A stretch of DNA of 57,128 nt from Cystobasidiomycetes sp. EMM_F5. Lineage: Eukaryota. Where the stretch lies: positions 186,001 to 243,128 of the forward strand of contig JBPGPT010000024.1 of NCBI GenBank assembly GCA_051047955.1, written 5' to 3'. Below the pieces are notes generated by a model, which ran no database searches, had not been told where the DNA came from, and worked only from the letters and a program-made list of their open reading frames with translations. The translations under genes and the position numbers were made by a program. Below are positions 1 to 57,128 of the stretch, one piece after another (the first letter of the stretch is position 1; each line of letters opens with the position of its first letter).

Positions 1-71
1 TGGGTCGACCAATCGGCTTCATCGTCGGAACTCGATTCATCCGCAAGCAGCGCTTGTGCCGAGTTTGCCAT
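1..71 (-). CDS. Possible 5' part of a gene running off the window edge (MANSAQALLADESSSDDEADWST...)
   Basis: ATG at 71-69 followed by an open acidic frame to position 1. Too short to identify, and it could be an internal exon. Confidence 0.35.
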   Translation of the reverse strand, partial: MANSAQALLADESSSDDEADWST

Positions 72-1073
72 AGTATCGTCGACGGTCGAGTCTTACAGTC
101 TGTCAGAAGCACGTCGAAGTGGCCTAAAACCCGCAGAATATGAATCCTTAAATGGAGGGAAAGAAGAGATACTGTACGCGACAATTCCATGCCTTTGTCG
201 TCCGTCTGACAGATGTGTAAGGCTTGTCCTACCGAGATTCGAGACTGTCACTTCCGTGTCAAACAGTCAGAAGACAATGTCGTGCATCTCTTTTCAGGGT
301 CTGGTCGCTGTTGCATGCGTCAATTACAGGAGTAATAACCGATACTACACTAATTCCTTCTTCTTTTTCCAATGCTTTGCTTCGTTCTCATCATCAGCAA
401 AGACATCATGTTCCATGACTTCGAACAACGATTCGAGGGCGCTATTAATTGCTGCTTTCCCGGTATCTATCCGCCCCGCTGCCGGGATACGGTGCTCTCA
501 CCATGCTCCTGGCACTTTACTCAAGAATGCTGATCAACTGAGAGTGCCTATCACGAATAATGCATTCCATGTGTGATGCGATTGCATTGTTTCTCAGACC
601 GATATTAAGTCTATTCATACTCAGCTGAGATGATGGCCAACTTTCGAAGATTATCGCATACTCCTGTTATGAGCATGAGAAGCGCAACTTCAACGTGTTG
701 AAGGACATTGAGGTAGCACATAGACGTGGCACCTTTGTCGCGCAAGCAAGGGCTCCGGCCGGAAGACAATGTCAAGGCCAAGATGAGGCGCTGAAAAGCT
801 TTGTCCAGGGGCTCTTGAAGCGTCAAAAGGTGCTGCGCGGCCGGATGTCGATGACCGAGTTGCCTTTGGTTCGCCACAGTCTCCGCACGACGGTGCAGCC
901 GTCGAATCCAGAGGTTAGACGGCCATCGCCGAGCCATGAAGAGACGTCAAGTCGCATCTACGATTAGCTCATCCTACCTTTCCTTCGCTATTCGTCCAGC
1001 ATAATCCATCTCGTTAGCATATTGATTTCGATGTCTGCTCCAAAGGTACGATCTGATCACGAAACCCATACAG

Positions 1074-2313
1074 ATGCGATTAGGTACGTCACAAATGCTA
1101 CAGGCTGGCCGAGAGAATACCAACGAGTGGATGAACAGCCTGTTCAATCTACTTAGATTGGAACAAGAGAGCTTTCCCATATCAAGCTATGAAGAACGTC
1201 CGGATGGTTGGCTCACGGCGCCGAGTAGTCTGAACATCTGCCTTGAAGAGGAAGTTCCAACATCTTCGCTACCTGCGTCAGCATCCGGGTCATCCGCCTC
1301 CGATGCATCATCGGATCTATTCAGCGAAGTCGACTCGCCCCTGGTCACACCCGCTGAGATCGAGATCATCAACGATGTTGAACGACTAATTCAGCTCAAT
1401 CTGGACATCAGAGAGTTGTCTGCAAATCGGCGAGCGAAGCTCACGCTGATCGATTCGATGAAGTTCGTCACCGCAAACGAAGAGGGAAAGCATCAATTGA
1501 GCGCATGATGGAGGGATCTAGTGGAAGCTATAGGTGGGACAACTGCACAGCGGCAATTGGTTTTGGCTGACAGCATCTTTAGCAACGAAAAGTACAGGCG
1601 CCAAGGATTTCAAAGAATCAGAGCGAGCGCAACTAGATACTACTCTGCTGGAACATCGAAACTTGTCAAAGTGCATTTCGAAGCGTCTAGCGATGGTGTC
1701 AGGCGTGCCGGTGAGTGACGTAACAATGAGCTGGGTGCGATTTTCTAATATGTATCGCAGCTTTCTGAGCGCATGGCAATGGAAGTAGGGCTCTCATCCT
1801 ATGATGGCAGTCAGGTCTTTTCGGCCAAAGACGACAATACCTATAGGATCGCTCTGTGTCCCCTACCATATGGACCGACTGTCGACGACGACGGGCGCAG
1901 GGTTGAGTAAGTGTCAAGGATCAGTGTCGATTTGACGCGCCTTCCTCTGATTGTTCGGGTACAGACACCGTCTAGTATGGGCTTGCCGACCGCTTCTTGA
2001 TGCTGCGCGTTGGTCGGAACCCGAGTATGCACACGTAAAAAAAAGAGGACTAGGCGGGTTTGTTGGTGCATGGCCTTCAACGACAGAAGAGCGACAAGGA
2101 TATTCGTAGGTGCCTGTAGGGCGAATCAAAAGTTTACGCTGACTTTGCCGACCCTCGCTGCCCAGAAACCGCTATGAGGTTGAGGAGATTGAGAAGGCTA
2201 TCGCAAATTACTTCGATCCCATCATTTACCGCTGTGCCTGGTATATTAACGCAGCGGCCAACCAGAGCGTGCCAGGTTTAGCTCATGCGCATATATGGGC
2301 AGTGCAAATGTGA
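1074..2313 (+). CDS. Divergent DUF3605 (Gig1-like) family protein, multi-exon; 5' boundary uncertain
   Basis: The last exon reads ...IANYFDPIIYRCAWYINAAANQSVPGLAHAHIWAVQM* (stop 2311-2313), resembling the DUF3605 C-terminal W-x-x-N-x4-QS-x-P-x-L-x-H-x-H motif. An upstream exon YRIALCPLPYG (~1842-1875) sits where the family has IL-x-NDWPY. Confidence 0.55.
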
Positions 2314-2801
2314 CTTTCTGCTTTCTAGAAAAATAACAGGTAGTCTTACCAATCAGTGCCAGACACACTATGAAACGACAAGGCATACTTGCGTTGACGG
2401 ACCGCACATCGACCAAATTCGCAAATTTGCGATGATTGCAGATTGATTTGCAGGACAGAGTATACTTTCAGGCGCATTGGACTGTTTTATCCAAGTCCGT
2501 CAACGAGTAGATTTTCAATGCGCAATGAAACCAATGGATTCATTTTAGCTAATGCGATACAGACCAAATGTGAACAGCTGTTAAAGAGCTCGCAGGCGGG
2601 ATTGAACAAGAGAATTATCAATTGTAAGGTGAACATCAGCTGTTTTCAAACAGCATCACTACTGTTGACGAGCGATTTGCAAATTGGGCGAAGTTTTGCG
2701 GAGGCGAGACGCTCGAAACAGAGTTCAAGGGCATCCAGTTTCGGCCACCCAAATGCTAGTGCACGTTCTATATTGTATTTGAGCAATTCGGGACATCGAA
2801 C

Positions 2802-2880
2802 GGTTGTATAGTGTAATGGCTAGCACTTCAGATTCTGACAGTGGCTTCTGGCAATTCCGGTTCGATCCCGGATACGACCT
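2802..2880 (+). tRNA. tRNA-Gln (anticodon CTG) with a 7-nt intron
   Basis: Acceptor stem GGTTGTA/TACGACC. D arm TAGTGTAATGGCTAGCAC. Anticodon stem TCAGA/TCTGG with CTG at 2835-2837. Intron CAGTGGC at 2839-2845. T loop GGTTCGATCCC. Mature length 72 nt. Pol III T-run terminator at 2888-2892. Confidence 0.95.
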
Positions 2881-2976
2881 GGTAGTATTTTTGGATGATC
2901 GCGCTTCGTTTGTTTGCTTCTCCTAGAAAGAAACCGATGCTCAGAAGACAATGGACCTTCACATGATCATTCGGTT

Positions 2977-3513
2977 TCATTCACTTTCATGGCTCCCCAC
3001 AAGATTCAACAACGGCCCTAATTGCCTAGCTTCCTCCTCCGCGCCCATTAATCTTGCCGCTTCCCATCTCTTGAACATCGCTGCGCATTCCACCGCAGTT
3101 GGCTTTCCCGCTCGAATGTCTGCATTTCCCTCTTTCACGAGCACTTCTACTACCTCGTCGTAACCCTTAAAGATAGCTCCAGCCAGTGGACTTTGTCCTC
3201 TGTCATTTAAAATATTCACATCTCCACCTCGCTTAATCAATTCTGATACCAGTTTTGGGTGGTTGTGATAGGCTGCAAGCATAATGAAAGTGTCTCCACC
3301 ACCATTTCTGATATTTGCAGGTATGCCGGCATTGAGATATTGCGTGAGTCCGTCCATATTGCCCGTGCGAGCCATGTCAAACAATCTCGAGGCGAGTTCT
3401 ATCGCTTCGGGAGGGAGATTTGGAGTCGTGGGTTGAGATACAGATATCCCGTTGGTGGCAGGTGGAATTCCATTCGGTAATGCCTGCGATCCTGATTGAT
3501 CTGCTTGTGGCAT
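2977..3513 (-). CDS. Ankyrin repeat protein
   Basis: Ankyrin motifs GDTFIMLAAYHNHPKLVSELIKRGGDVN and GQSPLAGAIFKGYDEVVEVLV. Likely start MPQADQ at 3513. Confidence 0.9.
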   Translation of the reverse strand: MPQADQSGSQALPNGIPPATNGISVSQPTTPNLPPEAIELASRLFDMARTGNMDGLTQYLNAGIPANIRNGGGDTFIMLAAYHNHPKLVSELIKRGGDVNILNDRGQSPLAGAIFKGYDEVVEVLVKEGNADIRAGKPTAVECAAMFKRWEAARLMGAEEEARQLGPLLNLVGSHESE

Positions 3514-3905
3514 ACTGTGACGCAGCCTGTAGTATATATCAAGATCAGTTCCGACACTCGGCATTGCATCTTCTAACGCACAGCTAGCTGATGTAGGAGA
3601 ATTCAATTCGAGTGAGCAGTTATTGAAATACTCTTGGTGGATTGGTACGCGTAAGAGACAGAAGCATTCGATAGGTATCGATTCAAATCTCTGGCCACAA
3701 ATGAGCTTTTTTGATCAGCTAAAAGACTATGATGTACAGAATACTACTGCGAACACCACTAAAAGCCTCCCTAGCTCGCTGCCTTGCTGCAAGACTTTCT
3801 TTCTCGGCTCAAGCTAGGTCACGTGGCAATTCGATCCTCGCGACAGCGAACACGAGCGGCAGCAGCTTCTCTTGTTGCGCAAACCACAGCGCGTCCACCG
3901 CAAGT

Positions 3906-6900
3906 ATGGCGGGAGACGACTTTGAATATTATCATTCAAACAAAACTGCTCTTGACCAACCTGTACCAACACCACCTTGGCAGCGGAAGGCCGACAAAGA
4001 ACGCCTCGAATTCCAAACACAAAAAACACAAGTAACCAGCAGCTCATCAGAGTCAGACTCGACTGCATCGACCAACGACGAGGATGGTCTTCGTCTCACG
4101 TCTTCGAGCCAAGTGACTGAGGCGCGTCGAAACGCATTTGCAGCCATGGGTCAATTGGCCTCAAAGTCGCGGTCAAGGTCACCACCGCAATTCCGCACTG
4201 GGTCGAGTAGTCCAATCAAAGTAGAAGTGGTTGTTCCAGTGAAATCGCCTTCAATTGCTGCGTCCGCTGCGTCTCGCAAACAATCAGCATCAAACGAACA
4301 GGATGCAGCGCGAGATCTGCTGCAAAGCCCTAGCAAGAAGGCAAAGTTTTATCATGTTGCAGGTGAACACGAAGCTACGCCATCGCCATCTAAGCAGGTT
4401 ACATCGCAGTTCGAAGATCTCAAAGCTTCCACACCAGCGCAGCGGACAGACGGGCAACAGGCAGGCTTCATCGTGCGAAGCAAAGACGACTTTAGCGGAT
4501 CGCCATCTCGACAGCATGTCAGGTCTTCGTCTTTGACGAGTGTTCCTTCCGACGGAGACGAACACCACGATAGTCGTGACGAAGGCGACAATACATTAAA
4601 CAACATAGGTCACTCACATGGACTACCGCAACGCGCACTGTACAATCAAGACGCAATTCTTACTACAGAGACTGGGCAGCAGTTGCATGTCTCCAGTCGA
4701 CGCGCTAAGCCAGAGAAGCGGTCGTCGCGTAATCAGAGTCCACGAGGTCAGCTTCCCAATGTCGGCACAAAGCCCAAGTCCAGTATGGATAAGCATTCCA
4801 ATGTCGACAAAGGAACGGCGGCAGTACAGCAGTTGGGACAGGCGGATATCGAAATATTCAAGCGATTCGCTTTCCAGCAGCAGCCAGCGCGCCAGGCTGC
4901 CCAAAAAGCTAAAGCAAAACAATCTTACATAGATCCCTCGTCTGAAGACGAGCCAAGTCAAGACGAGCGGCGTGCAGCAGTCCCCAGGAAAGCTCGGCGT
5001 AAGTTAGAAAAGCGCCAAAAGAAGGCAGACAATCGGAGAGCGAGTGCCATCAGTATCAGCACGAGCACAGAGGAGTTCGGGAATCAAACAAATGCGTCAA
5101 CGGAAGATGCGAGCGAAGATGTCTCTCCTCCTATCGATGTAACCACCGCAACAAGACCTTCGGGACGAAAGAAATCGCAAACGACTGCCACGAGTGCATC
5201 ACAGTCTTGGCGGTCGAATGCGAAAAGGAAGACCCAGAAAGTCTCGGATACGGGCACAAATACCAAGGAGAACGGGAAAGTGACCGCTATCGATGCTTCT
5301 GTAAAATCGAAAGAGGACTCTGAGTTGAGCGCGACCAACGAAGACATCCAAGAGAGCGAAACTACGAAGATGCCAACGAAGCCGGCCGCGGCAAAAAGTC
5401 GGCAGACAAATGCACGCAAGCGTGTCCAGACGGTACCCGGCATGGTAGATACAGATGCTGACAATGTGGACATCGCAGGGCGCAAACGCTCTGTAGCGAT
5501 GAAACAAAACAAGTCGTATCGCGAATCGAGCGACTCTGGGCGCTCGCTGTCGCCTGAGGAAGTAGTACCGAAGCCCGTACAGCCTGCAAAGAAGAAGCGC
5601 CCCCTCGCGGATACTAGCTTAGACAATCCGTCCAGCACAATGAAAGAGAAGGGAGCTGACAAAGCCTCCTTGAATGGCAAAGCGGGCAAGTCCATGCCAT
5701 CTTCGGCCTCCATGCCGTCTCTGCCGCGGGCGTCATCCTCCGCGTCGTTCGTCTTCTCATCTTGTCAGCCTCCCGCTCTGCCATCGTCACAAACTCAGCC
5801 GCGTGCTTTCGACGTCTATGACTTAGACGAAAGCATTTTTGTGGCCCTACCGGCCATACCAAAAGACTCTGAGCAGGCATACAACACAGCTGATCATCAA
5901 CCAGGGCAACCCTGTTTCTGGTGGCCAGCGAGAATCATCAGCCGTAACAGGCAGAACTTCAGAGTCGGATTGGTCATTGACAATCCGAAGAAAGAGATTC
6001 TGAAACACTTGTACGTCGACTGTGGCATTGATGTCCTAAAAACGCAACTGATCTAACATCCTCTGTAGCTCCTCTGACATTGTCGTTCCGACAGAATGCC
6101 TGGATGAACATCATCTCAAGCGCTTCATCGATGAAATGACGGAGGTGGTAAGCATTTCTTCGTACGCTTCAGCGATACAGAGTGTATCAGTATACGCCAA
6201 CAAAGACGATTACGAGATTCCATCGGAAAAGGCATTTAGCTCCTCAGTAAAGCGGCTGAAGTCATCCGCCGACGATGACAGCGATGCGATGCCGGAAGTG
6301 GGAGGCGCAACCTTCCTCCACTCGTCTCCGAACAAGAAGCAGAAGATAGCAGAGTCACGCAAGAGCAGTCAGAATCGCCCGAAGGCTGCGGCTACTGAAG
6401 ACGCTGAGCTGGAAGAAGGCGATTCCAATATAAGACGCATGATAAAGTCTCTGAACGGCGGCGGCGTATCTTTCGATGACGATTCCGAGAGCGAAGATTT
6501 GGATGCCGAGTGCGTATGTTTCGTTGATATGCAGCGCTCGCTGACGTCATTTGTACGGCCCAACAAGTATCGAGGCCGGTACCTTATGTCTGGCCCTAGC
6601 GAGGAATCAGTGGTGGCCCGCAAAGGTCGTAGCAGTGCACGACAAGTCAGCTCAACCGTCTAAGAAACCGCAAAAATCGAACAAGAAGCAAGGGCCATAC
6701 GAAGTTGAAATGTATCCTCCTGATCGACACACTTCAAGACTGTCCAGGGATCATATTCTGCTAACGGATGACTACGACTTTGCGACTTGCTCGGTAAGCC
6801 TCATGCCGCCAACGGTAATGAAGCTGACAATTATAACGACTCCACAGCTTGGAGCGATGGCAGAAAGTATTAGGAATAGTCGATTGGAACAAGAGATCAT

Positions 6901-7608
6901 CGACGACGTCATGCCTGAAATGCGCCTTGCCTTGAAGCGTGAGCCAACATTTGGACAATACTGTGCAAAGCACCTAAAAGGAAGTCCCGTTCCGTATTAT
7001 AGATGCTTATCAACCAAGCGCAGAGCGGCACCGCCTTTTCTTCGGAAGTGTCAATGAGAGGAATCAGCTGCTTCCGGATTTGATCAATTACGGCGCTTTC
7101 GAAGCTTCTCAAATCCAACAATTGCAAGACTATATAGTCGGATGGGTTCAGCAACAATACGTAGGTCCTTTCGGCAATCAATCGGCACCTGTTGCTGATC
7201 CGTTTTGGCTGTTCCCATGTTCAGGCGAACGATAGTCCTGACATGTCGGCCGAATTCAAGACTCTTGATGTGCATCAACGCAACGACTACGTAGTGAACG
7301 TTCTCGCGCCGACGGCTTTAGAGATGATGCTAATCAACGACGACAAGAGCATCGCGCAGCAAGCGGAGGATGCACTCAAGCTTGAAGACCCGGCTGTGAC
7401 AACACCATCCGACGATGCCATTCGTATGAAGGCTCATGAGTATGCCGCACGAGATTTACGCAGTAATAATTTATGGTACACAAAGGTGCTCACAGCACGT
7501 CAGCTAGCGGAAACTGCTCACCACCTATCGAGAAGGCCAGGCAAACCAGCAGCAGACGATGACAGCGCTTTCGGCAGAAAACGTTCGAGGGTAAACTACG
7601 CCGAGTAG
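3906..7608 (+). CDS. Large low-complexity, probably nuclear protein with two PWWP/Tudor-like motifs, multi-exon
   Basis: Long S/K/E-rich exon from MAGDDF (3906). Motifs PCFWWPARII (~5910) and NQWWPAKVV (~6605). GT-AG introns (e.g. 6011-6069) link ORFs 3729, 6136, 6551 and 7192. Stop at 7608. Confidence 0.7.
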
Positions 7609-7848
7609 GCAGCATCAGCCCGTTTCGGTCACACGTAAAACATCAGTTCGGTTGCTCCTAACGGTGCAGACAACGTAGTATTCGATTTTCACGCATGCTC
7701 AGAATAATGACCGAAACCCATTTATATCCCATGTAATCCAAGTAGCATTGGTTGTCTTATTGTAGATACACGCGCCATTATGGGCTAATCTGCGATGTTA
7801 CTGCCATGAAGCGTAGCCGTATTTTGAATACAGATCATGCCGAATGCA

Positions 7849-9263
7849 TCAGCTACGCAGAAGTGGTTGCCTCTCCGTTCCATTCGAAGCCTCGCCATCT
7901 GTGATCGACTGCCCATACGCATCTATCCCCAAACGTCTGAATGACAGGTAACGGTCAAGCGATGTGCCAGGCGTGATAGTGGAGCTGAACTTACTTTTGT
8001 CGTGCGGTCCATGCTATGCACATGATCAGAAGACACGCCTGCAAGATTCCAGCTAGGAGGGATAGATATAAGCGCAGAGATGGAGACTTGTTCTGAAAAA
8101 AAAACCCACAAACGAGATAGACACCCCACGCAGTCCAATTGATCCCGGGCCTAATAAGCAATGAATATACCAGGACGAAAGCGCCGGGCGTTTGTATGCA
8201 CATCATGGGGATCGACAAGCTTCCGACAAGCTTTCTTTGCCATGTGCGACGGATTTGCGGCTGGTATGTCGCGCATATCAGTCTATGTCGCGATGAGTTA
8301 TTGTGCCTACTTCTCGCCGCTTACAAGGTACTGGCACATCGCTAATAAAGTGCTCAGAACGCCAAGAAACGTTGCCCATAGGCGCACAACGCGAGCGTCA
8401 TGGCTTTCCTGATGCGGACCAGGCAACGGGTTTGGCGTGGGGTGAACTGGAGGTTGCGAGGCTTTTGGCAAAAGTAGCAATAATAGGAAGGTAACGAAAC
8501 CGCAAACTGCGACATGAAGTCCAGTAAGAACGGCAAAGTTGACAGACGTTCGCCATTCAGGCGATGCTGCAGTCTGTACTTGTTGCTCTCCAGGTCTGAC
8601 ACTACTCATGGTTGAGTAGGTGGCATTGCGGAAGTCGAAAGAATCCTCCGAGTTTGGCGTGAGGACTTCTTCATGTCCACCATAATTCGCAGGTCTGAAT
8701 GCCTTTGCAATGTTTCGCCATAGCTTCGATGGTTTGGTTTGGGGAACAGATCCAGGAACCCAGCTGACCCATTTCGCCGAAGGTGGGTAGTATGCAAGGA
8801 AGAGTAGGAAGCTGAGTGAAGTCATTTCGCGTGAATCATTCGTTATACATCCTGTTTTGCGTGAACATATTGCCATTGGACCTACATGACGTTGAAGCAC
8901 GCCCACTGCAATCCAACCTGAATGATGCCCATCAGTCCTTCCAAGCACGAACTGCCAGACTTTCACCGAGCGGCAGTCAGAATCCACGGATAACATATGC
9001 CTGAGCGTGACCCAGCCTACCAGGAAGCTGCAGCACCGTACCGCCGACCAGGATAATGCGACGATATTCAGGAAACTTGACGCCGAGCTGGTACTTCCGA
9101 GCAGCAAGAAGAGCGGGTCAATACCTTCCGACGTCTTGTTGTAGACGATGCGAAACATCTGAGGGAGGTAGCTGACGAGCACGCCAACGCTAATCAGCGC
9201 CGACAGCTTGAAGGCTGTTGGGTCATTGGCGGGTATGCAGGTATCGTAGCCAGGCGGGTGCAT
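7849..9263 (-). CDS. PQ-loop repeat membrane transporter, multi-exon
   Basis: SYLPQMFRIVYNKTSEGIDPLFLLLG (first PQ loop). Second repeat ...LAMCQY / LVGSLSIPMMCIQTPG. C-terminal dileucine-type signal ERQPLL before the stop at 7851-7849. Confidence 0.9.
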
Positions 9264-10439
9264 TATTGGCAGCCAGGTCTGCGTCGACTGTAGCCAGGAG
9301 CGCAACAGGCAGGCTTGACGTTTGCAAGAGACGAAGTGCTGGACGGAACTCACATCCGATACTGATTATATCCCGCAGCGTCAGTCAAGCAGGACAACTG
9401 GGAGAAATTGCAATGTCATCTCCTGTTATATGGCTCTGCATTTCAGCATTCATTAACGCCAATCACGCCCTGTCTCGTCATACAAAGTGAGGACATATTG
9501 TAGTCTCGACATGGCATTCCACATCCGCTCTCGTTGACTAACGCCAGCAAGCTTGTAGCAACGGCATTCACTTAGATGACTGCGAGGCGTTACCTTCCTG
9601 ACTTACTGATACAACAGGGTCTTCATTCATTTGACGAATTCGCCGCACTCACCTCATTAGCAAAGTGACGCGACAATTTTCGGCAGCGCTACAACACCAT
9701 TGTGAAAGTGACCAATTTGACGTATGCCTCCTCGTAGCAAGGAGTCTTGCAATCTCACCATGGAGCATCGTGCGACCGAATATGAATACTCGTACACTGA
9801 TGTCCCACTGCTGGCCCTCGGGATGATTGAGCACTCGTGAAGACTACATAAGAAGCATGGAATGAGATACTTTGCTGAGCCCGTCTTTGCTGTGCTCCCT
9901 TCCCACACCCTCGACTCCGCCGCGCCTCCCGCGTCAGATAAGGAGGTCTTTCGATTCATACAGACGTTCACGAGCAGCAGGCTTGCTCAATACAATCCAT
10001 GGCCAAGAGTGTGTCTATCTCTCCTTCCAGATCGCTACGGTGGACGAGCAGTCTGTCTGACGCAAACGCGCAGGGTCTTCGCTTATTGGAAAACCGTGGC
10101 CTGCCGGTGCAGATTTCACATTTTGATAAGCTCGCTTGCTCTTACGTCAGGCCTATCATTGTATGCTCCGGCGACACCCGCCTGCGCAACTTTGTCTAAT
10201 ACGTCTGACACAATTGACAGTGTAAAGCGTGGAGGAGAAAGTGTCAGACAAAACGACCACATTTCACAGCCGGCTTCGTTTGCTTCACAGGTTGACTTTC
10301 TTCTTTTCTCGGCGTGCTGAAAGGCACGCTCACTAAGGGATCGCTGCCTTGCAGGGTCGAGATTATGAGTCTCGATCATGGCGCAGGCCGAGCATTGTGC
10401 AACGCCTTGCATGGTTTCCACTCAGCTTGTGAGTGTCAA

Positions 10440-11580
10440 TAAGGACGAAGCGCCTTACAATATGAGTACGAAGAGAGAACGCTGCTAATGTTATCCTATG
10501 ATTATTAGGCACTATACTGCCAAGATTGCGGCGCAGTCCCTACAAACGGCGTCTAATTACAACTCCCTTGGCGATCTATATAGTCTATTTCGATTCTTAC
10601 GCGTAATAGTGAGTAGGCTTCCAGAGATTGCTCACAAGAACAATATTTCAGCTTGCACTTGTGCGGTCGCAACAGCTTGGTCGGATTGGACGACTTACAA
10701 TGATTATGTGGTAAAAGAGGAGAGAACATGCCCACTAACAGCTGGGACGCGAGCGCTTGCCTGCCCTCCATCTAGCATCCTGCAGTCCCGCCATGACAAG
10801 AAGGGGGATACGACAGCGGACAACGTATGGCAAGTGTGGTCGATTCATCAAAGTGATATCGTTCACCCTTGTATCCTCATTGGCTCTGATGGCATTTATT
10901 GTGCGGCGGCAGCAATCGTGGCTTTACCTCTGACTCGACAAGAAATAGAAGAAGTTGGTCCGACTGCCGACAATGCTGCATACATGGCTTTTTAGCGCTA
11001 CAGTATTATGTATCCCATCCCAGCTGAGTGTGACTGCCTGCACATCGAGGCTGCTGCTCTCACAATCCAAACATACGAGCGGTACCACAAAGAGGCGTTT
11101 GTCGTTGACGGAGACTTGCAAGACTGTGGTCTCTACGTCCCTGATAATAAGGAACTCGCCGACTTCACCAGGAACGGCCTCGTCTCCCCGTCTCCCCTGG
11201 TTATCCTGAGCGGAATATATCTACGGTACGGAACTCAACCATCAGCCGAACATTGTGAAGTCTGATATTTTCTTGCAGTCGCAACAAGGAAAACGAGCTG
11301 GACGGCGAGAAATCGATGTCCCTTCCGCAAAAGCGTATTGATATCATCGAGATTGACTTTACCCCAGCAGAGCGCGAAACTAATTCATCAGTGGAGAGTT
11401 ACTTTCAGACGGTGGTCAGCAGCTTGTTGGAAGCGAACTTAGTGTGAGTTGGGGGCTGGTTACGGGAGGGTTTTATTTACCGACGAATCGAGGCGCAGGC
11501 GGTACGGGCTCAAGAACCGAAGTGCTCTATGACACGATGCCGGTTCTACTACCGGTGCGCTGTCGATGCCTACACGTTCT
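10440..11580 (+). pseudogene. Degenerate SNF2-family (Rad5/Rad16/Uls1-like) helicase fragment
   Basis: Remnants: DEAP (10444, motif II-like), NSLGDLYSLFRFLRV, and a spliced segment VILSGIYLRRNKENELDGEKSMSLPQKRIDIIEIDFTPAERE. No recognisable TGTP motif III, Walker A or helicase C domain. In-frame stop at 10993-10995. Confidence 0.75.
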
Positions 11581-11996
11581 GATCATGCTGAATGTCCCTA
11601 TAGCAATTGCGCCGTGCTGACGTCTGGAGGCTGTCGTTTCTGCAACCTAACCCACAACAACTTTCCTCCCAAAGCCAATACGTAGCCTCTCGCCCTTCTA
11701 CAGCAAAATTCCTGCATCATGAAGGATGAAGGGATGCTCGTTGTTATTAGCTCGAATACGAGCTCGATGCGCAGGCTTGTTTGGTGAGTGTATGGGACCG
11801 ATTTATACATGACCTCCCAAACTTGCGTCGACCAGACGTTGTAGGATAGTTTCCTGCTTTCGCAATAAAACCTGATAAAAACCGCCCATCTCCGCTTTTA
11901 CTGTTTGCTTTCTTTGCCTTGACGGCCATTTGTCAATATCTGTCATTTGATCATTCGCTTGTCTTGGCTTGGCATATATCAACTTGAAGCACACAA

Positions 11997-13869
11997 ATGG
12001 GTGAGTTTTAAGGCTACGACGATGAACATAATCAGATATAACAACTAACGCCGTCTCGTTGCTGCCTGCCAGCTCCAACCGAACGCAGCTCGCTCCTCCC
12101 AGGACGTGGGAGTGGCCCAGAGACGGCTCATCCAGCTGGCGACGAGCCAACGGTGCTCCAGTCACTCAGGAGCCTCATACTCTTCTCGCCAATAAACGTA
12201 CTCCTCGTCGCAGTCCCGCTGTCTTTTGCTTCCCACTTTGCTGGATGGTGCGTCATGCCGAGAGATGTTACAGGTCTGGCAGAGTAATTGCTGATGGTAG
12301 GGTGACAGGGGCGCAACAGCTACATTCATAACCTCATTCCTGGCTATCGTGCCATTGGCCGGTCTACTCGGTGAAGCGACCGAGCAATGCAGTCTGAGTG
12401 GGTTGTGCGTATCCAAAGTAAACAGCGCGAAACGACTGACGGCCGTATGTCGAAACCAGAACTGGGCCAGACTCTAGGAGGATTGTATGTGGTTCTCGTA
12501 CCTCAGGTCGTGTGAGACTGACTATGACTTTTTCTTCACAGGCTGAATGCCACATTTGGCAATGCAGTTGAAGCCATTGTAAGTTGCAGAGGCGCACAAG
12601 CCGAAGTGTACTAACGGATGCAAGTTATCAGGTCGGTATCGTAGCACTCCAACAGAACCAACTCAGGATCGTCCAGACGTCCATGCTGGGCTCTGTACTT
12701 TCCAATCTACTTCTCGTCCTCGGCATGTCTTTCTGGGCAGCAGGCAAGAACTACAAGCAGGCGCAGTTCAGAAGTACTGCCGCACAAGCAAACGGAACGC
12801 TTTTGCTCCTAGCCGGAGCGACTCTGATCATCCGTAAGCTAGGCAGACTCGATAGAATTCGAGCAATAGGCTGACGGAAGCTATAGCTGCTGCATACCAT
12901 TCTTCCGCTACCGGACGTGTCCCTGCTGCTCAGAGAACTGGATCAAGCCTAAAAGATCTCGGAGTGGCGGTCCTGTCTGCGGCTGGAGAAGTCAAGATTC
13001 CTGAAAATAATGACCTCGACGCACTCTTGTTCATCAGCCGAGCGACTGCAATTGTACGTTTCTTGACCATGCATATATATAGTGTGCATTATACGCCTAC
13101 TAAGGCGCTTTCAACAGATTCTCCTCCTCATGTACATACTTTACCTGTATTTCCAGCTGCGATCGCATGCATTCCTCTTTGAGGCGGAAGAACAAGAAGA
13201 GGCCGAAGCAGAAGTAGCGAAAATGAATGTCTATACGGCCGTAGCGAGCCTGGTCGGTATCACTGTCGTCACGGCTTTCTGCGCAGACTACCTCGTAGAA
13301 AGCATCGACGAATTCTCGACACAGTTTGGCGTGCCAAAAGTCTTTATCGGTATCATCTTACTTCCTATTGGTGAGTGTGAGCGATCGACTCATGAACGGA
13401 CACGCTGACATCGAGCTTTCCCATCCAATAGTTGGCAATGCTGCTGAACACCTTACAGGTAAGTCGCAAAGACCCATTGTGTGTTCATTGAGCTTTTGCA
13501 TATGCTAATGATGCTTCATGTTGCAGCCGTCTGGATGGCTATGAAAGGCAAGATGGAAATCACGCTTGGTGTGGCAGTCGGCAGTTCCATCCAGATTTCT
13601 GTCGGTGTAAGCCATATCACCTCGCTAGTACAACAAGCGATACAAGCTCATTTCAACTTCTCCGACAGGTCGTGCCAATTCTCGTTCTGGCAGGGTGGGC
13701 CATGAATCGCGATTTGACGCTCTACTTTGAGAATTTCGAAACAATCTGCTTCCTCCTCTCGGTCCTGCTCGTCAATCTCGTCATCTCTGATGGTCTCTCA
13801 AATTACCTCGAGGGAGCAATGCTGGTGTCGCTGTACCTTGTCATCGCAGTCGCCTTTTGGGTATATTGA
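11997..13869 (+). CDS. VCX1: Vacuolar Ca2+/H+ exchanger (CAX/Vcx1 family), multi-exon
   Basis: Signature segments LNATFGNAVE, SMLGSVLSNLLLVLGMSF, LLPIVGNAAEH, VAVGSSIQI and DGLSNYLEGAMLV. The first exon is only ATG+G at 11997. Confidence 0.93.
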
Positions 13870-14282
13870 GCAAGCAATCCGATCATGTCTAGATTGCAAC
13901 ACCGGGTTCAGCGTAATATGGACACGTAATAAATCGCAATTGGTGTTGTGGAGGAAGCACGACAAGTGTAGGGACATTTTGCGAAAGTATCCAGCAATCA
14001 AATACACTAGTTGCATCAGACTGCCTCTTCCCAGTTTTTGAACCAAGACAACGTGGCCGGGACTGATTTTACGTGCTTATCAAAGTACTGATGCTTAGAA
14101 ACCTCAAGAGGCTGAACACAGGTCTACTATCAATACAGGGCGGAGCTATATAACACGAAACTGAAGCCTCCGGTTACCATCCTTAAGCGGAAAGTAAAGG
14201 CGGGGAATACGAAAAGTTGGTATATACAAGCCAGCTAGTATCGCTTCAAGCTCAGTAAGCGAGACGAATACTGACTACATGA

Positions 14283-16880
14283 CTACGCAGTGCTCATGGG
14301 ACGGGGTGTGCTCGTCCTCGAGTTTGACAAGAAGGCATCCGCGTCCTTTGAGGCAATGAGGGAAGAAGTACGGTTTACCGATCTAAATGACGAAGCGGTC
14401 GGGCTCTTTGGAACGCCAAAGATGGCGGGATTTACCGAAAGTCTGTTCTTGTCGTCCACGATGCTCACCGAGCCTGGTCTGTTGGTCTCGCCCATTCGGA
14501 AAGAGGGAGTCACGACCGGCGATCGCGAAAAGGCAGTATTGGGGGTTGACGGGAATTCGTCGAGAATCGTAGAGGAAGCATATAGCGAGCGGTGAGCAAT
14601 TGTGGTAGCGGACAGACTGTCTCTTGGCTTGTTGTCCGTACCGCCTGTGAGCTGTTGGACATTGGCAGGGAAAGTGGCTGTGGAGGGACTGGCGGAAGTG
14701 ACTCCACCGTATGCGTCAAGACCGGCTTGGGTGTTGCTAGGTACTACAGTAGCTCTAGAGATGGTGGACGAAGGGCGAGTGCGTGCTGAAGATCCAGAAA
14801 TTGAAAAGCGGGAAGTGTCCATATCGAGCATCGGGAGGGTCGGTGCGCGTTCAAGAATGACTGGTCCAGTAGTAAGCGGTTGATCCATCATGATATCCTC
14901 GCCCGTTGCATCGTGCTGAGCTTGAGCGGCAGCGGCGTCACCTTGTGGCAGGATATCTTCGATACAGTCACGAGGGAAGACACCACGGCGGGGTTCTTGG
15001 ATCTTTTCGCGCTCGACAGAGTCGAGATTTACACCGAGGCACCATCCGTCGTCGTACTCCATGACGACCTGGATCCTATCTCCCGGCATGACGACGAGTT
15101 CATCAGACATGGACGGCTCAAATGTGCGAGTGACAATGTAGATCTTGGAAGAGTAGGTAGGATCGGCAAACGGACCAGTAGAAGTTGCAGGAGTCTCGTC
15201 GAATTGGCCGGCGTTCTGAGCTGCGGCCTCACGTTCTTGTTGTGCCTTTAGCTGTGAAAGAGTAACGACCTGGTGGGTAGCGGGTGGAGCGGCAGCGCGT
15301 GCAATGCTAGCAGCGCTGAGACGCTTGTTATCAACTGGAGCACTGTTTAGAGTATCATAAGGAGCGATAGCGGAGACTGGAGTGATGGGTAAGGGAATCT
15401 TGCCAGATGCAGCTGCCTTGGTAGGAGAAATAGCCTCGGCATCACTGAACGGGTTGTTGATCCTGTTGACTGGCGAGGTATGGTTGACGGGGATAGTAGT
15501 GCTATCGACGTGGGTATTGATGGTAGGCGGAGCGTTGCCGTAGCCCATCGATATGCCGTTGCCAGAAATATTGCGGGTCAGCTGCTGTTGCTGAGCGGGA
15601 GGGTAGTGACCGATAGACTGCTGCTGTTGATGACCACGTTGAGGCTGAGCCTGTGCATAATCACCAAACGGACCTTCGCGGGATTGTGAGTGGTACAAAT
15701 TGTGCTGGCGGTCTTGCTGTTGTTGCTGTTGACGGTGCTGGTCCTGTTCGCGCAAGAACATCTGCTGTTGGGTGTACTCGTGTTCACGTTGACGTTGTGC
15801 ATCGTACCCAGCTACCCCAGCCATACCCGCTGCAGCGAAATCGCCTCCATGGTTCAAGAATGGATTGTTGTTGTTCGATGATGCGCGCAAGTGGTCCTGC
15901 TCGTACTTTTCATTCCACTCCTGACCGTTACCATTACCATACTGAGCATTGTTGCGCCCGCTAGTGCTATTGCCGAGATTGTTCATGCCGTGGTTATCCA
16001 TAGCTCCATACTTTTCGTAACCTGCAGCACCTCCTGCTCCGGATGCAGCAGCACCGGCGCCCAAGAGATCATCAAACGAGTCAAAGTTGCCATTGTTGAG
16101 TCTCTTTCCGCCGTTGAAGGAGGAAGAGAGAGCAGCTGGACTTGCATTCTCGCGCTGCTTCTTCTTGTGGTGCCTGTAGCCAAAGAATCCAGCCAGTCCG
16201 AGTGCAATGAGCAAGACTATGACGATTCCGGCTATAGTGCCGGCAGAGGGCCCGGATGTTGATGTCGGAGCTGTAATTGCTCCTACGTTGATATTTGTGC
16301 CATTATTGGTCGTGTTGGGAATACCCGATGTAGCTGAAGCAGCTGCATCAGGCGTTGTTGGAGTGAAGGTTGCCGCAGCTGCGGAGCTCGGAGTGAATGT
16401 GACTGCGTTTGTTGGTGCGGTGAGTACTGCCGTATTTGAGACGGGTCGCGTGTTTGTGGGAATGAAAGCTACAGGACGAGTGGATGTAGTAGCCTGTGCG
16501 ACGGGAGTGACCTGTACGACTCCGTTGGTGTTTGCGTTTGCGTCATCGGCTGCAGACCATCACATACGGTAACAATGTCAGCTTTCTGATTCTTTTTTTC
16601 GATGTTTACTCTGTCAAGATTTGGGATCTTTTGACGCGATCGGCTAAGGCATGTAGAGCCAGAGCGAGTTTCAGACGAGGAGCGTGCGACCAGTCGGGGA
16701 GAGCGATATGATACGGCTAGATGGACAGGTTGCGAGTGTTGAATCGCGCGACTTACTGGCTGCGGGTGCAGTGTTTGGGGTGAATACTATTCCAGCGGCT
16801 GCCGTGACGACGCGCTGTCTCGGGACGACTGGGCGATGATTAACATTATAATAATCATCATTAGCCAGATTACTTGTCAT
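14283..16880 (-). CDS. Single-pass membrane protein with a T/A-rich ectodomain and cytosolic SH3 domain (Fus1-like architecture)
   Basis: Exon 1 MTSNLAN... (16880-16757) splices in phase across intron 16756-16550. T/A/P-rich stalk, TM IAGIVIVLLIALGLAGFFGY followed by RHHKKK, and SH3 YIVTRTFEPSMSDELVVMPGDRIQVVMEYDDGWCLG...RGVFPRDC. Confidence 0.8.
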
Positions 16881-17061
16881 TCCCTCGAGATGATAACCCA
16901 CGTCGCCCGTGTCCTGGCAGCTGGCCCTTCTTCCAGAGAGACAAGTGGTGGAGCATTCCTGCGGTTTCAGTGCGAGATGGCTAGTGAGCGTGGATGTTTG
17001 TGGTGTTTGTGTTTGAGTAACTGCAGCCCTGTCCAGCAAGGCTCCAGAGAGGTTGTATTCT

Positions 17062-17082
17062 TCGTCGTCGTCGTCGTCGTCG
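17062..17082. repeat. (TCG)7 microsatellite
   Basis: tcgtcgtcgtcgtcgtcgtcg read directly from the sequence. Confidence 0.9.
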
Positions 17083-17279
17083 TTGGAGATGGAGACTGTC
17101 CAAGTTGTCTTTGCGAAAGAGATCAACGACCGGCGCGCAGAGTGGCAAAATATCACGACATTCCTCAAACACAAACTAGCCCCGCAGGCCTGGCTAGTGT
17201 ATGGCTTAGCCTCGCTGACATCAGATGTTGCTGTACACAAGTTTCGATACACGGAGCACGTCTTGATGCGCGGGAAATG

Positions 17280-19158
17280 TCAATACTTGTACGCATGATG
17301 AGCGTGGGACGCGCCAGCAGAGAGGGAGGTGCCAAGTAACGAGAGATCGTCATCCAGTCCATCGAACGAGAAACCGATATAAACATCGTCCTTGTCCAGG
17401 TCGTCTTCTTCCGTTTTCACGACGATGCCATTCAAGCGGGGCACAGACACCGTCGACGCGCACTGACCATCGCCCTTGTCTATGTACGCGTCTTCTCTCT
17501 GTCTATCGTTGTGATAGTAAACTAGACACTCGACAGCATACCGCGGAGCGGTATTGTCGGGAGAATGGTAGTCACTTCTGCCATCCAGCTTTGGGACGCG
17601 AAGAATAGTCGCAGGGGGTAACGAGCCATCCACAAAAGCCGGCGAAGGACACGGTTCCTCCGGCTCGTCTTGCAGCAGCTCTTCAACCCTGTCCTCTTCC
17701 ACCTTCTCCACCCTTTCTACCGTATCGCCCCCATTATCCGTTCCCAAGCCATCGAAGAGATACACTAGACCGTCCATATAGCGATCATCGTACGACCCAA
17801 TAAGAAGCTGTTGCCCTGCAGCAGCAGCCATAGCACGATTATGTTCCATCAGTTTCCGCTCCTGTTGAAACCTTTTGAGTTCCATCTTCCACTGTTTACG
17901 GGCAGCTCGACGCAGTATCAAGCGAGCAGCTTCAGCGGCATCGACGGCGCTCTGCCCCGTGACGATATATTCAACCGAAGGTGGAGCGCGAGCTGAAAAG
18001 TCGGAACTTCGAGAGGATGGTACAGAAGTTTGAGAGTGCGATAACGGTGGTACGTCAAGTACTTGTTCGTTTTCAGCTATCGGATCATCTTGCAGATGTC
18101 CAAATGCTTGCAGTATTGCGGGATGTTGATTGCCTTCTCCTGCAAGGCGTGCCAGCGGAGGTACGTGCGTTACCTCGTCGCTGACATTCATCATAGCACC
18201 ATGCAAGTCAGCGAGTGCTGGCAGGGTTGCATTATCTTGATCTTCTTGTCCTTCAGCTACGACTTGCGATATTCCTTTCTGCTCATTCTCCTCAGCTATG
18301 CTCTGGCGCTGCGCAGCATGTAGAGCTCTCGCTATATCCTCCTTGTCGCGTTTGACTGCTCTCCTCTGTCGCTTGCTCAATCGTCGTTTGGCATATCTGC
18401 CAACTCGAATTCCCCCATCGTTCGCTCTCTTCTCATCCGCTGTGTATGGAGAGTCCAATTCATCCTGACTACTATCCGTCGAATCGTCACCTCGCAATCG
18501 AGCGATATGTCCAGCCCAGTCTGGCGAAGGAGTACGTGAGCGAGCGTGACTGTGATCATGTAGCGCAGGCCGTCCAATGATTTCCTGTCGATCTATTCGA
18601 ATAACAGCTCCAAGACTGCTCGCCATATTGTGCAGCGTCTCAAGAGACGTCAGCATGTCTTCGTATAGTATGCCGAGCATCAGCCCATTATCGGCCACTC
18701 CAATCTCATAGATTGCTTCCTGAGGTAGGCGGACGCGAAAGCGATGTTTATTGACAAACGTGGGCCATCATCCGATATAATCAGCACGAAAGGAGTCACT
18801 GAATCAGAACGCGTTTCCGATATTGCATGCTCGTTTACGCCACTATTGGCGCATCAACATGTGCCAAAACTCACACCACCACCCTCCATGAGTCTCCATT
18901 TGAGCTGGGAAGTAAGCCGGGCCATCCTATCCTTGCTCGGGTTCGGTGGAAGCCGCAATTTGTATTCGATATGGCCGTGCAGGTCTTCTTCGGGTACTAG
19001 TGATCTGAAGCTGGATCCGCCGTGGTTTGGGATATTGAGCGCCGGCGAAGCTCGTTCCCACGGCTGCGTATAGTAATGGTAAGTATTAGAATGTATGTAA
19101 AGTCTTGAATTGTTTGTTCCGGCCTCACCGATGGCAGCCGGGGTGACTCGCCCGTCAT
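17280..19158 (-). CDS. Protein with the GTPBP1/GTPBP2 N-terminal domain but no visible G domain
   Basis: Spliced translation MTGESPRLPSPW...LVPEEDLHGHIEYKLRLPPNPSKDRMARLTSQLKWRLMEGGG/EAIYEIGVADNGLMLGI...SLETLHNMASSLGA. The remainder is low-complexity. Confidence 0.8.
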
Positions 19159-19397
19159 TGTAATTACTGGTTGTCGTGTAGTCTGGCTGCGCTGTGCTTT
19201 CGTATCCGCGTTATCATTGTTTGCGACTGGAAAGCTCAGAGTCTTCAAAGAAGCCTGCTTTGACACCGTCGTTGGAGTCGGAAAGGTGGCATTCAACCGG
19301 GATCCGGTTTGACGGTGCACTGACTGACTTTGACGAAACTGATGAATATTAACGATGAAATATTGACACATTTTACATTTACACGCTATACTTGACA

Positions 19398-20710
19398 ATG
19401 CAGAAACCCTCATTCCTCGCAGCACCGTTGTCGACCGCAGGACCGCGAGCTGATCATGTCTTCGGCACACTTCAGTACCGCGAAGACGTACGGCTCAGAG
19501 TGTGCGCTGGTAGACCCTTGCCCTCGAATACCGGCCTGGTTGAGTCGAAAGTAAAAGCGGCCTACTCGGCGAAAGCGGCGGTGTTGCCAGAAAATACGCC
19601 GCGAAATAGGTATGCTGTCCTTTCAAAGTCGTACATACTGCGCTTACTTGTGCACTCAGATACTCTAATATCCTGCCATACGATCGCACCCGCGTTCTTC
19701 TTTCTACCGACAGCGGCAGATCTGCAAAAGACACCTACATCAATGCATCTTGGATCAAAGAGCCCGTACCGCTGGACTCCTGGAGTAGTCCAACAAGGAT
19801 GTGGATTGCATCTCAAGCACCACTCGACGAGACTGTACACGACTTTCTATCCATGTTCTTCACGCCGCCATCTTCGGATGAGGGATACGACCTCCCTGAA
19901 GTGAAGCCGCCAAAGGTCATTCTCATGCTCACGGCATGCGTAGAATCACGCCGCACTAAGTCAGCAAGGTATTGGCCGCAACGAGTCGGAGAAAGTCTTA
20001 CATTTGAGCATATGGTTTCCGCTTCTTTACTGGAACGGAACGGCATGAGCGGACAACGATGGGATGGAGGTACACTCGCGCCAATAATTGTAACCTACAT
20101 TTCGGCAACACCTTCTCCAGCTTTCAATGAACAGCAGCAGAGAGGCTGGAGAACCAATCGTCTTCGACTCAGCACCATATCTGAAGGGAAGGAACGCTCA
20201 ACGGAAGTCCAGCACATTGAGTATCTGGGATGGCAAGATCATGGTGTCCCGCAGGATCACCTTGAGATTTTACAGCTAGTGTCGTATGTGGACGATCTCG
20301 TCACAGCAGCGTCTGCTGTATCAAGTTCAGCTATTACATCCCCGCTAGTGATCCATTGCTCTGCAGGAGTCGGGCGGACAGGATCTTATATCGCAGTATC
20401 GCAGCTCATGCCCATGCTACAAGGCCTAAAACAAGGCAAGCAGGATGCGCTACAAGGGTTAGAAAAGGTCCACGCCAGCAGTCCTTTAGGCCCATGTCCA
20501 ATGCCACGGTCGACACACAAGAGCACATTGGCAAAACTGGTATCGCATCAGTCTGATACCGATCATTCCACTGAAGGGCTGAATCTCAGCGATCCAATAA
20601 TGGCAGTCATCGACAGCTTGAGGGATCAGCGGACAACAATGGTGCAAACCGATAGTCAAATTGACTTTGTCTACCAGTGCGCGAACGCCTATTGGCAGAC
20701 GTTAAGGTGA
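19398..20710 (+). CDS. Classical protein tyrosine phosphatase
   Basis: RNRYSNILPYD across an intron (~19610-19660), YINASWI, WIASQAPL, WQDHGVP loop, catalytic HCSAGVGRTG, and Q loop RDQRTTMVQTDSQ. Confidence 0.95.
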
Positions 20711-21094
20711 AAGCGGGAATTGCTAGCTATTCTAAGCACGACGTACTGTGTACGACCGGACGCGCCTAAGGTTACTATATCGCCTCCAACCAAGACTGGC
20801 CGCTCCATACGATGCTGCCCTATCATGTCGGCTCATCCGTCTGTTTTGAATGCAGAATCCATCAACGGCAATAGCGGCACAGGCAGCAGCAATGACGGAA
20901 AGCCATTAATTGTGGCGATGCCCTTGCACGCTGGCCTGTATTACGAGCTGTGCTGGATATAGAAGACGGTGCGACGGCCGCTCTTTTGCCCAGATGGAGC
21001 ATGGAATTTCGATGAGGATGCCAGTCGAGCAAGTGCGCGCGGCGATGCTCGCTTGGAGAGCAGATCTCCGCTGAGACCATATAAATGCAGCAAA

Positions 21095-23805
<2,711 letters not shown>

Positions 23806-24603
23806 CTTGGTGGTAAGAGGCAGAAAACAGGTGCAAACGCAATGTTGTGCTTTCAAGTCACAACTACGCAACTGTCGCAGGCTAGGTTGGGATCACAACG
23901 AGCATGATGTGGTGTACTACATGGCATTGTAAGTGCGCGGCTGTCTTCGGCAAGACAAGCTCCAAGCGGGAGCACTTTATACCAAGTCCTAGAGGATATA
24001 TGCCTACTGAAGGCGACGGGAAGAGATGGCGCATTTACTTTGTCCACAAGTGCACTCTTCTTGTGCTGTTACAGCCGTGGTGAAGTCTTGCATCGAATGG
24101 TAGCTTGATACAACCAGCGTTTACTATAGTATCAATCTATACCGTAAAAATAGGAAGCGTCAGTGGAACAGCGCAGTCAGCTTGGTCGTGGCTTGTACAC
24201 CAACGACGAGCTTGTTGTCAGCTTTACTGCTCGGACGTGAACAAATGTCTGCGAGACACCATGTTGCACGATTTAGAGATTGTCGGGATGTAAACTCAGT
24301 AAGCGAGCGCAGCGGACACTGCGGATTGTCAGAATGTTTCCTTGTATTGTAAGGGAGACGTTAGTCAACATCCGCACGCATCAGTACCCTCTACGCGTCT
24401 TTCAGTCCATTTCAGCTCGCACTTTCGCAATTCATGCAAATCTTGTCCAGCCATTTCGACCCAGCCCCGTCGCGTTTACGTTGACTTGATGTTACTGTCC
24501 AGCCAACGATACGGACTCTCTCCATCGAATCAACCTTCGCATCTTTCAGCTTGACCATTCTCGAATCCGCCATATCGCAGCTATCCGTTGATTGACCCAC
24601 GAC

Positions 24604-25854
24604 ATGTCTTCAGCAGTCGCAGTGAGCGTCCCCGTCTCGCTGTCGTCGACGTTTTTCAGCTCCCGCGACCAAGACTCGCTGCACGCCCTGCATCTCCCGT
24701 CGACATCTTCAGTATGCTCAGCTGGTCCAGCGATGCTCAGAGCTACCCCCGGCCAGGCTGTCCATATCGACCTGGGCGACGGGTCTGCGCTCGAAGGCAA
24801 CGCGCAGGATGGCAGAGACGGACATGACTGCGTCCTGCTCTGGGATGACGCCAGCCAGGTATGTGGTGGTCTCGGAACAAGATGGGCAATATCCAATCTG
24901 ACTGATGTATGTAATATCTCGGACTGACGATGCTGAAACCGTAATAACTCGTCCACATCTCTTCTGACCTCTTTCTCAACACGTATATGTGCTGCAATCC
25001 TCCAGTCTTATATCCTGCACAGACTATCCTCCGTTGTCCGCTTAAGGCCGGCAGTCCCGCACGCTCCATCAATAACGCCAGGCAGAACGCACGCTCCATC
25101 ACCAGCACTGACAGCAGTCAAGACTGCAAAAGCCGCGTCCTCAAGAGCTCCAGCATCTTCCGTTTCGCCGTCTCCACGTCCGCCACAGGATAGTCGAGCA
25201 CAATACGCCGCACTTCATGCTTCTGCAAGCCATATCTCTACAGACGTATCGCCCGGCAATCGACGCGTCACAGATCTGCCTCTCCCGTCTACTTCAACAT
25301 CCACTTCCCACGTCACCGGCCTGGGCATAACAGCACCCTCTACATCCCGTCCAGTCATTGGAAGGAAAGGCATCCTGCCATCTGCCGCGACCGGACCCTT
25401 CTCCAAACACGTCGATGACGATCTGGCAAGCGCAAGTGAAGACTCTGATGATGATGATGCAGAGATCGAATTTGAGGATTTCGGAGACGTGGGATTATCC
25501 GAATCTATCCCGGCACAACACGCTCCTCTTCCAGCTGCACCCAGGGAGGCAGTAGTCAGCACAACTCAAGCACATTCATATCCGTCAAACGACGCTAATG
25601 TCGTCACTTCCGAAGAAGAGGATTCTGATGACGAGAGTGAAGCGGATTTTGACACCATGGCAATAGACTTGGAACAATCGCTTGCTGCTCCAGTTGTGCC
25701 TGTCGCACAGCAGCAACAACAGCGTCCAGTCGCACCTCTAGTACAGCAGCGACCAGCTCAAGGAAGTAAACGGATACCAATGTCTTCGTCAAATACTCTC
25801 CGTCGTCAACCGGATAGCGATATCGCCAGCTCGTCGGAGAGCGATAGCGACTAG
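24604..25854 (+). CDS. ELL-associated factor (EAF) domain protein
   Basis: LEGNAQDGRDGHDCVLLWDDASQ / SYILHRLSSVVRLR across an intron resembles the EAF N-terminal domain. Acidic, S-rich C-terminus ending SSSESDSD*. Confidence 0.7.
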
Positions 25855-26146
25855 TCAAACGTATCCATGGATGGATTCGTATCCTGTGCTCGCATCGCTG
25901 GCTATATAGGCTTGTGTTAGAAATCACGCCCCTCATTGATGCGGAGCTGAGTCGACCTTGTGGCATATATCGCAGTGCCGTACTTTATTCACACCCTATC
26001 CCAGACTGAAGTCTTTTGCATTTCTGTCAAGATCGTGTTCCTGTCGTTGTAATGCATTGTGGGGCAAAATGTCTTGATTGCCATATTTATTCTATACCGT
26101 ATCCCAGCTCGTTGCCTACCGGCTCTCTTCTGACCAGCAACCAATC

Positions 26147-26695
26147 ATGCCAGTAAGCTCTGCACAGAAAGCCAAGACTGCTTCGACAAGCCAGACAACT
26201 AGCCCATCCACTGCAAAAGCACCCAATCATGATGCAGCTTCCTCGGCTGCCATACCCTATCCAATTGCCAGCATGCCCGCCGGTTTGTTCGACATGGACA
26301 ATGATGAATGCTTACCAGATCCTCCAAAGCTCTCTGTCGAAGCCTTTCACAGCTCGCCGTACTTTGCGGACCGGCTCATGGCATCCACAGCCGATAAGGT
26401 AGGAGCCGCCGAGATGCTCTTCCAGTATGAACAATGGAGGACCTTAACAGTCGCCGAGTACAAGTCACGGGTGCAAAGGTGCTTTGATAGGCAGGGGCAG
26501 CGATGCGACGAGGCCGAGTCAGCATTCTTGAAACAGCGACGTCTTTTGAGATCCTGCGGAATGGCTTCCGAATGCATAAAGAAATATCGCTTTCAACTAG
26601 ATGCTGCAATTGAAAGGCAAGCTAAGGCACAGCGAGCATTGGACGCATACCGCGATCAATGTTCCGCAGACCCTGGACATGAGCGTCTCACCTGA
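26147..26695 (+). CDS. Hypothetical protein (182 aa) with a helical/coiled-coil C-terminal half
   Basis: Uninterrupted ORF from MPVSSAQ. No family recognised. Confidence 0.55.
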   Translation: MPVSSAQKAKTASTSQTTSPSTAKAPNHDAASSAAIPYPIASMPAGLFDMDNDECLPDPPKLSVEAFHSSPYFADRLMASTADKVGAAEMLFQYEQWRTLTVAEYKSRVQRCFDRQGQRCDEAESAFLKQRRLLRSCGMASECIKKYRFQLDAAIERQAKAQRALDAYRDQCSADPGHERLT

Positions 26696-27578
26696 CTCAA
26701 CATCCCAAGTCGCAGCACGTGTGGGTAGCCGTATCTGAACGCCGAGGCTACGTGCTGCTGACGATTCCTGCAGTCGCATGACCAGCCTGAAGCTGATGAA
26801 GTCCCTCGGTCGCATTCATGTAAATCGACACTGTTTGGGTATTAGGCTTACAAGGCTGAGAGCGGCCTGCAGATTTATTCGGGGATTCAGATGAGGATTG
26901 ATTGCCGTGACGTCGTCTGCGCATACGTTTTAGGAATCTGTCCATACACTTGGAGGGAGCTCAGCTGCAATACATCGATTCTGAAGACCAAGGCGGAGCG
27001 GTTAGCCATGTACTGGCAACAACTCTCACACAATTTCTGGCTGCTTCCTTTGCCCGAGATCTTTAGCAGCAGACAAGATAGTAGCAACGAACAAATACCT
27101 CGTCCCACATGAAAGACGCAAACGCATGTCAATGACATCGACGAGTATTTTGGTTGTCGGTTGTTGGAACTTTAGCGGCATCGACAGCTCTCCGGACAGC
27201 GACCAGGCAGACAATGTTACATACCACTTTCGATGGCAAACGATAGTAGGTCAATGTCCGTCATTGCGCCCGTTGAGCCGACCCAGCTGCTTATGATAAA
27301 TTTGCGCAGTCCACGTTCGTGGCATTCGATCGGAAGACTTAGAGCATAGATGTACTTCCCCGGTGAAGGTACAGTCTTGCTCCTATCGTGCTCTTGTACA
27401 ATGATCACTGTACCTCCGATTTCGATCAACAGACTTGACTTCCTTTTCCCTCAGAGATGCTACTGCTCACTACCGAATGATCAAACTCTACACGTGTACA
27501 CTACTGCTGCGAAAGACGTGCCTTCATCACTGGTCGTCCGCCACTGACACTCCTCGACTACTGGCGTAGCTCCGTCTT

Positions 27579-29293
27579 CTAGCTTGCCACAGCGATCGCG
27601 GTCATCAGACTCGAACACCGTACGGCTAGATCCTCTGTCAACTGAGCCGTCTTTCTAATCCTACTATCCCATCTAGCCGTTTCAGGGGCAACGAGGTATG
27701 GAGGTAATTCACCTGTTCCCATCCCGTCTTCCAATGATGCAGCTGCAGCAGCAGCCGCAGCGACGTTTGAAGACCCACTTTCCGTCTTCTCATCCTTGTT
27801 TTCAGCTCGTTCGAACGTGATGAGGCCCTCGACTTGATCGATCGTAGCGCCTTTCAATCGGCCTTGGATAATCATTGTTCGAGCCATTGCTTCTGCGGCG
27901 CCTTTGGTGAGGCTGAGTAGTTTACCGAGACCGGAAAGAGTGATGTTGGAGTAGATGAGGGATGCAGAAAGTAGATTATGTTCCATGATGGCCTTGTCCA
28001 ATACGTTCTCTGGACCTTGTTTACGGCGTATCCTGCTAGTTGTCTTTGCAGCCTCCCCTATTTGCATGTCACTCTCGCCCGTCTCGACTTCTTCATCATC
28101 GTCCTCGTCAAGTTGCTCCTCGTCATCTGCAACGATGACCAACGACGAAGGACCCAGTTTGGCTTTCTGATGATCTGCCAGCGATTCCGCAAACTGTGCA
28201 GTCTCTTTCGGCTTGATGATTCTGTCTAGAAACATTGCAGAGAGAATCTTGTAGTTTGGTAGTTGAGCGGATCGTTCGTCTCGGTATAGCGTCGCCAAGA
28301 GTCGGGATCGTCGGGGCCCCGCAGCAGAGAGTATGGCACATGTCACTGCAGCACTGAGCATCTGCAATCGCTCTCCAGCGTCGATGGCTGGGACGTAGCT
28401 GTGTAATATATACCGTTTATTTAGCGCGAGCATATAAAGAAGGGTCGTCTTTTCCCACCTGATCTCGTGATACTTGCTTGCTGCTTCGGGGAATTTGCGT
28501 TGCGAGTCGTAGATACGTGCTTGTGACAGCTTAAAGCCAACTGCAGGGAGCCGACGTTAGCAAATACATGCAACACTATTGAAACTCGTCGATGCGCACG
28601 GATAGTCTCCTGATCGTTTGTCAACCTAATGAGATTTTGCGCTCGCGAAAGGTAGCTTTGTGCCGAGACTGTGTCGTTGTCTTCGAGAAGCAGGCGTACG
28701 ATGCGAACGTACATCTTGAGCTTGTACTCGTCGGTGACCGTTCTACGTGGAGAGATGCGTAAGAAGGAGGATAAATTCCGCAGAGATACAAAGCACACCT
28801 GTTACTCGACTCGAAGGGAATGCCCTGGAGCATCTTTGCAGCCTCGCTCCACTCTTCCTCCTGCTCGAGCGCGTCTGCCAGTAGTTCTCGCAATGACGCA
28901 GTCTAGGCCATCAGACGATACTTTCTCAGCGACATTATCAGTATATATCCCCAATGTAAATCATACCTGCTCCTCAAAGCTCGCCTGCCTTGCCAACAGT
29001 GCTTCGAGTATACCTCTTGCTGCGTCCTGCTTTGCCTCTCTATCCGATATCGCTCCATCGGTCAGCCTCTTTACGAGCACTGCGACTACCTGCTTGGACA
29101 CGACCAAGGCTACCGAGTCTTGAATGACTGCCCGCACAAATGCAACGAGCTGACGGGCTGCAGCTGCCTGGTCATCAGCGTTGGACTGCAGGATCCTGTC
29201 CAAAAGGGCAGTGAATGCGCCAGTCTTGCCAGTGGACGGCAGGCGGTCAATATCTGCGAGCGCAGCCTGCATATCCCCAGCTGAGACGGTCAT
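27579..29293 (-). CDS. CSN4: COP9 signalosome subunit 4
   Basis: SFEEQ...LRELLADALEQEEEWSEAAKMLQGIP, KLKMYVRIVRLLLE, AVTCAILSAAGPRRSRLLATLYRDER, and PCI domain KAIMEHNLLSASLIYSNI...IDQVEGLITF. Confidence 0.95.
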
Positions 29294-29873
29294 GGTGTGT
29301 GAGTGCGAGCTGTGTCGTGGTTGATAGCAGAAACGGCCGTCGTTTCAATCTAACATTAATGATCACCGCTGGGCAGTATAGCGGAGACTGGCTGCACTGA
29401 CTTGTGTCCAACGTGCTCACTGACCTCAATAATATGCTCGCACTGATCTTACACGGGTCTTCTTGACCTCCCCAGCTGATCTCGTCGCCTCCTCGGAGCC
29501 CCGCCAAAATCGCAGAAAGACCTGGTTGTTTCTTTCCGCCATTCAGCACACAGCCACCACCACGAACAACGAAAGATCCTTGCATCGTCATCGTCATCGC
29601 TAACAATACTTTTGGTTGACAGGGCCATTCGTCGTCCGGATCTTGGCAATGGCCAAATGCGGAATGACCACCGCCCACACGGTGTGACCGCTCACCGGAA
29701 GCGGACGTATTCGAGGTATCACAGCCGCACTCGATGGATGGCACTGGGAGGTTCGCAATTTCTGGCGGTCTGCTTCTTCTCGTACCCTATCAGCACTCTT
29801 GCTACCATCACACTCATTTCGCACATCCCCCAAATACCAAAGTTCCATCTGCTGGCCAGATTCACTCCCCAAC

Positions 29874-32628
29874 ATGCTTCTCCCTACCTTTATCGCAGCT
29901 TTGCACCTCGCGACATCCCTCTCTACGACTGCGGCCACCCATGTCCCTGTTGGAGCTAGAAGCGGGTCTTTTAGACTCCCTGCAGGATCCAGCAACCTGA
30001 GGCATCGCATGAAGCGTCAGAATCTCGATGGGAAGAAGGCTCTTTCTCGAACAGTTCTTGGTGCCTCTTGGATCGACTCCCTTGATGGTAGCGACGGAAA
30101 GACTGGATTGGCAATGTCTACGCCGTTGGAGGTGTACAGGCTTTCTAAGCGGGAAGCTGAGAGTAGTAAGCTAATACCCTCACTGCTTTTGATTGTACAC
30201 AAATTGAGTATCAAACTGCTACTACAGGCCAGGACGGCAGTGACACCTGCAAGACAGACGATGGTAGCATCACGACCGGCTGCGTAGTAGTGGCTGGAGT
30301 TGCCGTCGTGTTCCTAGGTGAGGCGCATACTATGTCTAGCATAGTCTCGCTCGCAACTGACAAAGTCATGTCTGTTTATTCTTGGCCACAGTCAGCCTTG
30401 GAGTCTGGGTCTCTGTCAAGGTCTACAGACTCTACTTTATCACTTCGCCGCTCGGTAATGAGAACATCAATGGCAGATATGCAGCAACTCTTGAAGACTG
30501 GAACAAATTGCCACAAGACGTTAAAGACTACGTCCAGAAGAACACCCAGGATCCGTCGCTAAAGTCCAACCTCGACAAGGCTAAGGATGCTGGATTGATC
30601 GCAGGTCGGTCTACACTCCAACGTTGTTGCCAGCTTGTCCGCTCAAATTAGGCGCTTTACACTTATTTCAGATGATCCGAAAACAGCCGAGGCTAAACTT
30701 CGCACATACCTCGACCACTGGAATAAAAATGGCGGAACTATGATTGAAACTACAGACGACAAGAATAAACTGGGATCTAACTATAAAGTCCTCGATGCTG
30801 CCACGCAAGCCAAACTCCAGGCCGACTACCCGAATACCTTGAAAATGCAAGAGGGATGGGCCAACTTTGACTTTGTAAGCACAGTCGCATTATACCATTA
30901 TACTTACAGTAATACTAACGAAAACTCCCAATAAATTGTTCTTAACAAGGTTCAAGCTGCACAAGCTGCTGGCCTTTCACCCTACATGGGTACTGACAAT
31001 CAAATCCAGGCGTACGACTTTGATGTAGTCAACGCCGGAATTGAGGCTCAAGTCAACGAGCAACTCCGGATCCTTGCGGATAATTATAACGCTGAATACG
31101 GACAAACCGTCGTGGAAGAAGATGGTGAATGGGTTCAAAAGCAATCGACGGATATTCCCGACTGGATGAAAGGCTTGTTTGATGCTTCCAGTACTGTTGT
31201 TCGTTTCAAACGCTCTCTTCCCGTTCACCCGTGGCCAGACTGACATCGCCTACGGTGTTCAGTTCAGGAGATACTACTTTGAGGACGCCGTCACTACTGG
31301 CAAGATACCGGAAGCGTTGGCAGATGCCGTCAGGCCAATCATGGAATTCGAGTGGTCAGAGGGATCCAAAGAAGCCGCTCAAGGACTGTATGATACCTGG
31401 CTACAAGCCTCAGCAATCGATAAGCCAACTCCAGAAACAGTGGGTCACAAACCCAATATTTCTTCCGGATAGTAAACTCACCCCTCTTAAATCTATGCTA
31501 GTACGTCAAATTTCTTGATGCTGGCGTCTTCAAAATCTCTGGCTTTCAAGACATGTTCAAAGCCATGGATAGGACCGCCTTTGATAGTCTGGCAGCAGAT
31601 CTTGGGGTGCAGAACTACCAGCCTAGGTAGGTCATATCGCTAAGAGAGACGGAAAAACATCTAATGATTCCTACAAATGCAAGGTTTCCCAACGATGCGG
31701 CTCTTCCGCAGAACAATGGCGGGGACAATGGAAGTGGTGATGTCAATCAACAGCCCTCGAAGGACGCCGGAGGTCAAGATGTCTCTGGTAGCGGCGATGA
31801 CCAGAAAGGCAATCAAGCACCCTCAAAGTCTGGCAACTCAGGTAACACAGGGCAGCAGACCGGCAATAAAGGTGGAAATGGGGAACCTGGTCTTGATCCA
31901 GACTGGAGTGACGCTAGTAGTCAGTAATCGTCCGCTTTGACCACAGGCATGGCTGATCTTCTGTGATTCAGCGCCTGATAAGATCGTAGACTCAATTATG
32001 GGTCAGCTCAAAACGAGATGGGGTATAAACACGCCTTCCGACTTCGGGTCCGCCGACAAACAGGTAGCTATCATGGTGCATCAAATCTCGTTGCGATTGT
32101 CAGCTAATGTATGCCCTTCACAGATGGCAGCAATGTTCGATGATCTGCAACAGCGAAGCAAAGCAGCCACAGGTAAAGCATGGCCGGAAACTATAGCGAA
32201 TAGTATCCTCGACGACCTACGGACGGCTACCGAAACCCTCTACGACAGCTTACCAGTCAGTAGCACCAAATGCATCTCAGCGTTTCCTGTGAACTGACCG
32301 TTTGGCACAGGGCGCACAAGTGGCAGGCCAGGGCAATGATCCGTCGAAACAAAGTCAATCGAATGAAGATATATGGAATGAAGGTGGTCCTAATCAACAA
32401 CAGCAAGCTAGTGGTCGGACCGGCCTTAACAACGATCCTGGTACCAACGTCGATACAACCAAACCCAACTATAATTCTCCTGACAAACCAGGCAGCGGCG
32501 GCGCCACGGACGAGACTGGCAAGACCGACAAAACCGTCGAGACACTGCCAGATGAGGTTTTGCCCGCCAGAAAGCGACAGATGGTCCGTCGAGTCAAGCG
32601 TCAGGCTCCTGTCCGGATCTCGTTGTAA
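29874..32628 (+). CDS. Gene A1: uncharacterised secretory-pathway preproprotein, about 11 exons
   Basis: Signal peptide MLLPTFIAALHLATSLSTTAA. Dibasic sites RMKR and LSKR-EAE. Then C-x10-C and hydrophobic VVVAGVAVVFLVSLGVWVSV, a helical body, G/N/Q/D-rich linkers and basic tail LPARKRQMVRRVKRQAPVRISL*. Exons splice in phase at the same positions as A2. Confidence 0.85.
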
Positions 32629-33027
32629 CAGACAGACAAGTATAGCCCAAGCTCCGCCACCCTCTCAAACTCACCACGAGGTCTGCTCAAAACCTTGTTT
32701 GGATCGTTCTGCACACGATGTCAATTCCATCTGCGCCGTATTTAACGTTATCACATAGTAATTGGCAAACCTCAGATTTCCTGACATTGCTATTCATGAA
32801 GAATCAGTACGATCAGCAAGCTTAGTGAGAGAGTAGAGCTTGAAAGTGCGAGATCGAAATTGCAAAGGGCTTGCTCTCTAGCTGGCCGTTCACTATAGCG
32901 TACATGTTTTGGTTTAGCGTGCTTCAACTCGCCAGCTGCAGACTCATACAGTCGACTACGGAAGGTTGGCGGTGTGGAGCACATCGAAATAGAAGTCTCT
33001 CTCTTTATACCCCTTACGTCTTCACTT

Positions 33028-36000
33028 TCATGATCCACCTCGTGCGGCAGCGACCGGGTTGAAGTTTGTAGTCGATGCATCGCAGTCATAATCTGAGACT
33101 GCAGCAGCTGTCAGACGGGTTTCTGGCCACCAATTCGGCATACGGCGCTTACACAGATTATCGTAATGAATATAATCAGACGTGCACGTTGATTGAGCAC
33201 AGCTGGCAGCTCCGTATGCGCCAGAAGCCCCACTAAAGTTGCAAACCCTTTTTTGCAAATGAGCATTTCTCTTCCAAGGGTATCCCATTGGCACTGGGCA
33301 GCTTGGCCTACGATGAACAGACGTCAATGAGAGATTTGGCGGGAACGAAGATGTATTCTACCTCGCTTGAGCTTCATGGTACGCTTCGCTGCAGAACTTG
33401 TATCCTTGAGGCCATAGTGGTCCAGAGCACGTATTGTACGAGCCACTGGTCGAACCCATCTCTGCAGGACGTTATGTGAGCTCTATCCCCGGATCAACTA
33501 GCCTTGCACGTACGATTTGCGCAGTAATAGGAGATGCCCTCCAAGGTGTCGCAGTCGACGGGCGCATTGGAATCCTTGCAATACTGCTTAAGTTGTTGGT
33601 CGTCAACGTCGCACACAGGGATGTTGACAACACAGGTGTCTGTTGCAAGACGGCCAGTGAAACCGATGGGTTGCGGGAAATCCTTTGGGTCACTGCTAAG
33701 TGGGAAGCCACCCCAGGGGTTTACCGTTTTATTTGTTGAGCAACTGAGTGCAGCATTAAATCTATGTAGAAGTGTGTCAGAACACGTCAAGTACCTCGCG
33801 ATTAGTAAAAGGCTCACAATACGTCCAGACTGAATCCGTATTCCTCTCCAGTTGCAATACTGTCCAATTGATCAGACGTCAGTCCGACGCCGATACTAGC
33901 ATCGTATATGGCTGCAGCCTGTACGTCGCAAGGCGCTGGTCAGATCGCGAGCGCCAAAACCGCGTTGACTTTACATACAGGGCAACCATCGAGATCTGAG
34001 ATCGGCCAGAAAGTCTGTTCCCAATATGTAGCGTAGTATAGGCGACTATCGATGCAGGTAGCGCTATTCGCTGATGCCGCTGTACCCTTCAAGGCCGTCT
34101 GACAAGAAGCTGCATCTCCATAGTCTTTGGTAGTGAAGAATATCTTTCGGTCGCGGAAGATCTGTGGATGTAAAACTCAGCACTCTGATGAAGCTTACAA
34201 GCTACCGAGGCTCACGTCGGTGAGCAAGTTTGCCATCAAATATGCAACCATAGTATGAACACTAGCGTAGCTGGGGAACGCGTGAATCAATGAGTCTACC
34301 ATGCCGGGCTTGGACACAAGGTCGTAGATAGATTCGTAGTCTGAAATTGGTACATCTGGGATTAGCTTGACAAATGACTAGGAGTCAGGTCAGACCCACC
34401 TTGAAATCGAGAGCTGACGACCGTGTTTTGCTGCGTCGTATAGTGGTCCTGTTCCGCAGAAGTGTAAGCTGCAGGTCTTAGCGCGCACGGAAGCTTGACG
34501 CGTACGATTATTGGGTCCAATGTTGCTCGGTAGGATGCCGCGTTTAGGTCAGGTTCTGGTATGTTATTTAGTCAGCCAGTGCAGCGATGCGCTACTCGTG
34601 CAACAACACAATACGTACCAGGTGCCATAGGATCGTTTTTGGTTTGCTGATTGTACCATGTCATGAAACCTGAGTTGCCAATCATGAGGAGCATATCCAA
34701 TGGCATCGTTTCCGGGGCAACAAGCATCATTATTCCCAGCACACCGTTCATTATACTGTCGTTGAGACAAGCTGTTAGCCCCAGTCCGCCCAATTTCATG
34801 GGGAAAGAACTGTTCCTCACGTAGAAGTCAATTGCACTTTGAAAGTCCGATGTAATGGCAATGAAGTTAGCGCGTATTTCGTGCAAAGAAAACAAATCAC
34901 ACTGCACCTGGATCCATCGAGTTGTCCGCTGCCTGCTTGCTCAAGCCGAACCCATTGACAATGTTATCCATAAGATTGTCGACATGTTGCAAGGCAGTAT
35001 TCGCGTTTCCTATGAGATTCCAGCTGACAGGTACAAGACATCAGATTTGGTGTCAACTGCTGGCCTTCGAGGAACGCACGCAATGTTGTTGTAATTGCTC
35101 AAAGCCTCCAAGATCAGATCTGCAAATGCAAGCGATATGTACTTATAATTTAGTGAACGATGTATGTTTACACCATGATGACTCCTCACAGGCGCCAACT
35201 TGGTCTGAGATACGCGAAGACGTGAGCAAGGTCGTGCCCAATTGCATCGAGAACATCTATCGTACCTTGACGATAGTACAAATCTTTCGTTCCGGTAGGC
35301 GTGTATGGCGAAACAGGGGTGTCGATGACGCATTCTGCGGCTCTAATACATATGTATCGACTGATCAGTTGTATACGACTCTCGTCTATCAACGGAAGAT
35401 TGCGTACGGTGTGCAGTCGAAGGTGTAGCCATCCTTTAATGTGGCGGCAAATTGGTGCGTGAATGTAGTCGACGAAGTGCTACACAGCGTGACAACATCA
35501 GCGTGACAACATCAGCGTGACAACATCAGCGTGAGTTGCGCCCCAGCGACAAAGCAGTATCAGACACACTCCATTGTGTCTAGGCCGTTTTCCTTGACAA
35601 AGCCCGTAAACCAATCGAGGATGTTGCATTTCTCTGCGAACCAGCACGAGCGTACACAGCGTTAGCTACGTGCATATCCCGCAAATGCACATTACCCTTA
35701 CCAAATATGCCCTTGAGAGCAGAAGCAGTTGGATCATACAATGTGTAACAGAAATCATCCTTTGCAAGTAGAAGAAATTGTCAGCCAGTCTATTCTACCT
35801 ATACAAACGGTGCATAAAAGAACCTGGAGCGCAGAACACTGATTGAAGAGCGAGTCCCAGTATCCCATGGCACCCAGTCCACAATCCCGACAGACACCTT
35901 GGTAACAAGTTGTCTGGCCAAGTTGGTCTTGTGTAGTGCAGGCCAGACCTATGCCTCCACAATTATTTATATCTGATGATATGTCAATACAATTGCCAGT

Positions 36001-36760
36001 ATTGGGATCTTTGATTGAGCCAGTAGCGCATTGGGCATCGCTGTCGTACAGAAAGTATCAGAGACGTGTCAGCAGGACCGGAAGCTGCTGGAATGAGAAG
36101 TCCGGATCTGCGTCGCTCACCATTTGCCTGTTGCGCAAGGCGCAATACTGGTATACGTTGCCGAAGTTACAGAAATTGACGACGAGGACGAGGAAGAGCT
36201 TGAGGTGCTTGAGGTGCTTGATAAGAGACTGGTAGAGGAGGAGGAGGACGTGGAAGTGGAAGAAGCCGAGACAGTAGAAGTAGTGGAAGAAATGGACGAA
36301 GTTGTAAGGGAAACAGACGTTGATGTCGTGCTGGGAGTAAAGAAAGATGCGGATTTGGATGTAGCGCTTTCTGCGGTTGACGATGTCGAGTAGGCGCTGC
36401 TCGTCGACGAAGCCTCTTTGGACGATGACCAGCTCGTGGAAGAGGACGAGGCTGATTTCCAAATGTCGGCTGCTGTTGTAGCAGAGTATCCCGACGAAGA
36501 GGCTAACGACCATGCATTCTTCGCAGTGGAAGAATCGGCACTGCCACCACGACGCACCAGGCGTCTGAAGTGTGAGCTATCACGGTCGTTGACATTCAGG
36601 TGTCGACCACCATGATGCTGATTGCCGTCGACGGCTGTGATGAGAACGACACTCCAAATCGTCAGAGCCCGTAATTGATGCCTATAGCCACTTGCAAATG
36701 CTCACCGGTAAGAATACACAGGGCAGCCAGAAGGAGCGCAGGTTGAAATGTAGCGAGCAT
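33028..36760 (-). CDS. Gene B1: uncharacterised secreted Cys-rich protein, about 20 introns
   Basis: Signal peptide MLATFQPALLLAALCILTAVDG, then RRLVRR and an S/T stalk. Cys module CIDISSDINNCGGIGLAC. Central region DLILEALSNYNN ... IMNGVLGIMMLVAPETMPLDMLLMIG. C-terminal Cys-rich region and WKRNAHLQKR-VCNF...AARGGS*. Confidence 0.85.
35485..35534. repeat. 14-bp tandem repeat (CAGCGTGACAACAT) x3.6 in an intron of gene B1
   Basis: cagcgtgacaacat-cagcgtgacaacat-cagcgtgacaacat-cagcgtga read directly. Absent from the equivalent B2 intron. Confidence 0.95.
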
Positions 36761-37740
36761 CCTGTCTCCACTTAGGACCAGCTAGCGGGTAAACTTGACG
36801 CAAACAAGGGTTGGAGGGTATACGAAGACGCTAGGCAAGACTTGAGAGGGATTAGAGACGTCTATAGTTGTAGGCTGCCTGCCCTGCTCGGTGCAAATGT
36901 CAAACTTAGTATTCCTTCAGACCTCAGGCACCAACTGCCATATTCGTGCTGCGAACATCGCCAGCTGGGGCCTGGCTGTCACAGAATGGGACAGATGGCC
37001 ATGCGGGGCTGCGTGCAAGTCTTTGCATTCCCGATGTATACATCAGTGAGCGTAAAAGGGCTGCAGCTCCGCCGTCGGAGGCGTCGTGCTCGAAAGATGC
37101 AGTGTATGCCGTGGTGTCGAAGGTGGACGGCTGATGGCAGCCGCAGTCTATCTGCAAAGCGAGGTCCGCATGGCTCCAGTTCAGATGGTCATGGTCATGG
37201 CCTGTGTGCTTTCGCGGCGTGCATTTGTCGAAGGCAACGCCGTATTGTCCTCTCATTTTCATGGCACTGACCACTTGAGTATACGCTGACAGACTTGAAT
37301 ACTCATACGATGCTCTCACTGACTCTAACGGTCTTACTAACCACTGCAAACGGTCTCGTCTACCTTGCTGAAGAGCCTGAGCCCGTCAGTGGCAAAAGGG
37401 CCTTGTTGTGCTTTGCGGTTTTCAGCACACAGCCCCGCCCAAAACCATACAGCAGCTGCAGCAGAGACACACACAGCGACGTGTCTAACAATAACCTTGA
37501 CAGGGCCATGCGCCGACCGGATCTTGGCAAAAATGGCACAAATGGCCGAATGCGGAATGGTGCCCACAGCCTACTGTATATAGATGTACGTTCTGGACCA
37601 CTGATCAGAAGCGCACCTTAAAATTGTTATCACTTTATGGAATTGACGGTTCCCTTCCTAGCATACGTACAGCTCAGCTTTGATAGCAGCTGAATCCGTC
37701 ACCACCTTCATAGTACCTCCTGTTCAGATTTCCCCACAAC

Positions 37741-40444
37741 ATGCTACTCCCAACTTTCATAGCCGCGTTGCATCTAGCGACTTCCTTCTCAACGACTGCG
37801 GCCAGCCATGTCCCTGTAGGAGCTGGAAGCGGGTCTTTCAGGCTCCCGCTGGGGTCTGACAGCATCAGGCATCGAATGAAGCGCCATAACCTCGATGGGA
37901 AGAACGACATAAGTCGAAAGCTGGCTGGCGCTTCTCGTATCGAGTCCCTTGTTGCACCGACTGTTGGGCTAGCAAATTCTTCACCGATTGATGTTGTAAC
38001 TGAAAACAAGCTATCCAAGCGGGAAGCCGATCAAAGTGAGCCATGTATCTCTCTCCTTATGGCTATACGACTGACGTTCCTCCGTCTCTCCAGGCCAGGC
38101 CGACAACGACAGCTGCAAGGCAGAGGATGGCAGCACTATGCTCGGCTGTGTGATAGTCACTGGAGTGGCTGTCGTCTTCGTAGGCAAGTATACCTACTTA
38201 AACACCCTTGCATGTAAGAATCCGCCGGCTGACGATTCTTGCATTTATACTACAACAGCGGTCTTTATGACCTGGGTTGGCGTCAATGTTTACAGACTCT
38301 ACTTTGTTACCAGCCCGCTTGCCAATGAGAACATCAACGGCAAGACTGCACCTACGTATGAGGACTTTAACAAGTTGCCTGAAGACGTCAAACAATACAT
38401 CGAACAAAACACGCAAGACCCGTCCTTTCAGGCCAATCTCGACAAGGCCAAGGATGCTGGATTGATTTCAGGTCGGTTTCGATCTGCACAGCAAAGGAAA
38501 GCTCCTCCGAATGGCTTACCCTCAAACCGTTCTCAGATGATCCGAAAACAGCTGAAGCAAATTTGCGCACGTATCTCGACCAATATACCAAAAATGACGG
38601 AACTGGAATTGAAGGTCCACAAGTCCAGAATAAGCTCGCGTCCAACTATAAAGTCCTTGATGCTGCTACACAAGCCAAACTCCAGTCCGACTATCCGAAT
38701 ACTCTGGATCTGCAAGCGAGCTGGGCCAAGTTCGACCCCGTAAGCTGCATTTGCACCGCAACATTGTCATAAGCATTAATGGTCGGTTCTCCACATTTCA
38801 TCGTGATAAGATGCAAGCCGCGCAAGCTGCTGGTCTTCAACCTTACATTGGAACCAATAATCAGATTCTGCAGAGCAATTTCGACGCAGTCAATTCTGGA
38901 ATCGAATCCCTGATCAATGGGCAGCTTCAGAACCTTGCGGACACTTATAACGCTGAGTACCCCAATCAGGTTGCCGATCTAGGTGGTAACAGTCAACCGG
39001 CCCAGTCACAATCGACAGTTCCTGAATGGATGAAAGCTTTGTATGATTCTTCCAATCCTGTCGTACGTATTCGTCATGGGATTGCGTTCAATCGCCGCTG
39101 ACTAACGTTAGCCGCCATGTTCAGTTTAGAAAGTACTACTTTGAAGACGCTGTCACGTCCGGCAAGATACCAGCGGCCGTGGCAGATGCCGTCAGACCGA
39201 TCATACAAGCAGAATGGACAGAGGGATCCAAGGAAGCCGCTCAAGATCTTTACAATAATTGGTTAGACGTCACCCAAACAACAAATCCCACACCCGACAA
39301 CGTAGGCTGAAGCCATGTCATGTTTATGCTTTAACGAACTTACCCCTCTTGATTCTATACTAGTACGTCGACTTCCTCCATTCCGGTGTCCTTGAAATCT
39401 CAGGCTTCCAAGGCTTGTACAATGCCATGGACAGGACCGCCTTTGATAGTCTGGCAGCAGATCTAGGAGTACAGAATTACCAGCCCAGGTATTCCAGCCC
39501 GGGCACGACATATCGTTAGTAGCACAACTAACTTGTTTTCTGAACGCAAGATTTCCGAACGATGCGGCTGTTCCGCAAAACAATGGCGACGACAATGGCG
39601 GGAACAATGGCGATGGAGGTAATGGTCAAGACCCCTCAAAGTCCGGCAATTCGGGCACGCAGCAACAGAATGGTAATAAAGATGGAAACGCACAGCCTGA
39701 TCTTGATCCCGACTGGAGCGATGCTAGTAGTCAGTCTCCTTTACCACGATGATCGCCAAATTTGCTGATTCCCATTATTCGCTCAAGCACCTGACAAGAT
39801 TGTAGATTCAGTTGTAAACGAGCTCAAAACGAGATGGGGCATCAATGCGCCATCTGACTTTGCGTCGGCCGACAAACAGGTAATGATAACGACTTGTTGC
39901 TATCGCCGCAGCACCTAATAAATGCATATCGCGCACAGATGGCAGCTGTCTTTACTGATCTACAACAGCAGAGCAAAGCAGCCACAGGGAAAGCATGGCC
40001 ACAAGATATTGTGTCCAAAATGATTCTGCAATTGAGAGAAGCTACTGAGACCCTGTACGACAGCCTACCCGTGAGCATTGTTAGACTGAGTATTCTCATT
40101 CCTCCCGGAATCTGACTATTTTTGTACAGGGTGTCCAAGCCCAAGGTCAAGATAATGACCAGTCGCAAGAGAATCAGTCGAGCGATGAATTGTGGAATGA
40201 AGGTGGTGCTAATCAACAGCAACAGAGTAGCGGCCGGACCGCGATCAACAATGATCCTGGTACAAATGTCGACACTACCAAGCCGAATTATAATTCTGGT
40301 AATAAGCCGGGGAGCGATCCTACTACTGACAAGAGCGGCACTGATAAGACCAGCGAGACACTGCCAGATGACATACTGCCCGCAAGGAAGCGACGAGTCG
40401 TCCGTCGAGACAAGCGTCAGGCTCCTGTGCGGCTGTCGTTGTAA
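37741..40444 (+). CDS. Gene A2: paralog of A1
   Basis: MLLPTFIAALHLATSFSTTAA, RMKR, LSKR-EAD, GCVIVTGVAVVFVAVFMTWVGVNVYRLYF, and tail LPARKRRVVRRDKRQAPVRLSL*. Introns at the same positions as A1. Confidence 0.85.
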
Positions 40445-40783
40445 CAGACAGAAACTCCTCTCGATTTCTTCGTAGATGGCCTGAGTTAGGTCTGTTACAT
40501 GTCGCCTGTTATAACTCCGTATTTGATCGACCTCAGATGCTCTGGTCTACTGTCCGGGAAAGATTAGTAATGATTAAGTAGAGTAGCGATCTTCGCGGAA
40601 ATGCAGAGTTTGAGAATGCAAGATCTGAAGTTACAAAAATTTAGCGCTATAGGTGCCGTTCCAATAATAGCGCACACGTATTGTTTACAGCCCTCCGACT
40701 GGCCAGACTCGCTTAGTTCACTACGGAAGTTGTTGTTGGTCAACACACCTAGCTACATGTTGCTCTCTCTGCCGCTTACGTCA

Positions 40784-43700
40784 TCATTGTCGCGACCCAC
40801 CTCGTGCGGCAGCGACCGGGTTATATTTCGTGGTCGATGCATCGCAATTGTAATCTGAGACTGCAGCAGCTGTCAGAGGAGCTCCCGACCGTCATATGTC
40901 ACTTGACGCTTACATAGATTATCATAGTGAATATACCTTGAGATGCACGTTGACTGAGCACAGCTGGCAGCTCCGTATGCCCCAGCAGCCCCGCCAAAGT
41001 TACAAACCCGTTTTTGCAAATGAGCATTTCTCTTCCAAGGGTATCCCATTGGCACTGGGCAGCTTGGCCTACGATGAACAGACGTCAATGAGAGATTTGG
41101 CGGGAACGAAGATGTATTCTACCTCGCTTGAGCTTCATGGTACGCTTCGCTGCAGAACTTGTATCCTTGAGGCCATAGTGGTCCAGAGCACGTATTGTAC
41201 GAGCCACTGGTCGAACCCATCTCTGCAGGACGTTATGTGAGCTCTATCCCCGGATCAACTAGCCTTGCACGTACGATTTGCGCAGTAATAGGAGATGCCC
41301 TCCAAGGTGTCGCAGTCGACGGGCGCATTGGAATCCTTGCAATACTGCTTAAGTTGTTGGTCGTCAACGTCGCACACAGGGATGTTGACAACACAGGTGT
41401 CTGTTGCAAGACGGCCAGTGAAACCGATGGGTTGCGGGAAATCCTTTGGGTCACTGCTAAGTGGGAAGCCACCCCAGGGGTTTACCGTTTTATTTGTTGA
41501 GCAACTGAGTGCAGCATTAAATCTATGTAGAAGTGTGTCAGAACACGTCAAGTACCTCGCGATTAGTAAAAGGCTCACAATACGTCCAGACTGAATCCGT
41601 ATTCCTCTCCAGTTGCAATACTGTCCAATTGATCAGACGTCAGTCCGACGCCGATACTAGCATCGTATATGGCTGCAGCCTGTACGTCGCAAGGCGCTGG
41701 TCAGATCGCGAGCGCCAAAACCGCGTTGACTTTACATACAGGGCAACCATCGAGATCTGAGATCGGCCAGAAAGTCTGTTCCCAATATGTAGCGTAGTAT
41801 AGGCGACTATCGATGCAGGTAGCGCTATTCGCTGATGCCGCTGTACCCTTCAAGGCCGTCTGACAAGAAGCTGCATCTCCATAGTCTTTGGTAGTGAAGA
41901 ATATCTTTCGGTCGCGGAAAATCTGTAAATGCAATACTTAGCCCCCTGAAATCATGACTCGCAATGAAGGAAGCCGACGTCGGTAAGCAAGTTCGCCATC
42001 AAGTATGCCACCATAGTGTCGACACTGGCGTAGCTAGGAAATGCGTGGATCAGTGAGTTCACCATGCCTGGCTTGGACAGAAGTTCGTGAACAGTGTCAT
42101 AGTCTGTAATAAGTGAGACGACTTGATTAGCTTGGCGAATTATGCAGTAGTCCGGTCAAACCCACTTTGGAAACGATTAGTAACGACCAGATTTTGCTGC
42201 TTCGTATAGTGGTCCTGATTGGAATATGTAAGTCATTGACATTTTGCACACACTGGCCTGACACGCACGACTATAGGATCCAGGGTTGCCCTGTATGACG
42301 CCGCGTTGAGGTCAGGTTCTAATACGAAATCTGGTCAGCCAGTGCAGCTATGCGCTGTTCGTATAAGAGTGCAACAAGTACCCGGTGCCATGGGGTCCGT
42401 CTTGGTTTGCGCATTGTACCATGTCATGACGCCCGAGTTGGCAATCATGAGGAGCATATCCAAGGGCATCGTTTCCGGGACGGCAAGCATCATTATTCCG
42501 AGCAAACCATTCATGATACTGTAATGATAAATGGCTGTCAGCTGCAGTATGCCAAACCTACTTCGCAGTAGACGTCACTCACGTTGATGCGAGTTGCACT
42601 GTGAAGGTTCGGCATTGGATTTAGCGGATTATGCGTAGACACAAGACAAAGCAATCCGTACCTGGATCCATTGTATTGTTTTTCGCCTGCTGGCTCAAGC
42701 CAAACCCATTCACTATGTTGTCCATGAGATTGTCGACATGCACGATAGCAGTGTTCGCATTCGTGATAAGGTTCCACCTGACAGGGCCGAACATCGCGTC
42801 AAATTTTGCATAAATATTACGCTAGGACATACGCACGCAATGTTGTTATAGTTGCTCAGAGCCTCCAAGATTAGATCTGCGACATATGCTCGTAAGTCGA
42901 AATTGAACTATGCCTCCATCAGTACAAATGCTCACAAGCACCCATTTGGTCTGTGGGGCCATGCAGACGTGAGCATCTCTGTTATCCCGGCACGACAGAA
43001 AACAACTCTCTTACCTTGCCGATAATACAGATCGGTAGTTCCGGGAGGCGTATAAGGGGAAACAGGTGTATTAATTGTGCATTCTGCCGCTCTGAAGAGT
43101 GTTCCGACGGATCAATCACAAGCAACGTGGACTAATATGTGGAGCAAACCTACGGGGTACAGTCAAAGGTGTATCCGTTCTTCAGCTTGGCTGCAAATGC
43201 ATGCGTGAAGGTAGTTGAAGAAGTGCTGCAGAGTAGAAAGGGTTCAAGATCAGATTGAGCGGTATTTGCGACATGTTCTGAAGCAGTAGAGACGTACTCC
43301 ATGGTGTCAAGCCCGTGTTTCTTGGAAAAGGTGGTGAACCAGTCGAGAACGTTGCATTTCTCTGCGATTGAGCGAAATATGAGCGAAGTGCGAGCTACAT
43401 TCTTATTACACCTCTCTTTGCCCGTACCGAAAACGCCTTTGAGGGCAGAGGCAGTTGGATCATCCAATGTGTAACAGAAATCATCCTGTGTAAGAAGGCA
43501 AATGTCAGCCAGTCTGTCCTAGCTATCCAAGTGGTGCGTAAAAAAACCTCGAGGGCAGAACACTCATTGAAGAGCGAATCCCAGTACCCCATAGCACCCA
43601 GTCCACAATCTTGACAAGCACCTTGATAGCAAGTTGTCTGGCCAAGTTGGTCTTTTGTGGTGCACGCCAGACCTATACCTCCACAGTTTTTGATATCTGA

Positions 43701-44442
43701 TGATATATCAATACATTTGCCACTATTGGGATCTTTGACTGAGCCGGCAGCACATTGAGCATCGCTGTCCCACAAAATAAATAGAGATGTGTAAGCAGGT
43801 CCGGAAGAAGCTGGAGTATCAGAATCTGCGTTACTCGCCATTTGCCCGTCGCGCAAGGTGCAATACTGGAGGACGTTGCCGAAGTTACAGAAACTGATGA
43901 TGAAGACGAGGATGAGCTTGATGAGCGACTGATGGAGGAAGACGACGTGGAAGTGGCAGTAGCCGACACAGTAGAGATAGTGGACGACGTGGATGAGGAT
44001 ACCCGTGCAACAGACGTGGACGTCGTGCTGGGAGTAAAGAAAGATGCGGGTTTGGTGGTAGCGCTTTCTGCAGTCGACGACGTCGAGTAGGCGCTGCTCG
44101 TCAACGGAGCTCCCTTGGACGATGACCAGCTCGCGGAGGAGGACGAGTCCGATTTCCGAATGTCGGCTGCTGTTGTAGCAGAGGACGACCATGCATTCTT
44201 CGCAGTGGAAGAATTGGCGCTACCACCACGACGCGCCAGGCGTCTGAAGTGGGAGCCGTTACGGTCGTTATTATTCAGATGTCGACCACCATGATGTTGA
44301 TTCCCTTCGACGGCTGTGAATGAAGTACGTTCAAACCACGCGATATAGTTAGAACTTCAAATATCAGACGAGTTGATCAATACTTACTGGCGTAAATGGA
44401 CAAGACGACCAGGAGGATTGTTGATGGGGAGATGGCGAGCAT
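40784..44442 (-). CDS. Gene B2: paralog of B1
   Basis: MLAISPSTILLVVLSIYA signal, RRLARR, S/T stalk, CIDISSDIKNCGGIGLAC, and C-terminus WKRNAHLQKR-VCNFGG...AARGGSRQ* (stop 40786-40784). Confidence 0.85.
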
Positions 44443-45045
44443 AGTGTCTCCACCCTAGGTCCAGCTAGCGGGGGAGGTTTGGAAAGTGAATGCGGTCAGT
44501 ACGTCAAGAGGATACTCCAGATATCCACAAGGACGTCCGCAAGATCGGTTTCTCCATTCTACGCCCGCCCATTGTTATTGTTCCTTCAGCCTTCAGGGAC
44601 GACCACCTGCCATATCCGTGCGACGACATCGCCAGCTGGGAAAGGCAGTACAGCCTGGGCAGACAGAACAAGACACATGGCGGTGTAAGCTGAGTGCGAA
44701 TGTGTATGTACCGTCAGCTTGCGGATCAGCGAGCAAAGCGGTCAGCATCATGATGTCCATGTGTTCAGAATTGCTTGTGACCAGTTTCGAATACAGACAC
44801 TGGAACACCTCGACGGTGTACGAGCATTCCGATTAGCCATGCCAGGTCTTGTCTGGTCTGTGTTACTTATCATTTTCATTCATTGGTGGTCTGGCAGTCT
44901 GGCAACCCAAGACCAGCTCAATGAAGCCTATCGTGATGTCCACCACCAACTCCCTGTCCGTAATAATCTTCCAGCATACTATCGTCGCGACAATTGATGT
45001 ACAACTAAAACTAAATGCCTATTATCTACTCTTGGCGCTGCGGAT

Positions 45046-47113
45046 CTATTGCCTTCTCGCCGGCGCAGAGGTTGCAGCTGTTGGTCCAGGACTGTGACCC
45101 CTAGCATTACTCTGAGCTTTCCTGGGTGGCAGAGTATCATCGTTGTTGTTTGAAGTCCCTACACTTCCACCTCCCGTCGAAGCATTGAGTCCCAGCTTCT
45201 GCCGACTTCGAGACTGCCTCACATCTTTCGAAGTATTGCTAGCGGGCAGTGGTGCAGCGGCAGCCAAAACGGGATTTGCTGCACCTCCAGTGTTCGATAG
45301 TGTCCGCGCTGGTGCAACAGCTGGAACCGTAGCAACAGCGACTGGAGAGACGGCCGGAGTAGCTTTTGCGACCACTGTCACAGCTGCAACCACACCAGCT
45401 TTCCAATGGCCCTTGTTATTGATTCGCTCTAATTCTCTCGGATCTTGCGGTCTGCGAGAAGGACACAAATTAAGCTTCACTTTGTTGCTGCCAAGAATAC
45501 CAGACCAACCTCAACCTCAACCATTGCATTCGTGGACCAGACCTCGCCCTCTCAGACACCTTGAACCCATAGATCCTGGGAATATATATCTTTGCTGCGC
45601 TAGTCACGCTTGTCGACCATGGTACCTCGCCATCACCCGATATATCTGCCATTGCGCTATCGTCAATCACAGCGGCACCGCCTGTCGACTTGCTTGTGTC
45701 TACAGTGCTATTTTGTCGACTGCGCTGATCTGGAGCTGGGGAAGTAGGAGCAGAGGAGGGAGGAGCTGTACTCGTTGTTTGCGTAACCAAGCCATTATTG
45801 AGCGGAGGCACCAACTCGGGATGTTGTTGGAATAGAAGATGAGGAAAAGTCGTGCCGAAGAAAGCGCCGTCGACGCCATTGAAGCGAGAAGAAGGTGGCG
45901 TATAGGTATCTAGACAGTTGGGACAAAATAGCTTGACGCCATCCACACCGGGTAGATCTGAGCGACCACTTGGGAGTACACGGGTCTGGTTGCAGAATAC
46001 CCTTGGACAGTAGCCGAAATGCGCATTCTCGTATTTCGTCACCATCTGTGCGAGACCTTGACGCGTCAGAATATATCGCTGGTGGATCAGACCATACAAG
46101 AGCTCTGCCGACGACTCGACAATGGACATGTCTGGTATCTTGAGCGCTTCCTCCTCTGCAGCACATCATGCTAGGTCAGCACACTCAATGTCGCGTATAT
46201 ACAGAGAGTCGACGAACCTGGCTCAACATCCAAAACCATCTCTAGCGCTTCTTTGTAGAATGGTACCAGCTGACTCAGCCCTGTTAGATTAAAGTCGTCT
46301 TCGATAAAGTCTTCTGTTACTTCGGCAAAGTCTGTGGGTTGTATACATAAGCCAGCGAAGAAGGCATCGCCATAGGACAACTTACACTCATGCCCAGGAA
46401 GAGAGCAATACCAGGAGATCCAAGTTAAGCTATCTGTGCCAGATTGTGATGATGATTCTGTTGATTTGGCGTATGTCAGAAACGATCTGCAGGCAAGTAG
46501 TACGACATGCTTTCAACATACCATACTCTTCTTCTTCGTCATCTTCCTCTTCCTCCTCCTCTTCTTCCTCGTCGTCCTCTCCCGCTATCGCCATTTCCTC
46601 GCCTAGGGCGTCCAGAATCTCTTCACCAACAAAATCCTCCTCGTCGAGCTCCTCCTCCGCTGGCTCGTCACCGTCCTGAAGACCTGTCCCAGCTTGCCCT
46701 GTCGGCTTGTAGATTTCCCACTGCGGACTGCCAGTACGCTCTGCCGAGTTTCTGTTGCTTCTGCCTGGCTGCCCTAGGGCTTCCTCGTCTGGGACATCCT
46801 CCTCGAGCGCTTCGTCATCGTCTTGCCCTACCATCACAGAGTCGTTGTGGGCATTGAGCGTAGGATTGGGCGCCTGGTGAGACGAGGATCGACGACGGGA
46901 ACTGCCAGACTGTGCGCCCGGCGACCCAGCTGGATGGCCCGCGTGCTGCTGCTGGCGTTTGCTAGACTGAGAATGGGAAGTTGTCGGGGCTGTAGAAATC
47001 TCAGAGTACGTCGTTGTGCTGGCTGCTGTTGGAGCGTTTGTTGCAAAAGGAGAGCCCGCAGACGATGGCCCAGCTTCAGCGAGGAGCCGGGCAGAAGCGC
47101 GCCTGGATCCCAT
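45046..47113 (-). CDS. CKB1: Casein kinase II regulatory beta subunit, multi-exon
   Basis: LTWISWYCSLPGHE, FAEVTEDFIEDDFNLTGL, SAELLYGLIHQRYILT, zinc ribbon FGYCPRVFC...VKLFCPNCLDTY, DGAFFGTTFPHL, and YIPRIYGFKVSERARSGPRMQWLR. Confidence 0.95.
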
Positions 47114-47905
47114 GGCGCCGAGCAGTTATGGCGTGTAACTTCCTCGATGAGCTGGTGCTGCTGTCCACTGGCCAGGTCGGTCTGAGCTGCCCAGCTTTCG
47201 CGAGTTTGAATTATCAGTTGACGGTCAACAATTTCGAAAGCGTCCGACAGGAAATGGCTGGACGCCCTACGCTGATACGGCGACAGCGGCGAGTGCTTGC
47301 TGCAGCTCAAGAGCACGGCAGCTGGTCATTTGCTTCGAGTTGGGCGATATCCAAAGTCGAGAATGGCCTCCAAGTTGGCCTTTGACCGACAGCTCTGCCT
47401 CGAGATTCGCAAACTTCGGCAGAGTACTGCACAGCTCTGACTCTACTGACCAGACTGACCAGACTTATGCGCTGGGGCGCTTTCTGACGCCCGGCGAAAT
47501 GGTTGCACAAGCTATTGAATGTCTGACAGTTTCCCATTCGAAGACTGAACTGCTTTTCCATTGTCGTCGGACTATTGGATTATGCCGATTACGCTGGTGT
47601 GGTACACTTTACAGGTGCCGCCGACAAAGATACGTTTCTGTCATTACCTATAGCCTGTTTTGTGCTTGACAATGGGTCGCACTGCAGACAGACCGACCAC
47701 GATACATTTCAACGCAAGACGTTGCGCGTTGTAGCTAATCTGGCCAGCATGCCGCTCTAATCAGACTTTGTTGGTCAGAAAGTCCCTCCGGCGGCAGAAA
47801 AGATTGCTACATTCGCGGTAGAAGCGTATGGCCATACAAGCGGACAGCATGCTACACATTCTGTTATACTCCAGCGTATACTGCACTTAGCTTCAAATCC
47901 CTCTG

Positions 47906-49218
47906 CTATACTTTTTCCAAGACTTGCGCCTCAATGTCCGAATAGTCGTTGGACGGGCCAAGCTGTATCGTGCTTTCCCACGTTTCCGGAGCGTCCCACG
48001 ATGACGTTGCCATCGACGTAATCTGTACGGCAGGTTTATTGTTTCTGCGGATATGAGCATCTCTTGCGGGTCGGAAGTCACGTTCTTCTGCCAGCTCTGG
48101 CGCCTGTACGATTTGGAATATGCCTTCACCGGACCGCGATGACGAAGACGTCGGATGGCGCAGTGATCCTAGCTTGGCACCCTTGGACACTCGTGTCGAG
48201 CCATTCTCGCTTGTAAAGCCAGGGACGAGTCCCCGTTGTCTGGCTGTCGTGCCTTCGATGCAGTATACCAGCGAGAAGAGGTATAACGACGGAATACACG
48301 CTGTGGGATGAGTAGTAGTGATGTCAGAGTATGACTTCTCGAGAGTCGAGCGAAGAACTCACGCTGAGCCAAGAGCGACCAATTGATGAGGACATAGTTC
48401 TGATAAGTTGCGATATAGATTACTGCAGCTGCAATGTTGACGATGGTAGGCACCAGAAATGTCTCGAACGTGAGACGAATCATAGAATTGACGTAGCCAT
48501 CTGTCCTGCTACTGAAGCCCTGCTTCAATGCGCGGAGATGCACGCTCAATAGACCGGTGATAGCTAGATCAACGCCAACACTGCTCCACAACCAGAGTTC
48601 CGAGGCGTAGTAAATGTTTGTCGTGTCTAAGGATGCGGCATCGGGTCCCATCAGAGGATAAGCAGATACTGTCATCCATATAGCACCGCTGAAGCTTGCA
48701 CAAAGACCAATTCCCAGCAGTGTCAGAACGAGCATACCGCGCTTGACGACCTTGTAGCATCTTAGAGTGAGGATAATCTGGCTAGTCACGCCAGCAGCAC
48801 CAGTAAGGACAGGCGCGGCAACGTCTGCGGCCCGATAGTAGCTGAAGCCATCGACAGATCTGTCCTGCGTGCACGCGTATATGGCCACTTCGATAGCGTT
48901 CACGAGGGCAGCTGCAATATTGAGCAGTATTGCAGCCAACAGCAGCTGCCAGCCAAAGGTTATGCTTCCGAGGGCTTTTACAGATTTTCTGCGCCGTAGT
49001 AGACGCAAAGCTCGGTCTGTCACTATGCCGCATAGTAGGACTTGAAGCGTCCTGCGGAGCAAGTCAGTCTTTGCCGTCTGACATGTTGTGTACTGCTCGA
49101 CCTACCAACCAATCGCGAGCGGCACCATCAGCATAGTCGCTTCGTACGGTGTCGCCGGCGGCCATACATTGCTGTCGGTAAGCCTGGGATCATCGAGACC
49201 AGTGGGAGCATCCGCCAT
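47906..49218 (-). CDS. Multi-pass membrane protein, DUF6534-like basidiomycete family
   Basis: Several TM segments plus LWLWSSVGVDLAITGLLSVHLRALKQGFSSRTDGYVNSMIRLTFET...IPSLYLFSLVY. Start MADAPTG at 49218. Confidence 0.75.
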
Positions 49219-49940
49219 ACTGCGACTGCTTGGTATCGACAAGGCGAAGGTACAACGGAGATGGCAGACGTGGTAAAGAAGTGGAGTTGACGTCTGAAGT
49301 GTCAATTAGGTGCTGCAGGATATGTTAGGACTAGCCGCGTCATGCAGGAAGCAACGCTATTGACGCGCGGGACCTGGAGCCGAGGTCAGCATGAAACAAA
49401 GTTTGGGTCTCGACATCGATATCCCGCTCAGCTCTTGATACAAAGTTGACTTGTTCGGATAACGGCATTACGATGTAACTGTCAGTGTCCAGGCTGGCAG
49501 CTGTCCCTGCAGAGTCGGCCCGCCCTCCTATGACAGATGGACGCATTAGGCAGCTACAGGTACGCCAAAGCCCAGAACCTAGAGCTAGATGAAGCTGAAT
49601 ACTCAGATGATGGCTGAAGTTGTGAGCTGTCATCTCGACGTGCATATCAAAATTGCCGAGGGATGACTGCAGAACTGGCAGATGATACCCAACTTGAAGC
49701 GGGGCTGATATTACGAGTATATCGGTGGAAACAAGGCTGACCGTAATTGACTATCAGGAGGCTTCATCATAGTCTTGCGATTAAGCGACATGTCTATCAC
49801 GGCGGGCAGGCCGAGTCGTCGAAAAGCCATGGAGCGCCAGGCGCGGTAGGCGGAGAACAACAAGACGGAACGTTGCAAATACATAACAACAGACAAGAAG
49901 CTCGAAGTGTAATACTATGTACGTGCTGACAAGTACACAA

Positions 49941-50910
49941 TCAAGCAGATGCCTTCTTCTTTGGACTGTACCGCGCAAACCGATTCTTGATGACGCGGAG
50001 TTTGCCAACATGCGCAATAGCAGGTTTGGTCAACCCATCGTCGAGTACGCGTCGATACGCGCCGCCTTGGACATTGATGGACTTTCCGAGGTTTGCATTG
50101 CCAGCTTTACGACAGGCCATTACATTCTTGCGCCGACGGATATCGGTGACAGACCAGTACATTTTCTGCTCTTCTGGGTGGAGCGCAACGGAGACTGCCA
50201 TTGGGCCTGGTAAATCGAGAGCATATCAGTGCTGGTCGAGTGAGGATTACGGAGAAACACGCTCACCGGCTAGAAAGAGTGAAAGCGGCATGCTGCTACA
50301 CGAATTGCCGTCCGCGTCGAGAATGTCAACAGTGTCTCCAGAGTCTGACTGTACGATAGACATTGTCCAGACTGGGCCGTCATCGGCAATGACCTGCGAG
50401 GAGAACACGCTAGTCAGAGACACTGCATTAGAAGCTGGAGCAGAGCCTACTTGGGCGAGATGGAAGAATCCAGGCTGAGCCGAAGCTTGTTGAAGCATCA
50501 TCGTGAAGAGCACGGCTGTGGGACGAACAACATCAATATCCGTCTACAATCGTTCAATACGGAATACATGCAAACTCACTCGAAGGCGTATCATGGTCGA
50601 TATCCGGAGATCCCACAAAGTTTCTCTGACGAGGCGTAGCACCGGGATGGTCGCTCATATCATCCAATTGACCATCCGGAGCGAGCTTAAAAGTGACGCA
50701 GGGGCTGGACAAGCCGAATCTACGAGGGCACTGGTCGATAGCCGCAAAGCTGGTGGATATGAGCTTGTTGGCTGTGTCGCCCAGTAGCGACAGGTAGCGG
50801 ACCCCAGATGTACGGCCATTGTACACGACGCCTTTTGACAGCGACGTAATGACATCGGCGCTGGCCAGGGATGCCAGAGTGAGGGCGACGAGAATGCGAG
50901 TGGATGCCAT
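49941..50910 (-). CDS. Secreted protein, possibly polysaccharide-lyase-like beta-jelly-roll fold
   Basis: Signal peptide MASTRILVALTLASLASA. Three exons. Motifs PRQRN, FFHLAQV and QGGAYR occur in the order of the R-x-E, Q-(I/V)-H and K-x-G-x-Y regions of PL7/PL20-like proteins. Confidence 0.55.
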
Positions 50911-51452
50911 TTGAAGTGTGAATGTCGAAATGTAGAATATTGTAAGCGAATGCGGAATGTAAATGGGAAAGCTGCACAAGTCAGAGTCTCAACAAACGCA
51001 ATCCAGGGTGTGCTAGTTGTTTGTCAGCTCGGCACTGGCAGGGGTCCAGCCATTTTATTTTACAAAACATGGATCGCGTTCAGCCCCGTCGCGTAAAGTG
51101 TGGCTTGTTGCGAGTGGATTAGGAATCAGAGCAACAGCGTGGTAACATTCAAATTTAGAACATATCTGGCGATATCGACCCACGCTTCGTGACATGGGTT
51201 GATGCCGGGACAGCGCAATTCTGGTAATTGACGGAAGACAAAGTGGAGACAAACTCAATCGAATTGACAGCACTCATCAAGCATCTGGTATCTAGATTCT
51301 AGCGATACAAATATTGTGCGTCTTCTGCGTACGGTTCAGATGGCAGACATCGAGCAGACGTGTTTGCGCTCCCACTCGACAGTAATAGAAGGCGAAGTTT
51401 ACTGACCAACAGACGGCTGAGTAACCGAGTACTGCTTTCACGTCGAGACCCT

Positions 51453-52603
51453 TCAAACCAATCTGGGGGCAGTGTTGACGGTCGGCAGAGCGGTGCCATT
51501 TCCAGCAGAAGTCGCGCTTGACGCAGCAGGATCGACAGAAGTGGCCAGAGGAGCTGCAGTGCCAGCCGTAGTGGCATCAGCAGTTGTAGAGGATGCAGCT
51601 CCAGTGCTGCCTAGAGTGTGAGCAGAGCCAGACGCAATGTTGGTAGCCTGCTTCTTATCGGCTGCGATACGGGAAGCCTCCTCGTGCACAGACTTGATAT
51701 TGTTGGAAGTCTGCGTGTAGAAATGACGAGCCTGCTGACCAAATTCGGAGCGCAGGATGCGATCATAGTCTGTGTATAGAATCGCGCACGGTAAATTAGG
51801 CCTTGACTGCACTCTCGCCAGCCGAATGGTGTCACTTACATGATTTGCCAGTAGCAATCGCTTTGGATGCCTTCTCGTTAATCTTGACTTTGTCGTCTGC
51901 CTGGGCGTATGCACCGGCAGCTCTGGACTGGATATGCGTTTGCGCCTCGAGCTCTGCAGTACGCGATTTTGCTTGCTCGGCCAGAGTATTGAAGAAGGAG
52001 AGGAAGCGCGAGGAGATGCCGTGCTTTTCTGTTGATCGCAATATGCAGGTAATGATTGTCAGAGCTTGTCCGCTAATCACAATGAACGAGGACCTCGGAA
52101 CATACGGTCAAATGATACGGCCTTCTGGATGATAGAGTCGCTCAAGACGTAGCCGTGAGCAAGATATTCTGCTACAATAGCTGTTCTGGGCTTGGATTCT
52201 TGTGCAATGTCGTCGGAAGTGAGGTGATCATCTCCAACGATTGAGGGTGTATCTTCGTCGATGATCTCAGACGAAACTTGAATAGGGGATCCGTCGAGAG
52301 TGCCGCCTGCATGTCCATGTTCAGTCTAAACTCTCACTTCTATTCCGCTTCCCCTACTCACCGTTCAGCATCAGAGCAGTAGAGGCTGCACTCGGCTTCT
52401 CGAAAGTAACGACGGCTTTGTGGCCTTCTTGCATTTCGATGTGCCCGATAGACCCGCAGAAGGCCATGAACTTGTGCAAGCTGGCTTCATCGGTCGTCGA
52501 GGATAGGTTGGCGACGTACACCTGCGAGCGAGGCGGTGCGTCAGGAATTTGTCAAACACTCGAATGAACAGGATCGCCAAGCAAGGGTACGCACTGCAGA
52601 CAT
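51453..52603 (-). CDS. Vip1-like RRM-domain protein, multi-exon
   Basis: MSAVYVANLSSTTDEASLHKFMAFCGSI...VTFEKPSAASTALMLNGGTLDG, IAQESKPRTAIVAEYLAHGYVLSD, and FYTQTSNNIKSVHEEASRIA. Confidence 0.85.
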
Positions 52604-52951
52604 TGTGAGATTGATATGTGTTGGGTGTGTCGACTGTTGCCGTCAGAATTTTTGGGGTACGCAGAGTATTGCCGAGCATGGCCAAGTCCGCGGATGTGAG
52701 ATCAGGTCAAGACGGGCAATCAGCCAGACGTAACAAGTCATAGACCGCAAAGATACTCACAGTCAATAAAACAGTACGTTCTCGTTGGTGTATCGGGGAA
52801 GTCGAAGGTCTCGCTGTGCGAACTGATGCTGCCCTAGCGGTGATCGAGTTCGTCATAAAAAGGTGAAGAAGCAATGCATTGAAAAATACAACGACAGGTG
52901 ATGTATACACGGCATGCACTGTGACTACGTAATTGCTGGATGTCGCTGTGC

Positions 52952-54556
52952 TTACGGGCTGCGATAGTGCACGATTACTTGACCGGGCGGTTGCGAATTA
53001 TACTTCTCTATGGGTGTGTCAAGTATGCCTGTAGACTGGCAACCCAGGAACTCGAGGCTTGCGTTAACGATCTGATTCATATCCCGCACTGCGTCCTTAC
53101 GCTCCACGGGTTTAGCTCGGCGATTCTGCCATCGAGTCAGCCAACTCGGTACCAAGAGATGGAAATCGCTAAAGCTAGAGTGGACTGTTCCAGCTGTAAG
53201 GACGAGTCACAAGTCAGTGGATAGGCGATGCATTGCTTAACACGCAAGCTTGCCCAAGGTAACGAAGTATGTCATCTGCGGAGACCTGACTTCTCGTACC
53301 AGCTTAAAGACCCGCTCAAAGTGCTCTGTCCATCGTCTATCGTGAAGGCACTGCGTTCAGATGAAGTCCTCGCATTTGTTCGAAAGATGCAACTCACGTA
53401 AAGGCTGCCGAGTTCTGCACCAGGACAGGCAGGCGTATCGAGCTGGAAGCGTCTTTTGTGGCAATATCGACTGAAGCTTGTGTACCATTCTCGCTCGAGG
53501 TATGTGTTCCCGAGTCTGCCACTCCTGCGCCAAGAGGATCCACCCACTGCAGGCACGTTTTGTCAATTGTGATGATCGATGAAAGGCAAGCGATACTAAC
53601 CGGATCCAAAAGAATGCACTTCGAGAAGACGCGTATCAAATCAGCATCGCGTACACACTCGATAGCAGTAGCGCTGCCGAAGGAATGGCCAGTCATGATG
53701 ACATTGTTACTAGCATCAACTGCACCGTGCCATGGTGTCCAGTCAAATTGCGACTGCAGCTTGCTTCGTACATTGTCAGGGATAGATTGGGCTGCTACCA
53801 AATGCTGTATAGCCTTCAACGTCTCCGCGACTTCGGCTTTTCGCATCTCTAGTTGCTCTGCTCGAGCTTGTATTGGGGTAAGTTTGGGTCCTGTTCGCCA
53901 TCTGACGATACACTGTCAGTCTTGACGCTTCAGCTTGAGCATACAAATGCTCACTGCACATCACTATGCGCAATGTATTGAATCGTGCGAAGTTCGCATC
54001 CGTCGCGGTTATGCACAGTGGTCGACGGTGACGATCCATCCCTGTGCTCGAGCGCAGCCACCACGAAGCCACGACTCGCCAGTTCTCCGCAGTACTGCGA
54101 GTATATCTTTCTGTTGCCAGCCAAACCATGCGAAAATATGACTAGTTGCAACTTCTTGCCTTTTCCGCCTTCATCACGAGCTAGTCTGGCAGCTTCGTAG
54201 GCCGGCAATCTGATTCGACTGCCGATAATCCAAGTGAGAGCTAGAAGGAAGTAAGTGTACGGTTTACGAGATGGGAGACGGTTTGCAAATTTGAGCCAGC
54301 CGGTCGTGACATGCGATAGTGGTCTATCCAGCCAATACGGTTTTGTTGGGAATCTGCTCCTTGGCTTTTCGCACGGATAGAAGAGAGTGAATAGGACGCT
54401 GTCCATTGTGAACGCCGGTACCAGAGATCCAGTCTTTGGCGACGGTATCATTGTCGTGCCGAATGACTTGGGCTTGTCGAGGACCAGCTCGACATCGTAC
54501 GCCCCGACAGTGGACGAACCTGCATATTGGGGCAGCGCAGACGTAGTCACTCCCAT
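52952..54556 (-). CDS. Platelet-activating factor acetylhydrolase (PAF-AH II/plasma-type alpha/beta hydrolase)
   Basis: VIFSHGLAGNRKIYSQYCGELASRGFVVAALEHRDGS, nucleophile motif MTGHSFGSAT, LLDP/W, and HSSFSDF. Confidence 0.92.
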
Positions 54557-54863
54557 GCTCAAATGGAAGATGGCGTAAGAATGGCCTTGTAAGAGCCGCA
54601 GGTCCGCCGACTGATCGGCTGTCATTTGAAACCCTGTAGGCGTTACAATGCTTTCGCATGAATGAGTGTGCTGGTTGAGCTCGCAGTATACAACATCATC
54701 ACTGTACTGTCCTACTGAATACCCTCCGACTAAACATGCCTGAACGAGAAACGTAAACGAATGTGATTAGGTGAAGCGACCGCAACAGAAAAGCGGTAAA
54801 ATAGAACGGTGCGAATGATTGGTAAACAGTTCAGCTCTTGCGATATTGCTACCACGAGATTCG

Positions 54864-56680
54864 TCAAGGCGCCCAGACCTTGACAGTCTAGTAGTAAAGC
54901 ATCTCAGCTTGGTTGGACGGAGGAGACTAGTCGCTATTCAAGCCTACCTGATCGACGCTACCTGTTGCTAACACATTGATTAGTCGAGGTTCGCTCTTGA
55001 CTCCTTCGGTCCCGTCGGCGCCGTTTTGGACTGGCCCAGCGATCGTCATGCGGCCCCACGACATGCACGTAACAAAGTGAGTATGAGCTTCTATCGTCTT
55101 GGTACACCGCCCTGTTGCGATCTCCCATATCCTGATGGTTTTGTCGTCACTTGCGGAGAGGAAGTATTTCCCGTTAGGATGGAAGACCAATGCTCGGATC
55201 CAGTTATCGTGACCAGTTATGCTTTTGAGACATTGCCCGCTTTGTGCATCCCACAACCGAATCGTTTTGTCACGAGATCCAGTCAATACATACGCAGACG
55301 AGTTGCGGTCTTTGCCATCGCGAACCGAAGTGGTCTGTACGTAAGCAAACGAATAGTAAGCATGCAGCGGCGTTGCGATTGTGACTGCGCTCACGATGCC
55401 GGTCAGCTCTCTAATCGCTGTTGCTGCATTATGTGGCGCGAATACTGCACACTCGACCACATTGTCGTGTCCTCGCAATTCGAGCTTGGTCTCGCCGGAT
55501 GTTAGATCCCACACGCGGGCCGTCTGACAAGACGATGAGCTGTACGACCCATTTGAATGTACGGCGACGAAACATCCTACTCACTTGATCCTTAGAGCAG
55601 CTGATCAGGTAGCGACCGTCTGTAGAGGGAGCTATTGCTCGAACCCATTCCGTATGACCCGCCAAAGTCCGGACGCAATGCCTGCCGGCAAGATCAGTCA
55701 GCTCGGCACATCTATTGTAGTAAAAGAGCAGCATTTAGCACACCCTGATGCCACCTCCCAAATCTTGATTGTGAGATCTCGACTGGCTGACGCAAACTGA
55801 TTATCGCCAGCCAGAAAGCGCACATTTGATATCGAGTGGTCATGACCGTGAAATGTCTTGGTAGAAGCGTAGTCATTGGACACGTCCCACAGTCGTATCG
55901 TCAGATCGGATGAACATGACACTTAGATGATTATTCATCAGCCTGATGTGCTCTCTTTTTAAGGATTGCAGCGACTTGCCGAGAAGTAGGCCTTTGGAAT
56001 CATAGTCACAATCCTGTACCGCTTTCGTGTGCCCTTTGAGAGTTCGCTCGAGTTCGCCAGTCTCCCAATCCCAGACCTTGATTGACGCGTCTTCGCTAGT
56101 ACTAGCACAAACGCTGTATAAGGGATGAAAGGCCACCCGAGTGACAGGGCTGCGATGACCCGTCAGAGTATGTCTCGGCGGAGCTCGAGGCAGCCAGTCT
56201 ATGCTGTTTCTTGTCGATGCTGGATTCAGACGCGATGTAGATAATTCTTCTAGTAATTGCGAATTGCGGGATTCCAGATCCATAATCTTCAAAGTCGCCG
56301 TAAATTGGGCATATTATCCCGTTGTGCTTGAGACCTACCTTCTTCTGCAAACGAATCACGCTTGTCCATTTCTTCTCGAGTAATCCTGCCCATTTCGCTT
56401 TGGGATCCGGCGCAAAGTCCGGCTGAGAGGTGCGATAAACGGGGTCATGCATCAGTTTTTTGGTACCATAAAATGCAGCGATTGAATCTACGAACGAGCT
56501 CCGCTTCCGCTTTGAGTGTATCGTATGTTTCAGTGAATCCGGCATTGCGTAAATAGTCCAGAATCGAGCGGTGCCTATAATCAACAAACCGTCAACCTAT
56601 TCCTCGAGCCGTCCGGGCCTATCGAACACTGACAGCTCCTCCTTCTGACGCTCCGACAGTGCGCTCGACATCGCAGCCAT
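54864..56680 (-). CDS. PAC1: LIS1/NudF/Pac1 dynein regulator (LisH + WD40), multi-exon
   Basis: [32 protein letters not shown], and WD40 repeats [15 protein letters not shown]...[22 protein letters not shown]. Ends ATGSVDQ/TVKVWAP*. Confidence 0.96.
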
Positions 56681-57128
56681 CCATCCAAGGGCACCTCGGA
56701 GTTTTGTTCCAGCGCGGTTTGGCCGGGCTGACGGTACGATACGAGCACTTTACGGTGACAGGCCAGTGGACCAGCCTCTGGCGACGAGCAAATAGACAGA
56801 CGGTTCACAGACACCGCGCTGTGCTCAGAGTGAACAGATATCCTTTTCCATAGAATGCATGCCCATCGCGGTCCGGGCGTAAACAAGATGGAGCTGAACG
56901 CCCGCACAACTCCAGACAAAATCTCCATCAAACCCGGCCATTCGGGCATTCGAAGTACATTCAATGAGTGACGAAGTCTGCGCGCCGGTCAATCAGCAGT
57001 CAACTCTTCTCTGAGGAATATGCACTTGGATTGCGACTTAGATACGACGCGTAAATGAAGGCAAATACAGAGTGCAGTCTAAGCAGTCCACAATTGCGGT
57101 GCCTCTTGTTTCAGGTATCTACACGAGG

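Follow-up and report, generated by a model that had tools for sequence, protein, structure and literature searches.

The window analysed here, a stretch of 57,128 nt on contig JBPGPT010000024.1 of Cystobasidiomycetes sp. EMM_F5, holds a block of approximately 7.8 kb that has been duplicated in tandem and carries two genes, A and B, in each copy, with the hand-curated models giving the order A1(+) B1(-) A2(+) B2(-). The host is a phyllosphere (leaf-surface) cystobasidiomycete yeast whose genome, the first for its family, was assembled from short reads (2x151 nt) with SPAdes according to its genome announcement. Yeasts of plant surfaces have received little study. The features of the locus, in window coordinates, are as follows.

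27579..29344, minus strand: left flank, PCI-domain gene (Pfam PCI, E 5.4e-11)
29430..37299, edges approximate: tandem duplication unit 1, from the unit alignment and repeat families ~7.7-7.87 kb apart
29874..32628, plus strand: gene A1, 11 exons, 708 aa (29874-30165, 30228-30317, 30392-30604, 30672-30874, 30950-31198, 31263-31439, 31502-31626, 31684-31919, 31972-32063, 32124-32255, 32311-32628)
33250..34158: identical tract, copy 1, 909 bp, equal to 41011-41919, covering the last three B exons, two introns and 244 bp of 3′ flank
33494..36760, minus strand: gene B1, 17 exons, 713 aa, from the B1/B2 alignment (36760-36706, 36634-36121, 36040-35824, 35759-35702, 35633-35570, 35479-35408, 35342-35266, 35119-35080, 35023-34908, 34836-34821, 34755-34619, 34555-34506, 34448-34400, 34340-34216, 34161-33979, 33918-33818, 33761-33494)
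37300..44900, edges approximate: tandem duplication unit 2, from the repeats and the unit alignment
37741..40444, plus strand: gene A2, 11 exons, 690 aa (37741-38035, 38094-38183, 38259-38471, 38537-38739, 38811-39062, 39125-39301, 39364-39488, 39551-39729, 39788-39879, 39939-40070, 40130-40444)
41011..41919: identical tract, copy 2, 909 bp, equal to 33250..34158
41255..44442, minus strand: gene B2, 17 exons, 700 aa, B1 exon ends projected via the unit alignment (44442-44388, 44313-43839, 43764-43548, 43485-43428, 43361-43298, 43225-43154, 43091-43015, 42876-42837, 42777-42662, 42598-42583, 42518-42382, 42318-42269, 42214-42166, 42103-41979, 41922-41740, 41679-41579, 41522-41255)
45470..46165, minus strand: right flank, main exon of the casein kinase II beta subunit (Pfam CK_II_beta, E 4.4e-47)

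Gene models were curated by hand from the paralogue alignment and splice signals, replacing those of an automatic gene finder that mis-modelled several exons. All 26 intron positions (10 in A and 16 in B) are common to both copies, and the 16 introns of B1 are all GT-AG, with lengths of 54-146 nt. Two introns of unit 2, intron 2 of A2 (75 nt, in frame) and intron 2 of B2, are GC-AG, and a 16-nt micro-exon is required in both B copies. GC-AG introns usually have a donor context resembling AAGT/GAGT; here the GC donor is followed by AAGT in A2 and by GAGT in B2. The predicted frames of all four genes are open, as a preliminary description of this DNA had proposed, and their introns are homologous, a picture that depends on both GC-AG introns and on the micro-exon; with these demands on unit 2, A2 or B2 could be poorly spliced. 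The NCBI model of A1 (EMMF5_004714, P0001, 667 aa) begins at an internal Met, and the upstream ATG that we adopted is backed by conservation in A2 (codons 1-60: pS 0.53, pN 0.12). In the NCBI model of A2 (EMMF5_004716, P0013, 628 aa) the N-terminus is missing and only half of the transmembrane (TM) helix is present. The curated models thus correct the public ones, in which neither A protein has its signal peptide and A2 is left with half a membrane helix.

Among 24 families of direct repeats detected, all 20 of those listed occur twice, with 7679-7867 nt between copies, and no inverted repeats were detected. In a global alignment the two units run collinear between about 29430/37300 and about 36970/44640, with a background identity of roughly 55-87%. 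The preliminary description had placed an A1> <B1 A2> <B2 island, its two genes mutually unrelated and duplicated together, between CSN4 and CK2 beta: the gene models bear out the order, the repeat spacing and collinear alignment agree on the joint duplication, and a local alignment of A with B scored no better than shuffles (z = -0.6), while of the flanks CK2 beta stands by its Pfam match and the left-hand gene is placed as a PCI-domain gene. The neighbourhood contains ordinary housekeeping genes, and the GC3 of A and B (0.51-0.54) falls within the range of the flanks (0.43-0.56), so that composition gives no hint of a recent transfer. An Rfam scan of 27000-47000 gave no matches; the sole tRNA found lies at 2802-2880, distant from the locus.

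Between A1 and A2, 473 of 685 aligned residues are the same (69.1%), dN/dS is 0.185 and dS is 1.11; between B1 and B2, 606 of 700 residues agree (86.6%) and dN/dS is 0.16. The dS between copies ranges from about 0.5 to 1.1 across both genes. Synonymous changes, remarked on before as numerous, dominate per site in A (pS 0.58 vs pN 0.18) and in B (pS 0.35 vs pN 0.07). Intron identity between copies is 42-56% for all 10 introns of A and 44-75% for 14 of the 16 in B (the other two are 100% identical); being low relative to the exons, it shows that conservation resides in the latter. By these codon statistics, both copies of both genes are retained under purifying selection. Given its complete identity between the units, the 909-bp tract covering the 3′ end of B probably arose by recent gene conversion.

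The sequence of A suggests a type I membrane protein, with the topology predicted as a signal peptide-like N-terminus, an ectodomain of ~95 aa, a single strong TM helix and then a ~570 aa tail. The hydrophobic peak (Kyte-Doolittle 19-residue mean 2.73, residues 116-134) is the only one above 1.3 besides the signal peptide, and its flanks are acidic on the N side and basic on the C side. Cysteines occur only at positions 105 and 116 in A1 and 106 and 117 in A2, leaving the ~570 aa tail of A1 with none, and with one N-glycosylation sequon. Dibasic motifs include RHRMKR and LSKREA, the latter providing an LSKR-EA site that A1, A2 and the paralogue P0002 all have ~22 residues N-terminal of the TM helix. 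Ser/Thr content of the ectodomain is only ~20%, the tail carries linkers rich in Q, N and G (reaching as much as 40% within A2 residues 401-500), and the C-terminus is a conserved basic cluster, RKRxxxRRxKRQ. No internal repeats were found in A (all z <= 1.1). An AlphaFold2 prediction from a three-sequence alignment gave a mean pLDDT of 30.4, which is uninformative and provides no fold evidence; at this low confidence the tail appears mostly helical or disordered. In the processing that these features suggest, the signal peptide would be cleaved with the ~95 aa ectodomain facing outside, Golgi Kex2 would cut at LSKR-EA so that a short stub remains, with a two-cysteine loop closing it, and the tail would be cytosolic, with helical modules and Q/N/G-rich linkers ending in the basic cluster.

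Relatives of A appear confined to this genome. A HMMER search of 1,835,955,588 representative proteins returned 10 proteins at E <= 0.001, six of them 100% identical to the window and four of them fragments at 36-65%; two of these fragments are listed by NCBI for the same organism, and the remaining two share a cluster, contig or identical stretch with that pair, leaving no homologue of A outside this genome among the 1.84 billion representatives. Other contigs carry at least two more paralogues: EMMF5_006305, which has LSKREA, the Cys...GC pair and the TM helix in common with A, and EMMF5_005914, which shares its basic C-terminus. A metagenome scan with the three-sequence A alignment gave 598 pattern matches, none of which was confirmed, and ESM Atlas gave no usable match. 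No Pfam family reached threshold for full-length A, with no DNA-binding or other known domain detected, and the PDB sequence search had no match at E <= 1. The host has no sequenced sister taxon, so this orphan status may partly reflect sampling. A exemplifies a taxonomically restricted, multi-copy membrane protein family, clearly under selection and without a match in that collection.

For B, we infer from sequence features a secreted or wall-associated, mucin-like glycoprotein whose glycosylation is predicted. Its N-terminus is hydrophobic and signal-peptide-like, conserved RR motifs (FRRL(V/A)RR) are present, Ser plus Thr account for 65% (B1) and 52% (B2) of residues 101-200, and there are 24-25 cysteines, 24 of them in the mature protein. 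The C-terminus is polar and contains cysteine, with no hydrophobic peak near it, so there is no GPI-type signal, and the only tandem repeats in the stalk are two short 9-nt arrays. B would thus comprise a signal peptide, then a short pro-region with the RR motifs at its end, a stalk of ~130 aa with 50-65% Ser/Thr that is presumably O-mannosylated, a cysteine-rich module, and a domain of ~450 aa. Searches, profiles and folding for B used single contiguous exons, so its family placement is weak. No B exon matched a Pfam family above threshold or a PDB sequence at E <= 1. The best Pfam match of the cysteine-rich exon, CPL1-like PF21671, scored 11.2 bits in B1 (E 0.41) and 14.4 bits in B2 (E 0.04), single-exon scores below the gathering cut-off of 27.4 bits. 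With the domain of Cryptococcus Cpl1 (cf. bioRxiv 10.1101/2021.09.02.458767), B thus shares secretion and this sub-threshold match, but the remainder of B has no counterpart there. The last exon, again as a single-exon query, scored 18.1 bits against DUF7872 (PF25278; cut-off 26) over profile positions 186-218 of 224, that is, 33 of 224, and the preceding exons had no match; a literature search for DUF7872/PF25278 found no paper on this uncharacterised domain. A word-index search with the open frame of the last exon found nothing among longer or similar-length proteins, none of 10 Met-started B reading frames was present in the protein collection by exact look-up, ESM Atlas gave one B exon only scores of 0.84 or less, to LRR clusters and below lead level, and a metagenome scan with the last exon confirmed none of 292 pattern matches. 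The AlphaFold2 model of the cysteine-rich exon from two sequences (pLDDT 53.2) was unfit for fold search.

These results refine what had been said of the two proteins. The preliminary description took A for a secreted preproprotein; its signal peptide and entry into the secretory pathway hold, but A is predicted to be a membrane protein with a long cytosolic tail. A strong hydrophobic segment had been attributed to both proteins along with signal peptides and dibasic sites, and of these only the segment of B falls short, being moderate (1.6-1.7) against 2.7 in A. The predicted secretion of B, with its signal peptide and dibasic motifs, agrees with the sequence features, and the Pfam and PDB searches likewise placed neither A nor B in a named family. 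Mid2 and Wsc1 are fungal type I surface sensors, and mucin-like wall proteins are also known. A resembles sensors of the Mid2/Wsc1 type in its signal peptide, single TM helix and cytosolic tail, but differs in having no WSC domain, a Ser/Thr-poor ectodomain and a far longer tail. B has the signal peptide and Ser/Thr-rich region of fungal wall mucins and adhesins, but differs from GPI-anchored or repeat-type wall mucins in its C-terminus and its near-absence of stalk repeats.

The reading we prefer, with moderate confidence, is that one segmental tandem duplication copied a block of two unrelated, lineage-restricted secretory-pathway genes, all copies of which have since been kept functional, and that A and B are co-copied neighbours and not a demonstrated two-part machine. 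Their likeliest role would be at the surface of the yeast cell on leaves, where they could serve sensing, adhesion or wall organisation. Copying by a single segmental event is not in itself evidence that A and B are functionally linked. Long retention of both secretory-pathway genes in both copies is explained by a functional pair no less well than by chance neighbourhood.

The best-surviving alternative, possible but unlikely, is a ligand/receptor pair in which B, or the ~70-aa propeptide of A released by Kex2, signals and A transduces, duplication having given two diverging pairs. Both genes have long stayed intact in each unit (dN/dS <0.2 at the dS given above), both products are predicted to enter the secretory pathway, and B1 and A2 lie head-to-head with ~980 bp between them. 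A basidiomycete precedent exists in Ustilago maydis, where pit2, encoding a secreted protein, is genomically linked to pit1/gpe1, encoding a membrane receptor that a Pit2-derived peptide activates (PMC13652807). The likeness lies in a plant-associated basidiomycete with a secreted-protein gene adjoining a membrane-protein gene; the difference, compared by description, is that Pit1/Gpe1 is a 435-aa GPCR with seven helices, against one helix and a ~570 aa tail in A. Against such a pair, A and B are convergent inside each unit and so have no common promoter, the four 450-bp upstream regions have no 7-9-mers in common, A has diverged far more than B (69% vs 87% identity), the A ectodomain is short, and A paralogues occur at other loci. 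Were A and B to act together, they would represent a second, unrelated example of the recently described Pit2/Gpe1 principle of a secreted ligand encoded beside its own receptor. We consider quite unlikely a broader version, a self-contained surface module for signalling or antagonism, specific to the lineage, made of a secreted cysteine-rich glycoprotein and a Kex2-processed single-pass membrane protein whose long cytosolic tail transduces or protects; the module would be expanding and diversifying in this yeast lineage by tandem duplication, dispersal and gene conversion. If this is true, two families without known relatives would make up a type of ligand/receptor or toxin/immunity pair new to fungi.

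A killer-toxin system of Kex2-processed preproproteins, pairing a toxin with either a delivery subunit or an immunity component, was the binary-toxin candidate of the preliminary description, and we regard it as very unlikely. K1, K28 and KP6 preprotoxins are small soluble precursors with extracellular, disulfide-linked mature subunits, and classical killer preprotoxins are far smaller than 713 aa. At motif level both A and B have the N-terminal signal peptide and Kex2-type dibasic sites of such precursors, including in A a KR-EA motif that we take to resemble the Kex2/Ste13 site of yeast secreted precursors; B is cysteine-rich and predicted to be secreted, the genes resemble many antagonism genes in being lineage-restricted and duplicated, and a membrane protein could act as an immunity factor. 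Neither A nor B is a small soluble disulfide-linked precursor. The likeness to K1/K28/KP6 thus extends to signal peptide, dibasic motifs with KR-EA and a hydrophobic segment (cf. PMC13211469). A differs as a membrane protein at least twice their size, its strong TM helix and cysteine-free, predicted cytosolic tail fitting a toxin poorly and placing the C-terminal dibasic cluster beyond the reach of Kex2, and B differs as a large mucin-like glycoprotein. Similarity to known toxins was absent by Pfam at threshold, toxin families included (A full length, B exons), and by PDB sequence (E <= 1); dN/dS of 0.16-0.19 gives overall no sign of an arms race, and the genome announcement of the host reports no killer phenotype.

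We give very little credence to A as a membrane-tethered regulator, in which shedding at LSKR would leave the ~22-residue stub for intramembrane cleavage and the Q/N-rich tail would enter the nucleus via its basic cluster: the conserved dibasic site, the tail linkers and the C-terminal cluster are all compatible with this, but no DNA-binding domain was detected, the structure model is uninformative, and every step derives from motifs, of which basic clusters and low-complexity linkers are common. Equally improbable is that the four-gene picture is partly false, with at least one gene a decaying pseudogene or the identical tract an assembly artefact, since the two non-canonical GC donors of unit 2 among 26 introns, the capacity of short-read SPAdes assembly to merge near-identical repeats, and the departures of the NCBI A1 and A2 models from ours are set against frames open over 28 exon pairs with purifying selection along the whole length, donor contexts resembling those usual for GC-AG introns, and the fact that merging would itself demand near-identical copies. 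Even if A and B do not act together, the locus is a well-resolved segmental duplication followed by partial gene conversion.

The A/B locus is a lineage-restricted, putative surface gene block in which genes for a predicted single-pass membrane protein (A) and a predicted secreted Ser/Thr- and Cys-rich protein (B) occur in two tandem units of about 7.8 kb, bordered, according to Pfam, by a PCI-domain gene and by CK2 beta. The host strain, Cystobasidiomycetes sp. EMM_F5, is a yeast from Magnolia leaves for which a sequenced sister taxon is absent (PMC12697161). Since the automatic gene finder gave discordant models for the two copies, we curated exons by hand from alignments of the paralogues.

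Gene models in the two tandem units (unit edges approximate)
Unit 1, 29430-37299: A1, + strand, 11 exons, 708 aa, hand-curated
Unit 1, 29430-37299: B1, - strand, 17 exons, 713 aa, hand-curated
Unit 2, 37300-44900: A2, + strand, 11 exons, 690 aa, hand-curated
Unit 2, 37300-44900: B2, - strand, 700 aa, open frame from B1 exon ends projected onto B2

Modelled intron positions were common to both copies throughout (10 of 10 in A, 16 of 16 in B), with lengths of 52-146 nt. All 26 introns of unit 1 were GT-AG, and unit 2 had one GC-AG intron in A2 (38184-38258) and one in B2 (43765-43838); the former is 75 nt long and stop-free, so that its retention would add 25 residues within the membrane helix. 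For both B copies to stay in frame, the models require a 16-nt micro-exon (34821-34836 in B1, 42583-42598 in B2), with splice signals conserved on both sides. Within intron 5 of B1, a 14-nt unit repeated in tandem 3.6 times without mismatch (35485-35534) accounts for its greater length than in B2 (90 nt vs 72 nt). The annotated products of A1 and A2 on this 243-kb contig are EMMF5_004714 (hypothetical protein) and EMMF5_004716, respectively. Both NCBI models lack the signal peptide because they begin at an internal Met, leaving out 45 conserved N-terminal codons (29874-30010 and 37741-37880), and the A2 model additionally skips the part of an exon coding for half of the membrane helix. Conservation over codons 1-60 (pS 0.53, pN 0.12) supports the predicted upstream start codon of A.

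The two units are collinear in a global alignment from about 29430/37300 to about 36970/44640, with identity per 100 columns mostly 55-87%, and all 20 direct-repeat families listed, among 24 found in all, have two copies 7679-7867 nt apart. Protein identity was 69.1% for A1 and A2 (dS 1.11, dN/dS 0.185) and 86.6% for B1 and B2 (dS 0.47, dN/dS 0.16). Because the A introns are only 42-56% identical between copies, the duplication is an old one in which the exons have been under constraint. A 909-bp tract without differences between units (33250-34158 and 41011-41919) spans the last three B exons together with the two introns between them, and extends 244 bp into the 3′ flank. Recent gene conversion is the simplest reading of this tract, though a few differences could have been flattened by the short-read assembler (SPAdes on 2x151-nt reads; PMC12697161). 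Just beyond it, the convergent intergenic sequence (33000-33250 and 40760-41010) is 74-94% identical per 100 columns, better conserved than the A exons, and gave no match in Rfam; it may be a conserved 3′ element or the product of an earlier conversion event.

Protein A begins with hydrophobic residues, followed by a predicted ectodomain of some 95 residues carrying RHRMKR and LSKREA, and has two cysteines, the second of which opens a strongly hydrophobic segment of 19-23 residues (Kyte-Doolittle 2.73) followed immediately by K/R residues. In A1, a cysteine-free stretch of about 570 residues lies beyond the membrane segment. Judging from charge distribution and the signal peptide, this tail is probably cytosolic, which would put the C-terminal cluster RKRxxxRRxKRQ beyond the reach of Kex2. 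Full-length A had no match in Pfam even at E <= 10, none in a PDB sequence search and no usable match in the ESM Atlas; AlphaFold2 returned only helices and long coil (pLDDT 30). The signal peptide of protein B is clear, and two RR motifs are conserved in its pro-region. The protein also has a stretch of 52-65% Ser/Thr, a Cys-rich exon and a large C-terminal region, and its predicted mature form contains 24 cysteines; an internal segment is moderately hydrophobic (1.6-1.7) and followed by charged residues, and the C-terminus is not hydrophobic. In family searches with single contiguous exon translations, the best Pfam match of the Cys-rich exon was CPL1-like in both copies, and the last exon reached the end of the DUF7872 profile, both with scores under the curated cut-offs.

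The preliminary description had proposed a duplicated cassette of two unrelated secreted preproproteins outside any recognised family. Its duplication, gene order and open genes hold, but A is a predicted membrane protein and not a secreted one. Its interpretation is supported in part: neither A nor B falls into a recognised family (for B, by single-exon searches), and both are predicted to be secretory by their signal-peptide-like N-termini. A and B share no similarity, and both carry dibasic sites; the strongly hydrophobic segment ascribed to each is found in A, and that of B is moderate.

A HMMER search with A against 1.84 billion representative proteins returned 10 proteins at E <= 0.001, six identical to the window and four from other copies, two of which are named by NCBI: EMMF5_006305 (63-kb contig) and EMMF5_005914 (partial, 105-kb contig). 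Since these and the A1 and A2 products lie on three contigs, A is a family of at least four loci, found among these representatives in this organism only. The LSKREA motif, cysteine pair, helix and basic C-terminus are conserved among copies. The two copies additional to A1 and A2, on other contigs (proteins P0002 and P0009), are annotated as truncated or partial (300 and 103 aa); they may lie at contig ends, which would suggest that still more repeats of the gene interrupted the assembly.

In favour of A and B as a functional pair, the two units have each retained both genes under constraint, the products of both are predicted to enter the secretory pathway, and B1 and A2 are head-to-head; there is also precedent in Pit2/Gpe1 of Ustilago maydis, a genomically linked secreted ligand and membrane receptor (PMC13652807). 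Against a pair, or neutral to it, a single segmental duplication copies everything within the segment, A and B are convergent within each unit and diverged unequally, and all four genes have no upstream word in common. A and B are a candidate pair, and the value of the locus would be much higher if B-like genes adjoined other A copies. The earlier binary-toxin or killer-toxin interpretation is not supported; it matches the architecture of A poorly and lacks family support.

GC3 of all four genes is inside the range of neighbouring genes, and a Pfam scan of 25 long reading frames in the window revealed no transposon family. The rest of the window holds ordinary genes by Pfam (ankyrin, PQ-loop, tyrosine phosphatase, PHD, PAF acetylhydrolase and WD40), together with three long frames that may encode further lineage-specific or low-complexity proteins.

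Long open frames with no Pfam match at E <= 1e-5
3723-6056, 777 aa
14283-16559, 758 aa
17280-18767, 495 aa

The sole tRNA of the window is a tRNA-Gln (CTG) at 2802-2880.

Follow-up and report, generated by a model that had tools for sequence, protein, structure and literature searches.

A duplicated gene pair for putative secreted proteins in a basidiomycete yeast, one of them ending in a four-cysteine tail

We describe here a pair of adjacent genes, A and B, which lie duplicated in tandem in the window analysed (a stretch of 57,128 nucleotides from Cystobasidiomycetes sp. EMM_F5). In our preferred reading, to which we give a probability of about 0.45, the two genes make up a lineage-restricted, Kex2-matured two-gene secreted module, in which the four-cysteine tail of B is a constant small subunit and which probably acts on cell surfaces. 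The four-cysteine peptide and the A/B pair are real, rare and undescribed, and they are less striking than an earlier note on this DNA had read them. If the preferred reading is true, an undescribed and apparently unannotated secreted two-gene module is added to a little-sampled yeast class, and a testable processing model becomes attached to DUF7872-like proteins.

Gene models and relatives of B

The window contains a tandem duplication, at an offset of about 7.76 kb, of the convergent genes A (plus strand) and B (minus strand), with 69–80% DNA identity between the units, and it is flanked by ordinary housekeeping genes. The first unit consists of A1 (29874..32628, plus strand, 11 exons, 708 aa) and B1 (33028..36760, minus strand, 21 exons, 813 aa), the second of A2 (37741..40444, plus strand, 11 exons, 690 aa, 473/685 residues identical to A1) and B2 (40784..44442, minus strand, 21 exons, 802 aa). 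B1 and A2 stand head-to-head across a spacer of 980 bp (36761..37740), which may hold a shared promoter. Two upstream blocks (36906-36969 / 44575-44640 and 29616-29666 / 37497-37552) are 81–84% identical between copies in otherwise diverged intergenic DNA and are possibly promoter elements. Pfam matches in the flanking genes (2977-28556 and 45046-55580) are to ankyrin, PQ-loop, SH3, tyrosine phosphatase, PHD, PCI, DUF6534 and PAF-acetylhydrolase families; frames resembling casein kinase II beta and WD40 proteins in the same flanks were recognised by eye only.

The host genome is 18.3 Mb in size and carries many introns. Manual modelling of B1 gave 21 exons and an open frame with 20 GT..AG introns; these exons were then mapped onto the second copy, where the 20 introns fall at the same places and in the same phases, all of them GT..AG except for the GC..AG intron 2 of B2. 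The exon modelling of both genes is supported, because the A1 model matches a public annotation (P0036, 99.4% identity over aa 46–708) and because P0005, a metagenome fragment, aligns unbroken with B aa 576–717 across three modelled splice junctions (pairwise search, E 5e-18). P0036 starts at the 46th residue of A1 (cf. 29874-30008), and thus without the predicted signal peptide, and has four extra residues at intron 9. GC-AG introns where the other copy has GT occur in both genes of the second unit (B2 intron 2, 43838-43765; A2 intron 2, 38184-38258), and B1 intron 5 (35480-35569) holds three copies of a tandem repeat of about 14 bases that B2 lacks.

From its N-terminus onward, B1 consists of a hydrophobic segment, a Ser/Thr stalk, a Cys module, a hydrophobic core, a DUF7872-like Cys domain, two adjacent Lys-Arg (KR) sites and the terminal peptide. 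The N-terminal segment of B, with a hydropathy of about 2.0, is a putative signal peptide, as judged from hydropathy rather than from a predictor. Exon 2 (36121..36634, this and the following exons on the minus strand) encodes a short pro-like segment and the Ser/Thr-rich stalk and has no Pfam match. Exon 3 (35824..36040) encodes the Cys-rich module, which matches the CPL1-like family (PF21671) weakly, at 16.6 bits in B1 and 12.7 bits in B3, the third copy discussed below, and thus falls below the cut-off of 27.4 bits although most of the module is contained in a single exon. Exon 12 (34619..34755) encodes a moderately hydrophobic segment (aa 409–441, 19-residue hydropathy 1.4–1.6), and exon 18 (33514..33761) a Cys domain with a weak match to DUF7872 (PF25278), where the scores of 19.3 bits in B1 and 14.5 bits in B3, against a cut-off of 26, come from scans of single exons or intron read-throughs. 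The Pfam scans covered B1 exons 2, 3, 10, 12 and 15–20 and B3 exons 4 and 11, and took exon 21 only in its intron-retaining frame; the exons scanned gave no match above cut-off and no significant match in solved structures. The middle region of B presumably resembles secreted ascomycete proteins that bear DUF7872.

Relatives of B are few and remote. A HMMER scan of exon 18 against 1.84 billion representatives returned six matches, of which the metagenome proteins P0005 and P0006 were retained; both are fragments with 32–33% identity that end before the KR region. P0004 and P0007–P0009 were dropped, since they are long and repetitive and their scores add up weak stretches. Word-based searches returned no B relatives, pattern matches to B were confirmed in 0/183 and 0/23 cases in metagenome contigs and in 0/318 in prokaryote genomes, and the sequence searches yielded no full-length relative. 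The predicted model of P0005 (pLDDT 41.5) is too poor for use, and ESM Atlas gave no usable match for this protein, the best score there, 0.81 for P0013, having lead value only. B seems to have been overlooked by public annotation, at least in the records available to the scan: none of the proteins returned contains exon 18 itself, whereas A1 and part of A3 do carry annotations. In the literature searched, which lacks most subscription papers, we found no description of the A/B gene pair and no mention of DUF7872 or of the label PTHR33339.

The four-cysteine tail and its divergence between copies

The last 54 residues of B1 (aa 760–813; 33028..33246, minus strand) form a four-cysteine peptide, encoded by the end of exon 20 (33246-33153) and by exon 21 (33098-33028, including the stop codon). 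The last intron, intron 20 (33099..33152, minus strand, 54 nt, GT..AG), thus lies inside the peptide and is found at the same position in B2 and B3. In B2 the corresponding peptide has 56 residues (40784..41007, minus strand), and its intron (40913-40861, GT..AG) has 53 nt. Once this intron is removed, both peptides (33246-33028 and 41007-40784, minus strand) read as the earlier note had written them, and the seven synonymous codon pairs that it named are all present; counted from the last Arg, 13 codons differ synonymously. The predicted tails have 5.5 kDa and a pI of about 4 in B1, and 5.8 kDa and a pI of about 7.8 in B2. Retention of the last intron was rejected, as the frame then stays open only in B1, while the introns of B2 (53 nt) and B3 (56 nt) shift it into unrelated tails; the intron is therefore needed. 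It is 70% identical between B1 and B2, as against 90% and 81% for the flanking exons, and its splicing is thus supported by frame and divergence pattern. Matches of the tail to Ginkbilobin-2 (E 1.2) and EsxG (E 0.65) in solved structures were rejected as chance.

Four different B exons, when used as genome queries, gave three matches each, and the third copy, B3, is located on another contig (C207). B3 has lost intron 10, and its silent sites are close to saturation (pS 0.6–0.96). All 30 mature cysteines (30/30 invariant across B1, B2 and B3), both KR sites and a homologous four-cysteine tail are retained in it, so the tail is not swapped among paralogues. A stand-alone tail was not found in the genome, where the three matches at E<=1, among the best candidates scored, all lie within B genes.

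The earlier note stressed that the tail differs between the copies; comparison with the core speaks against any special variability. The tails of B1 and B2 are identical at 47 of 54 positions, with a pN/pS of 0.19, and the core (aa 185–535) at 297 of 351, with a pN/pS of 0.15 (Fisher p=0.84); 184 of the 298 core windows of 54 aa diverge more than the tail does. The changes D>R, D>N and N>K, which the note had singled out as altering charge, are indeed present among the seven amino acid differences, but they are not enriched over the core, since 3/7 differences change charge in the tail and 19/54 in the core (p=0.70), and a net charge shift at least as large as the tail's +4 (over aligned positions) occurs in 40/298 core windows. 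Against B3, the tails are 63% and 57% identical and the rest 78% (p=0.023 and 0.0013, or p=0.14 and 0.042 without the low-complexity end), with tail pN/pS values of 0.26 and 0.39. Here the divergence of the tail modestly exceeds that of the core, which amounts to relaxation and not to positive selection. Over the three pairwise B comparisons, tail pN/pS is 0.19–0.39 at a pS of 0.41–0.96; the tail is under purifying selection, with no sign of positive selection.

The appearance of a variable tail has its origin in what lies next to it. A tract of 909 bp, which spans four introns, is identical in the first (33250..34158) and the second copy (41011..41919) and ends at the Lys of the second KR site, on the last base before its Arg. 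Elsewhere the two units share no identical run longer than 32 bp, and introns outside the tract are only 51–77% identical between B1 and B2. The tail seems variable because this identical tract stands directly before it, and caution is in order in such cases, as a conversion tract beside a normally diverged segment imitates a 'variable tip'. The identity probably results from recent gene conversion. For the tract only, and independently of any reading of the proteins, an assembly or polishing artefact that wrote one copy into both places would also account for 100% identity through four introns while other introns stand at 51–77%; it is nevertheless unlikely, since reads from copies only 70–80% identical would not cross-map, both flanks of the tract are cleanly divergent, and the tract region evolves at a normal rate in the comparison with B3 (76%).

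The position of the tract end also bears on the proposal that a constant carrier bears the tail as a polymorphic tip, be it a toxin or a specificity element, where conversion would homogenise the carrier and selection would keep the tips different. The tract ends exactly at the second KR site, and the KR-KR stretch takes up 27 of 3733 bases, so that the chance for either tract end is about 1–2%, a hand estimate made after the fact. The greater divergence of the tail against B3 leans the same way, as does a divergent A-like gene whose likeness to A is confined to the C-terminal part, which indicates domain exchange in the partner family. On the other hand, the tips are homologous in 3/3 copies, with pN/pS (0.19, 0.26 and 0.39) well below 1 and indicative of purifying selection, no orphan tip cassettes or stand-alone copies were found, and the tract is common to two copies only and represents a single event. 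We thus regard a polymorphic tip as very unlikely, and the payload or specificity reading of the earlier note is not supported.

Predicted processing and the partner gene

Two KR sites, which are predicted Kex2 sites, directly precede the tail (33247..33273, minus strand; aa 751–752 at 33273-33268 and aa 758–759 at 33252-33247) and are separated by a spacer of five residues. The earlier note called the peptide KR-flanked; two KR sites do precede it, but both lie before it, and at its other end is the stop codon. The KR-spacer-KR arrangement is kept in B2 and in B3, where the spacer has changed and lost one residue, leaving four. Apart from these two neighbouring sites, none of B1, B2 and B3 contains a KR, where 0.2–0.8 would be expected per protein, and all four KR residues are kept in B3, as against 12/27 of the other K/R residues (chance about 0.04); the N-terminal RR pairs of B1 and B2 are not kept there. 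A conserved Leu stands four residues before the cut at the second site, which fits the preference of Kex2. The genome also encodes a kexin (Kex2-type) gene, at about 7400-10200 on the minus strand of contig C197, whose product combines a catalytic region with a P domain, a Ser/Thr region and a transmembrane tail. Kex2 cleavage at the B sites is likely, given that KR is restricted to this place and that the genome encodes a kexin. Kex2 processing is hence the part of the earlier proposal that we retain, also in view of conserved KR sites in A, while its polymorphic payload is unsupported.

It could instead be that the KR sites are uncut, or cut only incidentally, and that B is a cell-wall or adhesin-like glycoprotein with the tail as its last small disulfide domain. 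The Ser/Thr stalk and the weak CPL1-like module do resemble basidiomycete surface adhesins as presented in the available part of PMC12864254, and the tail is conserved like the rest of B. This is quite unlikely, however, as both KR sites are specifically conserved around a changing spacer, and as the CPL1-like match is below cut-off and N-terminal in B, whereas it is C-terminal in four proteins in the available part of that paper.

In the preferred reading, B would be made as a secreted proprotein, from which the signal is removed and in which disulfides are formed. Kex2 would then cut at one or both KR sites, removing the spacer of 4–5 residues, to give a large glycosylated chain and a four-cysteine chain of 54–56 aa. 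The small chain would stay with the large one, held either through its fold or through a disulfide, as happens when two-chain killer toxins mature; it would not be an exchangeable payload. Cysteine numbers are even on both sides of the cut, with 26 in the large chain and four in the tail, which fits a free peptide and a tethered chain equally.

Alternatively, Kex2 could set the tail free as a slowly diverging peptide with two disulfides and an antimicrobial or signalling role, acidic in B1 and B3 and near neutral in B2. Four cysteines could pair internally, two tandem KR sites would make for efficient release, the net charges of the tail are −4 (B1), +1 (B2) and −5 (B3), and its divergence against B3 exceeds that of the core. 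Against this, the charge changes show no enrichment over the core, the tail has no family match in Pfam or in solved structures, no gene for the tail by itself was found, and the 800-aa carrier is equally conserved, so it must have a role of its own. A free peptide is thus possible, if on the unlikely side.

The preferred reading extends, with less assurance, to the partner gene. B and a Kex2-processed, membrane-seeking A would be co-produced from head-to-head genes and act together at the cell surface, where the stalk and Cys module of B would bind the wall and a hydrophobic segment of A or B would enter the membrane. The target would most likely be competing microbes; antagonism is the weakest step of this scheme, as neither Pfam scans nor solved structures gave sequence similarity to any toxin.

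A1 and A2 share a layout of hydrophobic N-terminus, KR site, KR-EA site (Ste13-type), two-Cys loop, strongly hydrophobic helix (A1 aa 116–136), Cys-free remainder that is helical and of low complexity, and KR-Q sites at the C-terminus, and the KR-EA and C-terminal KR-Q sites are kept in 3/3 copies. The helix is preceded by acidic residues and followed by few basic ones, with no Cys downstream, and would also fit an ordinary single-pass membrane protein. All three A copies end (32560-32628 in A1; 40380-40444 in A2) in two KR sites, then mostly Gln, then a short terminal peptide, an end that resembles a basic patch or a short product of Kex2. There was no Pfam match above cut-off and no significant solved-structure match for A, and the search for its relatives returned only three public proteins, which correspond to A1 and A3 of this same genome. 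The predicted model of P0036 is too poor (pLDDT 42.6), and a fold search with it gave 0 matches at E<=0.001.

A adjoins B in 3/3 B copies, head-to-head in two of them (B1/A2, and A3/B3, 873 bp apart), and three of the four A-like genes adjoin a B. A3 is split, within an expanded Gly/Ser/Asn/Gln repeat, over the start of contig C207 (1-400) and the end of contig C193, so that these two contigs are probably adjacent. It lacks intron 7, and its 3' part, on the C193 end, retains the C-terminal sites. The fourth A-like gene (contig C193, about 51900-53820, plus strand) is divergent. Its similarity to A is limited to the helical and low-complexity stretch near the C-terminus of A (aa ~510–677, 33–37% identity), and its N-terminal part is unrelated to A. 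No B-like neighbour was found in the 20 kb examined around it (C193:42001-62000), and A-type proteins thus need not work with B.

The most ambitious reading takes A and B together as an undescribed secreted system of two components, serving as a toxin or in self-recognition, that belongs to a lineage of basidiomycete yeasts and has no chitinase. Here Kex2 would free a disulfide-rich specificity peptide from B, conversion would homogenise the carrier up to the cleavage site, selection would keep the tips distinct, and the A family would exchange its N-terminal half. We consider this highly improbable; a fungal polymorphic system of wide interest would be at hand only if the tips prove to be free, active and copy-specific.

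Comparison with known systems

There is precedent for chains that are cut by Kex2 and kept together. In K28, Kex2 removes the gamma segment to yield a disulfide-bonded heterodimer, according to the available text of PMC5666379, and in CCTX2 the Kex2-cut fragments stay together, according to that of PMC13324453. Like the yeast killer preprotoxins of the K28 and K1 type, as far as the same part of PMC5666379 describes them, B has a putative signal peptide, predicted Kex2 sites on both sides of a spacer, whose removal would leave two chains, and cysteines available for an interchain bond. Unlike them, B is a protein of about 810 aa with stalk and Cys modules and a spacer of just 4–5 residues, its gene is nuclear, with 20 introns and a partner gene, and no sequence similarity was found between them; any toxicity of B is putative.

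With zymocin-like nuclear toxin clusters, and with C-II chitinases carrying fused effector domains such as Hce2, the A/B locus has in common linked secreted-protein genes, a large modular precursor that would be cut, and cluster duplications in basidiomycetes (bioRxiv 10.1101/2024.10.25.620242; PMC13556262; available parts of both). A zymocin-like cluster was rejected, as the five GH18 matches lie on contigs C197, C243 and C101 and none on the B contigs C157 and C207. Unlike the gamma-toxins of the available part of bioRxiv 10.1101/2024.10.25.620242, which have Cys near the C-terminus, A1 and A2 (690–708 aa) have no Cys after the hydrophobic helix, and, unlike the clusters, A/B come without an identified immunity gene.

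Processing of the kind proposed here has precedent in a basidiomycete, where, according to the available text of PMC9769878, precursors are cleaved at KR and trimmed by Ste13. The same text reports a precursor without repeats from which one KR-flanked peptide, adjacent to a GH128 domain, is released. Like the Kex2-processed repeat proteins (KEPs) described there, B is a predicted secreted precursor with dibasic sites and a putative signal peptide. A KEP was rejected, as self-comparison of B reveals no internal repeat; unlike KEPs, B has one tail, which is far longer and has four cysteines. B also resembles CPL1-like and PriA secreted proteins of basidiomycetes (PF21671; PMC12864254, available part) in its weakly matching Cys-rich module, putative signal peptide and low-complexity stalk of the O-glycosylation type, and differs from them in that the match is below cut-off, that B is much larger, and that its module is located close to the N-terminus. 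The likeness to DUF7872 (PF25278) proteins consists of weak matches, all below the 26-bit cut-off.

Finally, polymorphic toxin systems combine a large carrier, a processing site, a small C-terminal piece and tandem paralogues. B has the large carrier, a predicted processing site between it and a small C-terminal piece, and the tandem paralogues. Unlike polymorphic toxins, on the other hand, it has no exchanged tips among its three copies and no orphan cassettes that we found, and its tail is under purifying selection. A hypervariable tip was rejected; the tail is no faster than the core between B1 and B2 (p=0.84) and modestly faster against B3, with a pN/pS across copies of 0.19–0.39. B thus does not behave as a polymorphic toxin in those tests that were run, and would work like a Kex2-matured, multi-chain fungal secreted protein.
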